From positions 60,722 through 124,721 of the forward strand of contig DGTS01000011.1 in assembly GCA_002394385.1 (NCBI GenBank): DNA of 64,000 nucleotides. Reading direction: 5' to 3'. The stretch comes from Prevotella sp. UBA4330. Lineage in GTDB: Bacteria; Bacteroidota; Bacteroidia; Bacteroidales; Bacteroidaceae. The notes under the pieces are model-generated. The model had not been told where the DNA came from and ran no database searches. It saw only the letters and a list, made by a program, of their open reading frames with translations. This document shows positions 1-64,000 of this stretch, piece after piece. Every line of letters starts with the position of its first letter. The stretch's first letter is position 1. The translations under genes were made by a program, and so were the position numbers.

Positions 1-1
1 A

Positions 2-613
2 TTCATCATCGGAGAAGAGTTTATCGGCGACGACTGCGTCTGCCTTGTTCTTGGAGACAACATCTTCCATGGTGTAGGTTTTACCGATTTGCTCAAGCAG
101 AGCGTTGTCGATGCAGAGCAAAACGGCAATGCAACGGTATTCGGTTACTATGTCAACGACCCCGAGAGGTATGGCGTAGCAGAGTTTGACGCTGAAGGCA
201 ACTGCCTTTCTATCGAGGAGAAGCCACAGAACCCCAAGAGTAACTATGCCGTTGTGGGATTGTATTTCTATCCCAACAGCGTTGTGAAAATAGCAAAGAA
301 CATCAAGCCAAGTGCTCGTGGAGAACTCGAGATTACCACTGTCAACCAAGAGTATCTGAAACAAAAGAGCCTCAAGGTGCAGACACTGCAGCGCGGATTT
401 GCATGGCTCGACACCGGCACACACGACAGTCTTTCTGAAGCAAGTACATTCATCGAGGTGATTGAGAAACGCCAGGGACTAAAAATTGCATGTCTTGAAG
501 AGATAGCCTATATCAACGGCTGGATCAATGCAGAACAAGTGCTGAAACTTGCACAGCCAATGCTTAAGAACGACTATGGTCAGTATCTGACACGTCTTGT
601 AAACGAAAAATAA
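2..613 (+). CDS. rfbA: Glucose-1-phosphate thymidylyltransferase, 5'-truncated by the window edge
   Basis: Open frame from nt 2 ([22 protein letters not shown]). RfbA motifs include [28 protein letters not shown] and [11 protein letters not shown]. Confidence 0.95.
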
Positions 614-640
614 ATTAGATAACAAACAAGTAAACGAAAT

Positions 641-3142
641 ATGGAAGAGAAAAAAAATTACGAAGTAGCAAATGCTATAGAGGAGGAAGAGCAGTCTTCG
701 TTTAGTTTTGCCTCTATTTATGCCGCTTTCATTCTGAACTGGAAATGGTTCGTGTTGTCTCTGATTATCTGCCTCGGACTGGCAGCAATCTATCTGAGAT
801 ACACCACCCCAATTTACCAGACGAATGCAAAACTTCTTATAAAAGGTTCGGACAAGGGTTACAGTTCTAACGCGAGTCTTAGAAGTTCGCTTACTACCGG
901 TGTCATCAACCAGAACGAAGGTCTTTCAAACGAGATTCAGATACTTCGTTCCAAAAAACTTGCAGAGGAGGCAGTAAAAGACCTGAAACTCTACGTCAAC
1001 TACGTTAAGCACGGACGTGTTAACGACGTGATGATGTATAAGGACAACTACCTTAATGTTGACATCGACCCGGCAAGCCTTAACAACCTTCCAGGCACCG
1101 TTGTTCTTGAAGTGTCAAGAGAGAAAAACGCATTCAAGGTGGAAGGCATAGCAGGCAGAACAACAATCAACCAAACCCTGAAATCGCTGCCCGCCTCAAT
1201 CAAGACGAGCATTGGCACACTTTCATTCACCGCCAACCCCAATGCTTCTCTGAAAGACGGCAACACCATGACCGTTACCATCAGTTCTCCTAAGAACGCA
1301 TGTGCAAAATATGCTGGTTCGTTAGGAACATCGACGATGGAAGGTACGTCTATCGCCATTCTTTCTCTTAAAGATGAAAGCCCAAGCCGTGCTGCCGACT
1401 ATCTCAGACAACTCGTGGTATGCTATAACAGGCAGGCCAACGACGACAAGAACGAGGTAGCAAACAGAACAGAGGAGTTCATCAACAGCCGTCTTGAGAA
1501 AATCAATGCTGAGTTGAACAATACCGAAGGTGAACTGGAAGCATACAAGAAGCGCAACAACATGGTCAATTTGAGCATGAGCGGTTCTACTGCTTTTGGT
1601 AACAGCAACGAGTTTGAGCAGAAACTTGCTTCTGCCAACACACAGGTGCAGTTGCTCAACGAACTCAGTTCTTATGTTCGCGAGCCGGTAAACAAGTATC
1701 AGGTTATTCCTTCTAACATCGGTCTTGCCGACGGTGCTTCGACACAACTCATCAGCAGATATAACCAGGTGGCAATGGAGCGCAACCGACTGTTGAAGAC
1801 AGCCAGCGAATCGAGCCCTGCAGTAACACCGCTTACCGAGGAACTTGACGGACTTTCAACGAGCATCCAGCAGGCACTTAACCAGCAACGCCGCTCTTTG
1901 GAAATACAGCGCAACTCTATTGCATCGCAGTTCAGCCGCTACACCGGTCAAATTCAGCAGACACCCGAGCAGGAGCGCATGCTTACACAGATTGGCCGTC
2001 AGCAAGAGGTGAAGTCTGGTCTTTATCTGATGCTCTTGCAGAAGCGCGAGGAAAACTCTATTTCTCTTGCCGCCACTGCCGACAAGGGAAAACTCATCGA
2101 CGACCCTGCATTTGCCGGCATGATAAGTCCTAAGTCTAACATGATTTTCCTTATCGCCTTGGCCATTGCCATCGGTCTTCCTTCGTTGATACTCTTCCTC
2201 ATCAGCATATTCCGCTATAAGATTGAAGGTCACGACGACGTAGCAAAACTCACCAAACTGCCTATCATTGCCGATGTGGCTGTTGCAAGTGAGACAGCAA
2301 AGACAAAGGCCGACATCGTTGTGCATGAGAACCAGAACAACCAGATGGAGGAGATTTTCCGCTCTATGCGTACCAACCTGCAGTTCATGCTTAAGGAAGA
2401 CGAGAAAGTGGTGATGTTCACATCATCTACTTCTGGTGAGGGCAAGACGTTCAACGCAGCCAACCTCGCTGTAAGTTTCGCACTTCTGGGCAAGAAGGTA
2501 GTGCTGGTCGGTCTTGACATCCGTAAGCCTCGTCTGGCCGAGTTGTTCGAGTTGAAGGACCATCATCATGGTATCACTCCATTGCTGACGCACGACGACC
2601 CAACATGGGAAATGGTGAAGGAGCAGATTCTTGCTTCTGGAGTTAACGACAATCTGGAACTCCTGCTTGCAGGACCTATCCCTCCAAACCCTGCAGAGTT
2701 GCTTACCCGTGACTCTTTGGACAAGGTTATTAACCTGCTGCGTGAGAAATATGACTTCATTATCATCGATACCGCGCCTGTAGGACTGGTAACCGATACC
2801 TTGCAGATTGGACGCGTTTCTGACGCCACGGTATATATGTGCCGTGCCGACTACACGCCGAAGGCAAGTTTCGACCTCATCAACGGTCTTGCAAACGAAG
2901 GCAAACTGCCTAACATGGCTATCGTTATCAATGGTATTGACATGTCCAAGAAGAAGTATGGTTACTACTACGGATATGGCAAGTACGGCAAGTATGGTCG
3001 TTACGGACGCTACGGCAGTTACGGCAAGTACGGACGTTATGGCTCTTACGGCCATTACGGTCACTACGGCAGTTATGGTTACGGTCAGTATGGCAAGAAC
3101 AAATATACCGCTCAGAATGACACCTCTATTAAACTGAAGTAG
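641..3142 (+). CDS. wzc: Polysaccharide co-polymerase / BY-kinase (Wzc-like), 833 aa
   Basis: Two TM segments flank a periplasmic coiled coil. Walker A SSTSGEGKT, A' VGLDIR, B IIIDTAP, and a C-terminal Tyr cluster. Confidence 0.92.
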   Translation: MEEKKNYEVANAIEEEEQSSFSFASIYAAFILNWKWFVLSLIICLGLAAIYLRYTTPIYQTNAKLLIKGSDKGYSSNASLRSSLTTGVINQNEGLSNEIQILRSKKLAEEAVKDLKLYVNYVKHGRVNDVMMYKDNYLNVDIDPASLNNLPGTVVLEVSREKNAFKVEGIAGRTTINQTLKSLPASIKTSIGTLSFTANPNASLKDGNTMTVTISSPKNACAKYAGSLGTSTMEGTSIAILSLKDESPSRAADYLRQLVVCYNRQANDDKNEVANRTEEFINSRLEKINAELNNTEGELEAYKKRNNMVNLSMSGSTAFGNSNEFEQKLASANTQVQLLNELSSYVREPVNKYQVIPSNIGLADGASTQLISRYNQVAMERNRLLKTASESSPAVTPLTEELDGLSTSIQQALNQQRRSLEIQRNSIASQFSRYTGQIQQTPEQERMLTQIGRQQEVKSGLYLMLLQKREENSISLAATADKGKLIDDPAFAGMISPKSNMIFLIALAIAIGLPSLILFLISIFRYKIEGHDDVAKLTKLPIIADVAVASETAKTKADIVVHENQNNQMEEIFRSMRTNLQFMLKEDEKVVMFTSSTSGEGKTFNAANLAVSFALLGKKVVLVGLDIRKPRLAELFELKDHHHGITPLLTHDDPTWEMVKEQILASGVNDNLELLLAGPIPPNPAELLTRDSLDKVINLLREKYDFIIIDTAPVGLVTDTLQIGRVSDATVYMCRADYTPKASFDLINGLANEGKLPNMAIVINGIDMSKKKYGYYYGYGKYGKYGRYGRYGSYGKYGRYGSYGHYGHYGSYGYGQYGKNKYTAQNDTSIKLK

Positions 3143-3162
3143 TGTGTAAACAATACATCACG

Positions 3163-3194
3163 ACAAAGGGCACGCTTTTCGGCGTGCCCTTTGT
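3163..3194. terminator. Bidirectional intrinsic terminator between the convergent wzc and HAD genes
   Basis: Hairpin ACAAAGGGCACGC-TTTTCG-GCGTGCCCTTTGT. Confidence 0.8.
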
Positions 3195-3239
3195 TATTAC
3201 TGTTTATCTAATGGGAGACTATTATTATTAAATAAGAGC

Positions 3240-3671
3240 CTATCCTATCTGCCACCAATGCTTTTTCTTCGGTTTGTCATCCTCTGATATGTGTCCAAGG
3301 CGCTCTTTAACGACATCGGTAAGCGACTTGTTGTACTTTATCATCTGATACATTGTTCCCCAGTCGGGCAGTCCGCCGATGTTACGGTCGTCGATGAACA
3401 TCTCCACCTTCAGTTTCCTGCTGAAATGGTTGTTGTTCTGCACACTCTCCTCCGGGTAGTCACGGTTTATGGCATAGAACTCCACTCCCCGTTGCCTGCA
3501 CCACTCCACTGCGTCGTCAAGGAGTTTGCCTTCACGCACACTCCATAATATCAACTTATGCTGTTCCTTTATCAACAACTTCAACGTCTCGGTGGCAAAC
3601 GGGATTTCAGGTCCTATTTCAGGATACCTGTGCTCCACTATAGTGCCGTCAAAATCAACTGCTATTGTCAT
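3240..3671 (-). CDS. Small HAD-type phosphatase (BT0820-like family)
   Basis: N-terminal IAVDFDGTIV (HAD motif I) and FIDDRN (motif IV). Confidence 0.85.
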   Translation of the reverse strand: MTIAVDFDGTIVEHRYPEIGPEIPFATETLKLLIKEQHKLILWSVREGKLLDDAVEWCRQRGVEFYAINRDYPEESVQNNNHFSRKLKVEMFIDDRNIGGLPDWGTMYQMIKYNKSLTDVVKERLGHISEDDKPKKKHWWQIG

Positions 3672-3705
3672 TATATATTAATATTAAACATGAAACACCT
3701 TATAA

Positions 3706-5091
3706 TCAATAAGCCTTGTCATCGCCAATGACGACATCGCGTATGGTCTTGAATATGATCTGGATGTCGAGCCAGAAACTCCAGTGCTCTATATACCAGA
3801 TGTCCTTCTCTACCCTTCGTGCCATATCGTCTATGGTCTTTGTCTCGCCGCGCTCGCCGTGTGTCTGAGCCCATCCTGTGATTCCTGGCTTCACGAAATG
3901 GCGTATCATATAGTCGCCTATCTTCTCAGAGTAATACTCTGTATGTGCAAGCATGTGCGGACGCGGTCCCACAACGCTCATCTCTCCTTTAAAGACATTG
4001 ATGAACTGCGGCAGTTCGTCGATATTGGCATGGCGCATGAAGTGTCCCCACTTCGTCACTCGCGGGTCGTCCTTTGTTGCCTGTACCTTGTCGGAGTCCT
4101 TGTTCACTTTCATCGAACGGAACTTATAGCAATAGAAGTCCTTTCCGTCATATCCTGTCCTTTTCTGCTTGAAGAACACTGGTCCAGGCATTGTTATCTT
4201 AGTGATGATAGCAACGATAAGATAAATCCAAGGGAAGCAGAACAGCAAGAACAGTCCCGAGACGATAATGTCGAACGCCCTCTTCTTCAGTCGTTGGGTA
4301 GCACTCATCAGCGGCTCGTTATACTGCGCCATGACGTATGTGTCGCCCATCTCCACTATTTTGGTCTTGCGCTTGGCTGTAGAATGGCTTCTTGGCACAT
4401 AATACACCCTTATCATTCGGTGCTGGCACAACTTCAGCAACGGTTTTAGTTCATCGTCATCGTCGGTATTTACGGCAATGTATATTTCGTCAACACGGTT
4501 CTTGCCAAGCCACTTCATTACGTCCGCGTAGTCTCCGAGTTTCTTGTATTTCTCGTCGATGTCTTCCATCGCGAAGATACCAAGAAGTTTATATCCGTTC
4601 CAGGGGTCGAGCATCACGTTGGCAACCTTTTTCACCATATATCCATATCCGATAATGATGGTTCGCATGTTGTTTCGGCCCGTACTTCTGAACCTCTTGA
4701 TGACGTTTCTCATTGCCAGACGCTCAAGGCTCGTGAACGCGAAAACAAGGGCGGCAACCAACAACGAGCGCCAGAAACCAGGCACCGTCATGTGGGCCAT
4801 ACCAAGAATGGCGGCATTAACAATTACGAAGAGCACCGCGGCTCTTGACGCATTGCGGAGCACCGAGGCAGGTGTAGAGGTGCGTTTGTGTAACGTAATC
4901 TTTGCAAACGCCTGTGCTACAACGTATGAAATGTTGGCAATGAGCCAGTCGGAAAAAACAATTATGTGTGTATCTACATAAGGCCATATCTCCAGCACAT
5001 AGCACAGCAGAAGCACAGCATTGAACATCAGCCAGTCGACAACGGTCACAATGCTCGTAAGCAGTAAAACTCTATTATATGCAGACTTCAT
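3706..5091 (-). CDS. wcaJ: Undecaprenyl-phosphate glucose phosphotransferase (priming glycosyltransferase)
   Basis: N-terminal TMs, a CoA-binding-like domain, and a bacterial sugar transferase domain (KRAFD, YKFRSM, DELPQFINV, SVVGPRP, KPGITGWAQ). Confidence 0.9.
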   Translation of the reverse strand: MKSAYNRVLLLTSIVTVVDWLMFNAVLLLCYVLEIWPYVDTHIIVFSDWLIANISYVVAQAFAKITLHKRTSTPASVLRNASRAAVLFVIVNAAILGMAHMTVPGFWRSLLVAALVFAFTSLERLAMRNVIKRFRSTGRNNMRTIIIGYGYMVKKVANVMLDPWNGYKLLGIFAMEDIDEKYKKLGDYADVMKWLGKNRVDEIYIAVNTDDDDELKPLLKLCQHRMIRVYYVPRSHSTAKRKTKIVEMGDTYVMAQYNEPLMSATQRLKKRAFDIIVSGLFLLFCFPWIYLIVAIITKITMPGPVFFKQKRTGYDGKDFYCYKFRSMKVNKDSDKVQATKDDPRVTKWGHFMRHANIDELPQFINVFKGEMSVVGPRPHMLAHTEYYSEKIGDYMIRHFVKPGITGWAQTHGERGETKTIDDMARRVEKDIWYIEHWSFWLDIQIIFKTIRDVVIGDDKAY

Positions 5092-5125
5092 GGTTTATCC
5101 TAAGATTATATCGACATAATTTCTG

Positions 5126-5157
5126 CAAAGTTAGGAAATAAAAAGCATATTTACAAA
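5126..5157 (-). promoter_or_regulatory. Bacteroidota sigmaA-type promoter of wcaJ
   Basis: Minus strand TTTG (5157-5154), 20 nt, TAACTTTG (5133-5126). Confidence 0.7.
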
Positions 5158-5239
5158 AAAAACTGACGATTTTTAAAGATTTGACGCTTGTATTTAGTAA
5201 TTTTGCAGACGAAAATGATTATTAACCAAGTTTATACTG

Positions 5240-6265
5240 ATGAAAAAAATTACATCCAAAAGGTTCGTTATACCTATTATAATATGTGTAGCACTCATTC
5301 TGGGTGTGGGCTATTTCTACCTTTTCTCATCAATAGCGAAAGGCGGGAAGACACAATATCTCTACGTTGACAAAGACGACAACATCGACTCTGTATATGA
5401 GAAACTCGACTCCATCACCACTTCCTCGGGAATGGCGGCGTTCTCCATGCTTGCCAGACATAGCGATTATGCCGGCAACATCATACCCGGAAGATATGCA
5501 CTTGAGTCGGGAATGGGTGCCCTGAGATTTCTCAGAAACCTCAAGAAAGGGGCTGAGACACCGCTACATCTCACCATCCCTTCGGTCAGAACGATGGACA
5601 AGATGGCAGAGGTGTTAGGAAAGAAACTGCTCGTTGACTCTTTAGAACTTCAGAAAGCATTCTCCGACCCCTCCACATGCTCGCGCTACGGACTCGACAC
5701 GCTCACCATCGGCTGTCTGTTCATCCCAAACACTTACGATGTTTACTGGACCATCACATCTAAAGAACTGCTCGACCGCATGCAGAAGGAGAGCCGCGCG
5801 TTTTGGAACGACAGCCGTCAGCAGAAAGCCGACGCTCTGGAGATGACCCATGAGCAAATCATCACGCTTGCCAGCATTATCGACGAGGAAACGTCGAACA
5901 ATGCCGAGAAACCCATGATAGCGCAGATGTATCTCAACAGACTTTCCAAGGACATGCCTCTGCAGGCAGACCCCACAGTGAAGTTCGCCCTAAAACAGTT
6001 TGAACTGAAACGCATCTATCACGAGCATCTCTCGGTGAACAGTCCCTTCAACACCTACCGCAACAAGGGACTTCCTCCCGGTCCTATCCGCATTCCGACG
6101 GTTGCAGGAATCGACGCTGTGCTCAATCATGCCAGCCACGACTATCTGTACATGTGCGCAAAGGAGGATTTCAGCGGCACACACAACTTCGCCAAGACCT
6201 ACGACGAGCACCTCCAGAATGCCAAGAAATATGCCGACGCGCTGAACAAGCGTGGCATCAAGTAG
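5240..6265 (+). CDS. mltG: Endolytic transglycosylase MltG (YceG family)
   Basis: Single N-terminal TM, LASIIDEET, YLNRL, LQADPTV, SPFNTY, GLPPGPI, HNFAKTYDEH. Confidence 0.93.
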   Translation: MKKITSKRFVIPIIICVALILGVGYFYLFSSIAKGGKTQYLYVDKDDNIDSVYEKLDSITTSSGMAAFSMLARHSDYAGNIIPGRYALESGMGALRFLRNLKKGAETPLHLTIPSVRTMDKMAEVLGKKLLVDSLELQKAFSDPSTCSRYGLDTLTIGCLFIPNTYDVYWTITSKELLDRMQKESRAFWNDSRQQKADALEMTHEQIITLASIIDEETSNNAEKPMIAQMYLNRLSKDMPLQADPTVKFALKQFELKRIYHEHLSVNSPFNTYRNKGLPPGPIRIPTVAGIDAVLNHASHDYLYMCAKEDFSGTHNFAKTYDEHLQNAKKYADALNKRGIK

Positions 6266-6274
6266 CCAAAGGTA

Positions 6275-6390
6275 TATCTTTCAGTTCCCGATTATATGTC
6301 TTTCGCCTCCCGATTGCATACCTTTGAGGGAGCGAAAGGGCATCTTTCGGAATGCGAAATGCCATCTTTCGGAAGCCGAAAGAGCATATC
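6275..6390. repeat. Array of five degenerate 22-nt quasi-palindromic units
   Basis: Units start at 6275, 6297, 6319, 6341 and 6363, e.g. CATCTTTCGGAATGCGAAATGC and CATCTTTCGGAAGCCGAAAGAG. Confidence 0.75.
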
Positions 6391-6417
6391 TCGCTAAACA
6401 AGTAATCAGACAATATT

Positions 6418-6510
6418 AAAAAAACAAGCGCTCCGCTCTTCTCAGAGGGGAGCACTAATCTCAATAGGTTTAAGTTTTTTAAGGTAAAAAGATTGTATTT
6501 AGGATAACGT
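6418..6510 (-). ncRNA. Candidate ~90-nt small RNA
   Basis: Minus-strand promoter TTTG (6545-6542), 20 nt, TATCTTTG (6521-6514). About 55 nt later there is a GC-rich hairpin with a GAGA loop and a T-tract (6456-6418), and no ORF in between. Confidence 0.6.
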
Positions 6511-6704
6511 GTGCAAAGATAATGTTTTTTTATTTTATAAACAAATTTTTCCCAATCTTTCTAAATCAGAAATACAAAAGCACACTAAAGATGAGTTAAT
6601 AATAAGCGATTTAAATTCAATTCTTTCGGTTATTAAAAATAAAATATGTAACTTTGCGTCGATTTTTAATACATTGAGCAATAACAAAAAAACATACTGG
6701 TTAT

Positions 6705-8414
6705 ATGACAACGATACAAGAGAACTCTAACGAAGAGAAAAAGAGCCTGAGTTTCGTAGAACAAATGGTGGAACAAGACCTCGCCGAAGGCAAAAACGGA
6801 GGCAGAATACAAACACGATTCCCGCCAGAGCCGAACGGATATCTGCACATAGGACACGCCAAAGCCATCTGCATGGACTTCGGAGTGGCAGAGAACTACA
6901 ACGGCGTTTGCAACCTGCGATTCGACGACACCAACCCTTCAAAGGAAGATACAGAATATGTTGACTCTATACTTCAGGACATTCAGTGGCTCGGATTCAA
7001 ATGGGGCAACGTATATTATGCCTCCGATTACTTCGAGAAACTGTGGGACTTCGCCATCTGGATGATAGAGCAAGGCAAAGCGTATGTTGACGAACAGACA
7101 AGCGAACAGATTGCAGAGCAGAAGGGAACTCCCACTCAACCGGGCACTCCCTCACCCTATCGCGACCGTCCGATAGAAGAGAATCTGCGCCTGTTCCGCA
7201 TGATGAACACTCCCGAGGCAGTGGAAGGCTCGATGGTGTTGAGGGCGAAACTCGACATGAGCAACCCCAACATGCACTTCCGCGACCCAATCATCTATCG
7301 CATAATACATACCCCACACCATCGCACAGGCACCAAGTGGCACGCTTACCCGATGTATGACTTCGCACACGGACAGAGCGACTACTTCGAGGGCGTTACC
7401 CACTCGATATGCACCCTTGAGTTCGTGCCTCACCGTCCGCTCTACGATCACTTCGTGGATGAGTTGCAGACGATGGAGAACCAGCACGACTATCGTCCGC
7501 GACAGATAGAGTTCAACCGTCTCAACCTTACCTACACGGTGATGTCGAAACGCAAACTGAAGGCACTTGTTGACGAGCACCTCGTGGCAGGATGGGACGA
7601 CCCGCGTATGCCTACAGTGTGCGGAATGCGCCGCCGAGGATATTCGCCAGAGAGCATCCGCAAGTTCATCGACTCCATTGGCTACACCAAGTTCGACGCT
7701 CTCAACGACATGGCTCTCCTGGAGGCTGCCGTTCGCGAAGACCTTAACGCTAAGGCATTGAGAGTGAGCGCAGTAGTAAACCCCGTTAAACTGGTAATCA
7801 CCAACTATCCCGAGGGCGAGACAGAGGAGATGGTGGCTGTAAACAACCCCGAGAACGAGGCAGATGGCACACACACCATCACTTTCAGCCGCAACCTGTG
7901 GATAGAACGCGACGACTTCATGGAGGATGCTCCGAAGAAGTTCTTCCGCATGACACCAGGCAAGGAGGTGCGACTGAAGAACGCATACATCGTGATGTGC
8001 ACCGGATGCACCAAGGATGCCGACGGCAACATCATTGAAATACAGGCAGAATACGACCCGCAGAGCAAGAGCGGAATGGAGGGTGCCAACCGCAAGGTGA
8101 AGGGTACGCTCCACTGGGTGAGCGCCGACCATTGCGTAAAGGCAGAGGTGCGCCAGTACGACCGACTGTTCAACGTGGAGAACCCAAGCGCCGACGAGCG
8201 CGACTTCCGCGAACTGCTCAACCCCACATCGCTCAACGTGCTCGACGAGTGCTATGTGGAACCGTTCGCAGCAGAGCGCAAGCCAGGCGAGTATCTGCAG
8301 TTCCAGCGCATCGGCTACTTCATGGCCGACCCCGACTCCACGCCAGGACACATCGTGTTCAACAAGACCGTGGGGCTGAAAGACAACTGGGCTAAAATCA
8401 ATAATGGCAAATAA
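6705..8414 (+). CDS. glnS: Glutamine--tRNA ligase
   Basis: RFPPEPNGYLHIGHAKA (HIGH), LRFDDTNP, VMSKR (KMSKS-like), WDDPRMPT, QFQRIGYF. Confidence 0.98.
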   Translation: MTTIQENSNEEKKSLSFVEQMVEQDLAEGKNGGRIQTRFPPEPNGYLHIGHAKAICMDFGVAENYNGVCNLRFDDTNPSKEDTEYVDSILQDIQWLGFKWGNVYYASDYFEKLWDFAIWMIEQGKAYVDEQTSEQIAEQKGTPTQPGTPSPYRDRPIEENLRLFRMMNTPEAVEGSMVLRAKLDMSNPNMHFRDPIIYRIIHTPHHRTGTKWHAYPMYDFAHGQSDYFEGVTHSICTLEFVPHRPLYDHFVDELQTMENQHDYRPRQIEFNRLNLTYTVMSKRKLKALVDEHLVAGWDDPRMPTVCGMRRRGYSPESIRKFIDSIGYTKFDALNDMALLEAAVREDLNAKALRVSAVVNPVKLVITNYPEGETEEMVAVNNPENEADGTHTITFSRNLWIERDDFMEDAPKKFFRMTPGKEVRLKNAYIVMCTGCTKDADGNIIEIQAEYDPQSKSGMEGANRKVKGTLHWVSADHCVKAEVRQYDRLFNVENPSADERDFRELLNPTSLNVLDECYVEPFAAERKPGEYLQFQRIGYFMADPDSTPGHIVFNKTVGLKDNWAKINNGK

Positions 8415-9765
8415 CTATTACGATAGCGAGGAGTTCAGAATCATCCTCAAGTCATTCGAAGAGTCGGAGAAGACGGGCAAGAACCTCTTCTTCGGCTCTG
8501 GCGACTTGTTGGACATCGCCGACTACTATTGCCTTCACGGCAAAGTGCCCGAGGCAAGGGCTATCGTGGACAGGGCGCTTGAGACATTTCCCGACTCCGA
8601 CGAGGCGCTGCTGATGAAGTCGAGAATGGCTCTCACCTACGACCACGACCCTGACAAGGCAGAGATAATTGCCGACATGGTGAACGACAAACACGATGCC
8701 GACTACGCTTATCTTAAAGCCGAGATAATGCTTTCACGCGGTTTGGAAGACGAGGCGGAGGCTCTTCTCCAGAAGGTTTACGATGAGGCAGACGACGAAG
8801 AGCCAGAAGTGATTGCCGAAGAGATAACAAGAATCTATGCCGACTACAACAATGTTGCGTTGGCAAAGAAATGGTTCGAGCGAACCGGAAACAGCGACTC
8901 TGCGTCGAAGAAGGAACTCAAAGTGAGGCTGCTCATAGCCGATGGCAACATCGAGGAGGGCCAGAAGATGCTCAACGAACTGATTGACGACGACCCGTAT
9001 AATTCATTATACTGGAATCTGCTTTCCTCTACGCAATATCTTAGCGACGATATCGAAGATGCAATAACAAGCAGCGAATATAGCCTTGCCATCAATCCGA
9101 ACGACGAAGAGGCAATTCTCAACAAGGCAAACGGCCTGTATAAGTTGGGCAACTACGAAGATGCCATAGACTACTACAAGCGATTTGTGCGCATAAGACC
9201 CGACGAGGAGAGCGGCGAAATGATGATAGGTATTAGCCTGATAGCACTTAACAGAGTGCAGGAGGGCGTGGAATACCTGAAGAAAGCAGAGAAGAAGATT
9301 TCCATAGACTCCACCCACAACGACGAGATTTACCAGGAACTCGTGATTGCTCTTTCCAAACTGAACCGCTTCGACGAAGCACTGGCTTACATAAAGAGAA
9401 GCGAAAGCGCCGAATGTGAGCACAACGAGATGAAGGTTCTGGAAGGATTTGTGCTCATGAAGAAAGACGATCTCGAAGGTGGAAGAGAGTGCTATCAGCA
9501 AGCACTCACCGACTCGGGATACTCACCGGTGATATATCTCAAAATAGGCATGGCCCTTTACGAGAACCACCTTTATTCAGCAGCATATATGACAACCAAA
9601 TCTCTACTCAATATATGCCCCGACGAGATGAGCGAGGCATACGCTTATCACGCGCTCTTCTGCTATTTTGTCAGAAAGGACGACGAGTATATGGAGTACA
9701 GAAAGATTGCATTCGAGAAAGACCCGAAACTCGCTGAAATGGTGCTCGGAGAAATAAGGTTATAA
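8404..9765 (+). CDS. Tetratricopeptide repeat protein
   Basis: Multiple 34-aa TPR-like helical repeats (e.g. KANGLYKLGNYEDAIDYYKRFVRIRP). The start overlaps the glnS end. Confidence 0.85.
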   Translation: MANNYYDSEEFRIILKSFEESEKTGKNLFFGSGDLLDIADYYCLHGKVPEARAIVDRALETFPDSDEALLMKSRMALTYDHDPDKAEIIADMVNDKHDADYAYLKAEIMLSRGLEDEAEALLQKVYDEADDEEPEVIAEEITRIYADYNNVALAKKWFERTGNSDSASKKELKVRLLIADGNIEEGQKMLNELIDDDPYNSLYWNLLSSTQYLSDDIEDAITSSEYSLAINPNDEEAILNKANGLYKLGNYEDAIDYYKRFVRIRPDEESGEMMIGISLIALNRVQEGVEYLKKAEKKISIDSTHNDEIYQELVIALSKLNRFDEALAYIKRSESAECEHNEMKVLEGFVLMKKDDLEGGRECYQQALTDSGYSPVIYLKIGMALYENHLYSAAYMTTKSLLNICPDEMSEAYAYHALFCYFVRKDDEYMEYRKIAFEKDPKLAEMVLGEIRL

Positions 9766-9790
9766 CAAAAACAAGAAACAACATTACACA

Positions 9791-10438
9791 ATGACTTGGA
9801 TTACATCATTGCTTAACAACCTCAACTACCCCACCATCTTCTTCCTGATGATGCTGGAGAGCACCGTGGTGCCCGTACCCTCAGAACTGGTGGTGTCGCC
9901 AGCCGCTTACCATGCCGCAGGAGGCAACCTTAACATACTGCTGGTGATACTTTTCGCAACCCTCGGTGCCGACCTCGGCGCAACAATCAACTACGTTGCG
10001 GGATATTACCTCGGCAGACCAATTATATATAAGTTCGCTAACAGCAAACTGGGACATCTCTGCCTGCTCAACCAGCAGAAGGTGGAGAAGAGCGAGAAGT
10101 ACTTCTACGACCACGGAATGGCTGCCACAATAACGGGACGTCTCATTCCGGGCATTCGCCACTTGATATCTATTCCCGCCGGACTTGCCAAGATGAACTA
10201 CTGGAAGTTCTTGCTTTACACTACCATAGGAGCAGGCGCATGGAACTGCATCCTTGCCGCTCTCGGCTGGTATCTGCACACCATCGTTCCCGAAGAACAA
10301 CTCCACGACAAGATTCTCGAATATGGCGACTACATCAAATGGGGCATCATCGCCCTCGTCATCCTCGCCATCGCCTATTTCGTCATCAAGAAATACCTTT
10401 TTAAGAAGAAAGAAGAAGGCGGAGAGAAGAAAAACTAA
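9791..10438 (+). CDS. dedA: DedA family membrane protein
   Basis: ESTVVPVPSE, GRLIPGIRHLISIPAG, and the DedA TM pattern. Confidence 0.9.
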   Translation: MTWITSLLNNLNYPTIFFLMMLESTVVPVPSELVVSPAAYHAAGGNLNILLVILFATLGADLGATINYVAGYYLGRPIIYKFANSKLGHLCLLNQQKVEKSEKYFYDHGMAATITGRLIPGIRHLISIPAGLAKMNYWKFLLYTTIGAGAWNCILAALGWYLHTIVPEEQLHDKILEYGDYIKWGIIALVILAIAYFVIKKYLFKKKEEGGEKKN

Positions 10439-10572
10439 AGAGGAAAAGAAAAAAGAAAAAGGCAACGAAAAGAAATAAAACTCCCGCCCCTCCTTTCCCC
10501 GTCCCCTACGTCGCGACACCGTCGCGACTCCCCCACAACCACTAACCGCAAACTACTAAAACCTAACCTGAA

Positions 10573-11802
10573 ATGAAACGAATATCTATCATTGCAGCCA
10601 TTTGCCTTTTCGCATTGGCAATGTCCGCCCAGAAACGAGGCAACAAGATAACCATAACGCCTAAGGCAATAGGCACCGAGACAAAGGTGGCTACCGAAGT
10701 GGGCATCAAGAGCGGGTGGCGCTCGGCACGAGTGACCACACCCGACGGCCATACAGTGCCTTGCCAACTCGACGACCTCAATGGCGACGGCTCGCCAGAC
10801 GTGGTGTTTTTCTTCGGCGAGGCTGGCAAACGTCATGTCATCACGCTTAGCAAGGACTTGCCGCAAGAGACCTACGAGCCGCAGGTCTATGCCGAACTGA
10901 TGCTCACAAACAAAAAGATTAAGGAGGAGAACAAGCAAGACTTGTACATCTCGCAACTCACTGTTGACAACGGCACGAACCCCTACTGGATGCTGCATCA
11001 CCACGGCGCGGCTTTCGAGAACGAGCAAGTGGCATACCGCATCTATTTCGACCATCGCCAGACGGTTGACATCTACGGCAAGTACCGCAAAGGACTGGAA
11101 CTCCGGCAGACGCAGTTCTATCCCGACGCAGAGCAGAAAGCCAACGGCTTCGGCGACGATGTGCTATGGGTGGGACAAACCCTTGGACTCGGAACTCTCC
11201 GCGGATGGGACGGCTCGAAGCCTCTCATGCTCACCGATGTGGAACACCGCTCGCAACGAATCGTAGCCCGCGGACCGCTCCGCACCATCGTTGAGGTGAA
11301 AGACGAGGGTTGGACCGTCGTTCCAAAAAGTGGAAATGACACTCCCGACACCCATCACCCAACACCCAACACCTCAACCCCCATAACCATGACCGCCCTT
11401 TACACCCTTAACGCAGGCGACCGTCATTGCACAGTTGACATCCGTTTCGAGGGCGATGCCGACAGCCGTGAATTCGTCACTGGCCTCATCAACGTGAAGA
11501 ACTCCACTGAACACAGCGACGGCAAAGGGCTTCGCGCCTGCTGGGGAACCGACTGGCCAGTGTCTGCAAAAGACTCGGTGGGACACAAACGCGAGACCGT
11601 TGGCCTCGGCATCTACATCCCCGAGGAATACGTGGTGAGCCAACTGCCAGCCAATAAGGACAACTACCCCATCGTAGTGCGTCCCCGCCACAACCACCTC
11701 CGCTACTTCATCACCTTCTGCAGTGCCAACGAGAGTTGGGGCTTCAAGTCCGACGACGAGTGGTACCGCTATCTTGAGGAGTGGAAAAAGACCGTAAGAT
11801 AA
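10573..11802 (+). CDS. Secreted DUF4861-like protein (Bacteroidota, often linked to polysaccharide use)
   Basis: Signal peptide plus HHGAAFENEQVAYRIYFD, DIYGK, DDVLWVG, TLGLGTLRGW and IVARGPLRTIVEV. Confidence 0.7.
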   Translation: MKRISIIAAICLFALAMSAQKRGNKITITPKAIGTETKVATEVGIKSGWRSARVTTPDGHTVPCQLDDLNGDGSPDVVFFFGEAGKRHVITLSKDLPQETYEPQVYAELMLTNKKIKEENKQDLYISQLTVDNGTNPYWMLHHHGAAFENEQVAYRIYFDHRQTVDIYGKYRKGLELRQTQFYPDAEQKANGFGDDVLWVGQTLGLGTLRGWDGSKPLMLTDVEHRSQRIVARGPLRTIVEVKDEGWTVVPKSGNDTPDTHHPTPNTSTPITMTALYTLNAGDRHCTVDIRFEGDADSREFVTGLINVKNSTEHSDGKGLRACWGTDWPVSAKDSVGHKRETVGLGIYIPEEYVVSQLPANKDNYPIVVRPRHNHLRYFITFCSANESWGFKSDDEWYRYLEEWKKTVR

Positions 11803-11914
11803 CACACCACTTACGCCCTCTCCTACCCTCAAAAACCACCTCCTGCCACCCCACTAATATCAAGCAGGATTCCAAGACATATCAAATAGAATTCCAAGAC
11901 ATATCAAACCGCGG

Positions 11915-11980
11915 AACAAAGTTAATAACATTGTCGAACAAAGTTAATAACATTGTCTAACAAAGTTATTAACTTTGTTC
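11915..11980. repeat. Three tandem 22-bp palindromic units (AACAAAGTTATTAACTTTGTTC family)
   Basis: Units at 11915, 11937 and 11959, preceded by a 22-nt-period direct repeat (ATTCCAAGACATATCAAA at 11869 and 11891). Confidence 0.9.
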
Positions 11981-12199
11981 CCCTATTTATATCTCCCTGA
12001 AAACCAACAAGATACAAAACGCCCTCCTTGTCAGCATTCCTTTAACACAAGACAGGAACAATGCACGAGGTTTTAGAACAAACAACCAAGTACGAGGAAC
12101 TCAGAATAAGTATAAATAATCACAATTACCACTTTTTCACATTACTAACATTGACTTTGGATTTTTTTTTGTATATTTGTGGGCAAATATTGTTATGGA

Positions 12200-12411
12200 A
12201 TGGAACGTAAACGAATTAACCGCCTGAAGGTGGTACTTGCAGAGAAAGGAATGACCAACAAACAACTGTCGGAAATCCTTGATAAGGACCCTGCTGTATA
12301 TCAAAGTGGGTGACTAATGCCGCCCAGCCTAATGTGGAAATGTTCATCCAGTTATCAAAAGTATTGGGTGTGAGTGTAGATGATTTACTTTGGACAGAAG
12401 AACATGACTAA
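12200..12411 (+). pseudogene. XRE-family HTH transcriptional regulator, frameshifted
   Basis: MERKRINRLKVVLAEKGMTNKQLSEILDKDPAV, then a 1-nt shift near 12299, then SKWVTNAAQPNVEMFIQLSKVLGVSVDDLLWTEEHD*. The span is 212 nt, one base short of a full frame. Confidence 0.8.
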
Positions 12412-12422
12412 TAATAGACTAA

Positions 12423-12482
12423 AAACAGCGCCTGAAAGATGAGAGGAATGAAACCGTGACAAATTGTCACGCTTTCGAACTC
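12423..12482 (+). pseudogene. Internal fragment of a Bro-N (phage antirepressor-like) gene
   Basis: Translates KQRLKDERNETVTNCHAFEL, matching the KQRLKxEGNETVTNCH signature I recall from Bacteroidota Bro-N proteins. It has no start codon and follows a stop. Confidence 0.6.
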
Positions 12483-12540
12483 CGCGTTGCAGATATGTTA
12501 ACAAATTAGGACTTGTGCCAGCAAATATTATATAGGAACT

Positions 12541-13398
12541 ATGGATATACAGAAAATACATCAATACAAGTCGGCCTTCGACTTGATAGCGAAGAGCATC
12601 AAAGACGATGAGGGAAACGCCATCGAAGTATGGTATGCACGTGAGTTGCAACAAGTGTTGGGCTATGCCCGATGGGAGAATTTCGTGGTAGCCATTGGTC
12701 GTGCCATGGAATCGTGTAAGACATTGGGAGTCAATGTGGATGATCATTTTCGTGAGGTCACGAAAATGATAGCTTTGGCCAAAGGAGCTCAGCGCGAAGT
12801 TCAAGACTTTATGCTCACGCGATATGCCTGCTATTTGATAGCGCAGAATGGTGACCCGAAAAAGGAAGAAGTGGCTTTTGCACAAAGTTACTTTGCAGTC
12901 CAAACTCGTAAGGCAGAACTCATTGAAGAACGATTAAACGAAGTGGCGCGTCTGAATACCCGTGAACGCCTACGGGCCTCTGAGAAGCAGCTAAGCCGTA
13001 ATATCTATCAACGCGGAGTGGACGACCGTGGCTTTGGCCGCATCCGTTCAAAAGGTGACTATGCCCTATTTGGTGGTCTGTCAACAGAACAAATGAAGCG
13101 TCGACTTGGCATCAAAAGCGGTGCTTTAGCCGATTATTTGCCCACATTGACGATTGCCGCCAAGAATCTTGCTACGGAAATGACCAATTACAATGTAGAG
13201 CAAAAGGACCTATATGGTGAAGCAAGCATCACAGCCGAGCACGTGCAGAACAACCGAAGCGTTCGTGGTATGCTGGGCCAACGTGGTATCAAGCCCGAAG
13301 ATCTTCCACCTGCAGAAGACATTAAAAAGGTAGAAAGGCGGGTAGCCAAAGATGAGAAGAACATGCAAAAGGACACATCAAGACTTCCAAAGAAATGA
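12541..13398 (+). CDS. dinD: DNA damage-inducible protein D
   Basis: WYARELQQVLGY, DHFREVTKM, LTRYACYLIAQNGDPKKEEVAFAQSYFAVQTRK, RSKGD, LADYLPT. Confidence 0.9.
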   Translation: MDIQKIHQYKSAFDLIAKSIKDDEGNAIEVWYARELQQVLGYARWENFVVAIGRAMESCKTLGVNVDDHFREVTKMIALAKGAQREVQDFMLTRYACYLIAQNGDPKKEEVAFAQSYFAVQTRKAELIEERLNEVARLNTRERLRASEKQLSRNIYQRGVDDRGFGRIRSKGDYALFGGLSTEQMKRRLGIKSGALADYLPTLTIAAKNLATEMTNYNVEQKDLYGEASITAEHVQNNRSVRGMLGQRGIKPEDLPPAEDIKKVERRVAKDEKNMQKDTSRLPKK

Positions 13399-13475
13399 AT
13401 AATAGGTCCACAAGGCTTTTACAGAAAACGAACGAGAGTATTAACAAATTGGGGGGGGGCCTGAGAAAAAAGTAA

Positions 13476-13610
13476 CAAAAAAGACTGCAAGAAATAACAG
13501 AAGGAACAAAGCAATGCATAATTCCATTGTTCCAACGTCCAAACAGCTGGACGCAAAAAGAGTGGAGCATTCAGAAAAAGATTTGAACTGCATCAGCAAC
13601 TAACACATTA
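13476..13610 (+). pseudogene. N-terminal remnant of a DUF262 (GmrSD-like) gene
   Basis: Stop-bounded frame QKRLQEITEGTKQCIIPLFQRPNSWTQKEW, resembling the DUF262 start signature IIEGTKQYxxPLFQRxYSW. Confidence 0.6.
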
Positions 13611-13648
13611 AATATCGTATGTGGTGATAAATTAAATGAAAGATAAAT

Positions 13649-16549
13649 ATGAACGAAAATATAATTGACATCATTCAAGATATAAAGGAGCGAGCCGATA
13701 AAGAATACGAGCAAGCGAAAACTGTTCGTGCTATTGGTCGTGGTAATATCTTTTTGACTGGTCCAAAGATGGATAAGCAAATCTGGATTACAAATACGGA
13801 ACCAGAATATACACAATATGGCCCACGTTTCAGGGATGGGTCATTTGCATCAATCACAGATAGCGTATGCAATGCGCTTGTTGAGCGTGGCCAGCTCGTG
13901 GTTTCAAAAAACAAAACGTATGCCCAACGAGTGCTGAGATATTACGATGGGCACCACGATGTGATGTATAATGGTCGTCGTATCATTTTTGACATTCTCA
14001 ATTCTGCCAACTTTATCAATCCATCTACTGGCAATTCGCGTGACTTGTCAAATATCCAAGTGGGCATGGTTGGCATGAAAAACTTCATGACCTTCCGAGA
14101 TATTGCTACGGCACTAAAACAATTGTCGGAAGTTGGTGCTAAACAGAAAAGTGCTGCTGAAGAGGAAAAAGCCGCGCGAAAACGACTACAGGAATTAGAA
14201 GAACAGCGTCAGCGTGACGAAGAGGAACGCCAACGCCAAATAAAAGCTGCTCAAGATGCAGAAGAGAAACGACGCATCGAAGAAGAACAGCGTCGCATTG
14301 AGGAGGAGCGGCAACGTCAGATTGCTGAGGAACAAGAGCGACAGCGCAAAGCAGAGGAGGAACGCAAACAGTTTGAGGAGGAATTGGTGGCACTCTCCGA
14401 CAAGTATGCCAATGCAGCAAGTTTCATTCGTAAACAGGCTTCACTCCGGCTTAACCCGAATCTTTCAGACGAGCAGCTCGACATCAAGTTCTCGCATGTG
14501 TTGGACGGCACTACCGTAGTTATCAACGGTGGTCCTGGAACTGGTAAGACCACAACACTTATCCAACGTCTGAAGTTACTTATCAGCAGTTCTGACCTTT
14601 TAGACTATCGCGAGAATCATCCTGAATGTACGCTTACAGATGAAGAAATCCGTATCGCTTCTGACCCTGAACACAACTGGATTTTCTTCTCACCAACAGA
14701 ACTACTCCGGCAGTTTATGCGTGATAACATGAACTACGAGGGTTTGACCGATACCAACCGTAAGACCGTGGTGTGGGCTGACTATCTGAGAAGGACGCTT
14801 GTGCGCGACAAATATCAATTCGCTGGCGACGATTTCCCGTTTGACTTTGCGAAATCATCAATGAATGAAAGTCCCATCTACACCAGCAACCATGTTGCGC
14901 TAATCAACCGCTTCATCCGTGAATACATCACAGAGATGAAGAAGAAATTGCAGGTTGTGGCAGAGATTGATACAAGTCGTTTCAGATGGCATCAGGTAGG
15001 GAAACGCATCACAGAGGTTTGTAAGGATGCAAATAAACGTATCAGTGCCACTGCCTCACTCGTTAGGCTGATGCTTGACTTGGATGCCATACATGAGATG
15101 CCAACACCGTCAGGCATTCTTTCTGCAAAGGATGTCGTGGATTCCTATAAGGAACAAATGCAACGCATATCTACATCCTATATGGCAGAATGGCGTAAGG
15201 ATGAGAAGTTTTATGCCGACCTTGTGGAAATGGCGAAGAACTGGAAGAACAACAACCTTACTGAGGAGGAAGAAGAGGAAGTTGGCGAAATGGATGAAGA
15301 CGAAATCCTTGCTGGTGCTGAAAACAAACTGCTCTCAACGCTGAAAACCATGATGAAGCGTCTGGCACTACATACCATAGATACAAAGATTACCCTCACG
15401 GGTAGAGCCAAGCAACTCTATGACAAGGTAGAAAGCCGCATCATTGTTACAGACTATGAGAACCTTGCGGAGTATGCTTACTTCATGCAGTTCTTCTATC
15501 CTATCATTCATAATTACGAAGGCTATCTCTTCAACAAGATAACTACTATCTACAAAAACTTCCGTCGTGAAGCCCTGAAAACAGGAATGGCCGGATGGAA
15601 CAAGAAGTTGTTGAAACAGATTGTTGAGGATGGTAAGAACCGACCATTATGTCAACAGGAACAGGCGCTATTGATAGGATTTATCAACAACCTTATTCTT
15701 AGCATACGTTCTGTGTCTGTCCGTCGCTTCGAGGTTCTGAAACACAAGTTCGCGTTGGCTTATAAAGATGTTTGCCGTCCTGTCATTGGCATTGACGAAG
15801 CTACAGACTATACACTCGTTGACTACTATGCCATCAACTCGCTGCGCCATTATAAGGTGTCATCATTTACCCTGACGGGTGACATGATGCAGGGATTACG
15901 TATTGATGGTATTATGGACTGGATGGACTTGCAACGTCCAAACATGTTCAGCAGCGTGGAGGTGAAGGATCTTACCGTCTCATATCGACAAAGTCCAAAG
16001 CTTATGCGATTGGCTGATGCCATCTATGAGCATGAACAGGGGAAACCGTCACCCTACAAGTGTAAACTTGAACAGGATGAAAGTTGTCCAAATCCCCTCT
16101 TGCTTGAATCAAATGATGAGGAAGAGAAAGCTGAGTGGATAGCAAAACGTGTGCTTGAAGTAAAGCAAAAGTATGGCTTTGTTCCATCTATTGCAGTATT
16201 TGTTGCCGATAAACAAGACGCAGCAGAACTGGAGGTGTTGCTAAAAGACGATGGGCGTTTGGAAAACAACGGCATTGATGTGAAGGATTGTAGCTCTGGT
16301 GATAACTTGTCTGCCCAGGATATGTTACGTATCTTCCCTCTGGACAAGGTGAAAGGAATGGAGTTTGAGGTTGTTTTCTTCCATAATATAGATAGAGTGA
16401 AGGCTTCTAAGCTAATCAGCCGCTACCTTTATGTGGGATTGTCGCGAGCCACGTTCTTTATGGGTGTTACGGCAACCAGTACTGATATTGACATTCTTCC
16501 TGAAATAATAGACGAATTTGATACCACAGGAACATGGGGAGAGGAATAA
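13649..16549 (+). CDS. Superfamily I (UvrD/HelD-like) helicase/ATPase, 966 aa, with an N-terminal domain and a long charged coiled coil
   Basis: Q motif LSDEQ, Walker A GGPGTGKTT (14528-14554), Ia FFSPT, Walker B IGIDEATD, III LTGDMMQ, IV LTVSYRQS, V KVKGMEFEVV, VI LYVGLSRA. An E/R/Q/K-rich helix spans about aa 160-250. Confidence 0.85.
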   Translation: MNENIIDIIQDIKERADKEYEQAKTVRAIGRGNIFLTGPKMDKQIWITNTEPEYTQYGPRFRDGSFASITDSVCNALVERGQLVVSKNKTYAQRVLRYYDGHHDVMYNGRRIIFDILNSANFINPSTGNSRDLSNIQVGMVGMKNFMTFRDIATALKQLSEVGAKQKSAAEEEKAARKRLQELEEQRQRDEEERQRQIKAAQDAEEKRRIEEEQRRIEEERQRQIAEEQERQRKAEEERKQFEEELVALSDKYANAASFIRKQASLRLNPNLSDEQLDIKFSHVLDGTTVVINGGPGTGKTTTLIQRLKLLISSSDLLDYRENHPECTLTDEEIRIASDPEHNWIFFSPTELLRQFMRDNMNYEGLTDTNRKTVVWADYLRRTLVRDKYQFAGDDFPFDFAKSSMNESPIYTSNHVALINRFIREYITEMKKKLQVVAEIDTSRFRWHQVGKRITEVCKDANKRISATASLVRLMLDLDAIHEMPTPSGILSAKDVVDSYKEQMQRISTSYMAEWRKDEKFYADLVEMAKNWKNNNLTEEEEEEVGEMDEDEILAGAENKLLSTLKTMMKRLALHTIDTKITLTGRAKQLYDKVESRIIVTDYENLAEYAYFMQFFYPIIHNYEGYLFNKITTIYKNFRREALKTGMAGWNKKLLKQIVEDGKNRPLCQQEQALLIGFINNLILSIRSVSVRRFEVLKHKFALAYKDVCRPVIGIDEATDYTLVDYYAINSLRHYKVSSFTLTGDMMQGLRIDGIMDWMDLQRPNMFSSVEVKDLTVSYRQSPKLMRLADAIYEHEQGKPSPYKCKLEQDESCPNPLLLESNDEEEKAEWIAKRVLEVKQKYGFVPSIAVFVADKQDAAELEVLLKDDGRLENNGIDVKDCSSGDNLSAQDMLRIFPLDKVKGMEFEVVFFHNIDRVKASKLISRYLYVGLSRATFFMGVTATSTDIDILPEIIDEFDTTGTWGEE

Positions 16550-16552
16550 AGA

Positions 16553-16690
16553 ATGACACCGCAATATCTCGGAAATAAAGCCTTGCTCAATAAGAAGTTG
16601 ACAGCCTTCTTTGTGAGTCGCACCATCCTGACTGCACGGGTGATGAGGTGCTGTAATATATTTTTATACAGTTTAACTCCCATGAGTTAA
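16553..16690 (+). pseudogene. 5' remnant of a small DprA/SLOG-like Bacteroidota gene
   Basis: MTPQYLGNKALLNKKLTAFFVSRTILTARVMRC resembles the YLGNxELLxxxKTAFL-S N-terminus. Similarity stops near 16652. Confidence 0.55.
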
Positions 16691-16741
16691 TGGGTAACTA
16701 TAATACACTTAGTGGTTAACTCTAAAAGAGATTATTTTGCA

Positions 16742-17752
16742 ATGAACAACGAGATACAATTTATATTATACCAGTTGCCTGACGAGGAAGGCAGGGTGCA
16801 GGTGGTGATAAAGGACGAGACAATATGGGCTACGCAGAAAGCGATGGCGCAGTTGTTTGGCGTGGGTGTACCCGCCATCAGCAAACATCTGGCCCACATA
16901 TTTGAAGAGGGAGAATTGGACAGAAATGTGGTTGTTTCCAAAATGGAAACAACCACTCAACATGGTGCTATTGAAGGCAAAACCCAGACGAATGAAACGG
17001 CATTTTATTCGCTTGATGCCATTATCGCCGTAGGCTATCGTGTATCATCCGCCCGTGCAACGAAGTTCCGTATTTGGGCTACGAAAATTCTGAATGAGTA
17101 TATCCGTAAAGGGTTTGTGTTGGATGATGAGCGTCTAAAACAGGGCAAGGCTGTATTTGGAAAAGACTATTTCCGCGAATTGTTGGAGAGAGTCAGAAGC
17201 ATACGTGCCAGCGAACGCCGTATCTGGCAGCAAATAACAGATATTTATGCAGAATGTTCATACGACTACGACCGCAACTCCCCAACAACGCGAGAGTTCT
17301 ATCAGATGATACAGAACCGTTTCCACTATGCCATTACAGGGCAGACGGCTCCCGAAATTATATACACCCGTGCAGACCACAGCAAAGAACACATGGGGCT
17401 ACAGACGTGGAAGAATGCACCAGACGGAAGGGTATTGCTTAGTGACACAAAGGTTGCCAAAAACTATTTGCCAGAGAAGGAAATACGGCAATTGGAAAGA
17501 GCCGTGACAGGCTATTTCGACTATATTGAAGACTTGATAGAACGGGAAAATGCTTTTAATATGGAGCAGTTTGCCGCCTCGGTCAATGAGTTCCTTACTT
17601 TCCGCAGATATGCGCTTTTGCCTGACAAGGGAAAAATAAGCAGAGAAGAAGCAGACCGAAAAGCCGAAGAAGAATATCGGCTGTTTAATCCTACCCAGAG
17701 AATAGACTCAGATTTCGACAAACAAGTCAGAGGTCTGTTTGATGAAACATAA
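16742..17752 (+). CDS. rhuM: Virulence RhuM family protein
   Basis: ETIWATQKAMAQLF, ISKHL, YSLDAIIAVGYRVSSARATKFRIWAT, RIRxSER-type RSIRASERR, WKNAPDGR. The likely start is the ATG at 16742. Confidence 0.9.
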   Translation: MNNEIQFILYQLPDEEGRVQVVIKDETIWATQKAMAQLFGVGVPAISKHLAHIFEEGELDRNVVVSKMETTTQHGAIEGKTQTNETAFYSLDAIIAVGYRVSSARATKFRIWATKILNEYIRKGFVLDDERLKQGKAVFGKDYFRELLERVRSIRASERRIWQQITDIYAECSYDYDRNSPTTREFYQMIQNRFHYAITGQTAPEIIYTRADHSKEHMGLQTWKNAPDGRVLLSDTKVAKNYLPEKEIRQLERAVTGYFDYIEDLIERENAFNMEQFAASVNEFLTFRRYALLPDKGKISREEADRKAEEEYRLFNPTQRIDSDFDKQVRGLFDET

Positions 17753-17857
17753 TCAATATGTTCAACCAAGGTATAAGACGTGTACAGAATGTCGGTCGTG
17801 GTTATAGAGGCCACCGGGAAATTATTGAAAACGATGCAGAGACGTAATTGAGATACA

Positions 17858-17945
17858 ATGACGGTAGAATATCTTGGCAATCAGGAACTGTTGAAACTGT
17901 GAAATGGCTGACAATATATTATTTGTTGGGGTAACAGAGCAAATA
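17858..17945 (+). pseudogene. Internally deleted second DprA/SLOG-like remnant
   Basis: MTVEYLGNQELLKL is fused out of frame to CEMADNILFVGVTEQ, i.e. the N- and C-terminal signatures of the same family, joined at a shared CTG. Confidence 0.55.
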
Positions 17946-18122
17946 ACATTCTACATGAGCGAAGCGACCATTGGTCGGGCACTTGGGGTTGTTCTACATA
18001 TAATCATGTTAAGATTCGAAACTTTTCTGCTAAAAACATTGTAATGTGAAAGAAAAAATGTAACTTTGACATCATAGATGCCGAAGTTACTTGCACTCGG
18101 AATAAAAAACATTCGAGTTTGT

Positions 18123-18153
18123 TTTGTTATTCACTCGTTTTTACGTAACTTTG
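18123..18153 (+). promoter_or_regulatory. Bacteroidota sigmaA-type promoter of the thr operon
   Basis: TTTG (18123-18126), 19 nt, TAACTTTG (18146-18153). A second TAACTTTG lies at 18061. Confidence 0.7.
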
Positions 18154-18220
18154 TCGCCGATTTAACTGTGGAGAACCCTCATCCGTTAGAGGGCCCCGAC
18201 TTAATGAAGTAAACAAAGAA

Positions 18221-20653
18221 ATGAAAGTAATGAAATTTGGCGGAACGTCTGTAGGTTCCGTGAAAAGTATTCTTAGCCTCCGGAATATTGTGGAAAGAGA
18301 GGCACGGCGTCAGCCTGTAGTAGTAGTGGTTAGCGCGCTTGGCGGCATTACCGACAAGTTGTTGCAAACGGCACAGTTGGCTCTCGATGGTGACGAGCGC
18401 TATAAAAGCGAGATGAAGGCTATTGCCGACCGCCATCACCAGATGATTGATACGATTATCAATGACCCTAAAACCCGCGAAGACTTATTCAACACCGTTG
18501 ACTCACTGCTGGAGCAGTTGGAGTCTATTTATAAAGGTGTGTTCCTGATACGCGACCTGAGCGAGAAGACTCAGAACGCCATCGTGTCATACGGTGAGCG
18601 ACTGAGTTCGCATATCGTTGCTGCGCTCATTAAAGGGGCAAAGCGGTACAACTCGCGCAAGTTCATACTCACCGAGCATAAGAACGGGCGTCACACGCTG
18701 ATGGCACAGAAGACGGAGCAACTGGTGAAGGAAACTCTCGCCGACATGCCGCGCGTGGCTGTTGTACCAGGCTTCATAAGCAGCGACATGGCCACAGGCG
18801 AGACGACCAACCTCGGCAGAGGAGGAAGCGACTACACAGCCGCCATTATTGCGGCTGCAATGGATGCCGAGATACTCGAGATATGGACAGACGTTGACGG
18901 CTTTATGACCGCCGACCCCAGAGTGATAAGAACCGCCTACACCATCAACGAACTGAGTTACACCGAGGCGATGGAACTTTGCAACTTCGGTGCCAAGGTG
19001 ATATATCCGCCTACTATTTATCCTGTATGTGTGAAGAATATCCCCATCAGGGTGAAGAACACATTCAACCCCTCGTTTGCTGGCACACTGATAAAAGACA
19101 AGATAGAGAACGACCGCAAGCCTATTAAAGGTATTTCGAGCATCTCGGGCACGTCGCTTATCACGGTGTCTGGTCTCTCGATGGTGGGTGTCATCGGTGT
19201 TAACCGCCGCATATTCACCGCCCTTGCAGACAATGGCATCTCGGTGTTCATCGTTTCGCAGGCATCATCGGAGAACTCCACGAGTATCGGTGTGCGCGAC
19301 GATGATGCCGACTCAGCTGTTAATGTGCTCAATGAGGAGTTTGCCAAGGAGATAGCCACCGGCGCAATGTTCCCCATGCATGCCGAGAGCGGTCTTGCAA
19401 CAATAGCAATAGTTGGCGAGAACATGAAGCACACCCCAGGTATCGCTGGAAAACTGTTCGGCACTCTCGGACGTAGCGGTATCTCGGTAATTGCATGTGC
19501 GCAGGGTGCTTCGGAGACCAACATCTCGTTTGTTGTTGACGGCAAGTTCCTTCGCAAGAGTCTTAACGTGCTGCACGACTCGTTCTTCCTCTCCGAATAT
19601 ACGGTGCTGAACCTGTTTGTTTGCGGAACGGGAACAGTGGGCGGCAAACTGCTTGAGCAGATACGTCTGCAACAGGAGGAACTGAAGCGCACACGACGGT
19701 TGAAACTGAACGTCGTGGGCATCATGAGTTCTAAATACGGAATGTTCACACGCGACGGCATCGACCTTGAGAACTATCGCGAAGAACTGCGCCAGCACCC
19801 CGCAACGATGGAACAGATAAGAGAAGAGGTTCTCGGAATGAACATCTTCAACTCTGTGTTCGTTGACTGTACGGCAAGCCGCGAGGTGGCTTCGCTCTAT
19901 CAGACATTCCTCGAGCACAACATCAGCGTCATTGCTGCCAACAAGATTGCTGCATCTTCAGAATATGAGAACTACGAAAGGCTGAAGGCCACGGCACTTC
20001 AACGCGGTGTAAAGTTCCGCTTTGAGACCAATGTGGGTGCCGGTCTTCCCATTATCGGAACCATCAACGACCTGCGCAACTCTGGCGACAAGATACTGAA
20101 GATTGAGGCTGTGCTGAGCGGAACGCTCAACTTCATCTTCAACACTATTTCTAAGGATGTTCCTTTCTCAGAGACTGTTCGCAGAGCAAAGGAGGAAGGC
20201 TATTCAGAACCAGACCCGAGAATAGACCTCAGCGGTATGGATGTCGTGAGGAAACTGGTTATACTTACCCGTGAGGCAGGTTACAAGATTGAGCAGGACG
20301 ATGTGGAGAAACATCTCTTTGTGCCAGACAAATACTTCGAGGGAAGTATCGACAACTTCTGGAAACATCTGCCCGAACTTGACGCCGACTTCGAGAGCCG
20401 CCGCGCAAGACTTGAGTCTGAAGGCAAGCGGTGGCGCTTTGTTGCCACGATGGAGAACGGCAAGGCTCGCGTCGAACTACAGGAGATTGAGCGTCAGCAT
20501 CCTTTCTACGGGCTCGAAGGCTCTAACAACATTGTGATGCTCACCACCGAGCGTTACCGCGAGTACCCCATGCTCATACAAGGCTACGGAGCAGGCGCGA
20601 GCGTGACGGCAGCCGGAGTGTTCGCTAACATCATGTCTATTGCAAATATATAA
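18221..20653 (+). CDS. thrA: Bifunctional aspartate kinase / homoserine dehydrogenase I
   Basis: MKFGGTSV, LGRGGSDY, WTDVDG, two ACT domains, GTGTVG, FETNVGAGLP, GYSEPDP. Confidence 0.98.
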   Translation: MKVMKFGGTSVGSVKSILSLRNIVEREARRQPVVVVVSALGGITDKLLQTAQLALDGDERYKSEMKAIADRHHQMIDTIINDPKTREDLFNTVDSLLEQLESIYKGVFLIRDLSEKTQNAIVSYGERLSSHIVAALIKGAKRYNSRKFILTEHKNGRHTLMAQKTEQLVKETLADMPRVAVVPGFISSDMATGETTNLGRGGSDYTAAIIAAAMDAEILEIWTDVDGFMTADPRVIRTAYTINELSYTEAMELCNFGAKVIYPPTIYPVCVKNIPIRVKNTFNPSFAGTLIKDKIENDRKPIKGISSISGTSLITVSGLSMVGVIGVNRRIFTALADNGISVFIVSQASSENSTSIGVRDDDADSAVNVLNEEFAKEIATGAMFPMHAESGLATIAIVGENMKHTPGIAGKLFGTLGRSGISVIACAQGASETNISFVVDGKFLRKSLNVLHDSFFLSEYTVLNLFVCGTGTVGGKLLEQIRLQQEELKRTRRLKLNVVGIMSSKYGMFTRDGIDLENYREELRQHPATMEQIREEVLGMNIFNSVFVDCTASREVASLYQTFLEHNISVIAANKIAASSEYENYERLKATALQRGVKFRFETNVGAGLPIIGTINDLRNSGDKILKIEAVLSGTLNFIFNTISKDVPFSETVRRAKEEGYSEPDPRIDLSGMDVVRKLVILTREAGYKIEQDDVEKHLFVPDKYFEGSIDNFWKHLPELDADFESRRARLESEGKRWRFVATMENGKARVELQEIERQHPFYGLEGSNNIVMLTTERYREYPMLIQGYGAGASVTAAGVFANIMSIANI

Positions 20654-20654
20654 T

Positions 20655-20790
20655 AGTTGATGAGTTGATAAGTTGGTGAGTTAATGAGTTGGTGAGTTAA
20701 TAAGTTGATAAGTTGACGAGTTAATAGTTTACAAGACATGACAGCAAGTAACTTGTTTACTTGTTAACTTGTCAACTAGTCAACTAAAAA
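20655..20790. repeat. Inverted array of 8-nt AGTTGAYR-type repeats
   Basis: The left arm has AGTTGATG/AGTTGGTG/AGTTGACG units and the right arm CTTGTTTA/CTTGTCAA units, ending TCAACTAAAAA. Confidence 0.75.
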
Positions 20791-20800
20791 GAATAATGAT

Positions 20801-22051
20801 ATGAAACATATTATAATATTAGGTGACGGAATGGCCGATCATCCTGTGGAAAGAATAGGAGGCAAGACCCTGTTGCAGTATGCTGACAAGCCATACATGG
20901 ATATGCTCGCGCGCAAGGGAAAAACGGGAAGGTTAATAACTGTTCCCGAGGGTTTCCCACCGGGAAGCGAAGTCGCCAACACCGCAATAATGGGCTACGA
21001 CCTCAACAAGGTATATGAGGGAAGAGGACCATTAGAGGCTGCAAGCATAGGATATGAAATGGCTGAGGATGATTTTGCCATACGCTGTAACATCATCACC
21101 CTTGAGGACGGAAAGATAATCACTCATAACGGCGGCAACCTTGAAACAGAAGATGCCGATGTGCTTATCAAGTATCTTGACGAGCATCTCGGATCTGACA
21201 AGGTGAAGTTCATCACTGGCATTCAGTACCGCCATCTGCTCGTAATAAAAGGAGGGAGCAAGCACATCGTTTGCAACCCGCCACACGACCATCCCAACGA
21301 GGAGTGGAGACCGCTGCTCGTTACGGCTGAGCCAGGATGGGAGAACAAGAGGGAGGAAGGCACCACGAGAATGACAGGACAAGAGACTGCCGACCTTATA
21401 AACGACCTCATACTGAAATCGCAAGAACTGCTGGCGAAACATCCATACAACCAGAAGAAAGCAGCCGAGGGAAAACGTCAGGCCAACAGCATCTGGCCCT
21501 GGAGCGGAGGCTACCGACCATCAATGCAGACGCTGATGCAACTTTACCCACAAGTGAAGACTGGTTCTGTAATTTCGGCTGTGGACCTTATTCGCGGCAT
21601 AGGTCACTATGCTGGGTTGGATATCATCGAGGTGGAAGGAGCGACAGGACTTGCAGACACCAACTATGAGGGCAAAGCAGCGGCAGCCATCGAGGCACTG
21701 AAGAAACAGGACTTCGTCTTCGTTCATGTCGAGGCGACCGACGAGGCAGGTCATGACGGCGACCTCGAACTGAAACTGCGTGCCATAAACTACCTCGACC
21801 ACCGACTCATCGAGCCTATTTATAACGAAGTGCGCACATGGGATGAGCCCGTTTGCATAGCGATACTGCCCGACCACCCCACCCCGGTGGAAATGCGCAT
21901 CCACGTCAACGAGCCAGTACCATTCATCATATATTATAAAGGTATAGAGCCCGACAGCGTTCAGAGTTACGACGAGGTAAGCGTTGTTGGCGGCGAATAT
22001 GGCCTGCTGCGCCTCAATCAATTCATGGAAACCCTCATGAGCATCGTTTAA
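20801..22051 (+). CDS. apgM: Cofactor-independent phosphoglycerate mutase family protein (proposed homoserine kinase)
   Basis: ILGDGMAD, PGSEVAN, GRGPLEA, HVEATDEAGHDG, PDHPTP. It lies between thrA and thrC. Confidence 0.9.
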   Translation: MKHIIILGDGMADHPVERIGGKTLLQYADKPYMDMLARKGKTGRLITVPEGFPPGSEVANTAIMGYDLNKVYEGRGPLEAASIGYEMAEDDFAIRCNIITLEDGKIITHNGGNLETEDADVLIKYLDEHLGSDKVKFITGIQYRHLLVIKGGSKHIVCNPPHDHPNEEWRPLLVTAEPGWENKREEGTTRMTGQETADLINDLILKSQELLAKHPYNQKKAAEGKRQANSIWPWSGGYRPSMQTLMQLYPQVKTGSVISAVDLIRGIGHYAGLDIIEVEGATGLADTNYEGKAAAAIEALKKQDFVFVHVEATDEAGHDGDLELKLRAINYLDHRLIEPIYNEVRTWDEPVCIAILPDHPTPVEMRIHVNEPVPFIIYYKGIEPDSVQSYDEVSVVGGEYGLLRLNQFMETLMSIV

Positions 22052-22069
22052 CACCCATCACCCAAGAAT

Positions 22070-23374
22070 ATGTTATATTACAGTACAAATAAGAAAGCAC
22101 CACTCGCAACATTAGAGAAAGCAGTGGTGAAAGGACTGGCAGAAGACCGCGGACTCTATATGCCCGAGCGCATCAAGCAACTGCCACAAGAGTTTTTCGA
22201 CAACATCGACAAGATGTCATTCCAAGAGATAGCATACACCGTTGCCGATGCTTTCTTCGGAGAGGATGTCGAGCCAGAGTCGCTTCGCAAGATAGTATAT
22301 GACACGCTGGCTTTCGACTGCCCCGTGGTTAATGTCACGGGAAACATCTACTCGTTGGAACTATTCCACGGACCGACACTTGCCTTCAAGGATGTAGGCG
22401 CCAGGTTTATGGCTCGTCTGCTGCAATATTTCCTGAAGAAAGAGGGCAATGCCAACGAGGTTAATGTGCTCGTAGCCACGAGTGGCGACACGGGGTCGGC
22501 AGTAGCCAACGGTTTCCTCGGTGTTGACGGCATTCATGTGTATGTGCTCTACCCCAAAGGGAAGGTAAGCAAGATACAGGAAAGCCAGTTCACCACACTC
22601 GGCAAGAACATCACAGCAATAGAGGTTGACGGAGTGTTCGACGACTGCCAAGCGTTGGTTAAGAGCGCCTTCATGGACGAGGAACTGAACAATAAGATGA
22701 AGTTGACCTCTGCCAACAGCATCAATGTGGCACGATTCCTGCCGCAGGCATTCTACTACTTCAATGCATACGCACGGATGAAGGCACTCGGAAAGGCCGA
22801 CAACCTCGTGATATGCGTGCCCAGTGGCAACTTCGGAAACATCACCGCAGCACTGTTCGGCGCGCGCATGGGACTGCCCGTCAGGCGTTTCATTGCGGCA
22901 AACAATGCCAACGACATCGTTTACAACTACCTGAAGTCCGGCGAATACAACCCGAAGCCGAGCATACAGACCATAGCAAATGCAATGGACGTGGGCGACC
23001 CGTCGAACTTCGCACGCATACTCGACCTCTACGGCAACAGCCATGAGCGGATAGCATCGCACATGTCGGGAGCGACATACCGTGACGACGAAATTCGACG
23101 AACGATGAAAGAGTGCTACGAAACGAACAAGTACATCCTCGACCCGCACGGAGCATGCGGCTATCAGGCGCTGAAGGACTTGCTCGAAGAAGGCGAGTCG
23201 GGAGTGTTCTGCGAGACGGCACATCCAGCAAAATTCAAAGAGACGGTGGAGTCGGCAATAAATGCTGAAGTAGAAATCCCCGCCCGTCTGGCTGCCTTCA
23301 TGGAGGGCAAGAAGCAGAGCGTCAGCATGACAAAGGACTTCGCAGATTTCAAGAGTTATTTAATTGGCAAGTAA
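22070..23374 (+). CDS. thrC: Threonine synthase
   Basis: LELFHGPTLAFKD (PLP Lys), ATSGDTG, SANSINVARF, PSGNFGN, ETAHPAKF. Confidence 0.98.
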   Translation: MLYYSTNKKAPLATLEKAVVKGLAEDRGLYMPERIKQLPQEFFDNIDKMSFQEIAYTVADAFFGEDVEPESLRKIVYDTLAFDCPVVNVTGNIYSLELFHGPTLAFKDVGARFMARLLQYFLKKEGNANEVNVLVATSGDTGSAVANGFLGVDGIHVYVLYPKGKVSKIQESQFTTLGKNITAIEVDGVFDDCQALVKSAFMDEELNNKMKLTSANSINVARFLPQAFYYFNAYARMKALGKADNLVICVPSGNFGNITAALFGARMGLPVRRFIAANNANDIVYNYLKSGEYNPKPSIQTIANAMDVGDPSNFARILDLYGNSHERIASHMSGATYRDDEIRRTMKECYETNKYILDPHGACGYQALKDLLEEGESGVFCETAHPAKFKETVESAINAEVEIPARLAAFMEGKKQSVSMTKDFADFKSYLIGK

Positions 23375-23447
23375 CTCGTCCACTTGTCAACTAAAAAAAC
23401 CTTAAATAATTTGGAAGTTAAGCAATAAAGAAGTACTTTTGCAAAAG

Positions 23448-23657
23448 ATAAGGAGAAAAAGGTTGGCCGTATCGTATAGATCGGGATACTCATCAAATAA
23501 TACTGAAAACCGAGACGACTTCTCTTGTTGATGGCGGGCCATATAAAGTTCTCACGGACCTAAGCTGTAAAGCCGGTGGATTACAAAGACGGAGAGTCCT
23601 CAAATCATTTCACCTCGGAGTTTCATCACATCATCGGTACGGCCTTTTTCCCTTTTT
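23448..23657 (+). ncRNA. ssrS: 6S RNA-like / Bacteroidales-1-type RNA
   Basis: It has its own promoter (TTTG 23410-13, 20 nt, TACTTTTG 23434-41). The ~200-nt rod is closed by GGCCGTATCG...CGGTACGGCC and a T-tract. Internal motifs (AAAACCGAGACGAC, GTTGATGGCGGG, GCTGTAAAGCCGGTG, TTTCACCTCGGAG) match my recollection of Bacteroidales-1 RNA. Confidence 0.75.
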
Positions 23658-23678
23658 TTAATAACCTAAAATATCAAT

Positions 23679-24284
23679 ATGTTCAGCGGTATAATTGAAG
23701 CATTCGCCACTGTAGTGGCAATAGAGAAAGACAAGGAGAATGTCAACCTGACACTCACCTGCCCTTTCGTAAGTGAACTGAAAATAGACCAAAGCGTTGC
23801 CCACAATGGCGTTTGCCTTACGGTGGTTGAGATTAAGGACGGCAACTATGTCGTAACTGCCATGAAGGAAACCCTCGACCGCTCTAACCTCGGACTCCTG
23901 AAAGTGGGAGACAAGGTGAACGTGGAACGCTCGATGATGATTAACGGCAGGCTCGACGGGCACATCGTGCAGGGACACGTAGATACCACAGCCACATGCA
24001 TCGCAATGGAAGACGCGCAGGGAAGCACCTACTTCACCTTCCGTCACGAAAGCACGAAAGAGATGGTGGGCAGAGGCTACTTCACGGTTGACAAGGGCAG
24101 CGTGACGGTAAACGGCGTGTCTCTCACCGTATGCAACCCCACCAAAGACACGTTCCAGGTGGCTATCATACCATATACTATGGAGCACACCAACTTCTGC
24201 GACATCAAGATAGGGACTGTGGTCAATCTTGAGTTTGACGTCTTGGGGAAATACATCGCAAGAATGAGGTCGCTGGAGGAGTAA
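23679..24284 (+). CDS. ribE: Riboflavin synthase
   Basis: N-terminal MFSGII(E), SVAHNGVCLTV, VNVERS, GHIVQGHVD, KGSVTVNGVSLTV, VNLEFD. Confidence 0.96.
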   Translation: MFSGIIEAFATVVAIEKDKENVNLTLTCPFVSELKIDQSVAHNGVCLTVVEIKDGNYVVTAMKETLDRSNLGLLKVGDKVNVERSMMINGRLDGHIVQGHVDTTATCIAMEDAQGSTYFTFRHESTKEMVGRGYFTVDKGSVTVNGVSLTVCNPTKDTFQVAIIPYTMEHTNFCDIKIGTVVNLEFDVLGKYIARMRSLEE

Positions 24285-24316
24285 GACATATAATAACACC
24301 ATTGACTGCAATGCAT

Positions 24317-24344
24317 AAAAAGGTTGAACTATGTTCGACCTTTT
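24317..24344 (+). terminator. Intrinsic terminator after ribE
   Basis: Hairpin AAAAGGTTGAAC-TAT-GTTCGACCTTTT. Confidence 0.6.
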
Positions 24345-24505
24345 ATAATGTGCAATTATATGTTAAACATGGCATTTTCTATCGACAATTCGCTTTTTTG
24401 TCTCTACTAACCAAGCAGAGATATCTATTTAATTTGATTTCACCCGATTATTATTCTACCTTTGCAATCGGTTTATAGTGTAATTATAGAAACAAATAAT
24501 ACAAA

Positions 24506-25840
24506 ATGAAACTTAGAATCAAACTGTTTGCCCTCATGTTATGCGGCATTTTCAGCACTGCATGGGCACAAGAAACAAAGCAATGGACTCTTCAGGAATG
24601 CATCGATTATGCTCTGGAGAACAACATACAGTTAAAGAAAAACAGCATCAAGAAACGTAGTTCGCACGAAGACGTGCTGCAGTCGCAAGCCGACCTGCTG
24701 CCATCGCTCAGTGCCTCCACATCACAAAGCGTCACCTACAGCCCATGGCCAGAGACGGGACGCGCTACAGTGGCAAACGGCTATGTCCAGACTTCAGTTG
24801 ACAAAGTTTTCTACAACGGCTCTTACGGAGTGAACGCCAACTGGACCGTGTGGAACGGTGGACGCAACACCAACACCATCAAACTGAACAAGATGAACGA
24901 ACAGATGGCAGAACTCGACTCTGCCATCACGGCAAACAATATTCAAGAGCAGATTGTTCAACTCTATGTGCAGATAATCTACAGCAACGAAGCAATAGGA
25001 GTGAACAAGGAAAACCTGGAGACATGCAAGAAAAACGAGGAACGCGGCAAGACGATGGTTGAAGTGGGAAAGATGAGCAAGGCTGACCTCGCACAACTTA
25101 CCGCACAGCGGGCACAGGCAGAATATAACGTCGTGGAGGCTGAGACGAACGTCAAGAACTACAAGAGACAACTGAAACAGTTGCTGCAACTCACCGACGT
25201 TTCTTTCGACGTGGCTATACCTGAAGCGACGGACGAGATGGCCCTGCAAGAAATTCCCGCACTCAACACCATCTACCAGCAGGCACTTGACAACCGCCCA
25301 GAGATAAGAAACGCCATGCTTGGCATTGAAAGCAGCGATGTCAGCATCAGTCTTGCCAAAGCACAACGCATGCCTACCGTCGGACTTAACGCAAGCGCCG
25401 TGACAAACACCACGTCGATGAGCGACAATGCGTGGGGAACGCAGTTGAAGACCAACTTCAACCTCGGTGCAGGTGTGTCTGTGAGTGTTCCGTTATTCGA
25501 CAACCGCCAGACAAAGACCGCGGTCAATAAGGCGATGCTGCAGAAACAGAGTTATCAACTCGACTTGGAAAACGAGCGCACCAACCTATACAGCACGATA
25601 GAGAACTACTGGCTGCAGGCAGAGACAAACCAAAGCCGGTTTAAGGCTGCCAAGGTGAGTACAGAGAGCGCGCAGGCCAGTTTCGACCTCCTGCAAGAGC
25701 AGTTCCGCCTCGGACTGAAAAACATCATCGAACTGATGAACGGAAAGGATAACCTGCTGACCGCAAAACAAAACGAACTGCAAAGCAAGTATCTCACCAT
25801 CTTGAACATCGAGATGCTCAAGTTCTACGGAAAAGAATAA
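24506..25840 (+). CDS. TolC family outer-membrane efflux protein
   Basis: Signal peptide, WTLQECIDYALENN, duplicated OEP repeats, SVPLFD. First gene of the efflux operon. Confidence 0.9.
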   Translation: MKLRIKLFALMLCGIFSTAWAQETKQWTLQECIDYALENNIQLKKNSIKKRSSHEDVLQSQADLLPSLSASTSQSVTYSPWPETGRATVANGYVQTSVDKVFYNGSYGVNANWTVWNGGRNTNTIKLNKMNEQMAELDSAITANNIQEQIVQLYVQIIYSNEAIGVNKENLETCKKNEERGKTMVEVGKMSKADLAQLTAQRAQAEYNVVEAETNVKNYKRQLKQLLQLTDVSFDVAIPEATDEMALQEIPALNTIYQQALDNRPEIRNAMLGIESSDVSISLAKAQRMPTVGLNASAVTNTTSMSDNAWGTQLKTNFNLGAGVSVSVPLFDNRQTKTAVNKAMLQKQSYQLDLENERTNLYSTIENYWLQAETNQSRFKAAKVSTESAQASFDLLQEQFRLGLKNIIELMNGKDNLLTAKQNELQSKYLTILNIEMLKFYGKE

Positions 25841-25863
25841 TAAACACTAAACTCAAGATTAAC

Positions 25864-27039
25864 GTGAAAAGGATAAGCAAGATTTGGATATTACTTGGCA
25901 TTATCGCCATAGTTGCCATTGCTGTATGGCTCTTGTCTGGCAGCAAGAAGAAAGAAGAGGTTACATTCAAGACAGAGAAGGTGGCTCCTGCGAACATTCA
26001 GAACAGCATCACTGCCACCGGAACCATTGAGCCGGTGACCTCTGTCACCGTGGGTACCCAGGTGAGCGGCATTGTGAGCAAACTATATGTTGACTACAAC
26101 AGCGTGGTTCGCAAAGGACAGGTGATTGCCGAACTCGACCGCACCAACCTCCTGAGCGAACTGAACACTGCAAAGGCAAATCTCAGCAGTGCACAGAGTT
26201 CGCTGAACTATCAGCAGGCAAACCTCAACAGATACAGCGAACTGTACAAGAAAGGACTAGTGAGCGCCGATGACTATGAGGCGGCACAACTGTCTTACAG
26301 ACAATCGAAGGAGCAGGTGGCAACGGCAAACGAGAGCGTAAGGAGAGCGCAGACAAATCTCGGATACGCCACCATCACCTCCCCTATCGATGGCGTCGTG
26401 CTGTCGAAGTCGGTTGAGGAAGGCCAGACTGTGGCTGCATCGTTCAACACCCCCGAACTCTTCAAGATAGCGCAAGACCTGACGAACATGCGCGTGGTGG
26501 CAGATGTTGACGAGGCAGACATAGGCGACGTGAAAGAAGGCGAGCGTGTAACCTTCACCGTTGACGCTTATCCCGACGACACCTTTGAGGGCTCGGTGAC
26601 ACAAGTGCGCCAGGAAGCAACGACAACAAACAACGTAGTCACCTATGAGGTGGTAATCAGTGCGCCAAATGCCCAACTCAAACTGAAGCCAGGGCTCACC
26701 GCAAGCGTTACTATCTACACCGCAGAGAAGACCGGAGTGCTGAGCGTACCGAGTAAGGCACTGAGATTCACGCCGACCAAGGAAACCGTGGGCAACAAGA
26801 AGATTGTTGACTGCAACGGCAACAACAAAGTGTGGATTTTGGCCGGAAACGAGATTAAGGCCGTGCCCGTCAGCATCGGCATGACTGACGGCACCCACAC
26901 ACAGATAATGAGCGGACTGAAAGAAGGACAGGAGATTATCACCGAACTGGAAGTAATCAACGAGGAAACCGATGCTGCCGACAATCAGGAGCGCAGCCCG
27001 CTGGCACCAGGCCCCAGAAGGAATAACAAGAAAAAGTAG
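25864..27039 (+). CDS. Periplasmic adaptor / membrane fusion protein (MacA-like)
   Basis: N-terminal anchor, ATGTIEP, VGTQVSG, ITSPIDGVV, DVDEADIG, LKPGLTA. Confidence 0.92.
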   Translation: MKRISKIWILLGIIAIVAIAVWLLSGSKKKEEVTFKTEKVAPANIQNSITATGTIEPVTSVTVGTQVSGIVSKLYVDYNSVVRKGQVIAELDRTNLLSELNTAKANLSSAQSSLNYQQANLNRYSELYKKGLVSADDYEAAQLSYRQSKEQVATANESVRRAQTNLGYATITSPIDGVVLSKSVEEGQTVAASFNTPELFKIAQDLTNMRVVADVDEADIGDVKEGERVTFTVDAYPDDTFEGSVTQVRQEATTTNNVVTYEVVISAPNAQLKLKPGLTASVTIYTAEKTGVLSVPSKALRFTPTKETVGNKKIVDCNGNNKVWILAGNEIKAVPVSIGMTDGTHTQIMSGLKEGQEIITELEVINEETDAADNQERSPLAPGPRRNNKKK

Positions 27040-27047
27040 AGCAAATC

Positions 27048-27800
27048 ATGGACGATAGAAAAGTTGTCATCGAACTGCAAGACGTGAAACGGGACTTCCT
27101 CGTGGGAGAAGAGACGGTGCATGCCCTGCGCGGCGTGTCGTTCAAGATTTACGAAGGCGAATTCGTAACGATAATGGGAAAGTCGGGCTCGGGCAAGTCC
27201 ACCCTTCTCAACCAACTCGGATGTCTCGACACGCCAACGAGCGGCGAGTATCTGCTCGACGGAGTGGCCGTCCGCTCAATGTCGAAAAGCCAAAGGGCGG
27301 TGCTTAGGAACAGAAAGATAGGATTCATATTCCAGAACTACAACCTGCTTCCAAAGACAACATCTGTAGAGAATGTGGCCCTGCCGCTGATGTATAACTC
27401 GGAAGTGGGGGCTGACGAACGCAAGGACCGTGCCATCAAGGCTCTTCAGGCAGTGGGGCTTGGCGAGCGTCTTTATCATAAGAGCAACCAGATGTCGGGC
27501 GGACAGATGCAACGCGTGGCGATAGCACGTGCCTTGGTCAACGACCCCGCCGTGATTCTTGCAGACGAGGCAACGGGCAACCTCGACACCCGCACCTCTT
27601 TCGAGATTCTTGTTCTCTTCCAGAAACTGCACGCTGAAGGAAGAACCATCATCTTCGTGACCCACAATCCCGACATCGCCAACTATTCCAGCAGAAACAT
27701 CATGCTGCGAGACGGCAGAGTGATAAGCGACGAGGAGAACCACAACATCCTCTCGGCAGAGGAAGGACTGGCTGCGCTACCCGCTAACACAGACGAATAG
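27048..27800 (+). CDS. ABC transporter ATP-binding protein (MacB/LolD-type)
   Basis: GKSGSGKST, MSGGQMQRVAIARAL, ILADE, VTH. Confidence 0.95.
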   Translation: MDDRKVVIELQDVKRDFLVGEETVHALRGVSFKIYEGEFVTIMGKSGSGKSTLLNQLGCLDTPTSGEYLLDGVAVRSMSKSQRAVLRNRKIGFIFQNYNLLPKTTSVENVALPLMYNSEVGADERKDRAIKALQAVGLGERLYHKSNQMSGGQMQRVAIARALVNDPAVILADEATGNLDTRTSFEILVLFQKLHAEGRTIIFVTHNPDIANYSSRNIMLRDGRVISDEENHNILSAEEGLAALPANTDE

Positions 27801-27841
27801 AAACGTGCACATCACCCACCACCCATAACAACCTTTTAGTA

Positions 27842-29080
27842 ATGAACTATACAAACCTTCTAAAGATAGCCCTTGTGGCGATTGCGGCAAACAAGATGCG
27901 ATCGTTCCTCACGGCGCTAGGAATTATCATCGGCATAGCGTCGGTGATAACGATGCTTGCCATCGGACAAGGCACCAAGCAGAGCATCCAGGCGAACATC
28001 TCGGAGATGGGTTCCAACATGATAATGATCAGCCCCGGTGCCGACATGCGTGGCGGAGTGAGACAGGACGCATCGTCGATGGAGACGCTGAAACTCACCG
28101 ACTACCAAGCCATCAAGGACGAGTGCTCATACGTCAAGGCCGTAAGCCCGCTGGTGAACAAGAGCGGGCAATGGATTTATGGAAATAACAACACCCCATC
28201 GACACTCTACGGCATCAATCAAGACTACCTTGAAATAAGGCAAATATCAGTGAGCGACGGCGAGATGTTCACCGATGCCGACGTCAAGTCGAGCGCAAAG
28301 GTTTGCATACTCGGACAGACGGTAGTTGACAATCTCTTCCCCGACGGCAGCGACCCGGTGGGAAAGGTGGTGCGATTCAACAGCATACCATTCAGAGTAA
28401 TCGGTGTGCTGAAGAAGAAAGGCTACAACTCAATGGGCATGGACCAGGACGACCTCGTGCTTGCGCCATACACCACGGTGATGAAGCGAATACTCGCACA
28501 AACCTACCTCGGCAGCATACAATGTTCGGCAATAACCGAGGGTGTCACCGACAAGGCAACTGAACAGATAACCACAATACTCCGGCGCAACCACAAACTG
28601 AAAGACGCTACGGAGAACAGCGAGGCCGCCGACGACGACTTCAACATACGCTCGCAAGAGGAACTGGCGTCAATGATGAACTCAACCACCAACATGCTCA
28701 CCATACTGCTCGGCTGCGTGGCAGGCATTTCGCTCATCGTGGGCGGTATCGGCATTATGAACATCATGTACGTCAGCGTTACAGAGCGCACTCGCGAGAT
28801 AGGACTGCGCATGAGTGTAGGTGCCAGAGGCATAGACATCCTAAACCAGTTCCTGATAGAAGCAATACTGCTGAGCGTGACAGGAGGCATCATCGGCGTG
28901 CTGTTGGGAGTAGGCGCCTCATACGCCATAAACATACTTGCCAAGTGGCCCATATCCATCGAACTGTGGACCATCGTCATGTCCTTTGCCGTCTGCACAT
29001 TCACAGGAGTGTTCTTCGGCTGGTATCCCGCAAAGAAAGCAGCGCAACTCGACCCGATAGAAGCCATCAGATATGAATGA
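27842..29080 (+). CDS. ABC transporter permease (MacB/FtsX-type)
   Basis: RSFLTALGIIIG, large periplasmic domain, GGIGIMNIMYVSVTERTREIG, YPAKKAAQLDPIEAIRYE. Confidence 0.95.
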   Translation: MNYTNLLKIALVAIAANKMRSFLTALGIIIGIASVITMLAIGQGTKQSIQANISEMGSNMIMISPGADMRGGVRQDASSMETLKLTDYQAIKDECSYVKAVSPLVNKSGQWIYGNNNTPSTLYGINQDYLEIRQISVSDGEMFTDADVKSSAKVCILGQTVVDNLFPDGSDPVGKVVRFNSIPFRVIGVLKKKGYNSMGMDQDDLVLAPYTTVMKRILAQTYLGSIQCSAITEGVTDKATEQITTILRRNHKLKDATENSEAADDDFNIRSQEELASMMNSTTNMLTILLGCVAGISLIVGGIGIMNIMYVSVTERTREIGLRMSVGARGIDILNQFLIEAILLSVTGGIIGVLLGVGASYAINILAKWPISIELWTIVMSFAVCTFTGVFFGWYPAKKAAQLDPIEAIRYE

Positions 29081-29098
29081 CCTTAAAATAAACAGAGT

Positions 29099-30151
29099 AT
29101 GATTTCAAAAGACAGAAGACTTGCGTCAATACTGCACATAATGTTCTGGGCAGTATTCTTCATGCAGTACATCTTCCTGGTGCCAAAAGGCGAGAGCCTG
29201 CTTGACATCAACGCTATGCTCCATCGTCTTTTGAGACCAATCTCAATGTTCATCATATTCTACATCAACTACCTCTGGTTAGCACCAAACTATTACCTGA
29301 ACAAGAAGTACAGGAGGTTCTTCATCATCAATACCACAATCATCATACTGGTATCATTGGCGATGCAGCACATTATGGAGCACCCCACGGCAAACGTCAC
29401 ACACCCTTCGCCACCTTTGCAGATACATCTTGTCTTTATCGTAAGGCACGCCATGGAGCAAATCATCTTTGCCGCCCTTGCAACAATGATACGGCTATCG
29501 CTGAAGTGGCAGAGCATACACGAAGTGGCACAAGAAATAGAAAAAGAAAAGACAGAGGCACAACTGCTCAGCCTACGCTCGCAGATACGACCCCACTTCT
29601 TGCTCAACACGCTCAACAACATATACGCTCTCATCGCCTTCGACCAGCCTAGGGCTCAACGTGCCGTGATGTCACTCAGCAGCATGCTGCGCCAAATGAT
29701 ATACGGAAACACCGAAAATGCCATCAGCATAAAGAAGGAAGTGGAGTTCATCGAGAACTACGTCAAGTTAATGAAGATAAGACTCCCCGACAACGTCAAG
29801 GTGGACATGGTGGCAGAGATACCAAAAAGGGGCGACAACATAATGATTGCACCGCTCATCATCATATCGCTTGTCGAGAATGCTTTCAAACACGGAGTGA
29901 GCCCCACCGAGCCCAGTTTCATCAGCATAAACATCAATGCAACAGCAGAAAGAATAGTATGTGACATCTGCAACAGCAATTTCCCAAAGAACGACAAAGA
30001 CCGAAGCGGACACGGCATTGGGCTGCAACTCGTGGAAAGCCGACTGCAACTATACTACAAGGGGAAACACACATGGGAGAAGAAAATAGAAAACAACATC
30101 TATAAATCTAAAATTATTATCTATGATACTGAACTGCGCAATAATCGATGA
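29099..30151 (+). CDS. LytS/YehU-type sensor histidine kinase
   Basis: TM region, LRSQIRPHFLLNTLNNIY, LVENAFKHG, GIGL. Confidence 0.92.
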   Translation: MISKDRRLASILHIMFWAVFFMQYIFLVPKGESLLDINAMLHRLLRPISMFIIFYINYLWLAPNYYLNKKYRRFFIINTTIIILVSLAMQHIMEHPTANVTHPSPPLQIHLVFIVRHAMEQIIFAALATMIRLSLKWQSIHEVAQEIEKEKTEAQLLSLRSQIRPHFLLNTLNNIYALIAFDQPRAQRAVMSLSSMLRQMIYGNTENAISIKKEVEFIENYVKLMKIRLPDNVKVDMVAEIPKRGDNIMIAPLIIISLVENAFKHGVSPTEPSFISININATAERIVCDICNSNFPKNDKDRSGHGIGLQLVESRLQLYYKGKHTWEKKIENNIYKSKIIIYDTELRNNR

Positions 30152-30836
30152 CGAGCCCCTGGCTGCCGAACTGCTGGCAAGTTATGCCGACAAGACACCG
30201 TCGCTGAACCTGATTGGTTGCTACAACAGTGCTGTGTCTGCAATAAAGGACATCCGCGAGAAGTCCATTGACATCCTCTTCCTTGACATCCAGATGCCCG
30301 AACTCAGCGGTCTGGAATTTGCTAAACTAATACCCAAGCAAACAAAAATCATCTTCACAACAGCATTCGACCAGTATGCCATAGAGGGATACAAGGTAAA
30401 TGCACTCGACTACCTGCTCAAGCCCATCAGTTACGAGAACTTCCTCATGAGCGTTCAGCGCGCAGAGGCATGGTTCGAAAACTCATATAAACAAGACACT
30501 TTCAAACGAGACAAGTTCATATACGTTAAAAGCGAGTACAAGCACGTGCAAGTCCCGCTCGACGACGTGACCTATATCGAAGGGCTGAAAGACTACGTCA
30601 AGTTCTATTTCGCCGACGACACAAAGCCCGTAATGTCGCTGATGAGCATGAAAAACCTCGAGGAATTCCTGCCAAGACCCGACTTCATGCGCATACACCG
30701 CTCGTTCATCGTGCACATGTCAAAAGCGAAACTCATCGACCGCATGCGCATCGTCTTCGGCGACATCTATCTACCCGTCTCCGACAGTTACAAAGACGAC
30801 GTGGCAAACTACATCAACGAACACACAATAGGTTAA
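30123..30836 (+). CDS. LytTR family response regulator
   Basis: Receiver motifs IDDEP, FLDIQMP, FTTA, YLLKP, followed by a LytTR domain (YIEGLKDYV, FMRIHRSFIV). Confidence 0.95.
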   Translation: MILNCAIIDDEPLAAELLASYADKTPSLNLIGCYNSAVSAIKDIREKSIDILFLDIQMPELSGLEFAKLIPKQTKIIFTTAFDQYAIEGYKVNALDYLLKPISYENFLMSVQRAEAWFENSYKQDTFKRDKFIYVKSEYKHVQVPLDDVTYIEGLKDYVKFYFADDTKPVMSLMSMKNLEEFLPRPDFMRIHRSFIVHMSKAKLIDRMRIVFGDIYLPVSDSYKDDVANYINEHTIG

Positions 30837-30840
30837 TAAC

Positions 30841-30870
30841 AGGAGGGCACTGAAAATGAAGTGCCCTCCT
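30841..30870. terminator. Intrinsic terminator
   Basis: Hairpin AGGAGGGCACT-GAAAATGA-AGTGCCCTCCT. Confidence 0.75.
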
Positions 30871-30933
30871 TACTTTTACCTCCTCAGAATGCCACTGCAT
30901 ATCTTTCGGCATGCAACTAATATCAAACGGGCT

Positions 30934-30977
30934 AACAATGTTATTAACTTTGTCGAACAAAGTTATTAACTTTGTTA
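30934..30977. repeat. Two tandem 22-bp palindromic units (same family as 11915)
   Basis: AACAATGTTATTAACTTTGTCG and AACAAAGTTATTAACTTTGTTA. Confidence 0.9.
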
Positions 30978-31094
30978 GCCCACTTGCATCTGTCTGATAT
31001 CCAATAAGATACAAAACGGCACCTGTGCCATATTTGACAACATGGCAAGAAAACCTATCTGAAAGATAAAAAGGATTGAGGTTCTACTGCAAAA

Positions 31095-31982
31095 CTACTT
31101 CATATATTGCTTTATCTCGGAGAACGGAATGCAGAGGTCCACCACTCCATCCACGCCGGCGGCAACCTCATACTTGTCATAGACGAAGTGTGCCTCTTCG
31201 TTCTTGAAGTCAACATAGAAGTTGTCGTTATGCACTGGCGGGAAATCGGCATCTATCAGCGTGCGGTAGTCGTCAAGATTTGTCGCCTTTGTCTTCAGCA
31301 GTTTCGCGATAGGTCCTTCTGAACCGGCAGCAAAGATGTCGTTATATAAGAGGCGACGGTCTGAGCGCAGGTCGTACATGAAATATTCGACAGTGAATAA
31401 AACTCCGGCGCCTAAACCTGAACCCATGTCATACATTATTTTTTTAGAGTAAGTGGCATAGCCATCTTCGGTAAGCGACACTTCCGAAAGTTCGTAATTC
31501 ATCGACTGAGGGTATGGATTGTATTCCTCGCCTTCGATGTATCGCGCGTCAGACTCTCCCATCTTGTCCACTTTCTTCCATTCGCCATCACCTTCAAACT
31601 CTTTGTTGAGGTAGTTCAAGAAAGAGTCGATGTCTTCATATTTGTCACCCACAAAGAAGTGCAGCAGTTCTTTCTGGAACTTCTTTATGTTGCAATTCTC
31701 AGCACTCACGGGCCATTGCACATGCCAAGTCTGGTCGGCATAGAGCGCCCGCTGGATGTTTGCTTTGAAGAAACTCTCGCCTTCATAGGTGCGACTCGTC
31801 AGGATGATGGGACCTTTTGCCTGCTCTGTTTCCGCAACCTCATCGGTTTGCTCGGTCTCTACTTCGCTTGTCTTTGCAGTAAGGTTGTCTATCTTCTGCA
31901 ACACTCTCTTGCATGAGCACATGGGCAATGTAACGCCAATACTCATCAGTAAAAGGAATAGATAAGTCTTTAGATTTTTCAT
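31095..31982 (-). CDS. Lipoprotein with a C-terminal DUF3298/RsiV-like domain
   Basis: Lipobox MCSC. The C-terminus NFYV...FVYDKYEVAAGVDGVVDLCIPF resembles DUF3298. Confidence 0.6.
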   Translation of the reverse strand: MKNLKTYLFLLLMSIGVTLPMCSCKRVLQKIDNLTAKTSEVETEQTDEVAETEQAKGPIILTSRTYEGESFFKANIQRALYADQTWHVQWPVSAENCNIKKFQKELLHFFVGDKYEDIDSFLNYLNKEFEGDGEWKKVDKMGESDARYIEGEEYNPYPQSMNYELSEVSLTEDGYATYSKKIMYDMGSGLGAGVLFTVEYFMYDLRSDRRLLYNDIFAAGSEGPIAKLLKTKATNLDDYRTLIDADFPPVHNDNFYVDFKNEEAHFVYDKYEVAAGVDGVVDLCIPFSEIKQYMK

Positions 31983-32039
31983 GTTATGTTTGTTTTACAA
32001 GATTAAGAGTTTAGAAGTGTGGAACTTTTCACTCGACAC

Positions 32040-32750
32040 TTATTCGTAATCGTCGATGACGGCATTGACAAAATCCATCATCGGCTTTGCCACCTGAAAC
32101 ACCTTTGCCATCTCGTCGAGCCATCGGTCACCGTCGAAGAAGGTGTCGGGCACATGTTTCCAGCAGCAATAATCTTTCCGTTTCAGATATTCCACATGTT
32201 CATAGTCGCGCGGGAATCCCTTAGGGGCAGTGGTGAGCACCGACAGGCCAAAGCCCTTGGGCGCGGCTCCCTCGTCACTCCACTCTCCGCAGCCTGGTTT
32301 TCCGAAGAAGTTGATGAACTTTCTGCTTTCAACAATACCGAGCCAGCGGTCGATGTCGGACATTATCTCGTTGCGACATGCCGTGAGGATATTAGTGGGC
32401 AACCAGTAATTGCCACAAGCAAGGAGACAGTTGCCTGGTTCCAGATGGATGTAATAGCCTCCGCGCAACGCCTTCTTGCCATGAGCATTGATATATGCGC
32501 CCAGATGTCGCTTGTAAGGCGACTTGTCTGGCGAGAAACGGGTGTCGCGGTAGAAACGATAGACAGCATCCTTCACCGTTACATGGGCGATGGAAAAGTC
32601 GAACTCTGCGATGCGGGCAATAGCCATAGAGATGCCTTCCTCGAAGTCCGCCCTTACGGCATCATACTCTGGACGATGCTCCTGAAACCACGGGCGGTTG
32701 TTGTTCGCCGCCACATCTTTTAGAAACTGTATTATTCTTTGTGAGTGCAT
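32040..32750 (-). CDS. DUF2461 (TIGR02453-like) protein
   Basis: FLKDVAANNNRPWF, YRFYRDTRFSPDKSPYK, GYYIHLEPG, PKGFPRD. Confidence 0.88.
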   Translation of the reverse strand: MHSQRIIQFLKDVAANNNRPWFQEHRPEYDAVRADFEEGISMAIARIAEFDFSIAHVTVKDAVYRFYRDTRFSPDKSPYKRHLGAYINAHGKKALRGGYYIHLEPGNCLLACGNYWLPTNILTACRNEIMSDIDRWLGIVESRKFINFFGKPGCGEWSDEGAAPKGFGLSVLTTAPKGFPRDYEHVEYLKRKDYCCWKHVPDTFFDGDRWLDEMAKVFQVAKPMMDFVNAVIDDYE

Positions 32751-32867
32751 GAGGGGGAGTTAGGAGTTAGGAGTTCTTTGTCGCATCGCTTTGGACTCAG
32801 CATTGCGCCGGAGTACCCTCAGAGCACATGAAAAGCGTCACTTCGGGTCGAGCGAGGCGTTGGGAGT

Positions 32868-33506
32868 TTATTCAAAGCCCACTTTAGGACAGAACTTTTC
32901 AAACGGACATTCACCGCATTTGGGTTTCCTGCTCTGACATATATACCTGCCATGTAGCAGAATCCAGTGATGGGCATCTGCCTGCATATCAGAAGGAATG
33001 TATTTCTTGAGAGTCAACTCCACTTTCAATGGAGTGTTTGCAGTCTTTGGCACAAGACCTAAACGATGGCTCACACGGAACACATGGGTATCAACGGCAA
33101 TGGCAGAGCGACCGAATCCCACCGCCTGAACGACATTGGCTGTCTTGCGCCCAACTCCAGGAAGTTTCACAAGGTCGGACATTTCGGAAGGCACCTCGCC
33201 GCCAAAGTCACAGACAAGCATGCGCGACAGTTCTACAAGGTGTTGAGCCTTTGAGTTAGGATAACTGACGCTCTTTATAAGTTCGAGCACATCCTCAATT
33301 TCCGCCTGTGCCATTGTCTTGGCATCAGGATAATGTAAGAAGAGTTCGGGAGTAACCTGATTGATGCGTTTGTCCGTGCACTGGGCACTGAGCACCGTTG
33401 CCACAAGCAACTGGAACACGCTTCCGAACTCCAGTTCTGTAGAAACGTGGGGCATCTTCTTGGAATAATGGTCAAGAAGAATGTTATAACGCTCTGCCCG
33501 AGTCAT
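32868..33506 (-). CDS. nth: Endonuclease III
   Basis: LSAQCTD, HhH motif LPGVGRKTANVV, AVDTHV, and the 4Fe-4S motif CQSRKPKCGECPFEKFC. The start is set at MTRAERY. Confidence 0.96.
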   Translation of the reverse strand: MTRAERYNILLDHYSKKMPHVSTELEFGSVFQLLVATVLSAQCTDKRINQVTPELFLHYPDAKTMAQAEIEDVLELIKSVSYPNSKAQHLVELSRMLVCDFGGEVPSEMSDLVKLPGVGRKTANVVQAVGFGRSAIAVDTHVFRVSHRLGLVPKTANTPLKVELTLKKYIPSDMQADAHHWILLHGRYICQSRKPKCGECPFEKFCPKVGFE

Positions 33507-33509
33507 GTT

Positions 33510-33710
33510 TTTTAGTTGATGAGTAAACGAGAGACAAGTTGACAAGTAAACAAGTTGACAAGTTGACAAGTAAACAAGTTGACGAGAAAACGAATTGACG
33601 AGTAAACAAGCGAATTGCACAAGGTCTTGAAATCAAGCAACCTGTCAACTCGTCCGCTCGACCCTTGGTCGCTTTGCTCGCAAAGAACTTGTTTACTCGT
33701 CAACTACAAT
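33510..33710. repeat. Inverted array of 8-nt AGTTGACA/AGTAAACA repeats
   Basis: Many tandem units at 33510-33610, with complementary units at 33640-33705. Confidence 0.8.
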
Positions 33711-33712
33711 TA

Positions 33713-34315
33713 TTACTTCTTCTCTTCTGCCTTTGCTGGCTCTGCGGCCTTTGCTGGCTTGTATGCCTTGTTAAGACCGGCAACGACCTCCTTAGTGATA
33801 TCGAGAGACTTGTCACTATAAAGTACGTTGTCGCCTGCCTTACTGAGAATCATTGAGTACTTCTTGTCCTTGTTATACTGGGCGAGGAAGTGCTGGATGC
33901 TGTCACGAAGAGCCTTGCTGTACTTTTCAGACTCTGCCTGAAGTTCGGCAGCCAGACGCTGCTGCAACTGCTGGAGGTCAGCCTGCTGCTTCTGAAGGTT
34001 TGCATTCACCGTCTGTGCCTGCTGCTGGGTGTATTTGTTGTTCTGCAGGTTCTGCTGGAACTGCGCTGCCTGGTTCTGCAGAGCCTGTCCCTTCTGGTTC
34101 AGAGTGTTGTCTGCGTTCTTTGTTTTCTTCTCGAACTCAGCCTTGAAATCGGTGCAGAACTTGTAGGTGGAATCGAGTTCCTCGATATCAACATACGCAA
34201 TCTTAAGTTCAGAACTCTGAGGAGCGTCCGACTTCTGGCCGGCAGTGTTGCCCCCGTTGTTGCATGATGTCATGACAAGTACTGCTGCCATGGCAAGGAA
34301 AAATGTTTTCTTCAT
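33713..34315 (-). CDS. ompH: OmpH/Skp family periplasmic chaperone (lipoprotein)
   Basis: Lipobox TSC, KIAYVDI, Gln-rich coiled coil, LYSDKSLDITKEVVAGLN. Confidence 0.88.
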   Translation of the reverse strand: MKKTFFLAMAAVLVMTSCNNGGNTAGQKSDAPQSSELKIAYVDIEELDSTYKFCTDFKAEFEKKTKNADNTLNQKGQALQNQAAQFQQNLQNNKYTQQQAQTVNANLQKQQADLQQLQQRLAAELQAESEKYSKALRDSIQHFLAQYNKDKKYSMILSKAGDNVLYSDKSLDITKEVVAGLNKAYKPAKAAEPAKAEEKK

Positions 34316-34321
34316 TGTGAT

Positions 34322-34543
34322 TTAATTGTTTATTTTGTTTTTTATTTCTTCTGCCTTATCTGCATTCTGGCGTGCTTCACGGTCCTGGTCGATAACACAA
34401 TGTATGCCAAGTTTTCGCATCGCAGCACTATCATGAATGTGCTGTGATGTGAACTCCCCTTTCTTCTTGAAAAGCACCTTAACACTTAATAATGCTAAAC
34501 AAATAGCAATTATTAACACTGTTAATATTATTGTTTCAACCAT
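34322..34543 (-). CDS. Small single-TM conserved hypothetical protein (73 aa)
   Basis: MVETIILTVLIIAICLALLSVKV...FTSQHIHDSAAMRKLGIHC. A minus-strand TATCTTTG promoter element lies near 34590. Confidence 0.65.
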   Translation of the reverse strand: MVETIILTVLIIAICLALLSVKVLFKKKGEFTSQHIHDSAAMRKLGIHCVIDQDREARQNADKAEEIKNKINN

Positions 34544-34635
34544 TTTTCGTAATTTTGCGCATGAAAGCACGCAATTCTGTTTGCGCTTGCAAAGATAATG
34601 ATTTTTTTTGTAAAACACACAAAATAGAATTAATA

Positions 34636-36084
34636 ATGAACAAAAGTGACTTAATCCCCGCTTGCGTATTCGAGCAATTCGCAAAAATCAATCAGATTCC
34701 CCGCCCCTCAAAGCACGAGGAAAAGATGATTGAGTATCTGAAGAAATTTGGTGAAGACCATGGTCTTGAAACGAAAGTTGACGAGACGGGTAACGTAATC
34801 ATTCGTAAAGGAGCCACGCCAGGATACGAAGACAAGAAGACCGTTATTCTGCAAAGCCACATGGACATGGTGTGTGAGAAACTTGTTGACATCGACTTCG
34901 ATTTCAACAAAGATGCCATACAGACATACATCGACGGCGAATGGCTAAGAGCCAAGGGCACCACACTGGGTGCTGACGACGGCATCGGCTGCGCTATAGA
35001 ACTGGCAATACTTGAGAGCAACGACATAGAGCACGGTCCTATAGAGTGCGTCTTCACACGCGACGAGGAGACAGGTCTCACTGGCGCCGAGGGAATGAAG
35101 CCGGGCTTCATGACTGGCGACATGCTCATAAACCTCGACTCTGAGGACGAGGGACAGATATTCGTGTCATGTGCTGGCGGAAGAAACACCACCGCAACAT
35201 TCCACTTCGAGAAGGAGGATGCTCCCGAAGGCCTCTTCTTCATGAAGGCTTCGCTGAAAGGGCTCATCGGAGGCCACTCTGGTGACGACATCAACAAGAA
35301 ACGCGCCAATGCGCTGAAGACTCTCGCCCGCTTCCTTTACAAGGTGCAGGAGAAATACGGACTGCGCCTGGCAAGTTATAATGCAGGAAAACTGCACAAC
35401 GCCATCCCACGCGACGGCGTGGCAATCTTCGGCGTTGACAAAGAAGTTAAAGAGAACGTGAAGGCCGACTGGAATGTATTTGCATGCGAGGTGCAGGAAG
35501 AGTATCATGTAACCGAGAAGTCAATGCAGTTCAACCTTGAGAGTTGCGAAAGCGAGAAGGTGCTCCCGCTGGAAGTGTCAACGAAGTTGATTCAGGCACT
35601 CCAGGCTGTTGACAACGGCGTGTTCGCCATGTGTCAGGACGAGGCTATCTCGTGGTTGGTAGAGACTTCAAACAACGTGGCAAGCATCGAGACCTTCGAC
35701 AACGAGATTAAGATTGTGGCATCGCAACGAAGCAACGTGATGAGCGCACTCGACAACCAGGCAGCCACTATCAAGGCTGTATTCCAACTCGCTGGCGCAG
35801 AGGTGGTTCAGGGCGACGGTTATCCAGCATGGAACATGAACCCCGACAGCAAACTGACTGCAATAGCAGTGGAGAAATACAAGGAACTCTTCGGCAAGGA
35901 GCCTAAGGTGCTGGGCATTCACGCTGGTCTAGAGTGCGGACTGTTCTCAGAGAAATATCCTAATCTCGACATGGTGTCCTTCGGTCCTACCCTTCGCGGA
36001 GTGCATTCACCCGATGAGTGCCTGCACATCCCGACAGTAAAGATGGTGTGGGATCATCTCCTCGCTATATTGAAGAGTATTTGA
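34636..36084 (+). CDS. pepD: Aminoacyl-histidine dipeptidase
   Basis: PRPSKHE, LQSHMDMV, TTLGADDGIG, DEETGLTGA, NLDSED, GGHSG, IHAGLECG, HSPDE. The start is set at MNKSDL. Confidence 0.96.
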   Translation: MNKSDLIPACVFEQFAKINQIPRPSKHEEKMIEYLKKFGEDHGLETKVDETGNVIIRKGATPGYEDKKTVILQSHMDMVCEKLVDIDFDFNKDAIQTYIDGEWLRAKGTTLGADDGIGCAIELAILESNDIEHGPIECVFTRDEETGLTGAEGMKPGFMTGDMLINLDSEDEGQIFVSCAGGRNTTATFHFEKEDAPEGLFFMKASLKGLIGGHSGDDINKKRANALKTLARFLYKVQEKYGLRLASYNAGKLHNAIPRDGVAIFGVDKEVKENVKADWNVFACEVQEEYHVTEKSMQFNLESCESEKVLPLEVSTKLIQALQAVDNGVFAMCQDEAISWLVETSNNVASIETFDNEIKIVASQRSNVMSALDNQAATIKAVFQLAGAEVVQGDGYPAWNMNPDSKLTAIAVEKYKELFGKEPKVLGIHAGLECGLFSEKYPNLDMVSFGPTLRGVHSPDECLHIPTVKMVWDHLLAILKSI

Positions 36085-36153
36085 TTAGTTGACAAGTAAA
36101 CGAGTTGACGAGTTGACAAGTTGACGAGTTGACAAGTTGACGAGTTGACAAGT
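36085..36153. repeat. Tandem 8-nt AGTTGACR repeats directly after the pepD stop
   Basis: AGTTGACA AGTAAACG AGTTGACG AGTTGACA AGTTGACG AGTTGACA AGTTGACG AGTTGACA. Confidence 0.85.
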
Positions 36154-36165
36154 ATAAAAGAAAAT

Positions 36166-36200
36166 GCCCCGGTTTATGGTATCACTACGTAAACCGGGGC
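36166..36200. terminator. Bidirectional terminator between pepD and the ECF sigma gene
   Basis: GCCCCGGTTTA...TAAACCGGGGC hairpin with a T-rich tail on the minus strand. Confidence 0.75.
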
Positions 36201-36362
36201 AAAACCTTTAAAAAACTACCTATTGAATATAATTTGTTGTGTTATGGACAGCACTTGCCCATAATTGTCTTGTTTATCAATCTCCTTATGTATATCATAA
36301 TCCAATCCCTATATATAAATAATGTATAGGGAAGAATGGATAAAACATATAGGGAAAGTTAA

Positions 36363-36878
36363 TCAAGCAAGCATACGTGCAAGGTATCCGCGCACTTCCT
36401 TGCGCGCCTCTCCCAGTCGATGCTCTGTGCTCTTATAACCAATCTTCAATGTCATTGAAATCTCCGAAACCTTCATGCCGTCGATAACATTCATGCGATA
36501 GACCTCACGCTGGCGATCGCTAAGACGAGCAATGCCACGCTCAAGCAAACTGTTGAGTTCGGAGGCAGAGAACACACTGGCGGCATCCTGACGGTCAACC
36601 CTTTCTGTAACGGCCAGCACATGTTCGTACTCGTCAATCGACTTGTGATGACGCCAATTGTCGAAAATGAGATTTCTCATCATGGTATAGACAAGACAGG
36701 GCAGCGTCACCGGCGAAATCATCTTGTCGATGGTCAGAAGTCTGAGGAAGACATTATGCACAATGTCTTCTGCCTCATAAGCGAACTTCAGCCGTTTTGC
36801 CGCGAAAGCACACATTTCTTCACGGTGCGCGCTATAGTATTCGGCAATGTAACGATACGTGTTATCTTGTTTTTTCAT
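36363..36878 (-). CDS. ECF-type RNA polymerase sigma-70 factor
   Basis: Region 2 AEDIVHNVFLRL...RNLIFDNWRH and region 4 LSDRQREVYRM...SEISMTLKIGYKSTEHRL. The start is set at MKKQDN. Confidence 0.88.
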   Translation of the reverse strand: MKKQDNTYRYIAEYYSAHREEMCAFAAKRLKFAYEAEDIVHNVFLRLLTIDKMISPVTLPCLVYTMMRNLIFDNWRHHKSIDEYEHVLAVTERVDRQDAASVFSASELNSLLERGIARLSDRQREVYRMNVIDGMKVSEISMTLKIGYKSTEHRLGEARKEVRGYLARMLA

Positions 36879-37030
36879 GATTTCTGTTGCAAAGATAAGA
36901 AAAAAAACAATATGTATCGCCAAAATAGATATAAATAATTCTAAATGAAACAAAATAAATAGTATTTGCAACATGAAAGGAATTATCAGAACGTCGTTTT
37001 TACGTTACACAAATTCTATTTCCGACATGT

Positions 37031-37046
37031 TGGCACGACTTTTGCA
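37031..37046 (+). promoter_or_regulatory. Sigma54 (RpoN) -24/-12 promoter upstream of htpG
   Basis: TGGCACGACTTTTGCA, with GG-N10-GC spacing, 40 nt before the ATG. Confidence 0.75.
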
Positions 37047-37085
37047 AATGGAGGTAATAGGAATTTAATTTAAAACAAAAATATC

Positions 37086-39176
37086 ATGCAAAAAGGAAAC
37101 ATTGGGGTTACAACCGAGAACATATTCCCCGTAATCAAAAAGTTCTTGTACTCTGACCATGAGATATTCCTGCGCGAGATGGTAAGCAATGCTGTTGACG
37201 CTACGCAGAAGTTGAAAACACTTGCCGACAAGGGCGACTTCAAGGGCGAACTGGGCGACATCACCGTAAGGGTAAGTCTTGACAAGGACAAGGGAACACT
37301 CACCATTAGCGACCGAGGCATCGGAATGACCGAGGAGGAGATTGACAAGTACATCAATCAGATAGCATTCTCAGGTGTCACCGACTTCCTCGACAAATAC
37401 AAGGATTCGGCAAACGCCATCATCGGTCACTTCGGTCTGGGCTTCTATTCGTCATTTATGGTTTCAAAGAAGGTGGAAATCATCACCAAGAGTTATAAGG
37501 ACGGGGCAAAGGCTGTTAAGTGGTCGTGCGACGGCTCGCCAGAATTCACCATCGAGGACGCAGAGAAGGCTGAGCGAGGCTCTGACATCGTGCTCTATAT
37601 TGACGATGACTGCAAAGAGTATCTTGAGAAAGCACAGATAGAGCAGTTGTTGCAGAAGTACTGCAAGTTCATGCCCGTAACCATCGCCTTCGGCAAGGAG
37701 ACTGAATGGAAAGACGGAAAGCAGGTGGACACCGACAAGGACCATATTATAAATAATGTGGAGCCGCTGTGGACAAAGACGCCAAGCACGCTGAAGGACG
37801 AGGATTACAAGAGTTTCTATCGCACCCTCTATCCCATGAGCGACGAGCCGCTGTTCTGGATTCACCTCAACGTGGACTATCCCTTCAACCTTACGGGTAT
37901 CCTCTATTTCCCCCGCATCAAGAACTCGCTGGAGCTGCAGCGTAACAAGATTCAGCTCTATTGCAACCAGGTGTTTGTAACTGACCAGTTGGAGGCAACA
38001 AGAGAACCAGATGGAACTGCCAAGACCGGAGGTATTGTCCCTGAGTTCCTTACTCTGCTCCATGGTGTTATCGACTCGCCAGACATACCGCTGAACGTCA
38101 GCCGCAGTTATCTGCAGAGCGACCGCAAGGTGAAACAGATTTCCACCTATATCACTAAGAAGGTGGCTGACCGCTTGAAGGCTATCTTCAACGAGGACCG
38201 CAAGGCCTACGAGGAGAAGTGGGACAACCTGAAGCTCTTCATCAACTACGGCATCCTGACCGAGGAGAACTTCTACGACCGCGCGAAGGACTTTGCACTG
38301 CTGAAAGACGTTGACGGCAAATACTTTACATTCGAGGAATACCGCACCCTGATAAAAGACACACAAACAGACAAGGACGGAAACCTCATTTATCTTTACG
38401 CCAACAACAAGGAGGAGCAGTACACCTATATCGAGGCTGCACGACAGAAGGGCTACAGCGTGCTGCTGATGGATGGACAACTTGACACTCCTGCCATGTC
38501 AATGCTGGAGCAGAAGTTCGAGAAGAGTCGCTTCACACGCGTCGATGCAGACATCATAGACCGCCTTATAGTCAAGGAAGATGCTCCTAAGCAGACCCTC
38601 GACGCTGACACTGCTGACAATTTGTCACAGGCTTTCCGCTCACAGATGCCAAGTCTTGAGAAGACCGAGTTTTATGTTGAGGTGCAGGCACTGGGCGAGA
38701 ATGCACAGCCAGTGCTCATCACTCAGAGCGAGTATATGCGCCGTATGAAGGACATCTCACGCTATCAGCAGGGAATGGCGTTCTATGCCGAGATGCCCGA
38801 CACCTACAGTCTGGTGCTCAACAGCGACCATCCACTAATAAAGAAGGTGCTCGACGACGAGAAGGAAAAGACCGCTGAGACACTGAAGCCGATACTGAGC
38901 GAGATAAAAGGTCAGGAGGCTCGCCTCGCCGCTCTGCGCCAGTCGCAGGACAAGAAGAAGCCTGAGGAAATCTCACAAGAGGAGAAAGACGACGTGAGCA
39001 ACACCCAGAAGGCCATCGACGAGCAGCGAACGAAGAAGCAGCAGGTGATTGCCGACTATGCAAAGGGCAACGACATACTGCACCAACTCATCGACCTAGC
39101 CCTGTTGCAGAACGGAATGTTGAAGGGCGCAGCGCTCGACAAGTTCCTGAAACGCAGCATCGACCTCATCAAGTAA
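37086..39176 (+). CDS. htpG: Molecular chaperone HtpG (Hsp90)
   Basis: IFLREMVSNAVDA, DRGIGMT, IGHFGLGFYS, LYCNQVFV, GVIDSPDIPLNVSRSYLQ. Confidence 0.98.
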   Translation: MQKGNIGVTTENIFPVIKKFLYSDHEIFLREMVSNAVDATQKLKTLADKGDFKGELGDITVRVSLDKDKGTLTISDRGIGMTEEEIDKYINQIAFSGVTDFLDKYKDSANAIIGHFGLGFYSSFMVSKKVEIITKSYKDGAKAVKWSCDGSPEFTIEDAEKAERGSDIVLYIDDDCKEYLEKAQIEQLLQKYCKFMPVTIAFGKETEWKDGKQVDTDKDHIINNVEPLWTKTPSTLKDEDYKSFYRTLYPMSDEPLFWIHLNVDYPFNLTGILYFPRIKNSLELQRNKIQLYCNQVFVTDQLEATREPDGTAKTGGIVPEFLTLLHGVIDSPDIPLNVSRSYLQSDRKVKQISTYITKKVADRLKAIFNEDRKAYEEKWDNLKLFINYGILTEENFYDRAKDFALLKDVDGKYFTFEEYRTLIKDTQTDKDGNLIYLYANNKEEQYTYIEAARQKGYSVLLMDGQLDTPAMSMLEQKFEKSRFTRVDADIIDRLIVKEDAPKQTLDADTADNLSQAFRSQMPSLEKTEFYVEVQALGENAQPVLITQSEYMRRMKDISRYQQGMAFYAEMPDTYSLVLNSDHPLIKKVLDDEKEKTAETLKPILSEIKGQEARLAALRQSQDKKKPEEISQEEKDDVSNTQKAIDEQRTKKQQVIADYAKGNDILHQLIDLALLQNGMLKGAALDKFLKRSIDLIK

Positions 39177-39219
39177 CCGCTTCCAGCCTTACTATAAGGC
39201 GAAAAGCATACATACGAAC

Positions 39220-39250
39220 AAGGGCATCGGAATCGCTTCCGATGCCCTTT
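39220..39250. terminator. Intrinsic terminator after htpG
   Basis: Hairpin AAGGGCATCGGAA-TCGC-TTCCGATGCCCTT followed by Ts. Confidence 0.8.
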
Positions 39251-39361
39251 TATTATCATTCGGCACCAATATAATACCCCGTATCATGCTGTATTATGCA
39301 ACAATTCGCCTGTTACTTATCGTCAAAGTGGCCGCTATATGCTTTCAGTTTGTTTTTTTTG

Positions 39362-39469
39362 CTAAGCATTGCATATCAAGTGCCGCCTCATCAACGGTTC
39401 TCTATCGGCAATAGCACCTATGCTTTGCCATAGTTCAGTGTTCATCGTATTTAATTGTACTGCTGTCAT
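39362..39469 (-). pseudogene. Truncated small gene resembling Prevotella toxin-antitoxin antitoxin-like proteins
   Basis: Minus-strand promoter element TATATTTG (39506-39499), then MTAVQLNTMNTELWQSIGAIADREPLMRRHLICNA*. The N-terminus resembles a small Prevotella family I recall; the frame appears to break after about aa 29. Confidence 0.45.
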
Positions 39470-39646
39470 AATTCCAAACTTATTTACTTATTCTGTTGCA
39501 AATATACATAGAATAAATGAAATCACGAAAAAAGGAAGGTAAAAAAGATGATGTCATCCACACGAAAAACGCTCTGAGCCGACGAAAAATGCCCTTTGGC
39601 AACCCCACTGAGTATCAATGGGTTACAAAAAGCACACAAACGGGGC

Positions 39647-39734
39647 AACAAAGTTATTAACTTTGTTCAACAATCCTATTAACTTTGTTCGACTATGTTA
39701 ATAACTTTGTTCGACAATCTTATTAACTTTGTTT
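39647..39734. repeat. Four tandem 22-bp palindromic units (same family), element in reverse orientation
   Basis: Units at 39647, 39669, 39691 and 39713, followed by 22-nt-period TATCTTTCGG-type units from 39744. Confidence 0.9.
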
Positions 39735-39844
39735 CGCCGTTTGATATCTTTCGGAAAGCGAAAGGATATATATGGGCAGGCAGAAAGACAAAAACGGGCA
39801 TGCCGAAGCATATCTCTGGGCACACGAATGATGTGCTCCCGTAA

Positions 39845-41551
<1,707 letters not shown>

Positions 41552-41553
41552 GA

Positions 41554-41569
41554 TGGCACACTTTTTGCA
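41554..41569 (+). promoter_or_regulatory. Sigma54 (RpoN) -24/-12 promoter upstream of grpE-dnaJ
   Basis: TGGCACACTTTTTGCA, with GG-N10-GC spacing, 52 nt before the grpE ATG. Confidence 0.7.
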
Positions 41570-41620
41570 CTCATCATAAGTGCAGGCAATGGTGCCAAAC
41601 GTCTTAACATAATAATCATC

Positions 41621-42232
41621 ATGGACAAAGAAGAAAGAAAGATAAACATAGAGGACGGCGACCAGCAGGACGACGGACTCAACAAGGAGGAGGAAAAGCA
41701 GGAGAAAGAGGCTGCCGCCGATGCTGAAAACACTACAGAAGAAGGGGAAAAGGCAGAAGAGACAGCCGAAGAAGAGACCGACCCTCTGGACAAGGCTCTC
41801 GAAGAAATAAAAGAACTGAAAGAGCAACTGCTCTACAAGGCTGCCGAGTTTGACAACTTCCGCCGCCGCACAATCAAGGAGAAGGCCGAGTTGATTCTTA
41901 ACGGCTCGGAGAAGGCTGTACAGGCTGTGCTCCCCGTTGCCGACGACATGGAGCGCGCACTCGAGAACGGCGAGAAGACCGACGACCCGCAAGTGCTGAA
42001 AGAGGGCATGGAACTCATCTACCAGAAGTTCATGAAGGCTCTCGAAAGTCTCGGTGTCAAGAAGATTGACACCACCGATGCCGACTTCGACGTCGATTTT
42101 CACGAGGCCATAGCAATGGTTCCGGGCATGGGCGACGAGAAGAGCGGCAAGGTGCTCGACTGCGTACAGACAGGTTACACACTTAACGATAAGGTTATCA
42201 GACATGCCAAAGTGGCAGTAGGACAACGCTAA
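41621..42232 (+). CDS. grpE: Nucleotide exchange factor GrpE
   Basis: Acidic N-terminus, AEFDNFRRRT, LPVADDMERAL, FHEAI, QTGYTLNDKVIRHAKVAV. Confidence 0.96.
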   Translation: MDKEERKINIEDGDQQDDGLNKEEEKQEKEAAADAENTTEEGEKAEETAEEETDPLDKALEEIKELKEQLLYKAAEFDNFRRRTIKEKAELILNGSEKAVQAVLPVADDMERALENGEKTDDPQVLKEGMELIYQKFMKALESLGVKKIDTTDADFDVDFHEAIAMVPGMGDEKSGKVLDCVQTGYTLNDKVIRHAKVAVGQR

Positions 42233-42238
42233 ACAGAA

Positions 42239-43405
42239 ATGGCAAAGAGAGACTACTACGAGGTGCTTGGTGTTGACAAGAACGCCTCAGAGGAAGAAAT
42301 AAAGAAGGCGTATCGCAAGATTGCCATCAAGTATCACCCCGACCGCAACCCCGGCGACAAAGAGGCCGAGGAGAAATTCAAGGAAGCGGCAGAGGCCTAC
42401 GACGTGCTGCACGACGCACAAAAGCGCCAGCAGTATGACCAGTTCGGATTTAACGGACCGGCAGGAGCGGGCGGTTTCGGCGGCTTCGGTGGCGAAGGGT
42501 TCTCTATGGACGACATCTTCTCGATGTTCGGCGATGTGTTCGGCGGGCGCGGAGGATTCGGCGGATTCAGCGGTTTCGGAGGAGGCGGCTATCGACAGCC
42601 CGCCCAGCATCGAGGCAGCGACCTGCGCCTGAAGGTGAAACTGTCGCTACAGGAAGTGGCAACAGGCGTCACCAAGAAGTTCAAGGTGAAGAAAGACATC
42701 ACCTGTCCGCATTGCCACGGAACAGGAGCAGAAAGCGGCAGCGGCAGCGAGACATGTCCGACGTGTCACGGCTCGGGTGTTGAGATTCGCACCCAGCAGA
42801 GCATCTTCGGCATGATGCAGACACAGACGGTGTGCCACACATGCGGAGGCGAAGGCAAGGTGATTAAGAACAAGTGTCACGAGTGCGGCGGAACAGGTGT
42901 CGTTAAGGGCGAGGAGGTTGTCGAAATATCAATACCGGCCGGCGTAGCAGAAGGAATGGTGGTCAATGTCCCCAACAAAGGAAACGCCGGAAGGCACAAC
43001 GGAATACCCGGAAACATTCAGGTGTTCATAAGCGAGGAGCCTAACGACACATTCGTAAGAGACGGCAACGACCTTATCTATAATCTGCTGCTCGACTTCC
43101 CTACGGCTGCTCTCGGCGGCAATGTAGAGATTCCGACAATCGACGGCTCAAAGGTGAAGATAAAAATAGACCCCGGCACACAGCCTGGAAAGACGCTCCG
43201 ACTGCGCGGGAAAGGACTGCCCGAGGTGAAAGGTTATGGCAGCGGAACTGGTGATGTTGTGGTCAACATCAGCGTTTATGTGCCAAAGACACTGAGCCGC
43301 GACGAGAAGGAGACTCTTGAAGGATTGCAGCAGAGCGACAACTTCAAAGGAGACTCTTCCACGAAGAAGAGCATCTTCGAGAAGTTCAAGAACTATTTCT
43401 CATAA
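42239..43405 (+). CDS. dnaJ: Molecular chaperone DnaJ
   Basis: J domain with HPD, G/F region, four CxxCxGxG repeats, C-terminal domain. Confidence 0.98.
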
Positions 43406-43420
43406 AACTATGGGTTTAAA

Positions 43421-43535
43421 GGAGTTAAGGAGCCATGGAGTTAAGGAGTTAAGACATTAGTTTGGTATTCCTAATTTATAAGGAATTAAATCAATAACAA
43501 TTGTCTTAACTCCTTAACTTCATAAATCCTTAACA
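43421..43535. repeat. GGAGTTAA-unit inverted repeat element (long hairpin)
   Basis: GGAGTTAAGACA (43445) pairs with TGTCTTAACTCC (43502), with outer GGAGTTAA/TTAACTCC-like units. Confidence 0.7.
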
Positions 43536-43564
43536 CCAAAACATTAACAAACGAATAACCACAA

Positions 43565-44788
43565 ATGACATACGAGGAAACCATACAGTATCTTTACAAC
43601 TCCGTACCGATGTTCCAGAACGTCGGGGCGGCAGGTTATAAGGAAGGACTGCAGAACACACTGACTCTTGACGAGCACTTCGGACACCCTCACCGCACGT
43701 TCCGCACCGTTCACGTGGCAGGTACCAACGGCAAGGGTTCTTGCTCGCACACCATAGCGGCGATGCTTCAGAGCGCAGGATTCAAGGTTGGACTATACAC
43801 TTCTCCTCATCTCGTGGATTTCCGCGAGCGCATCCGCATCAACGGAAAGTGTATCAGCAAGCAGTATGTCATTAACTTCGTAAAGCGGGAACGCAGTTTC
43901 TTCGAGCCGCTCCATCCATCGTTCTTCGAACTCACCACAGCCCTTGCGTTCAAATACTTCGCCGAACAAAAGGTTGACTGGGCGGTCATCGAAGTGGGGC
44001 TTGGCGGCCGTCTCGACTGCACCAACATCATTAAGCCCGAACTGAGCATCATCACCAACATATCGTTCGACCACACCGCGTTCCTCGGCGACACGCTGGC
44101 AAAGATAGCAACAGAGAAGGCCGGCATCATAAAACCCGAAACTCCTGTTGTCATAGGCGAAACGAACGAGGAAACGAAACCCGTTTTTGAAAGCATTGCA
44201 AAGCAAAACAACGCCCCCATTTTCTTTGCCGAAGAAGAGAGCCTTCCTGAATATGACGACATAGAGTTTGAACTGAAAGGCAGTTACCAGAAGAAAAACA
44301 GGGCAACAATACTATGCGCCGCGAAGCGACTTGGCATCCCGCGCGACGCCATAAAGAGCGGAATGGCTAACGTATGCGAGGCAACAGGGCTCATCGGAAG
44401 ATGGCAGACACTGCGCAAAGAGCCGCTCGTGATATGCGACACCGGTCACAACGTGGGCGGATGGCAGTATCTTTCAGAGCAGATAAAGCAGGTGCCCTGC
44501 CAGACACGCCGCATCGTTTTCGGAATGGTTGACGACAAAGACATCAACACGGTGATGACCATGCTGCCCAAAGATGCCGTCTATTACTGGGCACAAGCAG
44601 AAACAAAGCGCGCCATAAGCCATGAAAAGGTAAAGGAGACGGGCAAGAGTCACGGCCTGAAAGGCAACTCCTACCCCACCGTCATCGAAGCATACCGCGC
44701 CGCACTGTCCGACGCAGCACCAGCAGATTTTGTGTTTGTAGGCGGCAGCAGTTATGTCGTTGCAGACTTACTTTCAGAAAACATTTAG
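43565..44788 (+). CDS. folC: Folylpolyglutamate synthase / dihydrofolate synthase
   Basis: HVAGTNGKGS, YTSPHL, FRERI, EVGLGGRLDCTN, DTGHN. Confidence 0.95.
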   Translation: MTYEETIQYLYNSVPMFQNVGAAGYKEGLQNTLTLDEHFGHPHRTFRTVHVAGTNGKGSCSHTIAAMLQSAGFKVGLYTSPHLVDFRERIRINGKCISKQYVINFVKRERSFFEPLHPSFFELTTALAFKYFAEQKVDWAVIEVGLGGRLDCTNIIKPELSIITNISFDHTAFLGDTLAKIATEKAGIIKPETPVVIGETNEETKPVFESIAKQNNAPIFFAEEESLPEYDDIEFELKGSYQKKNRATILCAAKRLGIPRDAIKSGMANVCEATGLIGRWQTLRKEPLVICDTGHNVGGWQYLSEQIKQVPCQTRRIVFGMVDDKDINTVMTMLPKDAVYYWAQAETKRAISHEKVKETGKSHGLKGNSYPTVIEAYRAALSDAAPADFVFVGGSSYVVADLLSENI

Positions 44789-44881
44789 TCGTTTTTAACG
44801 TATTTTTTGTCATTTCGTTTGCTGTTCTCAATTATTTTTGCTTACTTTGCAACTAAGTTTACTAACAATCAAACTTTTTGA

Positions 44882-45973
44882 ATGATGAACACAAACGAGA
44901 CACAATCTTTGTGTGGTCTGAAACGCTCAGACTTTCAGACCACGGTAAACGGTAAGAATACCGATTTGTATATCCTTAAAAATAGTGCTGGGAACGAGGT
45001 AGCCATAACAAACTATGGTGGTGCCTTGGTAGCGATAATGGTTCCTGACAAGGACGGCAACATCGCAAACGTGGTGCAGGGGCACGACAACATCCAGGAA
45101 GTAATCAACAGTCCAGAGCCTTATCTTTCAACCCTTATCGGACGTTTCGGTAACAGAATAAAGGAAGGCAAGTTCCAACTGAACGGAAAACAATACCAAC
45201 TTGCCATAAACAATGGGCCAAACGCACTGCACGGCGGACCAACAGGATTCCACGCACAAGTATGGGACGCTTTCCAGATGAGCGACAACACATTGGTACT
45301 TAATTATACCTCTCCTTACCTTGAGGAGGGATTCACCGGAGAGGTGAAGACAACGGTTGTCTATAACTTCAGCGACGATAACGAATTGATTATCGGATAC
45401 ATGGCAACCACAAACAAGAAAACCATAATCAATCTTACAAACCACGCTTTCTTCTCACTCGCAGGAATAGCCAACCCTACTCCTACCATCGACGACCTCG
45501 AGTGCGAAATCAATGCCGACTTCTATCTGCCTATCGATGAAACAAGCATACCGACAGGCGAGATACTGAAGGTCGAGGGCACACCTTTCGACTTCCGCAC
45601 CGCGAAGCCAGTAGGACAAGACATTGATGCAGACAACGAGCAGATTCGCAACGGTAATGGTTATGACCACTGCTTCGTGCTGAACAAGCACGAGGAAGGC
45701 GAACTGAGTTTTGCAGCCCGTATCAAAGACCCGAACAGCGGACGCACAATGGAGGTTTACACCACAGAGCCAGGTGTTCAGGTTTACACCGACAACTGGG
45801 CAGACGGATATAAGGGACAGCACGGCGCGACATTCCCACGCCGCTCGGCTATCTGCTTCGAGGCACAGCACTTCCCCGACTCGCCAAACCGTCCTTACTT
45901 CCCGTCGGTAGTGCTCCGTCCAGGACAGCAATACAAGCAGAAGACTATTTATAAATTTGGAGTAGAGAAATAA
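44882..45973 (+). CDS. galM: Aldose 1-epimerase (galactose mutarotase)
   Basis: IGRFGNRI, LHGG, NLTNHAFF, GYDHCF, ICFEAQHFPDSPN. Confidence 0.95.
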   Translation: MMNTNETQSLCGLKRSDFQTTVNGKNTDLYILKNSAGNEVAITNYGGALVAIMVPDKDGNIANVVQGHDNIQEVINSPEPYLSTLIGRFGNRIKEGKFQLNGKQYQLAINNGPNALHGGPTGFHAQVWDAFQMSDNTLVLNYTSPYLEEGFTGEVKTTVVYNFSDDNELIIGYMATTNKKTIINLTNHAFFSLAGIANPTPTIDDLECEINADFYLPIDETSIPTGEILKVEGTPFDFRTAKPVGQDIDADNEQIRNGNGYDHCFVLNKHEEGELSFAARIKDPNSGRTMEVYTTEPGVQVYTDNWADGYKGQHGATFPRRSAICFEAQHFPDSPNRPYFPSVVLRPGQQYKQKTIYKFGVEK

Positions 45974-46019
45974 ACCACTAAAATCCTCAAACAATTAAAA
46001 AAAAAACTGCAATACTATT

Positions 46020-47333
46020 ATGAGCAATCAAAAGCAAATGAATGGCAGTGTTATTGCCATTATTACCATGTTCTTCCTCTACGCGATGATAGCGTTCGTA
46101 ACCAATCTCGGTGCTCCTATCGGCGTCATCTGGAAGAGCCAGCCAGGCATTGACGGCAATAACATGCTCGGCATGATGGGTAACTTCATGAACTTCTTCG
46201 CTTACCTGTTCATGGGTATCCCCGCCGGCAAGATGCTTACTAAGGTAGGTTATAAGAAATCGGCACTCATTGGTATCGCCGTAGGTTTCGTCGGCGTGCT
46301 GATACAGTATATTTCAAGTTTCCCCGAGGGCATTCCAGGTTTCTGTGTTTATCTGCTTGGTGCATTCATCTCAGGATTCTCTGTCTGCATACTTAACACC
46401 GTGGTTAACCCGATGCTCAACCTCCTTGGCGGTGGCGGCAACCGTGGTAACCAGTTGAACCTCATCGGTGGTACGCTGAACTCTCTGACCGGCACACTCA
46501 CCCCGATGCTTGTGGGCGCTCTTATCGGCGAGGTAACAAAGTCAACACAGATGGCAGACGTGAACCTCGTGATGTTCATCGCAATGGCAGTCTTCGCACT
46601 AGCATTCATCGCGCTGGTGTTCATTCCTATTCAAGACCCGGAACTGGGCAAGGTAACCGCCGACACCAAGTTCGAGCACTCTCCTTGGTCGTTCCGTCAC
46701 TGCACACTGGGTGTCATCGCAATTTTCTTCTACGTAGGTGTTGAGGTTGGTATTCCAGGAGCCCTGAACTTCTATTTGTCTGACGGCACGGAGAAGGGCG
46801 CCGGTCTGGTGGCTAATGCCGCCATGATAGGTGGTGCTGTGGCTGCAATGTACTGGCTGCTGATGCTTTGCGGCCGTCTGGTTTCAGGCTTCATTGCCGG
46901 CAAGGTGTCGTCACGTCAACTGATGCTCTGCACCACGAGCGTTGCCATGATACTTATTCTGGCTGCAATGTTCATCCCCAAGACCAACACCATCAGCATG
47001 CCGCTGTTCGACATCATGAACTTCAAGTTCTGGTCGGCTACAGTTCCTATCAGCGCCCTGCTGCTCGTGCTTTGCGGTCTTTGCACTTCAATCATGTGGG
47101 CAAGTATCTTCAACCTCGCCACCGAGGGATTGGGTAAATACACCGCCCAGGCCAGCGGCATCTTCATGATGATGGTTGTAGGCGGTGGCGTTCTGCCGCT
47201 CATCCAGGGCTGGTTCTCCAACTTCATGGGTTACATGCCGAGTTACTTCGTTTACTTCCTCGCCGTGGCATACATGTTCTACTATGCACTCATCGGCTGC
47301 AAGAACGTAAACAAAGACATCCCTGTGGATTAA
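46020..47333 (+). CDS. MFS sugar transporter (FucP/GluP family), probable galactose permease
   Basis: 12-TM pattern, LNTVVNP, YVGVEVG, SIMWASIF, MMVVGG. It lies between galM and galK. Confidence 0.88.
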   Translation: MSNQKQMNGSVIAIITMFFLYAMIAFVTNLGAPIGVIWKSQPGIDGNNMLGMMGNFMNFFAYLFMGIPAGKMLTKVGYKKSALIGIAVGFVGVLIQYISSFPEGIPGFCVYLLGAFISGFSVCILNTVVNPMLNLLGGGGNRGNQLNLIGGTLNSLTGTLTPMLVGALIGEVTKSTQMADVNLVMFIAMAVFALAFIALVFIPIQDPELGKVTADTKFEHSPWSFRHCTLGVIAIFFYVGVEVGIPGALNFYLSDGTEKGAGLVANAAMIGGAVAAMYWLLMLCGRLVSGFIAGKVSSRQLMLCTTSVAMILILAAMFIPKTNTISMPLFDIMNFKFWSATVPISALLLVLCGLCTSIMWASIFNLATEGLGKYTAQASGIFMMMVVGGGVLPLIQGWFSNFMGYMPSYFVYFLAVAYMFYYALIGCKNVNKDIPVD

Positions 47334-47422
47334 AAAATCATGCCCCGTCACCACTTCATATATTAGTCAGTGTTGACGGGGCTTCACCTTTATAACAACT
47401 AACCTTATAAAACAGTTTAACT

Positions 47423-48586
47423 ATGGACATAAATCATGTAAGAAGTCGCTTCATTAAGCATTTTGACGGTAAAACAGGTAAGATATATGCTTCTCCAGGT
47501 CGCATCAACCTCATTGGCGAGCACACCGACTATAACGGCGGTTTCGTATTCCCGGGCGCAGTGGATTGCGGCATCATGGCTGAGGTGAGACCAAATGGCA
47601 CCGACACCGTGATGTGCTATGCCATCGACCTCAAGGACCGCGTAGAGTTCAAGGTTGACGACCCGAAGGGTCCAAAGACCAGTTGGGCACGCTACATCTA
47701 CGGCATCATTCAGGAGATGAAGAAGCGCGGCGTTGACGTTAAGGGCTTCAACACCGCATTCTCAGGCGACGTTCCTCTCGGCGCCGGAATGTCATCGTCG
47801 GCAGCACTCGAGAGTTGCTTCGCATTCGCCATCAACGACCTCTTCGGCGAGAACAAGGTGTCTAAGTGGGACATGGTGCTTGCCGGACAGGCTACCGAGC
47901 ACAACTACTGCGGCGTAAACTGCGGTATCATGGACCAGTTTGCAAGCGTCTTCGGACAGGCAGGCAAACTGATGCGCCTCGACTGCCGCTCACGCGAGTT
48001 CGAGTATTTCCCATTCGACCCTAAGGGCTACAAACTCGTGCTGCTCAACTCTTGCGTAAAACACGAACTGGCAGGCTCTCCCTACAACGACCGCCGCAAT
48101 TCTTGCGAGAACGTTGTGAAGCATATCGCAGCAAAACACCCCGAAGGCAAGTTCGAGACTCTGCGCGACTGCACATGGAAGCAACTTGACGAGGTACGCG
48201 CCGAGGTTGGCGAAGAAGACTTCAAGCGTGCTCACTTCGTGCTCGGAGAGAAAGACCGTGTGCTCGCAGTGTGCGATGCTCTTGTTGCCGGCGACTATGA
48301 AACCGTTGGAAAGAAGATGTACGAGACTCACGAAGGCCTGTCCAAGGAATATGAGGTATCGTGCGAAGAACTCGACTTCCTAAACGACATAGCACGCGAG
48401 AACGGCGTTACCGGTAGCCGTATCATGGGCGGCGGTTTCGGCGGATGCACCATCAACCTCGTAAAAGACGAACTCTACGACCAGTTCATTGCCGACGCCA
48501 AGGCAAAGTATTCTGCCAAGTACGGCAAGGAGCCAAAGGTTATCGACGTTGTCATCGGCGACGGCTCGCGCAAGATTTCAGACTAA
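47423..48586 (+). CDS. galK: Galactokinase
   Basis: PGRINLIGEHTDYN, PLGAGMSSSAALE, CGIMDQ, GSRIMGGGFGG. Confidence 0.97.
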   Translation: MDINHVRSRFIKHFDGKTGKIYASPGRINLIGEHTDYNGGFVFPGAVDCGIMAEVRPNGTDTVMCYAIDLKDRVEFKVDDPKGPKTSWARYIYGIIQEMKKRGVDVKGFNTAFSGDVPLGAGMSSSAALESCFAFAINDLFGENKVSKWDMVLAGQATEHNYCGVNCGIMDQFASVFGQAGKLMRLDCRSREFEYFPFDPKGYKLVLLNSCVKHELAGSPYNDRRNSCENVVKHIAAKHPEGKFETLRDCTWKQLDEVRAEVGEEDFKRAHFVLGEKDRVLAVCDALVAGDYETVGKKMYETHEGLSKEYEVSCEELDFLNDIARENGVTGSRIMGGGFGGCTINLVKDELYDQFIADAKAKYSAKYGKEPKVIDVVIGDGSRKISD

Positions 48587-48633
48587 TCAGTAGGTTAACA
48601 AAAGTACACCAGAGATTCTAATCATAACCAGCG

Positions 48634-48666
48634 ATCCCTCTGCCCGACTCACTTGGGCAGGGGGAT
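48634..48666 (+). terminator. Intrinsic terminator after galK
   Basis: Hairpin ATCCCTCTGCCC-GACTCACTT-GGGCAGGGGGAT followed by TTTC. Confidence 0.7.
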
Positions 48667-48889
48667 TTTCATTATTACTTTGACTTTTCTTTTTGACTTA
48701 ATCGGTCAGAATACCTACTGCCAATAGTGTCAAACGGTATAGTTCCTTATGAGAACAAATGAAAGAATGAATATTCTAAAAAACTTTCAGAAAAACTTTT
48801 GGCATTTCCAAATTTTAGTTATCTTTGCAATCGAAATAATAAACACAATTGCTTATGTAACATAACAAAATAAAAGACATATCACAATT

Positions 48890-49070
48890 GAAGCGTTAGC
48901 TTTTTTCTTGTTTCGGAAATTTCGGCAAAAATTAAAGAAGCAATCAAGAGTAAAAGTAGTAACGCTCACGTGTCTGCACGTGGGCTTTTACTCGTTTATG
49001 ATTGCATGGTGTTTGCCGATACCTCCGAAACGTAGACGAAGTATAGTCCACGTTTTTTTTGTGCCTTATT
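48890..49070 (+). ncRNA. Long structured RNA element in the 5' leader of the LRR gene
   Basis: Nested complementary blocks: GTTTCGGA/TCCGAAAC, TCGGCAAA/TTTGCCGA, GCAATCA/TGATTGC, GAGTAAAAG/CTTTTACTC, with an apical CACGTG-TCTG-CACGTG. It ends CCACG-T8. The promoter TTTG (48798), 18 nt, TATCTTTG (48820) lies upstream. Confidence 0.6.
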
Positions 49071-49090
49071 AAAACATATCTGCAAACTCT

Positions 49091-49738
49091 ATGACAACAA
49101 TCAATATGGAAATAAAAGAATTATATTTACGTCTGTTATTTTTCGCATTGTTATTCCATACCGGAATTAAAGCCAATGCCTATGACATCGCAGTAAAGAA
49201 TGCTGATGGAGTCATTATCTACTATAATTTCATTAATGACGGAACAGAACTAGAAGTATGCAATGGAAATTTTTACTATGGTAATATAGTAATTCCTGAA
49301 GAAGTGACTTACATGAATAGAACGAAAAAAGTAACAAGAATTGGCAATCGTGCGTTTTGGGAATGTACAAGTCTGTATTCAATAACCATACCTAACACGG
49401 TGAAAAGCATTGGATTACGTGCGTTTTGGGAATGCACAAGTCTTTTAGAGGTAACTATTCCCGATTCTGTAACGACCATTGACGAAGGAGCTTTTTCAGG
49501 CTGTACAAGTCTGTCAACCGTTACATTAGGATCATCTATTACGAAACTGGGCAATGGCATTTTCTCTTTTTGTATCAGTCTGTCCTCCGTAACATCAAAA
49601 ATGGAGCATCCGTGTACTGTCTCTTTAGATTGTTTTACACATTACACCTACTACAATGCAACTCTTCATGTTCCAGACGGGTGTTTGTTAAACTACAAAA
49701 ACACGTCCAATTGGAATAAGTTTTTGTACATTGAGTAG
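49091..49738 (+). CDS. BspA-type leucine-rich repeat surface protein (short, 215 aa)
   Basis: Signal peptide, AYDIAVKNADG N-cap, about four 23-aa repeats (IPNTVKSIGLRAFWECTSL), LHVPDG cap. Confidence 0.85.
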   Translation: MTTINMEIKELYLRLLFFALLFHTGIKANAYDIAVKNADGVIIYYNFINDGTELEVCNGNFYYGNIVIPEEVTYMNRTKKVTRIGNRAFWECTSLYSITIPNTVKSIGLRAFWECTSLLEVTIPDSVTTIDEGAFSGCTSLSTVTLGSSITKLGNGIFSFCISLSSVTSKMEHPCTVSLDCFTHYTYYNATLHVPDGCLLNYKNTSNWNKFLYIE

Positions 49739-49814
49739 AAAATGTTTTAAATTGGGATTGAAAACGGGATAACCAAAACAGGTTAAATGTATTACGAAAA
49801 CAACAACATTTTGC

Positions 49815-50918
49815 ATGCTGCAATTTGGTAATTATTCAATAATAGCATTTGTCACAGCATTTATATGCGGTATTGTCACAATACCTATGGTGCTTGACTT
49901 CTGCAAGCGCAAGGGATTATATGATATGCCTGGCAAGAGAAAGGTTCATAAGAATGCGATACCGAGACTCGGCGGCATCGTTTATCTTCCAAGTGTCTTG
50001 TTAGGATGTATTGCCGTTTTTGTATTTGCTAAGTCCACCAATACCACAACCATTTCCCTCAGCCTATGGACTGTATATTTCATAATAGGTGTTTCCATGA
50101 TTTATACTGTCGGGATAATTGACGACATCCTCAACCTTGGAGCCATTACAAAGATGGCAGTCCAAATCATTGCGGCAACCATGCTTCCACTGTCCAATCT
50201 ATGGATTAACAACCTCTACGGACTTTTCGGTATCTACGAAGTTCCTTATTGCATCGGTGCTCCACTGACAATAATTGCGGTGACTTTCATATCTAATGCG
50301 TTAAATCTTATAGATGGCATTGATGGTCTTGCAGCCAGCCTTTCCATCATGATACTGGGGGGATATGCCTTTGCATTCTTTCACTGGGAACTATGGTATT
50401 ATGCCATCATCATCTGTGCCCTAATAGGAGTACTCATGTCATTCTTGTATTACAATATGTTTGGTGGTTATAAGCATAACCGCAAAATATTTATGGGCGA
50501 CACAGGGTCGTTAACCATTGGCTACATAATAGCGTTCTTGTCATTGAAACTGATTATGAAGAACACTTCCGTGCTACAATCGTCAAGTCATGAGATGTTG
50601 CTGGTAATGACACTCAACATTGTGCCTGCTCTTGATGTCATCCGTGTTGCTGCGCTCCGCATTCACAAAGGTTTCTCACCAATGAGAGCCGACAAGAACC
50701 ATATACATCACAAATTATTACGTCTAGGCTTATCTGGGCACAAAACACTGCTGGCAATAATAACAATCTCTGTTGTCTTCATTGTTCTGAATTACATTCT
50801 ATATGAGAGTTTTTCTCTCACTAGCATTCTGATTACCGACATAATATTGTACATTGTTCTACACATCATTATAAACTACTCAAACAAACAGAAAGGAAAC
50901 AACATATACGAATTCTGA
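49815..50918 (+). CDS. MraY/WecA-family undecaprenyl-phosphate N-acetylglucosamine-1-phosphate transferase
   Basis: RKVHKNAIPRLGG, GIIDD, NALNLIDGIDGLA, IFMGDTGS, DKNHIHH. Confidence 0.9.
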   Translation: MLQFGNYSIIAFVTAFICGIVTIPMVLDFCKRKGLYDMPGKRKVHKNAIPRLGGIVYLPSVLLGCIAVFVFAKSTNTTTISLSLWTVYFIIGVSMIYTVGIIDDILNLGAITKMAVQIIAATMLPLSNLWINNLYGLFGIYEVPYCIGAPLTIIAVTFISNALNLIDGIDGLAASLSIMILGGYAFAFFHWELWYYAIIICALIGVLMSFLYYNMFGGYKHNRKIFMGDTGSLTIGYIIAFLSLKLIMKNTSVLQSSSHEMLLVMTLNIVPALDVIRVAALRIHKGFSPMRADKNHIHHKLLRLGLSGHKTLLAIITISVVFIVLNYILYESFSLTSILITDIILYIVLHIIINYSNKQKGNNIYEF

Positions 50919-51110
50919 TATTACTATAGTTTCGCAAAGTCAACTTTTTGGGAGTTCCGAAGTTTTACCTTGCAGGGGCGCGTCCCTACAAACTCCTGTA
51001 CTCCTTTAACTCATGAAAGTTGAATGAAATTACTTATAATGTCGCTATCTTTCTTTTTATGGATGATACAATTCAGAAAAAGGAACAAATACACACCCTT
51101 ATTATTAAAA

Positions 51111-51190
51111 AGTGTTATATTTACACTACATGATGAAAAAAGAGTAGGAAAACACTTGCAGTATTAAAAAAAAGTTGTAACTTTACACCC
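51111..51190. promoter_or_regulatory. Probable AraR (NrtR-type) operator sites upstream of the ara operon
   Basis: Imperfect palindromes AGTGTTATATTTACACT (51111-51127), AGAGTAGGAAAACACT (51141-51156) and TGTAACTTTACAC (51176-51188). The last overlaps the -7 promoter element. Confidence 0.55.
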
Positions 51191-51222
51191 AAAATCTAAA
51201 TTATTACTCAAACAGTTATACA

Positions 51223-52392
51223 ATGAAAAACTTAAAAGTGATTTTGGGAGCAGGAATAGCCTTTGCTATGATCTCCGCTTGCACAAATGTTAACGACGCG
51301 AACCAGCAGACTGCGTCAGGTTTGAATCCAACGGCTTTCGACACCACTATCAACGACAAAGTGGTTAAACTCTACACGCTGAAGAACAACAACGGCATGG
51401 AGGTGTGCATCACCAACTATGGCGGTCGTGTGGTTTCTCTCGTAGTGCCCGACAAGAACGGCAAGGGCACCGATGTCGTTCTCGGTTATGACAACATCAA
51501 GCAGTATGCCGACACTGTCGGCTCGCCCAGCGACTTCGGTTCTTCGGTTGGCCGCTATGCCAACCGCATCAAGGACGGCAAGTTCACCATCGGTGACAGC
51601 ACTTATCAGTTGAAGAAGAACGACGGTCCCAACTCTCTGCACGGCGGCGGCAACACCGGTTGGATGCATCAGGTTTACGATGCAGAGCAGATTGGCGACT
51701 CAGTGCTGAAACTGACACTTGTTGCTCCCGACGGCGAGAACGGCTTCCCTGGCACAGTTACTGCCACAACAACATACACTGTGAAGGCAGACAATACCCT
51801 CGACATCACCTTCGAGGCAACAACAGACAAGGAGACCATCATCAACATGACCAACCACAGTTACTTCGCTCTCGACGGCGACCCATCGCAGAAAGGCGAG
51901 GACATGGTGCTCTATGTGAATGCTGACAACTTTACACCTTCTGACAAACTCTACATCCCGACGGGCGAGATTCGTTCGGTAGAAGGAACTCCAATGGACT
52001 TCCGCGAGCCAAAGGCTCTGAGCACAGGCATCAACAACTTCGACTACGACCAGATTGGCAATGCAACAGGATACGACCACAACTGGTGCCTCAACACATA
52101 CAAGGACGGCAAGGGTGACGACCAGACCGTTTGCGCATCGCTCTATTCTCCAAAGACAGGTATTTTCCTTGAAATGTTCACCAACGAGCCAGGTGTTCAG
52201 GTTTACACCGGCAACTTCCAGGGCACTGGCATAGCATGCAAGCACGGCATCAAGTATCCGAAGCACGTGAGCGTTTGCCTTGAGAGCCAGAAGTTCCCCA
52301 ACTCTCCTAACGTCAAGGAATGGGCAAGCCCAGTTCTCAAGCCAGGCGAGAAGTACTACAGCCACGCTGCTTACAAGTTCTCAGTAAAGTAA
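51223..52392 (+). CDS. Aldose 1-epimerase, lipoprotein (AraM-like arabinose mutarotase)
   Basis: Lipobox ISAC, VGRYANRI, LHGG, NMTNHSYF, GYDHNW, CLESQKFPNSPN. Confidence 0.9.
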   Translation: MKNLKVILGAGIAFAMISACTNVNDANQQTASGLNPTAFDTTINDKVVKLYTLKNNNGMEVCITNYGGRVVSLVVPDKNGKGTDVVLGYDNIKQYADTVGSPSDFGSSVGRYANRIKDGKFTIGDSTYQLKKNDGPNSLHGGGNTGWMHQVYDAEQIGDSVLKLTLVAPDGENGFPGTVTATTTYTVKADNTLDITFEATTDKETIINMTNHSYFALDGDPSQKGEDMVLYVNADNFTPSDKLYIPTGEIRSVEGTPMDFREPKALSTGINNFDYDQIGNATGYDHNWCLNTYKDGKGDDQTVCASLYSPKTGIFLEMFTNEPGVQVYTGNFQGTGIACKHGIKYPKHVSVCLESQKFPNSPNVKEWASPVLKPGEKYYSHAAYKFSVK

Positions 52393-52420
52393 AAAACAGT
52401 CACATAAATAAAGAAACGAT

Positions 52421-54382
52421 ATGAATAGTATTTCAGAAGCAATTGCTTCATCAGGATTTAAAACCATCGACTTTGTCATTCTGGTTGCTTATCTTATCCT
52501 GCTCGTGAGCCTCGGTCTCTTCCTCAGCCGCAATAAGGACGGCAAGGAGAAAAGTGCCAACGACTACTTCCTTGCAGGCAACACTCTGACATGGTGGGCA
52601 GTGGGTGCATCGCTCATCGCCGCCAACATTTCCGCCGAGCAGTTCATCGGCATGTCTGGAACAGGATTCCGCGACGGTATTGCCATCGCAGCCTACGAGG
52701 TTATGGCAGCCATCACGCTTGTCGTAATCGGTAAGTTCCTGCTCCCCGTGATGCTCGACCGTAAGATTTTCACCATCCCGCAGTTCCTCCGCGAGCGTTA
52801 CAACGACGGTGTGGGTCTTGCTTTCTCTATTCTCTGGCTTTTCCTTTATGTCTTCGTCAACCTGACATCTGTGGCATGGCTCGGCGCACTTGCCATCGAG
52901 CAGATACTCGGTTTGCAGGGACTGGCAGTGAGCATCTTTGGCTTTGAGATTTCAATCCGCATGCTCATCATCCTCTTCCTCTTCATCATCGCCGGTGTTT
53001 ACTCTATCTACGGTGGTCTGGCATCAGTTGCATGGACCGACGTTATGCAGGTGACCTTCCTCGTTGGTGGTGGTCTTATCACTGCCTATGTTGCACTGAA
53101 GGAGATGGGAACCATCCTCGGCACCGATGCCTTTGGTGCTCTCGGACAGGTTTACAAGGACATGACGACAGGTGCTCACGCACAGGATGTGCACTTCCAC
53201 CTTGTTATTCAGGAGAGCCACAACCAGAGTGCATTCGCCAACGTTCCTGGTATCGCTGCCGTTGTAGGCGGTGTATGGCTTACCAACTTGGGCTACTGGG
53301 GCTTCAACCAGTACATCATCCAGAAAGGTTTGGCTGCAAAGAATGTTGACGAGGCTAAGAAGGGTCTCATCTTCGCCGGTTTCCTGAAGATATTGATTCC
53401 GTTCATCGTCGTTCTCCCAGGTATCTGCGCATACTACATCATGGAGAATCCTGAGACCTTCGCAAGCATGAATCTTGCTGGTAAGATCAACGTTGCAGAC
53501 GACGCTTACCCATGGCTTATCCGCAACTTCACCCCGACAGGTATCAAGGGATTGAGTTTCGCAGCATTGACAGCAGCCATCATTTCTTCGCTCGCTTCGA
53601 TGTTCAACTCCACCTCTACCCTCTTCACGATGGATATTTACAAGAAGTACATCAACAAGGGCGCAAGCGACAAGCAGTTGGTGAACACCGGCCGTATCGT
53701 TGCTGTCAGCGCACTTGTCATCGCTCTCATCGCCGTTAAGCCATTGCTCGGCGGTCTCGACCAGGCATTCCAGTACATTCAGGAGTATTCAGGATTCATC
53801 TATCCTGGTATCATCACCGTGTTCGGTCTCGGTCTGCTGTGGAAGCGTGCTTCTTCTCTGGCTGCTGTATGGTCTGCAATCATCACCATCCCACTGGGAA
53901 TCCTGTTCAAGGTGCTGCTTCCAGACGTGGCATTCCAGTTCCGTGCCGGCTACATCTTCATCATCCTCGTGTCGTTCTTCATCATCGTGTCGCTCATCGA
54001 CAAGAACTTCATCCACTGCGAGCGTCCTGAGCAGCGCGACCAGAAGCAGATGATGAAGTGGGCAAAGATTCTCGGCTGTGCCGGTGTCGTGATGATTATC
54101 GCTGCCGCTATCGTTACGCTGCTTGGTGCAATGAACCCAGGTGCCGACCCAGACAGCAACATCATTGCTTATCTGAACGACATCGGTTTCCAGGCATTCT
54201 TCTTCTTCGGTGTGCTTGTTGGCTGCAATGCAGTATGGCTTTACAGCAACTCACGCGACACTGTTCGCGACCCGAAGGCACTGCCTATCAACCTGAATTT
54301 GTTCAGCACAACCCGCGGTTACACATGGGGTGCTCTGGGCATCGCAGTTATCACTGCAGCACTTTACATCCTGCTGTGGTAG
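52421..54382 (+). CDS. Sodium:solute symporter (SGLT-like), probable arabinose permease AraP
   Basis: ANDYFLAG, ASLIAANISAEQFIGMSG, WTDVMQ, YWGFNQYIIQK, AAIISSLASMFNSTSTLFTMD. Confidence 0.92.
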   Translation: MNSISEAIASSGFKTIDFVILVAYLILLVSLGLFLSRNKDGKEKSANDYFLAGNTLTWWAVGASLIAANISAEQFIGMSGTGFRDGIAIAAYEVMAAITLVVIGKFLLPVMLDRKIFTIPQFLRERYNDGVGLAFSILWLFLYVFVNLTSVAWLGALAIEQILGLQGLAVSIFGFEISIRMLIILFLFIIAGVYSIYGGLASVAWTDVMQVTFLVGGGLITAYVALKEMGTILGTDAFGALGQVYKDMTTGAHAQDVHFHLVIQESHNQSAFANVPGIAAVVGGVWLTNLGYWGFNQYIIQKGLAAKNVDEAKKGLIFAGFLKILIPFIVVLPGICAYYIMENPETFASMNLAGKINVADDAYPWLIRNFTPTGIKGLSFAALTAAIISSLASMFNSTSTLFTMDIYKKYINKGASDKQLVNTGRIVAVSALVIALIAVKPLLGGLDQAFQYIQEYSGFIYPGIITVFGLGLLWKRASSLAAVWSAIITIPLGILFKVLLPDVAFQFRAGYIFIILVSFFIIVSLIDKNFIHCERPEQRDQKQMMKWAKILGCAGVVMIIAAAIVTLLGAMNPGADPDSNIIAYLNDIGFQAFFFFGVLVGCNAVWLYSNSRDTVRDPKALPINLNLFSTTRGYTWGALGIAVITAALYILLW

Positions 54383-54459
54383 AATATTGAGGTTATGAGG
54401 TTTAGGGTGACACCACCTGTTAAGCCTCATAACCTTAAAACATTTAAACTCATAAACAA

Positions 54460-55137
54460 ATGACTGATTTTTATACTGGACATTCCAAAGCATTTGTATC
54501 TGTTGACGTTATAATCTTCGGATTTGACAACAACAAACTGAAAATACTTCTCGGACATCGCAAGATGGACCCGGGACGTGGAGAATGGGCTCTTTACGGC
54601 GGTTTCGTAAATATCAACGAGAGCGTTGACGAGGCAGCAAGCAGAGTGCTGTACGACCTGACAGGACTGAAAGACCTGTATATGAAACAAGTGCACACCT
54701 TCGGCGCTGTTGACCGCGACCCCGGCGAGCGCGTCATCTCCGTTGCCTATTGCGCCCTGATCAACGTTAACGACTACGACAAAGGCTTGCTCGAAGAGCA
54801 TGAGGTGCAGTGGGTGGAACTGGAGAAACTGCCTCGGCTGTACAGCGACCACAACAAGATGGTGAACAAGGCCATCACCTTGCTGCGCCGCAGGATAAAC
54901 ACCGAGCCGCTCAGTTTCAATCTTCTTCCCGAGTTGTTCACCCTGACACAGTTGCAGCACGTCTATGAAGCCATTCTCGGCGAGGAGATAGACAAGCGCA
55001 ACTTCAGAAAGAAGATTAAGACAATAGACTTCATAGAGAAGACTGACCTCATTGATAAGGAGACTTCAAAGCGAGGCGCGGCACTCTACCGTTTCAACAA
55101 AGAGATGTATCTGGAAGAACCAGTGTTTAAACTTTAA
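54460..55137 (+). CDS. araR: NrtR-family (Nudix + wHTH) regulator, AraR
   Basis: SVDVIIF, degenerate Nudix box, [34 protein letters not shown]. It is embedded in the ara operon. Confidence 0.88.
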
Positions 55138-55148
55138 ATCAAAACGCT

Positions 55149-55850
55149 ATGTTAGAAGAACTTAAAGAAAAAGTATTCCGTGCGAACCTTGACCTGGTAA
55201 AGCACAATCTGGTGATTTTCACATGGGGCAATGTGTCGGCAATCGACCGTGAGAAAGGCCTCGTGGTAATCAAACCGTCAGGAGTAAGTTACGACACGAT
55301 GAAGGCTGAGGACATGGTAGTGGTTGACCTGCAGACCGGAAAGGTGGTCGAGGGCGACCTTAACCCGTCGTCAGACACTCCCACACACCTTATATTATAT
55401 AGGGAGTTCCCAGAGATTGGCGGCGTGGTGCACACCCACTCCACCTATGCCACAGCATGGGCACAGGCAGGCAAGGACATTCCGAACATCGGAACAACAC
55501 ATGCCGACTATTTCCACGACGAGATTCCATGCACCGACGACATGACAGAGGCAGAGGTGAAGGGCGACTACGAACTGGAGACAGGCAACGTTATCGTAAA
55601 GCGCATCCGCAAGGGCAACATCAATCCCGTTCACACACCTGGTGTGCTGGTGAAGAACCACGGTCCGTTCTCATGGGGAAAAGATGCCGACAATGCCGTT
55701 TATAATGCCGTAGTGATGGAACAGGTGGCAAAGATGGCATTCGTGTCGTTCTCTGTAAATCCTGACACCACGATGAACCCGCTGCTCATCGAGAAGCACT
55801 TCTCGCGCAAGCACGGTCCTAACGCGTATTACGGACAGAAGAAGAAGTAA
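55149..55850 (+). CDS. araD: L-ribulose-5-phosphate 4-epimerase
   Basis: [41 protein letters not shown]. Confidence 0.97.
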
Positions 55851-55861
55851 GAGACTCACGA

Positions 55862-55990
55862 CGTTTCAAGACGCCACTCATTGTCTTCGGCTAAGCAATA
55901 TAGCCTATTTTGGTCAGTAATATAGCCTATTTTACTCTGCAATATAGCCTATTTTGGTATGCAAGAGGTATCGAATGGCATGTTGAAACG
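55862..55990. repeat. MITE-like element: 15-bp imperfect inverted ends around three 22-nt direct repeats
   Basis: CGTTTCAAGACGCCA (55862) and TGGCATGTTGAAACG (55976). Units GCAATATAGCCTATTTTGGTCA, GTAATATAGCCTATTTTACTCT and GCAATATAGCCTATTTTGGTAT start at 55895, 55917 and 55939. Confidence 0.75.
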
Positions 55991-56098
55991 GCAGTGAGAA
56001 CAAACTACTAAACGAAAAACAAACAACAGATTAATAACTAAAGACCCATACCCCTGCATGGTCTTCCCGCAAAAGGGAACAAGAGAGGGGAAAAGATT

Positions 56099-57631
56099 AT
56101 GTTTGAAAACTTAGAAATTTGGTGGGTAACTGGCGCACAGTTGCTTTATGGAGGTGATGCAGTAGTAAAGGTAGATGCACACTCTAAGGAAATGGTAGAA
56201 GGCCTTAACAACAGCGGCAACATCCCTGTTAAGGTAGTATATAAGGGAACTGCAAACAGTTCTGACGAGGTAGAGGCAGTGATGAAGGCAGCCAACAACG
56301 ACGAGAAGTGTGTTGGTATCATCACATGGATGCACACCTTCTCGCCAGCAAAGATGTGGATTAAGGGTCTGCAGGCTCTGCAGAAGCCTCTGCTGCACTT
56401 CCACACACAGTATAACGCCGAGATTCCTTGGGAGACAATGGACATGGACTTCATGAACCTGAACCAGAGTGCTCACGGTGACATCGAGTTCGGTCACATC
56501 TGCTCTCGCATGCGTGTTCCACGCAAGGTGGTTTGCGGTTACTGGAAGAGCGAAGAGGCTCAGAAGAAGATTGCTGTTTGGGCTCGCGTTGCTGCCGGTG
56601 TTGCCGACGCAAGAAAGGTGCGCTGCCTTATGTTCGGTATGAACATGAACAACGTTGCCGTTACCGATGGCGACCGTGTTGAGTTCGAGCAGCGACTGGG
56701 CTATCATGTTGACTACTACCCAGTTAGTTCGCTGATGGAATACTTCAAGAAGGTTACCGATGCAGAAGTTGAGGAACTTGTTGAAGAATACAAGAAATCA
56801 TACACCATCAAGATTGACGAGAGTGGCGAGGAAGTTTATTGGGAGAAGGTGCGCAACTCTGCAAAGGCAGAGATTGCACTGCGCCGCGTGCTGAAGGACG
56901 AGGGTGCAACAGCATTCACTACCAACTTCGACGACCTCGGCGATGCCGACATCAACGACCCGAACTTCGTTGGTTTCGACCAGATTCCAGGTCTCGCATC
57001 ACAGCGTCTGATGGCCGAGGGTATTGGTTTCGGTGCCGAAGGCGACTGGAAGACCGCTTGTCTCTACCGTTCGCTTTGGGTTATCCAGCAGGGCATGCCA
57101 ACAGGATGTTCATTCCTTGAGGACTACACGCTGAACTTTGCCGGCGACCGCTCGTCTTGCCTGCAGAGCCACATGCTCGAGGTTTGCCCGCTCATCGCTG
57201 TTGACAAACCGACACTGGAAGTACACTTCCTCGGCATTGGTATCCGCAAGCAGCAGACAGCACGCCTCGTGTTCACGTCTAAGACAGGCCGCGGCATCAA
57301 GGCTACTGTTGTTGACCTTGGCAACCGATTCCGCCTCATCTCGCAGGAGGTAGAGTGCATCGAGCCAAAGCCAATGCCAAACCTCCCTGTTGCTTCTGCT
57401 CTCTGGGTTCCACAACCCACATTCGAGATTGGCGCAGGCGCATGGATTCTCGCTGGCGGTACACACCACAGCGCATTCTCTTACGACATCACCGAGGAGT
57501 ATTGGGAAGACTTTGCCGAGATGCTGGGCATCGAGTATGTCAAGATTAACAAGGACACCAAGACCTACGAGTTCAAGCAGCAACTCCGCAACAACGAGAT
57601 TTACTTCATGCTCAACAAGGCTTTAAAGTAA
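56099..57631 (+). CDS. araA: L-arabinose isomerase
   Basis: WMHTFSPAKMW, MNLNQSAHGDIEFG, GFGAEGDWK, SFLEDY, HMLEVCP, GGTHH. Confidence 0.97.
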   Translation: MFENLEIWWVTGAQLLYGGDAVVKVDAHSKEMVEGLNNSGNIPVKVVYKGTANSSDEVEAVMKAANNDEKCVGIITWMHTFSPAKMWIKGLQALQKPLLHFHTQYNAEIPWETMDMDFMNLNQSAHGDIEFGHICSRMRVPRKVVCGYWKSEEAQKKIAVWARVAAGVADARKVRCLMFGMNMNNVAVTDGDRVEFEQRLGYHVDYYPVSSLMEYFKKVTDAEVEELVEEYKKSYTIKIDESGEEVYWEKVRNSAKAEIALRRVLKDEGATAFTTNFDDLGDADINDPNFVGFDQIPGLASQRLMAEGIGFGAEGDWKTACLYRSLWVIQQGMPTGCSFLEDYTLNFAGDRSSCLQSHMLEVCPLIAVDKPTLEVHFLGIGIRKQQTARLVFTSKTGRGIKATVVDLGNRFRLISQEVECIEPKPMPNLPVASALWVPQPTFEIGAGAWILAGGTHHSAFSYDITEEYWEDFAEMLGIEYVKINKDTKTYEFKQQLRNNEIYFMLNKALK

Positions 57632-57638
57632 GACTATT

Positions 57639-59231
57639 ATGACAGCAAGAGAAACCATACAACAGGGTAAAGCCATTCTCGGTATCGAGTTTGGCTCTAC
57701 CCGCATTAAGGCTGTCCTCATTGACGAGGAGAACAACCCTATAGCACAGGGCAGCCATACATGGGAGAACCAACTCGTTGACGGTCTGTGGACATATAGC
57801 ACTGAGGCCATCTGGTACGGTCTTCAGGACTGTTATGCCGACCTGCGCAAGAATGTTATGAAGGAGTATGACACCGAGATTGAAATACTCCGCAGCATCG
57901 GCGTCAGCGCCATGATGCACGGCTACATGGCTTTCAACGACAAGAACGAGATTCTGGTGCCGTTCCGCACATGGCGTAACACCAACACGGGCAAGGCCGC
58001 CAAGGCATTGTCAGAGTTGTTCGTCTATAACATACCTCTCCGCTGGAGCATCTCTCACCTCTATGAGGCAATTCTCGACAACGAGGAGCATGTTAAGGAC
58101 ATCAAGTTCCAGACAACTCTCGCAGGATATATCCACTGGCAACTTACAGGTCAGAAGGTGCTCGGCATCGGCGACGCTTCTGGTATGATTCCTGTTGATC
58201 CAGACACCAAGACATATAATGCCACGATGGTTGAGAAGTTCAACAAACTCATCGAGCCAAAGGGATTCGGATGGACACTGCTCGACATCTTCCCGAAGGT
58301 GCTCGTGGCTGGCGAGAACGCAGGATTCCTTACTCCAGAGGGTGCTAAGAAACTCGACATATCTGGTCATCTGAAGGCCGGCATACCACTTTGTCCTCCT
58401 GAGGGCGACGCTGGCACCGGCATGGCAGCAACCAACGCCGTAAAGCAGCGCACTGGTAACGTAAGTGCGGGAACATCGTCATTCTCGATGATTGTGCTGG
58501 AGAAAGACCTCTCTAAGCCATACGAGCCGATTGACATCGTCACCACTCCCGACGGCAGTCTCGTGGCAATGGTTCATTGCAACAACTGTACATCAGACAT
58601 CAATGCATGGGTGGGACTGTTCAAGGAGTATCAGGAACTGCTCGGCGTTCCCGTTGACATGAACGAACTTTACGGAAAACTCTTCAACAAGGCTCTCGAA
58701 GGAAATGCCGACTGCGGCGGACTCATGGCTTACAACTATGTTTCCGGCGAGCCTGTGACAGGACTTTCAGACGGTCGCCCACTCTTCGTGCGCTCGGCTA
58801 ACGACAAGTTCAACCTTGCCAACTTCATGCGCGCACAACTCTACGGAGCAATAGGTGTGCTGAAGATAGGCAACGACATCCTGCTGAAAGAGGAGAATGT
58901 AAAGGTTGACCGCATCACAGGTCACGGAGGTTACTTCAAGACCAAGGGTGTTGGTCAGCGCATGCTTGCTGCCGCCCTCAACTCTCCCATCTCTGTGATG
59001 GAGACCGCTGGCGAAGGCGGTGCATGGGGTATAGCACTGCTTGCTTCTTATCTTGTCAACAAAGAGGCAGGACAGACACTTGCCGACTTCCTCGACAAGA
59101 AAGTGTTTGCTGGCGAGGCTGGTGTCGAGATTGAACCAACTGCAGAAGAAGTGGCTGGCTTCAATGCTTACATCGAGAACTATAAGGCAGGACTTGCTAT
59201 CGAGAAATGCGCTGTAGAGAATAAGAAGTAA
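57639..59231 (+). CDS. araB: FGGY-family carbohydrate kinase, L-ribulokinase
   Basis: LGIEFGSTRIKA, SAMMHGY, PFRTWRN, GNVSAGTS, GHGGYFKT, EGGAWG. It follows araA. Confidence 0.9.
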   Translation: MTARETIQQGKAILGIEFGSTRIKAVLIDEENNPIAQGSHTWENQLVDGLWTYSTEAIWYGLQDCYADLRKNVMKEYDTEIEILRSIGVSAMMHGYMAFNDKNEILVPFRTWRNTNTGKAAKALSELFVYNIPLRWSISHLYEAILDNEEHVKDIKFQTTLAGYIHWQLTGQKVLGIGDASGMIPVDPDTKTYNATMVEKFNKLIEPKGFGWTLLDIFPKVLVAGENAGFLTPEGAKKLDISGHLKAGIPLCPPEGDAGTGMAATNAVKQRTGNVSAGTSSFSMIVLEKDLSKPYEPIDIVTTPDGSLVAMVHCNNCTSDINAWVGLFKEYQELLGVPVDMNELYGKLFNKALEGNADCGGLMAYNYVSGEPVTGLSDGRPLFVRSANDKFNLANFMRAQLYGAIGVLKIGNDILLKEENVKVDRITGHGGYFKTKGVGQRMLAAALNSPISVMETAGEGGAWGIALLASYLVNKEAGQTLADFLDKKVFAGEAGVEIEPTAEEVAGFNAYIENYKAGLAIEKCAVENKK

Positions 59232-59257
59232 CATTATTTTTAATACCTTAATAGTAT

Positions 59258-60847
59258 ATGAAGAAACTATTATTGAGCCTTGCGCTCACAACTGGCTTTG
59301 TCGCAGGCGTTAGCGCCCAAGACATCACGGCTACCATCCATGCTGACAAGCCTGGAGCAAAGATAAACAAAGAGATTTACGGACAGTTCTCTGAGCATCT
59401 CGGCACATGCATCTATGGCGGTCTGTGGGTAGGCGAAGACTCTCCGATACCCAACATCAACGGTTATCGCAAGGATGTGTTCGAGGCTCTCAAGAAGTTG
59501 CACATCCCAGTGCTCCGCTGGCCTGGCGGCTGCTTCGCCGACGATTACCACTGGATGGACGGCATCGGACCGAAGGACCAGCGCCCGTCATTGCGCAACA
59601 ACAACTGGGGCGGAACCATTGAGGACAACTCATTCGGTACACACGAGTTCCTGAACCTCTGCGAGATGCTTGACTGCGAGCCATACATCAGCGGCAACGT
59701 TGGTAGCGGCACAGTGAAGGAAATGGCACAGTGGGTGGAGTATATGACCAGCGACGGCGACACCCCAATGGCTCGTCTGCGCCGCCAGAACGGACGCGAC
59801 AAGGCATGGCATGTGAAGTACTTCGGCATCGGTAACGAGGCATGGGGCTGCGGTGGCAACATGACTCCCGAATACTATAGTGACGAGTTCCGCAAGTTCA
59901 ACACCTATCTGCGCGACCAGGGCAAGAACCGCCTCTACCGCATAGCATCTGGTGCCAGCGACTACGACTACAACTGGACCAAGGTGCTGATGGAGAAAAT
60001 AGGAAAGCAGATGAACGGTGTGTCGCTCCACTACTATACCTGCACCGGATGGGAAGGCTCGAAAGGCTCAGCCATAAACTTCGACAACGATCAGTACTAC
60101 TGGGCACTGGGCAAGTGCCTCGAGATTGAGGACGTTATCAAGAAGCACAAGGCAATCATGGACGAGAAAGACCCAGAAGGCAAGGTTGGCCTGTTGGTTG
60201 ACGAGTGGGGAACATGGTGGGACGAGGAGCCAGGCACTGTGCCAGGACACCTCTACCAGCAGAACGCCCTGCGCGATGCTTTCGTGGCATCTCTCAGCCT
60301 CGACGTGTTCCACAAGTACACCGACCGCGTGAAGATGACAAACATCGCTCAGGTGGTGAACGTGCTGCAGTCGATGATTCTCACCGACCAGGTGGGCACA
60401 GGACATATGGTGCTCACGCCGACATATCATGTCTTCGAGATGTACACTCCGTTCCAGGAGGCTACTTACCTGCCACTCGACCTCAAGAGTGAGATAATGC
60501 AGGTGAGCAAGGCATACTTCAAGGAGAAGGAAGGCGCTCGCGACGCTGGCTATCGCCCATGTCCGCAACTCTCTGGCTCGGCAGCCAAGACCAAGGACGG
60601 CAGCATCGTGCTGGCACTGACCAACGTGTCGCTCGACAAGGGTCAGACCGTTAAGTTCAACATCGATGGTTTCAATGCAAAGACCGTTAGCGGCCGCATC
60701 CTCACATCTAAGAAAGCCGACGACTACAACGACTTCGTTAACCCCGACGTTGTTGCTCCGCGCGAATTCAAGGATGCCAAGTTGAAAAACGGTGTTCTCA
60801 CCGTTAAGATACCTGCAAAGAGCCTCATCGTTCTCGAACTGAAATAA
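59258..60847 (+). CDS. Alpha-L-arabinofuranosidase, GH51, secreted
   Basis: Signal peptide, [23 protein letters not shown] (acid/base), LVDEWGTW (nucleophile), [10 protein letters not shown]. Confidence 0.95.
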
Positions 60848-60885
60848 TTAAAGGCGACAGGCATCAGCAACCTGTTTCCACTGCA

Positions 60886-60938
60886 TGGTGTCCGTTAAGT
60901 TCTCTTCTCATGAAGAGCCTTATCGGACACCATTTTTT
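60886..60938 (+). terminator. Intrinsic terminator after the GH51 gene
   Basis: TGGTGTCCG...CGGACACCA followed by TTTTTT. Confidence 0.7.
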
Positions 60939-61125
60939 GTTTCGGCATGTAAGCATTTTTACACAGCAGAGCAGGCTTTTTATTATTAAAAACGAGATAA
61001 AAGAGAAGTTACCTTCTTTTTTTTGCTAATTATTCAAAAAAAAAGGGGATTTCTAAAGAATAATCAGTAAATTTGCAAAATATAAATACAAAAGAGAAAT
61101 TACACTATTTAATAATATTTATATT

Positions 61126-63138
61126 ATGAACGACAACAAGATTATGAACATGGCAGCGGACAATATCCGTATCCTTGCTGCCGCAATGGTAGAAAAGGCT
61201 AAGTCTGGTCACCCCGGTGGTGCTATGGGCGGTGCCGATTTCATCAACACACTCTACAGCGAGTTCCTCGTTTACGACCCAGAGAATCCTAACTGGGAGG
61301 GTCGCGACCGTTTCTTCCTCGACCCAGGACACATGGCTCCGATGCTCTACGCACAGTTGGCACTCATCGGCAAATACTCGCTCGAAGAACTGCAGCAGTT
61401 GCGCCAGTGGGGCTCTCCCACTCACGGACACCCAGAGCACAACCTGCTCCGCGGCATTGAGAACACCAGCGGTCCACTCGGACAGGGACACACCTTCGCT
61501 GTTGGTGCTGCCATCGCAGCCAAGTTCCTCAAGGCTCGTCTGGGCAATGTTATGAACCAGACCATCTATGCATATATTTCTGACGGTGGCGTTGAGGAAG
61601 AGATTTCTCAGGGCTCTGGCCGTATCGCCGGCACTCTCGGTCTTGACAACCTCATCATGTTCTACGATGCCAACGACATCCAACTCTCTACAGAGGTGAA
61701 GGTCGTAATGGCTGAGGATACAGCAAAGAAATATGAGGCTTGGGGATGGTATGTTCAGGAAATCAACGGCAACAACGTTGACGAGATTCGTGCTGCAATC
61801 AAGAACGCACAGGCAGAGACAGAGCGTCCTTCACTCATCATCGGCCACACCATTATGGGTAAGGGTGCCCGCAAGGCCGACGGCAGCAGTTACGAGGCTA
61901 ACTGCGCCACTCACGGTGCTCCGCTCGGAGGCGACAACTTCATCCAGACAATGAAGAACCTCGGTGCCGACCCAGAGAACCCATTCCAGATATTCCCAGA
62001 GGTTAAGGAGATGTACGCTAAGCGTGCTGCCGAACTGAAGGAGATTTGCGCACAGCGCTATGCCGAGAAGGCAGAGTGGGCAAAGGGACATCCTGTACAG
62101 GCAGAGCAACTTGAGCAGTGGTTCAAGGGCGAGGCTCCTAAGGTTGACTGGAGCAAGGTAGAGCAGAAGGCTGGCGCAGCAACTCGCGGTGCTTCGGCTA
62201 CAGTACTGAGCGTTCTCGCAGAGCAGGTGCCAAACATGATTTGCGCTTCTGCCGACCTATCAAACAGCGACAAGACCGATGGATTCCTCAAGAAGACACA
62301 CGCCTTCCAGAAGGGCGACTTCACAGGAGCATTCTTCCAGGCAGGTGTTGCCGAGTTGACTATGGCATGCTGCTGCATCGGTATGGCTCTCCACGGAGGC
62401 GTTATCCCAGCATGCGGAACATTCTTCGTGTTCTCCGACTATATGAAACCCGCCGTACGTATGGCTGCCCTCATGGAACTGCCAGTGAAGTTCATCTGGA
62501 CTCACGACGCATTCCGCGTTGGCGAGGACGGTCCTACACACGAGCCAGTTGAGCAGGAGGCACAGATTCGCCTTATGGAGAAACTGAAGAACCACAGCGG
62601 CAAGAACTCTATGCTCGTGCTGCGTCCTGCAGATGCCGAGGAGACTACCGTTTGCTGGCGTCTGGCAATGGAGAACACCACTACCCCATCGGCTCTCATC
62701 CTTTCGCGCCAGAACATCGACATGCTCCCCGAGGGCAACGACTACAACCAGGCAGAGAAGGGTGCTTATGTTGTTGCAGGCAGCGACGAGGATTACGATG
62801 TCATACTGCTCGCTTCAGGCTCAGAGGTTTCCACTCTCGAGGCAGGTGCCAAACTGCTGAAGGCTGACGGCATCAAGGTGCGCGTGGTGAGCGTTCCTTC
62901 AGAGGGACTCTTCCGCAGCCAGTCTAAGGAGTATCAGCAGAGCGTGCTGCCATGTGGCAAGAAGAAGTTCGGCATGACCGCCGGTCTGCCTGTTACACTC
63001 GAAGGTCTGGTAGGCGCCGACGGTTGCGTATGGGGTCTTGAGAGTTTCGGCTTCTCTGCTCCTTACAAGGTGCTCGACGAGAAACTGGGCTACACTGGTG
63101 AGAATGTTTATAAGCAAGTAAAGGCATTGCTCGCATAA
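61126..63138 (+). CDS. tkt: Transketolase
   Basis: SGHPGG, RFFLDPGH, GPLGQG, SDGGVEE, FQAGVAE, THDAFRVGEDGPTHEPVEQ. Confidence 0.97.
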   Translation: MNDNKIMNMAADNIRILAAAMVEKAKSGHPGGAMGGADFINTLYSEFLVYDPENPNWEGRDRFFLDPGHMAPMLYAQLALIGKYSLEELQQLRQWGSPTHGHPEHNLLRGIENTSGPLGQGHTFAVGAAIAAKFLKARLGNVMNQTIYAYISDGGVEEEISQGSGRIAGTLGLDNLIMFYDANDIQLSTEVKVVMAEDTAKKYEAWGWYVQEINGNNVDEIRAAIKNAQAETERPSLIIGHTIMGKGARKADGSSYEANCATHGAPLGGDNFIQTMKNLGADPENPFQIFPEVKEMYAKRAAELKEICAQRYAEKAEWAKGHPVQAEQLEQWFKGEAPKVDWSKVEQKAGAATRGASATVLSVLAEQVPNMICASADLSNSDKTDGFLKKTHAFQKGDFTGAFFQAGVAELTMACCCIGMALHGGVIPACGTFFVFSDYMKPAVRMAALMELPVKFIWTHDAFRVGEDGPTHEPVEQEAQIRLMEKLKNHSGKNSMLVLRPADAEETTVCWRLAMENTTTPSALILSRQNIDMLPEGNDYNQAEKGAYVVAGSDEDYDVILLASGSEVSTLEAGAKLLKADGIKVRVVSVPSEGLFRSQSKEYQQSVLPCGKKKFGMTAGLPVTLEGLVGADGCVWGLESFGFSAPYKVLDEKLGYTGENVYKQVKALLA

Positions 63139-63243
63139 AGCAATGCCACAGAGTTCACAGAGGAGACACCACACGCCGAGAAAAACACTCTGTGTCCTCC
63201 GTTTCCTCAGTGAACTCTGTGTAATTTTTAAGGATTAAAAATT

Positions 63244-63687
63244 ATGGAAGTAAAGACAGTAGGTGTTGCCTGCGACCACGCAGGCTATCCACTCAAGCAG
63301 TTCGTTCTGCAATATCTGGAGGAGAAAGGTTATCCTGTAAAGGACTATGGAACATGGAGCGACGCTTCGGTTGACTATCCCGACTACGGTCATGCACTGG
63401 CCAAGGGCATCGAGAGCGGCGAGGTTTACCCAGGCATTGCCATCTGCGGCAGCGGTCAGGGCATCTCAATGACCCTGAACAAGCACCAGCAGGTGCGCGC
63501 AGGAGTATGCTGGGACCCCGAGATTGCACAACTCATCCGCCAGCACAACGATGCCAACGTGCTCGTGATGCCCGGTCGTTTCATCGACAACAACACAGCA
63601 CGCGCCATCATGGACAAGTTCTTCACCGTTCCCTTCGAGGGAGGTCGCCATGCCCGCCGTGTGGAGAAGATTCCTGTGCAGGACTAA
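63244..63687 (+). CDS. rpiB: Ribose-5-phosphate isomerase B
   Basis: CDHAG, VDYPD, ICGSGQG, RQHNDANVL, FEGGRHARRV. Confidence 0.96.
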   Translation: MEVKTVGVACDHAGYPLKQFVLQYLEEKGYPVKDYGTWSDASVDYPDYGHALAKGIESGEVYPGIAICGSGQGISMTLNKHQQVRAGVCWDPEIAQLIRQHNDANVLVMPGRFIDNNTARAIMDKFFTVPFEGGRHARRVEKIPVQD

Positions 63688-63712
63688 AATCGAGTTTCAT
63701 AAGCAGATTCTC

Positions 63713-63748
63713 AAAGGGGCGAATTCAACATTGAGTTCGTCTCTTTTT
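63713..63748 (+). terminator. Intrinsic terminator after rpiB
   Basis: AAAGGGGCGAATTCAA-CA-TTGAGTTCGTCTCTTT with a T tail. Confidence 0.65.
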
Positions 63749-63848
63749 CGTTACCTGCCTTATATAAAAACACGCATCAGAATATAAGAAAATAATCTTT
63801 ATCATCCACACAATATCAAGTGAGATTTTAAGTTAGTATTAATGGCGA

Positions 63849-63936
63849 GACAATGTTATTAACTTTGTTCGGCAATGTTATTAACTTTGTTCAACAATCT
63901 TAATAACTTTGTTCAACAATGTTATTAACTTTGTTA
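63849..63936. repeat. Four tandem 22-bp palindromic units (same family)
   Basis: Units at 63849, 63871, 63893 and 63915. Confidence 0.9.
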
Positions 63937-64000
63937 GCCCATTTATAACGAATTGATAATCAACTAATTAAAAAAGGAGAACCATGAGTTTATTTGTAAG

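Follow-up and report, generated by a model that had tools for sequence, protein, structure and literature searches.

What are the short palindromes that recur in tandem at four places in the 64-kb stretch of Prevotella DNA analysed here (the window), and why are they kept? Prevotella is dominant in the rumen and in many human guts, and little is known of its non-coding DNA. Thirteen 22-bp units form four tandem arrays of 3, 2, 4 and 4 units in the window, as an earlier note on this DNA had described, and this count was borne out by a search with AACAAAGTTANTAACTTTGTT allowing ≤2 mismatches, in which all nine matches fell within the four noted arrays (0 expected, 100 shuffles), and by Tandem Repeats Finder, which placed period-22 arrays at 11914-11978 (x3), 30934-30975 (x2), 39646-39733 (x4) and 63850-63935 (x4). 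The units had been called perfect palindromes, which is true of only 3/13 (at 11959, 30956 and 39647); the remaining 10/13 depart from the palindrome at 1-4 positions, and these positions are conserved slot-specific variants, not noise. The units abut without spacers and no Cas domain was seen among the scanned window ORFs, in agreement with the view that this is not CRISPR, and a Pfam scan of the 47 major window ORFs detected no transposase or integrase domain, as had been stated for transposases. The common flanks were likewise recovered: the left flank ends ...ATATCAAACsGsG, often with another 22-nt array before it, and the right flank carries (G)CCC followed by a TTTGTATC..TTG..CAA..GtTACAAA inverted repeat. 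These signatures also confirmed that the copy at 39647 lies in the opposite orientation.

In scans of genomes and metagenomes, 49 distinct loci, all of them in rumen Prevotella, gave 83 copies that could be oriented, and these all follow one canonical element. The exact palindrome was found in only 2 of 185,579 species-representative genomes, both rumen Prevotella MAGs (with 12 and 4 loci), and in 77 metagenome stretches, most of them contigs of rumen type; the single palindromes that the genome scan gave in contigs of Electrothrix and Olleya are chance matches. Loci were collected by requiring one perfect palindrome, with copy D of the window and locus L097 found by other routes. In four DNA runs, words from the palindromic (P) arrays were 16-30x deeper than single-copy flanks, and on long Ga0256404 contigs the arrays occur about once per 70 kb; they break short-read assemblies, and many contigs end in them. 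No copy lies within an ORF (0/83), and the flanking genes, as given by a crude longest-ORF caller and read in the orientation of the element, are arranged ++ in 20 cases, -- in 16, convergently in 15 and divergently in 8, so that the element has no preferred orientation relative to genes. The 88 nearest neighbour genes are functionally diverse, and no transposase or integrase recurs among them. Those seen repeatedly, at 2-3 loci each, are two-component regulators, ABC-F ATPases and aldo-keto reductases, and none resembles a mobilising enzyme. BLAST of the canonical element against 72,556 plasmids gave no match. Only two matches to phage contigs were obtained, both single palindromes within a coding region, and these were treated as chance matches; L025, L033 and L077 carry the same flanking sequence as these two palindromes. 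At gathering scores, Rfam returned only the Bacteroidales-1 RNA (23465-23650) for the whole window, and at E up to 0.1 it gave no match at the elements of three element-bearing loci. The four window loci belong to one family of short, non-coding, modular intergenic repeats, present so far in a few rumen Prevotella species and apparently undescribed; as the earlier note had supposed, no described family was matched in Rfam, plasmids, phage contigs or the literature.

The canonical architecture, U(n)-P(2-4)-U'-U, is found at 49 loci, all intergenic, where copies were oriented by sequence signatures in their flanks, flank folding energy being too noisy for this. The left part consists of one or more loosely conserved 22-nt U bricks that end ...GATTGATATCAAACCGCGG, and is followed by abutting 22-bp P units, which in canonical form are u1 GACAATGTTATTAACTTTGTTG, u2 AACAAAGTTATTAAGATTGTCG, u3 AACAAAGTTAATAAGATTGTTG and u4 AACAAAGTTATTAACTTTGTTA; the right part is an inverted pair of U-like bricks of 43 nt (CCCCAyTTGTATCTTATTGGAAACCAAGTAGTTACAAACGGCG). 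The consensus of the P unit is AACAAAGTTAwTAACTTTGTT, and the slot-specific consensus is at least 90% at nearly all positions of u2-u4. A P unit is made of two inverted 10-bp half-sites, which take a strong form, AACAAAGTTA, or a conserved variant form, ACAAT(C/G)TTA (ACAATCTTA). U on the left and U' on the right are imperfect inverted copies around the P array with fuzzy outer ends, and conservation reaches ~25-70 nt to the left of P and 43-58 nt to its right, for a conserved element length of ~160-200 bp; extra U bricks occur on either side, and conservation fades gradually outward. Every reading frame is closed by the TAA stops that return from unit to unit with a period not divisible by 3. 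Flanking modules without a P array were not found in ~700 kb of sequence. Prevotella intergenic regions can in this sense be said to carry modular 22-nt 'brick' repeats.

At locus A of the window, the left module (11857..11914, plus strand), delimited from the tandem-repeat row, the oriented flanks and the left-flank conservation profile, contains 2.4 tandem 22-nt U bricks (ATATCAAACAGAATTCCAAGAC) and ends ...ATATCAAACCGCGG; it is followed by an unstranded P array of 3 palindromic 22-bp units (11915..11980), one internal unit fewer than the 4 of L080, L050 and L063, and by the 43-nt imperfect inverted repeat U'-U (CCCTATTTATATCTCCCTGAAAACCAACAAGATACAAAACGCC) of the right module (11981..12023, plus strand). 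Locus B lies downstream of the terminator of a LytTR response-regulator gene, with a U-like left module ending ...AATATCAAACGGGCT (30884..30933, plus strand), a P array of 2 units (30934..30977, unstranded), of which there are 4 in the conspecific L051 and L061, and a right inverted-repeat module (30978..31020, plus strand). The element at locus C is on the minus strand and shows a degenerate right inverted-repeat module (39603..39645), a P array of 4 units (39646..39733, unstranded) and a left U module that reads, in reverse complement, ...CGAAAGATATCAAACGGCGA (39734..39783); the array has 4 units in L047 and 2 in L069, and 2 in L097, its orthologue in another species (~85% nt identity). At locus D, the left U module (AATATCAAGTGAG ATTTTAAGTTAGTATTAATGGCGA; 63799..63848, plus strand) precedes a P array of 4 'inverted-centre' units (63849..63936, unstranded), whose right halves are all TAACTTTGTT and none of which (0/4) is a perfect palindrome, and a degenerate right module (63937..63979, plus strand) that reaches the next gene's ribosome-binding region and its ATG at 63985.

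Several known repeats resemble this element in part. BOX of Streptococcus pneumoniae, boxA-(boxB)n-boxC, is modular and intergenic, with different end modules around a tandem internal module, and shares with the Prevotella element the lack of coding capacity, a strong secondary-structure potential and context-dependent effects. It differs in phylum, sequences and module sizes (59/45/50 nt), and boxB is not a palindrome; we know of no claim that boxB is more conserved than boxA or boxC. REP/BIME sequences are likewise clustered short extragenic palindromes tolerated at gene 3' ends, and are bound by the host proteins IHF and gyrase. A GTAG or CGTC tag marks one end of most REPs (PMC3733652) and is lacking from the P unit. 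REPs in BIMEs also alternate in orientation with linkers between them, as opposed to P units, which abut in identical phase without linkers, and no RAYT-like (Y1 transposase) gene was found among the 88 nearest genes of the 49 loci. BrickBuilt of Porphyromonas gingivalis (Klein et al. 2015, PMC4596501) comes from the same phylum and is likewise always intergenic; it has a limited host range, numbers tens of copies in a genome, mostly keeps its loci from strain to strain, and consists of spacer-less tandem bricks of ~22-23 nt enclosed by a 'leader' and a 'tail' that differ from each other and have small inverted ends. Its bricks are 23 nt long and not known to be palindromic, as opposed to the palindromic 22-nt Prevotella units; it has 1 to 22.8 copies per element, compared with a mode of four and slot-specific variants in Prevotella; and its leader and tail, up to 285/318 nt, have IS5-like terminal repeats (GAGACCTTTGCA) matching ISPg elements, whereas the flanks of the Prevotella element are 25-70-nt bricks for which no matching IS was seen. 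Inspected by eye, the Prevotella flanks contain none of the terminal repeats printed for BrickBuilt, and no resemblance in sequence was noticed to its printed repeats and ends, among which the 23-nt brick is given as a logo only. Distinct end modules around a tandem internal module in intergenic DNA, the layout of BOX and BrickBuilt, occur at 49 loci.

Comparison of copies indicates that purifying selection acts on the DNA sequence of the P core and that the U modules drift like neutral intergenic DNA. Between non-orthologous copies, P is 92.8% identical, compared with 63-65% for the adjoining modules and a background of 26%. Across species, in six orthologous pairs with 34 free positions, identity is 96.2% (327/340) at core positions and 79% (27/34) at free positions (Fisher p = 0.0009), where the two free positions per unit are the centre and the linker and 20/22 positions are constrained. 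The requirement of a perfect palindrome biases the sample to well-preserved arrays, which is partly controlled by L097, by copy D and by leaving out the search-selected perfect units, upon which mismatches number 7/200 in the core vs 5/20 at free positions (p = 0.002). Identity in these orthologous pairs is 44-68% for the left U and 65-91% for the right module. That agreement at free positions is higher in orthologues (79%) than in paralogues (60%) argues against homogenisation by gene conversion. The palindromic brick, which is conserved more than the neighbouring genes, would make a ready bait for a DNA-binding protein.

As for the age of the family, copies A and C and five further loci keep their site and orientation between species with flanks only 81-92% identical, and one further species has the element at locus C. 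The earlier note had proposed looking for presence and absence at orthologous loci; every within-species comparison carries the element and no empty site was found there, and the only between-species absence is that of L084 vs L017, where L017 has the absent allele in a diverged intergenic region. More distant ABC-F loci, from species without htpG synteny and without arrays, are uninformative on empty sites. No solo ends or related autonomous element were seen; nor was a target duplication noted, although with fuzzy ends and no clean empty site a short direct repeat would be uninformative. An autonomous element with the same ends was not found in the window, ~700 kb of loci, the 88 neighbour genes or the plasmid collection. 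The note's mobile element stands as a dispersed composite with shared flanks, but its current mobility is not supported: seven loci are fixed across species, which the note itself had named as grounds for refutation, so that the reading of an element mobile now is largely refuted. Because 49 loci have the same four-slot order, we infer that the whole module probably dispersed in one piece in the past; today its inheritance is vertical, at intergenic sites that stay fixed. The element could still be a selfish, non-autonomous, MITE-like sequence without host function, its uniform P core reflecting recent amplification or the needs of a transposase. It is small, non-coding and multi-copy (~160-200 bp, 49 loci), with many dispersed copies of modular architecture and inverted U/U' flanks that are strictly intergenic and without orientation bias; at one locus the element is present in one species and absent from another; and the closest published analogue, BrickBuilt, is interpreted as a minisatellite-carrying MITE (PMC4596501). 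Such an element is nevertheless unlikely, given the seven orthologous sites fixed across species with flanks 81-92% identical, the lack of insertion polymorphism among close relatives, of solo ends in ~700 kb and of a transposase in the window or among the 88 neighbour genes, and the fact that old orthologues keep the P core at 96% as the supposed terminal repeats drift to 44-91%, the opposite of what is expected of an inactive selfish element.

Four units are the mode (37/53 dereplicated copies) and probably the ancestral number. Where the window arrays have 2 or 3 units, the near-identical strains L080, L050, L063, L051 and L061 have 4, and strains with 97-99% identical flanks differ by whole units, 4 vs 3 or 2, at loci A, B and C; copy number is variable between strains (2, 3 or 4), as had been claimed, but not freely so, with its mode at 4. 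The two central units are exactly inverted in L045 vs L049 and also in L003 vs L090. The array loses or inverts whole units by within-array recombination, and the number of units and the orientation of the central ones are possible strain markers. Copy A borders a strain-variable islet, in accordance with the placing of one copy at the edge of an accessory islet, and in this position it flanks a hotspot that exchanges candidate phage-defence genes. Inter-strain homology stops just past the right module at two loci, the locus A islet and L045/L049, and both islet junction types are present together in one sample. These two observations, together with inverted core-type half-sites around short spacers, whole-unit differences between near-identical strains and exact inversions of the central unit pair, would suit an array that is a cluster of site-specific recombination sites, a recombinase target and hotspot, which would explain unit-precise deletions, inversions and neighbouring islets alike. 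We regard this as very unlikely, as there is no recombinase gene nearby, the islet starts at 12044, ~20 nt past the right module (~64 nt past the P array) and so outside the array, the L080 islet is bounded on either side by a direct repeat of its own, CGGAATAwAAAA, and in L088 the element occurs with no islet; moreover, slippage and inverted-repeat recombination explain whole-unit changes in any palindromic tandem array.

The RNA data, which consist of assembled contigs, uninformative on strand and 5' ends and broken within repeats, point to passive, context-dependent transcription across the elements. An action as RNA or single strand, in which the palindromes and the U'-U hairpin serve as a terminator, a stabiliser of mRNA 3' ends or a small RNA, would be in keeping with the folding of the canonical 152-nt element into three long hairpins (-34.2 kcal/mol, z = -8.05), with RNA contigs of the convergent DUF3298 gene at locus B that end within the right module (30998-31027), with a somewhat enriched placement between convergent genes (15/59) and with RNA contigs of run X1 that traverse copies A and D. 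It is highly improbable, however, since the right hairpin has no covariation (paired cells 70.1% vs 69.8% shuffled, 189/500) and its variable stem positions are mostly unpaired, asymmetric half-sites in u2 and u3 are conserved even though they break the unit hairpins, and Rfam yields no match even with E raised to 0.1. Around copy C, the unique flanks also have zero coverage in four metatranscriptomes in which both neighbour genes are expressed, and the rpiB and htpG transcripts stop well short of the elements. A portable promoter module, from which the array fires transcription outward, is suggested by the strong half-site, which reads TAACTTTG and which we take to be the Bacteroidota -7 box TAnnTTTG (the Bacteroides -7 consensus) on one strand or the other, and by the only near-P-unit matches outside arrays, which resemble ordinary promoters (...TAACTTTGTA, TACCTTTGCA). 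Upstream of copy D there is no coverage in runs X2 and X6, and contigs of the downstream gene begin inside the array, although contig ends within a repeat are expected from assembly alone. BrickBuilt is reported to have bidirectional promoter activity in E. coli reporters. There is little probability in this reading either: manual inspection of the canonical sequence showed no TTTG (-33) at the usual distance before any -7-like box, the box-richer strand faces gene 5' vs 3' ends in 15 vs 16 cases (left) and 3 vs 3 (right), 25% of copies lie between two gene 3' ends, and at copy C the boxes (4/4) face the ABC-F gene, with 200 nt between them without RNA and an mRNA start at ~39933.

We see about an even chance that a sequence-specific DNA-binding protein docks on the P array, which is itself set within a once-dispersed, BOX/BrickBuilt-like modular repeat. 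Of the two alternatives in the earlier note, the protein-binding array fits best, because purifying selection maintains the palindromic core at the sequence level. Each P unit would offer a binding protein two inverted 10-bp half-sites, strong and variant, and the 22-bp period, two helical turns, would set four dimers on one face of the helix, which would favour cooperative oligomeric binding; in this the array can be likened to tandem operators, iterons and centromere-like arrays, and the candidate roles of binding are architectural or nucleoid-related, as a recombination site, in insulation or in regulation. Against docking stand the 20/22 constrained positions, more than a typical transcription-factor site needs, and the quarter of copies between convergent genes, where a classical operator would have nothing to regulate. 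A tentative extension, possible but doubtful, is that P arrays are domesticated repeat cores, tens of chromosomal docking sites with four phased dimers each, selected across Prevotella species. Candidate binders would be a factor that organises the nucleoid or segregation, a global regulator of the LytTR type, or a recombinase responsible for flipping and trimming the arrays. If this were true, a gut lineage that is abundant but little studied would have a new cis/trans system spanning the chromosome, in which the combination of strong and variant half-sites found at each slot has a functional meaning.

A more specific form of the protein-binding model, in which the arrays are targets of a LytTR-type response regulator, is suggested by the fit of array period and motif. 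AAAGTTAAT, part of the strong half-site, is repeated directly at 22-bp intervals through u2-u4, and we take it to fit the LytTR consensus. Operons with a LytS-type kinase and a LytTR regulator end 86-101 bp from an array at two unrelated loci (regulators at 30123-30836 of the window and 4394-5113 of L009, 37% identical to each other), and a third locus has a LytS-type kinase 2.8 kb away. In ComE it has been described that LytTR regulators bind 9-bp direct repeats ~12 bp apart, for a period of ~21 bp (PMC4005675). We hold this form to be quite improbable, since only 2/88 nearest neighbours are LytTR proteins, a weak enrichment, the arrays lie downstream of those operons as opposed to at promoters, most copies adjoin unrelated housekeeping genes, and palindromic symmetry with 20/22 constrained positions exceeds what a LytTR site needs.

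For docking by a sequence-specific protein in general, there is a precedent in Bacteroidota, where AraR dimers bind tandem 21-bp semi-palindromic operators (PMC4666351). The AraR sites, 22-bp plasmid iterons and sopC/parS-type arrays likewise have ~21-22-bp sites in helical phase, (semi-)palindromic, with a free centre and linker and strong conservation. Such operator, iteron and centromere-like arrays are found in one or a few functional places (promoter, origin, partition site) beside the gene of the binding protein, as opposed to the Prevotella family, with its tens of chromosomal copies in every intergenic context and the same passenger flanks. The window itself holds a probable example of AraR tandem sites at 55895-55964.

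Up to two mismatches allowed, the motif AACAAAGTTA-N-TAACTTTGTT matches the window nine times, and all nine matches lie within four tandem arrays of 22-bp palindromic units (P units); the expectation from 100 dinucleotide-preserving shuffles is zero. As delimited by Tandem Repeats Finder at period 22, these arrays are copy A (11914-11978, three units), copy B (30934-30975, two units), copy C (39646-39733, minus strand, four units) and copy D (63850-63935, four units). Their sequences are as the earlier note had described them, although its statement that the units are perfect palindromes holds for three of them, the remainder being imperfect. The arrays are spacer-less and hence not CRISPR, as that note maintained, and it was also right that the window lacks a transposase, in that no transposase or integrase domain was detected among the 47 major ORFs scanned. 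The window is a stretch of ordinary Bacteroidota chromosome, carrying capsule genes, glnS, thrA, thrC, htpG, an ABC-F ATPase gene, grpE-dnaJ, gal and ara genes with tkt and rpiB, and a MacAB-TolC-type efflux operon that precedes a LytS/LytTR two-component pair.

When the perfect palindrome was searched against 185,579 species-representative genomes, arrays were found in two, both of uncultured rumen Prevotella: RUG064 (12 loci) and RGIG7809 (4 loci). Two more hits were single palindromes and were set aside as chance matches. A metagenome scan added 77 further stretches, mostly from rumen-like metagenome assemblies and including long Ga0256404 contigs, one of which (619 kb) belongs to the species of the window (96-99% identity) and has orthologues of copies A, B and C. 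The family loci were gathered by requiring one perfect palindrome. Orienting the arrays by flank signature reveals a single canonical element, in which a left module of at least one loosely conserved 22-nt brick (U brick), with the terminus ...GATTGATATCAAACCGCGG, is followed by four P-unit slots, namely u1 (G/A)ACAATGTTATTAACTTTGTTG, u2 AACAAAGTTATTAAGATTGTCG, u3 AACAAAGTTAATAAGATTGTTG and u4 AACAAAGTTATTAACTTTGTTA, and then by a right module, CCCCAyTTGTATCTTATTGGAAACCAAGTAGTTACAAACGGCG, made up of two U-like bricks in inverted arrangement. The conserved flanks span about 25-70 nt on the left and 43-58 nt on the right, and the roughly 700 kb of DNA retrieved contained no flank module without a P array. 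Four is the modal unit number (37/53 dereplicated copies), and copies A and B, with three and two units, have four-unit orthologues in near-identical strains, which indicates that they are deletion derivatives. Since 49 distinct loci repeat one four-slot order, down to the right halves of u2 and u3, which are non-palindromic and conserved, the module must have been copied whole rather than expanded separately at each site. The family is present in tens of copies per genome; array density is about one per 70 kb on long contigs, and in four DNA runs the depth of P-array words exceeds that of the single-copy flanks 16-30-fold. Metagenome contigs L034, L038, L090 and L093 end inside or directly at a P array, so that the elements break short-read assemblies and copy counts from MAGs are underestimates.

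Across 33 non-orthologous canonical copies, mean identity is 92.8% for the P array, 63.5% for the left U bricks, 65% for the right module and 26% for unrelated flanks, and only the centre (W) and the linker base of each P unit are free. Selection was assessed in six cross-species orthologous pairs, where the core is 96.2% identical (327/340) versus 79% at the free positions (27/34; Fisher p = 0.0009), and when units matching the search pattern were left out to guard against ascertainment bias, mismatches numbered 7/200 in the core versus 5/20 at free positions (p = 0.002). In the same pairs the left U bricks are 44-68% and the right modules 65-91% identical, close to the surrounding intergenic DNA. 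Free positions agree more often between orthologues (79%) than between paralogues (60%), so the similarity of the cores is not maintained by gene-conversion homogenisation. These sequence comparisons indicate that purifying selection acts on the P core as DNA sequence, variant half-sites included, and not on the flanking bricks.

None of 83 oriented copies lies inside an ORF. With gene contexts called by a crude ORF caller, the genes on either side, read in element orientation, form ++ pairs at 20 loci, -- pairs at 16, convergent pairs at 15 and divergent pairs at 8, so that element orientation is unbiased, with a mild excess of convergent sites. Functions are diverse among the 88 genes nearest to the 49 loci, and no recurring transposase, integrase or other candidate mobilising family was found among them. 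At seven loci the element keeps both its position and its orientation across species, with flanking DNA just 81-92% identical; these include copy A (RUG064 L015, L088 and L089) and copy C (L097, retrieved independently via the neighbouring ABC-F protein). Presence/absence between species was seen at one locus only (L084 with the element, L017 without), in an intergenic region too diverged for insertion boundaries to be visible. The family is therefore old and mostly vertically inherited, and the earlier suggestion of a mobile element finds no support as regards current mobility.

The arrays themselves vary in copy number, as had been proposed, with close strains differing in whole units at A, B and C (four versus three or two). 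The two central units are exactly inverted between L045 and L049, whose left flanks are ~99% identical, and likewise between L003 and L090; window copy D is of the inverted-centre type. The number of U bricks varies as well (L016 versus L046). At two loci, locus A and L045/L049, strain-to-strain homology stops just past the right module. Copy A does adjoin an accessory islet, a strain-variable segment (12044-18090) between the element and the thrA leader that carries the PADLOC candidate defence genes PDC-S13/Bro-N (12541-13398) and PDC-S05/RhuM (16712-17752) and, between them, a candidate defence gene for a helicase-like protein of 966 aa (13649-16549). In L080, from the same species, the islet is swapped for a DUF4143 ATPase, two DUF488 proteins and a DuOB protein, while in L088 it is absent, and both junction types occur together in one DNA sample (sequencing run X5). 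Because the islet boundary lies ~20 nt beyond the right module and the L080 islet is bounded at both ends by a short direct repeat of its own, the element marks a hotspot but is not demonstrably its cause.

As a single strand, the canonical element is predicted to fold strongly (-34.2 kcal/mol, z = -8). The right hairpin lacks covariation (paired cells 70.1% versus 69.8% in shuffles, 189/500 shuffles being as high), its variable stem positions are mostly unpaired, and the conserved blocks of the right module (TTTGTA, TTG, CAA and TACAAA) are spaced by about one helical turn; u2 and u3 are asymmetric in a conserved way, which makes the unit hairpins weaker. In assembled metatranscriptome contigs, an error-free RNA contig runs across copy A, and the RNA contigs of a convergent gene stop inside the right module of copy B. 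Copy D is spanned by RNA in one run, and in two other runs the upstream side is uncovered and the contigs of the downstream gene start within the array. Unique sequence on either side of copy C is without RNA in four runs, with htpG and the ABC-F gene expressed, the ABC-F message starting at ~39933, 200 nt past the array. These patterns suggest passive, context-dependent transcription of the element, and no abundant discrete RNA, consistent promoter or consistent terminator was found across copies A-D in the assembled RNA contigs. The strong half-site reads TAACTTTG, the Bacteroidota -7 box, and a promoter reading would be in keeping with stray near-matches to the P unit, which are ordinary promoter-like sites; however, the strand with more intact boxes shows no preference for gene 5' ends. 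Between htpG and element C, RNA contigs from three metatranscriptomes cover an unannotated intergenic stretch (39259-39537) that has uncovered DNA on either side, and the htpG-element C region differs in length from that of strain L047 (240 bp versus 92 bp).

The best-supported account is that of a modular, BOX/BrickBuilt-like intergenic repeat that would have spread as a unit in an ancestor of the carrier species and is now essentially immobile, its array recombining internally, with the P core as a putative sequence-specific protein-binding platform. In each unit the 10-bp half-sites are inverted relative to one another and the centre and linker are free to vary, every slot combines strong with variant half-sites in a conserved way, and the P core is more conserved than the flanking genes. 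As units abut at two helical turns, up to four dimers could be placed on one helix face. A Bacteroidota precedent is provided by the AraR operators, which are tandem, 21-bp and semi-palindromic (PMC4666351), and the three tandem 22-bp semi-palindromic units (GCAATATAGCCTATTTTGGTCT) at 55895-55964, between araD (55149-55850) and araA (56099-57631) and just downstream of an NrtR-family araR gene (54460-55137), are probably operators of the kind described there for Bacteroides. One candidate binder of the P array is a LytTR regulator, for which known sites consist of 9-bp repeats ~21 bp apart (PMC4005675). LytS/LytTR operons adjoin the element at two unrelated loci, the two regulators being 37% identical, but this amounts to just 2/88 neighbours and the arrays lie downstream of the operons. 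With a quarter of the copies sitting between convergent genes, a classical regulon is unlikely. The putative platform may have an architectural role or one related to recombination.

Among published families, the nearest in kind is BrickBuilt of Porphyromonas gingivalis (PMC4596501), which has in common with the P-array element its phylum, intergenic sites, tens of copies, and a spacer-less array of ~23-nt bricks enclosed by a leader and a tail. The two differ in period (23 versus 22 nt) and in unit number (1 to 22.8 versus a mode of four with slot identity), and the BrickBuilt leader and tail, unlike the flanks described here, are long, with IS5-like ends. No similarity was noticed to the BrickBuilt sequences printed in that paper, where the 23-nt unit is shown as a logo only. 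The GTAG/CGTC tag of REP/BIME is absent from the P unit, and no RAYT gene was found among the 88 nearest genes at 49 loci. The element has no Rfam match and literature searches returned no published description, in agreement with the view that it was undescribed; the P-array family is a modular interspersed repeat, notable for its strongly selected palindromic core.

Other repeats share the window and related genomes. Two 22-nt-period arrays without P units lie upstream of glnS (6273-6315 and 6332-6382), and their unit (GGAATGCGAAAGGGCATCTTTC) resembles the U bricks beside P arrays, which indicates that U-type minisatellites also stand alone. Another 22-nt minisatellite (GGGTGATAGGTGTTGGGTGAGG, ~5 copies) lies to the right of the element in L084 (about 3520-3640), and the orthologous intergenic region of L017 (about 900-1050) has no P array and a different short tandem repeat (…CCCATTATGTCATTATGTCTA…), so that intergenic minisatellites of ~22-nt period seem general in genomes of the carrier group. 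A second intergenic family has tandem 8-bp units (AGTTGACA/AGTTGATG, or AAGGAGTT) at 20655-20722 with 20749-20785, 33514-33610, 36087-36153, and 43419-43453 with 43505-43534; its arrays directly follow gene ends, in at least two cases with an inverted array of the complementary unit ~30-50 nt on, and would fold into very long hairpins. A 9/18/27/36-bp periodic repeat (TACGGCAAG...) at 2978-3093, within the 3' end of a Wzz/AAA-domain gene (641-3142), codes for a tail rich in tyrosine and glycine, of the kind expected of a capsule tyrosine kinase. Finally, the Rfam family Bacteroidales-1 is matched at 23465-23650 (145 bits versus a gathering score of 60), and it is suggested that this RNA is the 6S RNA of Bacteroidales.

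What the first reader, a model, noticed from the sequence alone, without database searches (positions are those of the whole stretch)
13649..16549. Stand-alone 966-aa HelD/UvrD-like ATPase with a novel N-domain and ~90-aa charged coiled coil: candidate new defence or RNAP-acting system
Seen: all SF1 motifs are intact (Q, I, Ia, II, III, IV, V, VI). An unrecognised ~150-aa N-terminal domain is followed by a long E/R/Q/K helix. There is a ~400-aa helical insertion between motifs Ia and II carrying an acidic patch (EEEEEEVGEMDEDE), only a short stretch between motifs IV and V (apparently no 2B domain), and no fused nuclease that I can recognise. Known: a split 1A domain with a large insertion and no 2B domain is the HelD layout (RNA polymerase recycling), and SF1 helicases are core parts of several anti-phage systems (e.g. 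Gabija GajB, Hachiman HamB-like partners). Inference: being intact in a decaying defence islet suggests a single-gene anti-phage or abortive ATPase, or a horizontally moved HelD-like factor acting on RNAP.
Basis: partly seen in the sequence, partly recalled or inferred. Interest (0 to 1): 0.78.

Follow-up and report, generated by a model that had tools for sequence, protein, structure and literature searches.

The report
Orphaned HelD-like defence-island ATPase
This intact 966-residue ATPase is built like HelD, the motor that pulls RNA polymerase off DNA, but it belongs to a large uncharacterised family that sits at the end of restriction-modification and other anti-phage operons, and here its neighbouring partner genes have been deleted.

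Summary
The ORF (13649-16549, +) is real. All SF1 motifs are intact, dN/dS against a 97%-identical relative is 0.04, and rumen metatranscriptome assemblies contain it.

Three points change.
- The N-domain is not a new fold. It resembles the Gre-factor/HelD globular domain.
- The gene is not a stand-alone system. Only ~70 nt of an upstream MmeI-type methyltransferase gene and ~93 nt of a downstream DprA/SLOG-like gene survive, so it is the orphaned middle of a cassette.
- The family has at least 613 clusters at 50% identity, is mostly from Bacteroidota with cousins on proteobacterial plasmids, and usually lies at or near the 3' end of methylation-based defence operons (Type I, IIG, III, MADS-like). 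Small partners follow it: SLOG, sulfur-binding-domain-like, or TIR+SLATT.

HelD is the best match by fold and by profile. The HelD-defining DWR motif is absent and the N-terminal module order is reversed, so it is HelD-like but not a HelD.

Best reading (about 0.45): a HelD-type motor that engages RNA polymerase and serves as sensor or remodeller in defence cassettes. Main rival (about 0.35): a GajB/ArmD-like motor acting on DNA.

The parts
13649..16549 (+). 966-aa SF1 ATPase of HelD-like architecture (whole ORF including stop)
   Evidence: ORF list and translation. Family of at least 613 clusters at 50% identity with E<=1e-30. dN/dS 0.039 against the 97%-identical relative in L001. The exact protein is found on at least 9 contigs with the same neighbours.
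13649..14101 (+). N-terminal globular domain (aa 1-151): one helix plus a beta-rich fold, Gre-CTD / HelD-NTR-like. Invariant W46 and K87; near-invariant R31, N49, N88, G101
   Evidence: AF2 of aa 1-158 gives pLDDT 94.6. Foldseek top hits are HelD 6wvk_H and 6zca_H (prob 1.0), then GreA, Gfh1 and Rnk. hhalign places aa 82-116 on E. coli GreA 117-152 (E 0.0023). The domain HMM hits 208 of 260 family proteins.
14102..14452 (+). E/R/K/Q-rich helical segment (aa 152-268), predicted as two helices broken at aa 198-210. It could be a Gre/HelD-like hairpin or a single-alpha-helix spacer
   Evidence: AF2 secondary structure with pLDDT 41-67. 62% of residues are E, R, K or Q. The distance from the N-domain end to Walker A varies 75-192 aa across the family. 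Internal 28-nt DNA repeats lie at 14197-14356.
14528..14551 (+). Walker A / motif I (GGPGTGKT, aa 294-301)
   Evidence: Read directly; invariant in alignment A1.
14846..15748 (+). All-helical insertion splitting domain 1A (about aa 400-700), at the position of UvrD 1B and the HelD clamp arm
   Evidence: AF2 secondary structure. Aligned across phyla to the Raoultella plasmid cousin.
15260..15301 (+). Disordered acidic loop in the insertion (EEEEEEVGEMDEDE, aa 538-551)
   Evidence: pLDDT below 50 at aa 547-554. The acidic composition is universal in the family: median 13 D/E and 2 K/R in 35 residues. It is also present in the proteobacterial cousin.
15785..15922 (+). Motifs II and III (IGIDEATD ... 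TLTGDMMQGLRIDGIMDW, aa 713-758). The motif III region is HelD-like and lacks the UvrD 'YGWRGA' element
   Evidence: HMMER alignments to M. smegmatis HelD and to UvrD.
15956..16483 (+). Continuous 2A domain (about aa 770-945) with motifs IV, V and VI and no 2B insertion
   Evidence: AF2. Pfam UvrD_C and UvrD_C_2 partial hits.
13578..13648 (+). Stub of the 3' end of an MmeI/Eco57I-type (type IIG) methyltransferase gene, with an in-frame stop
   Evidence: blastn homology to L001 begins at 13578. The L001 upstream ORF matches the C-terminus of the L020 MmeI-like methyltransferase (35% identity, E 1e-23). Frame reading shows '..N*HIKYRMW**' against '..NYDIKYRLG'.
16553..16690 (+). Truncated DprA/SLOG-like partner gene. 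The first 31 codons match the 156-aa gene of L001 (27 of 31 identical), then the sequence diverges to a stop after 45 codons
   Evidence: The intact partner hits Pfam DNA_processg_A, and its 68%-identical L022 homologue hits PADLOC PsyrA at 1.7e-11.
12541..13398 (+). Bro-N domain gene (PADLOC candidate PDC-S13). It now replaces the original upstream neighbour
16712..17752 (+). RhuM-family gene (PADLOC candidate PDC-S05). It now replaces the original downstream neighbour
12200..12411 (+). Frameshifted XRE-type HTH pseudogene at the left of the islet
   Evidence: Read from the sequence: MERKRINRLKVVLAEKGMTNKQLSEILDKDPAVYQSG*, then WVTNAAQPNVEMF... in another frame.

Best explanation
SHOWN. The gene encodes an intact SF1 ATPase under purifying selection whose architecture is that of HelD. 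It has a Gre-factor-like globular N-domain, a long charged helical element, a 1A domain split by a large helical arm that carries an acidic loop, and a continuous 2A domain with no 2B. It belongs to a large uncharacterised family, mostly from Bacteroidota with cousins on proteobacterial plasmids. In most relatives' loci examined, the gene sits downstream of, or (in the proteobacterial plasmids) within, methylation-based defence operons on the same strand: Type I, MmeI-type IIG plus PLD-SNF2, Type III, and MADS/SspFGH-like. It is commonly followed by, or fused to, a small variable partner: DprA/SLOG-like, ScoMcrA sulfur-binding-domain-like, or ThsB-TIR plus SLATT. In this window recombination has removed both neighbours and left stubs, so the ATPase is an orphaned cassette member between Bro-N and RhuM genes.

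INFERRED. By analogy with HelD, the Gre-like N-module docks the protein on RNA polymerase at the rim of the secondary channel. The helical arm with its acidic loop enters the main channel, and ATP hydrolysis opens the clamp or releases nucleic acid. In a defence cassette this would either (a) strip or sense RNA polymerase that is transcribing or stalled on invading DNA, clearing the way for the translocating restriction enzymes encoded upstream, or (b) report hijacked RNA polymerase to the SLOG, TIR or SLATT partner. Without a partner, the orphan copy could still act as a plain RNA polymerase remodeller.
For: - Fold: the six best PDB matches are all HelD (E 4.7e-18 to 2.8e-13), ahead of AddA, PcrA and UvrD.
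- Profile against PDB sequences: HelD 7.3e-7, UvrD 3e-4. The motif III region aligns to HelD 'GDLAQRRSPAGARSW' and not to UvrD 'GDDDQSIYGWRGA'. NCBIfam gives weak HelD and HelR hits over the same region.
- N-domain modelled alone: best hits are the HelD chains, then GreA (prob 0.96), Gfh1, Rnk and a GreA/Gfh1 chimera. hhalign places the conserved SKN..GR.LL motif on GreA's S.NSPIARGLIG motif.
- The acidic loop in the 1A insertion is conserved in composition across the family and across phyla. This parallels the acidic primary-channel loop of class II HelD (PMC7749167).
- There is no 2B domain.
- Defence context.
- Partners: two homologous pairs of downstream genes; fusion of the SBD-like partner in P0030 (blastp 2.4e-11); PsyrA-like SLOG; ThsB_TIR and SLATT.
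- Orphaning.
- Still functional: dN/dS 0.039, with 10 derived residues in the window copy against 17 in the partnered copy. It is present in metatranscriptome assemblies, with a 10-25-fold drop in the next intergenic region.
Against: - The HelD-defining DWR[A/S]P Trp-cage motif (PMC8655204) is absent from the N-domain.
- The module order is globular then helices, the reverse of HelD and Gre.
- The helical element is ER/K-rich with few helix breakers. Its length varies about 3-fold across the family and it is modelled at low confidence. That suits a single-alpha-helix spacer as well as a channel-inserting hairpin.
- The N-domain matches are weak in absolute terms (Foldseek E 3.7e-3, TM 0.42; hhalign probability 12.6%; no Pfam GreA_GreB hit).
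- Global TM-scores to HelD (0.40-0.49) are no better than to UvrD.
- No RNA polymerase interaction was tested.
- The partners (a reader of modified DNA; a DprA-like protein) and the restriction-modification context point at DNA at least as much as at RNA polymerase.
Confidence: 0.45

Rival explanations
1. A DNA-directed SF1 motor like Gabija GajB, ARMADA ArmD or the DarTG-associated DarH. It would load on DNA ends, nicks or forks made by the upstream restriction system or by phage replication, translocate or hydrolyse ATP, and thereby activate or assist the small partner (SLOG, TIR/SLATT, or reader of modified DNA). RNA polymerase would not be involved, and the HelD resemblance would reflect only shared loss of 2B and a large 1B-position insert.
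For: - All SF1 motifs are intact.
- In most relatives' loci examined, the gene lies downstream of, or within, operons of DNA-targeting methylation-based systems.
- It is fused to, or adjacent to, a ScoMcrA SBD-like DNA-modification reader.
- Precedents exist: ArmD is the last, essential SF1 gene of an SNF2 + methyltransferase + helicase system (PMC12458937), and DarH is a UvrD-like helicase without 2B in a defence system (PMC13069673).
- TM-scores to UvrD and PcrA equal those to HelD.
Against: - PADLOC GajB models barely register (E 0.005, 13.7 bits, P-loop only).
- Motif III lacks the aromatic/arginine 'WRGA' element that contacts single-stranded DNA in UvrD and PcrA (named from my own knowledge of those enzymes) and aligns to HelD instead.
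- The N-domain's only structural relatives are proteins that bind RNA polymerase.
- A conserved acidic loop is an odd feature for a DNA-binding arm.
Confidence: 0.35
2. A toxin-antitoxin-like pair, analogous to PsyrTA, in which the helicase-like ATPase is the toxic effector and the SLOG or SBD partner is its antitoxin or sensor. The window copy would then be a disarmed or tolerated toxin.
For: The downstream SLOG protein hits PADLOC PsyrA (1.7e-11). The genes are tightly coupled, with 3-nt spacing in L001. The partner families are variable.
Against: - The window copy has lost its partner, yet it is intact, under strong purifying selection and no more diverged than the partnered copy. It also persists with identical sequence on at least 9 contigs from several samples and studies. 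That is hard to reconcile with an unneutralised toxin.
- Several relatives have no small partner at all (L010, L012).
- PsyrT is, from my own knowledge, a RecQ-like SF2 protein, not SF1.
Confidence: 0.1
3. A housekeeping repair or recycling helicase, or a decaying relic with no current function.
For: In the window it lies between core genes (DUF4861 and thrA) in an islet full of pseudogene fragments.
Against: - It is not in a conserved core locus. The 97%-identical copy sits in a different neighbourhood, and other relatives lie in many unrelated defence islands.
- The islet edges are variable in the population, shown by loose ends at about 11940 and about 17850.
- dN/dS is 0.039.
- Contigs from transcriptome libraries cover it.
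- Per PMC8655204, canonical class I HelD genes of 671-693 aa occur in Bacteroides. This family is distinct from them.
Confidence: 0.07

Closest known systems
HelD / HelR RNA polymerase recycling motors (class I B. subtilis, class II M. smegmatis, class III Deltaproteobacteria)
   Same: - SF1 core with 1A split by a large helical arm, and a continuous 2A with no 2B.
- A Gre-like globular domain plus a long helical element N-terminal to 1A.
- An acidic loop on the arm, as in class II.
- A HelD-like motif III region.
- Best fold match and best profile match in the PDB.
   Different: - No DWR[A/S]P Trp-cage motif.
- The globular domain precedes the helices rather than following them.
- The arm insert is larger (about 300 aa against 150-250).
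- It scores 29 bits against the NCBIfam HelD cut-off of 1051.
- It is encoded in defence islands with SLOG, TIR or SBD partners, not as a housekeeping or rifamycin-induced gene.
ARMADA type II ArmD and Gabija GajB (UvrD-like NTPases in defence systems)
   Same: An SF1 ATPase that is the last gene of an SNF2 + methyltransferase + helicase defence operon and is required there for defence (PMC12458937). The operon logic matches L020, L022 and L036.
   Different: ArmD carries an N-terminal RelE-like domain and is GajB-like. The GajB HMMs hit this protein only at the P-loop (E 0.005). This family has a Gre-like N-domain and a 300-aa arm. No direct comparison with ArmD was made.
PsyrTA / ShosTA-type pairs with a DprA-like (SLOG) small partner
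   Same: The ancestral downstream gene, now a stub in the window and intact in L001 and L022, is a DprA/SLOG-like protein of about 155 aa that hits PADLOC PsyrA.
   Different: The large partner here is an SF1 HelD-like ATPase, not a RecQ-like helicase or a phosphoribosyltransferase. The small partner is replaceable: SBD-like, TIR+SLATT, or none.
MADS (mad1-8) and Dnd/Ssp FGH modules
   Same: In L026 and L015 the family member lies just downstream of kinase, mad7-like and mad8-like genes.
   Different: It is not Mad8. The true mad8-like domain is the C-terminus of a separate protein of about 1800 aa (4.7e-32). This protein's own mad8 hit covers 45 profile positions around the P-loop.
Unnamed proteobacterial operon WYL / HKD-SNF2 / DUF4391 / SF1 ATPase / Type III Mod / Type III Res (Raoultella p3045-3, Aeromonas pE31A)
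   Same: Its 900-aa 'ATP-binding domain-containing protein' is a true homologue. The family HMM scores 2.4e-87, and the alignment covers the pre-Walker-A helix, the core, the arm and the acidic loop.
   Different: Its N-terminal 215 aa do not match the N-domain HMM. It is embedded in the middle of the operon rather than at its end. I found no paper describing this operon; a search for DUF4391 returned 2 unrelated papers.

Membership tests
HelD (RNA polymerase recycling motor) | DWR[A/S]P 'Trp-cage' motif in the N-terminal domain (PMC8655204) | tested here: not met
   There is no DWR in aa 1-280. The invariant N-domain Trp is W46, in 'IWITN'. The only 'DW' is D757-W758, after motif III.
HelD (RNA polymerase recycling motor) | Gre-like N-terminal region: a coiled coil that inserts into the secondary channel, followed by a globular domain | tested here: inconclusive
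   A globular Gre/HelD-like domain is present and long helices are present. However, the order is reversed, the helices are ER/K-rich and of variable length, and their hairpin packing could not be checked.
HelD (RNA polymerase recycling motor) | 1A domain split by a helical clamp arm, with a continuous 2A and no 2B | tested here: met
   AF2 model. The best Foldseek hits are HelD chains.
HelD (RNA polymerase recycling motor) | Curated HMM cut-offs (NCBIfam HelD_MYCSM 1051 bits; HelR 750-1100 bits) | tested here: not met
   29.3, 26.5 and 15 bits.
HelD (RNA polymerase recycling motor) | Binds RNA polymerase and releases nucleic acid in an ATP-dependent manner | not testable with these tools
   No complex prediction or experiment was available.
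UvrD/Rep/PcrA SF1A helicases | Seven SF1 motifs plus the Q motif | tested here: met
UvrD/Rep/PcrA SF1A helicases | 1B and 2B accessory domains, and Pfam UvrD-helicase / UvrD_C hits above the gathering scores | tested here: not met
   No 2B. UvrD-helicase scores 16 bits against 23; UvrD_C scores 21.8 against 25.6.
Gabija GajB | Match to the GajB HMMs and an adjacent GajA (ATPase-TOPRIM) gene | tested here: not met
   E 0.005, 13.7 bits, P-loop only. No GajA-like gene is adjacent in the window.
MADS Mad8 | Full-length match to the mad8 HMM | tested here: not met
   25 bits over profile positions 26-70 of 314. A separate neighbouring protein in L026 is the mad8 homologue.
ARMADA type II ArmD | [quoted passage not shown] | not tested
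   No ArmD sequence was retrieved. The N-domain here is Gre-like, not RelE-like.
Gre-factor C-terminal domain superfamily (N-domain only) | Fold and sequence signature of the GreA/B C-terminal domain (Pfam GreA_GreB) | tested here: inconclusive
   Foldseek gives GreA prob 0.96, Gfh1 0.75 and Rnk 0.57, with TM about 0.3. hhalign gives E 0.0023 but probability 12.6%. None of the 26 N-domains scanned hit Pfam GreA_GreB.

The most novel reading that the evidence does not exclude
This family is a fourth, permuted class of HelD-type motors that remodel RNA polymerase and have been recruited into anti-phage immunity. Docked on RNA polymerase through a Gre-like module, they would sense or evict polymerases engaged on invading DNA, or polymerases hijacked by phage factors. 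They would thereby couple transcription status to restriction enzymes and to SLOG, TIR or SLATT effectors. That would be a defence principle in which the host RNA polymerase is the guarded or monitored machine.
Probability: 0.3. Interest if true: 0.85.

Novelty: new variant of a known kind. Interest (0 to 1): 0.62.

Why it matters
HelD-type motors are known as housekeeping recyclers of RNA polymerase and as rifamycin-resistance factors. To my knowledge and within the searches made here, none has been tied to phage defence.

A family of at least 600 clusters with HelD architecture, consistently attached to restriction-modification, MADS-like and TIR/SLATT modules in gut and rumen Bacteroidota and on enterobacterial and Aeromonas plasmids, gives a concrete and testable link between transcription-complex remodelling and immunity.

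If the rival reading holds instead, the family still adds a widespread, unannotated accessory ATPase to methylation-based defence systems. It is absent from PADLOC-DB v2, which matters for annotating rumen and gut defensomes.

The window copy is itself a natural experiment. It is an orphan kept under purifying selection without its partner, which argues that the ATPase has an activity of its own.

Tried and rejected
- Mad8 identity was suggested by the best PADLOC hit. I rejected it: the hit covers the P-loop only, and a different neighbouring protein is the mad8 homologue.
- I first noted that the N-domain is 'swappable', because many representatives matched the profile only from position about 200. 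This was wrong. An HMM of the N-domain finds it in 208 of 260 proteins, and what varies is the linker length.
- A sequence-level search of the N-domain against the PDB and Pfam gave nothing meaningful: actinohivin at 0.06, and no Gre family.
- The GTDB genome scan was nearly useless.
- tblastn found no match in phage genomes. BFVD gave only generic viral SF1 helicases.
- Literature searches for HelD-like defence proteins, for DUF4391, and for Bacteroidales UvrD/RhuM defence found no description of this family.
- No tRNA or integrase marks the islet.
- I could not inspect model coordinates, so the hairpin-versus-single-helix question for aa 152-268 stays open.
Full report
OBSERVATION

The ORF at 13649-16549 (+) is present exactly as described: ATG start, 966 codons.
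- Q276 (Q motif)
- G294-T303 (GGPGTGKTT, motif I)
- F347-S348-P349..L353 (Ia)
- I713-G-x-D-E-x-T-D-Y721 (II)
- T741..G744-D745..Q748, then W758 (III)
- S778-Y-R780 (IV)
- K902-G-x-E-F906..F910-F911 (V)
- Y928-V..S932-R-A934 (VI)

Curated libraries see only sub-threshold SF1 fragments: Pfam UvrD_C_2, AAA_19 and UvrD_C, and NCBIfam RecD, HelD and HelR at 15-31 bits. No nuclease or other enzymatic domain is detected.

AlphaFold2 on A1 gave a confident model (pLDDT 83.5, pTM 0.80) with these parts:
- a beta-rich N-domain, aa 1-151
- two low-confidence E/R/K/Q helices, aa 152-197 and 211-268
- 1A-1
- an all-helical insertion of about aa 400-700 with a disordered acidic loop (aa 547-554 have pLDDT below 50)
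- 1A-2
- a continuous 2A

The anatomy is confirmed. The insertion is nearer 300 than 400 aa.

WHAT THE PROTEIN RESEMBLES

Against the PDB, the six best Foldseek matches of the full model are all HelD chains: B. subtilis 6wvk/6zca and M. smegmatis 8qu6/6yxu/8qn8/8q3i, with E 4.7e-18 to 2.8e-13. AddA, PcrA, UvrD and RecB follow. TM-scores are modest for all of them (0.3-0.5).

A family profile searched against all PDB sequences also ranks M. smegmatis HelD first (7.3e-7), ahead of UvrD (3e-4). The alignments show why. The stretch after motif III (TLTGDMMQGLRIDGIMDW) pairs with HelD's TIVGDLAQRRSPAGARSW, and not with the GDDDQSIYGWRGA element of true SF1A helicases.

The N-domain was modelled on its own (aa 1-158, pLDDT 94.6). 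It again hits the two B. subtilis HelD chains best (E 3.7e-3 and 8e-3, prob 1.0). GreA (0.96), Gfh1 (0.75), Rnk (0.57) and a GreA/Gfh1 chimera follow. All of these are proteins that bind the secondary channel of RNA polymerase.

A profile-sequence comparison with E. coli GreA, taken from the annotated K-12 record, aligns the family's most conserved N-domain motif (vSKN...GR.LL.N..G) with GreA 117-152 (liSvNSPIARGLIGkeedD). The score is weak: E 0.0023, probability 12.6%. Pfam's Gre model is not hit.

The acidic loop in the 1A insertion is conserved in composition in every family member. The median is 13 D/E and 2 K/R in 35 residues. It is also present in distant proteobacterial cousins. This is reminiscent of the acidic primary-channel loop of class II HelD (PMC7749167).

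WHY IT IS NOT A HelD

Larsen et al. (PMC8655204) define HelD by a DWR[A/S]P Trp-cage motif in the N-terminal domain. That motif is absent here.

In B. subtilis HelD the coiled-coil 'pike' (aa 4-96) precedes the globular part (97-187) (PMC7749165). Here the globular part comes first and the helices follow.

The helical element is ER/K-rich (62%) with few helix breakers. Its length varies: the distance from the N-domain end to Walker A is 75-192 aa, with median 125 and two modes. At the DNA level it contains internal repeats. These properties fit a single-alpha-helix spacer as well as a hairpin.

Canonical class I helD genes of 671-693 aa exist in Bacteroides. This family is distinct from them.

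THE GENE IS AN ORPHANED CASSETTE MEMBER

The closest relative is P0001, 97% identical in protein and 91.6% in DNA. In six contigs it is flanked at 3-nt spacing by two genes: an upstream 205-aa ORF and a downstream 156-aa ORF.

blastn shows that window 13578-16645 equals L001 752-3818. Homology therefore runs only about 70 nt upstream and 96 nt downstream of the ORF.
- The upstream ORF is the C-terminal end of an MmeI/Eco57I-type methyltransferase: 35% identity over 218 aa to the end of the L020 enzyme, E 1e-23. The window keeps only its last codons, with an in-frame stop.
- The downstream ORF is a DprA/SLOG-like protein. It hits Pfam DNA_processg_A at 3.3e-6, and its L022 homologue hits PADLOC PsyrA at 1.7e-11. 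The window keeps its first 31 codons, 27 of them identical to L001, then diverges to a stop (16553-16690).

Bro-N (PDC-S13) and RhuM (PDC-S05) genes now occupy the flanks, and a frameshifted HTH gene lies further left.

The ATPase is nevertheless not decaying:
- dN/dS against L001 is 0.039 at dS 0.41.
- Polarised with four outgroups, the window lineage has 10 derived residues against 17 in the partnered lineage.
- The identical protein in the identical Bro-N | ATPase | RhuM arrangement occurs on at least 9 contigs from sheep and other rumen or gut samples.
- Metatranscriptome assemblies cover 13345-17202 continuously, at about a third to a half of the depth of the neighbouring core genes. The intergenic region before thrA drops 10-25-fold. 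Contig depth is a crude measure and DNA carry-over cannot be excluded.

FAMILY AND CONTEXT

The family is large: 1758 clusters at 50% identity with E<=1e-3, and 613 with E<=1e-30. The named members are Bacteroidota: Prevotella, a Bacteroidales MAG, Paludibacter and Spirosomataceae.

Neighbourhoods of distinct members:
- L007: hsdM-hsdS-GmrSD-hsdR-[ATPase]-156-aa SBD-like gene-zinc ribbon.
- L012: N6/N4 methyltransferase-ResIII-DndD-like-AAA_23-HerA/FtsK-like-[ATPase].
- L020: HTH-PLD/SNF2-MmeI methyltransferase-440 aa-[ATPase with a C-terminal extension].
- L022: PLD/SNF2-type IIG methyltransferase-PtuA/OLD-like gene-GmrSD-[ATPase]-SLOG.
- L026 and L015: kinase-mad7-like-mad8-like (about 1800 aa)-small genes (a PP2C phosphatase in L015)-[ATPase]-138 aa or SBD-like gene.
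- L016: MmeI-Schlafen/AlbA2-DEAD/ResIII-T5orf172-[ATPase, cut by an IS].
- L017: [ATPase]-ThsB_TIR-SLATT_3/SLATT_1-TIR_2.
- L010: alone, beside IS21 and a relaxase.

The downstream partners fall into homologous pairs: SLOG in L001 and L022, and SBD-like in L007 and L015. The SBD-like partner is fused to the ATPase C-terminus in P0030 (blastp 2.4e-11), which is a Rosetta-stone link. Other members carry different C-terminal extensions.

On proteobacterial plasmids, a 900-aa homologue sits inside the operon WYL / HKD-SNF2 / DUF4391 / [ATPase] / Type III Mod / Type III Res. The family HMM scores it at 2.4e-87, and blastp gives 8e-34 and 1e-14 for two segments. No phage genome encodes a relative.

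The family is not represented in PADLOC-DB v2. I found no paper describing it.

MECHANISM

Shown:
- an intact SF1 NTPase
- HelD-like domain plan
- a Gre-like N-domain, at modest significance
- a conserved acidic loop on the arm
- defence-operon context
- modular small partners
- orphan status in this window

Inferred: I consider the most likely mechanism (about 0.45) to be HelD-like engagement of RNA polymerase. The N-module would dock at the secondary-channel rim, the arm would sit in the main channel, and ATP-driven opening would follow. This would be used either to clear or sense polymerases on foreign DNA for the translocating restriction enzymes encoded upstream, or to signal to SLOG, TIR or SLATT effectors.

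The main rival (about 0.35) is a DNA-directed accessory motor like GajB, ArmD or DarH. ArmD is an instructive analogue: it is the last, essential SF1 gene of an SNF2-methyltransferase-helicase system (PMC12458937).

A toxin-antitoxin reading is weakened by the healthy orphan copy. A housekeeping or relic reading is contradicted by the mobile, island-bound distribution and by the selection signal.

VERDICT

- Observation: confirmed.
- Interpretation: partly supported. It is HelD-like and defence-linked, but it is not a stand-alone system, not a novel N-terminal fold, and not a member of HelD proper.
- Novelty: a new variant of a known kind, namely an uncharacterised HelD-architecture family wired into defence cassettes.

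Noticed in passing
window 11857-11979: There are two sets of 22-nt tandem repeats at the left edge of the islet: ATATCAA.CAGGATTCCAAGAC x2 and GAACAAAGTTAATAACATTGTC x3, the last copy forming a near-perfect palindrome. One metatranscriptome assembly shows a copy-number variant ('goes back 66'). Contigs from other strains diverge at about 11937-11978, so this may be a recombination or operator site that marks the islet boundary.
   Followed up: partly
window 17834-17902: The right edge of the variable islet shows loose ends in two runs at 17834-17899. A second tiny ORF at 17858-17902 (MTVEYLGNQELLKL*) resembles the N-terminus of the DprA/SLOG-like partner (MTPQYLGNKALL...). This is a second stub of the same gene family, lying downstream of RhuM.
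   Followed up: no
window 12200-12411: A frameshifted XRE-type HTH gene, whose two halves lie in different frames, sits upstream of the Bro-N gene. One sheep-gut run carries a form that skips 12402-12536.
   Followed up: no
window 12541-13398 and 16712-17752: The Bro-N (PADLOC PDC-S13, 4.6e-115) and RhuM (PDC-S05, 2.6e-152) genes are both unvalidated PADLOC defence candidates. They bracket the ATPase and appear to have replaced its original neighbours.
   Followed up: partly
L036 (Raoultella p3045-3, 57409-70252) and L037 (Aeromonas pE31A): A conserved six-gene operon, WYL / HKD-SNF2 / DUF4391 / SF1 ATPase / Type III Mod / Type III Res, occurs on an IncFII conjugative plasmid from a clinical (human bronchoalveolar lavage) isolate and on an IncU plasmid from a water isolate. 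In Aeromonas an AAA + DUF4276 pair is inserted. I found no literature on this elaborated Type III system.
   Followed up: partly
L017 12445-14511 (Spirosomataceae MAG): A ThsB-TIR / SLATT_3+SLATT_1 / TIR_2 trio lies directly downstream of the family member, next to a Rep3 plasmid-type initiator gene. It may be a helicase-TIR-SLATT abortive-infection module.
   Followed up: no
L026 / L015 (Bacteroidales): These loci hold a Bacteroidales version of a MADS/SspFGH-like module: a NERD-kinase (mad6/PglW/SspF-like), a mad7-like gene, a giant protein of about 1800 aa with a mad8/HerA-like C-terminus, a conserved 182-204-aa protein, and (in L015) a PP2C phosphatase.
   Followed up: partly
L001-L006 (all P0001 contigs): The six P0001 contigs displayed (of 21 read) all break 736-822 nt upstream of the ATPase gene, inside or just before the methyltransferase fragment. 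This suggests a repeat or a variable (shufflon-like) segment there that assemblers cannot cross.
   Followed up: no
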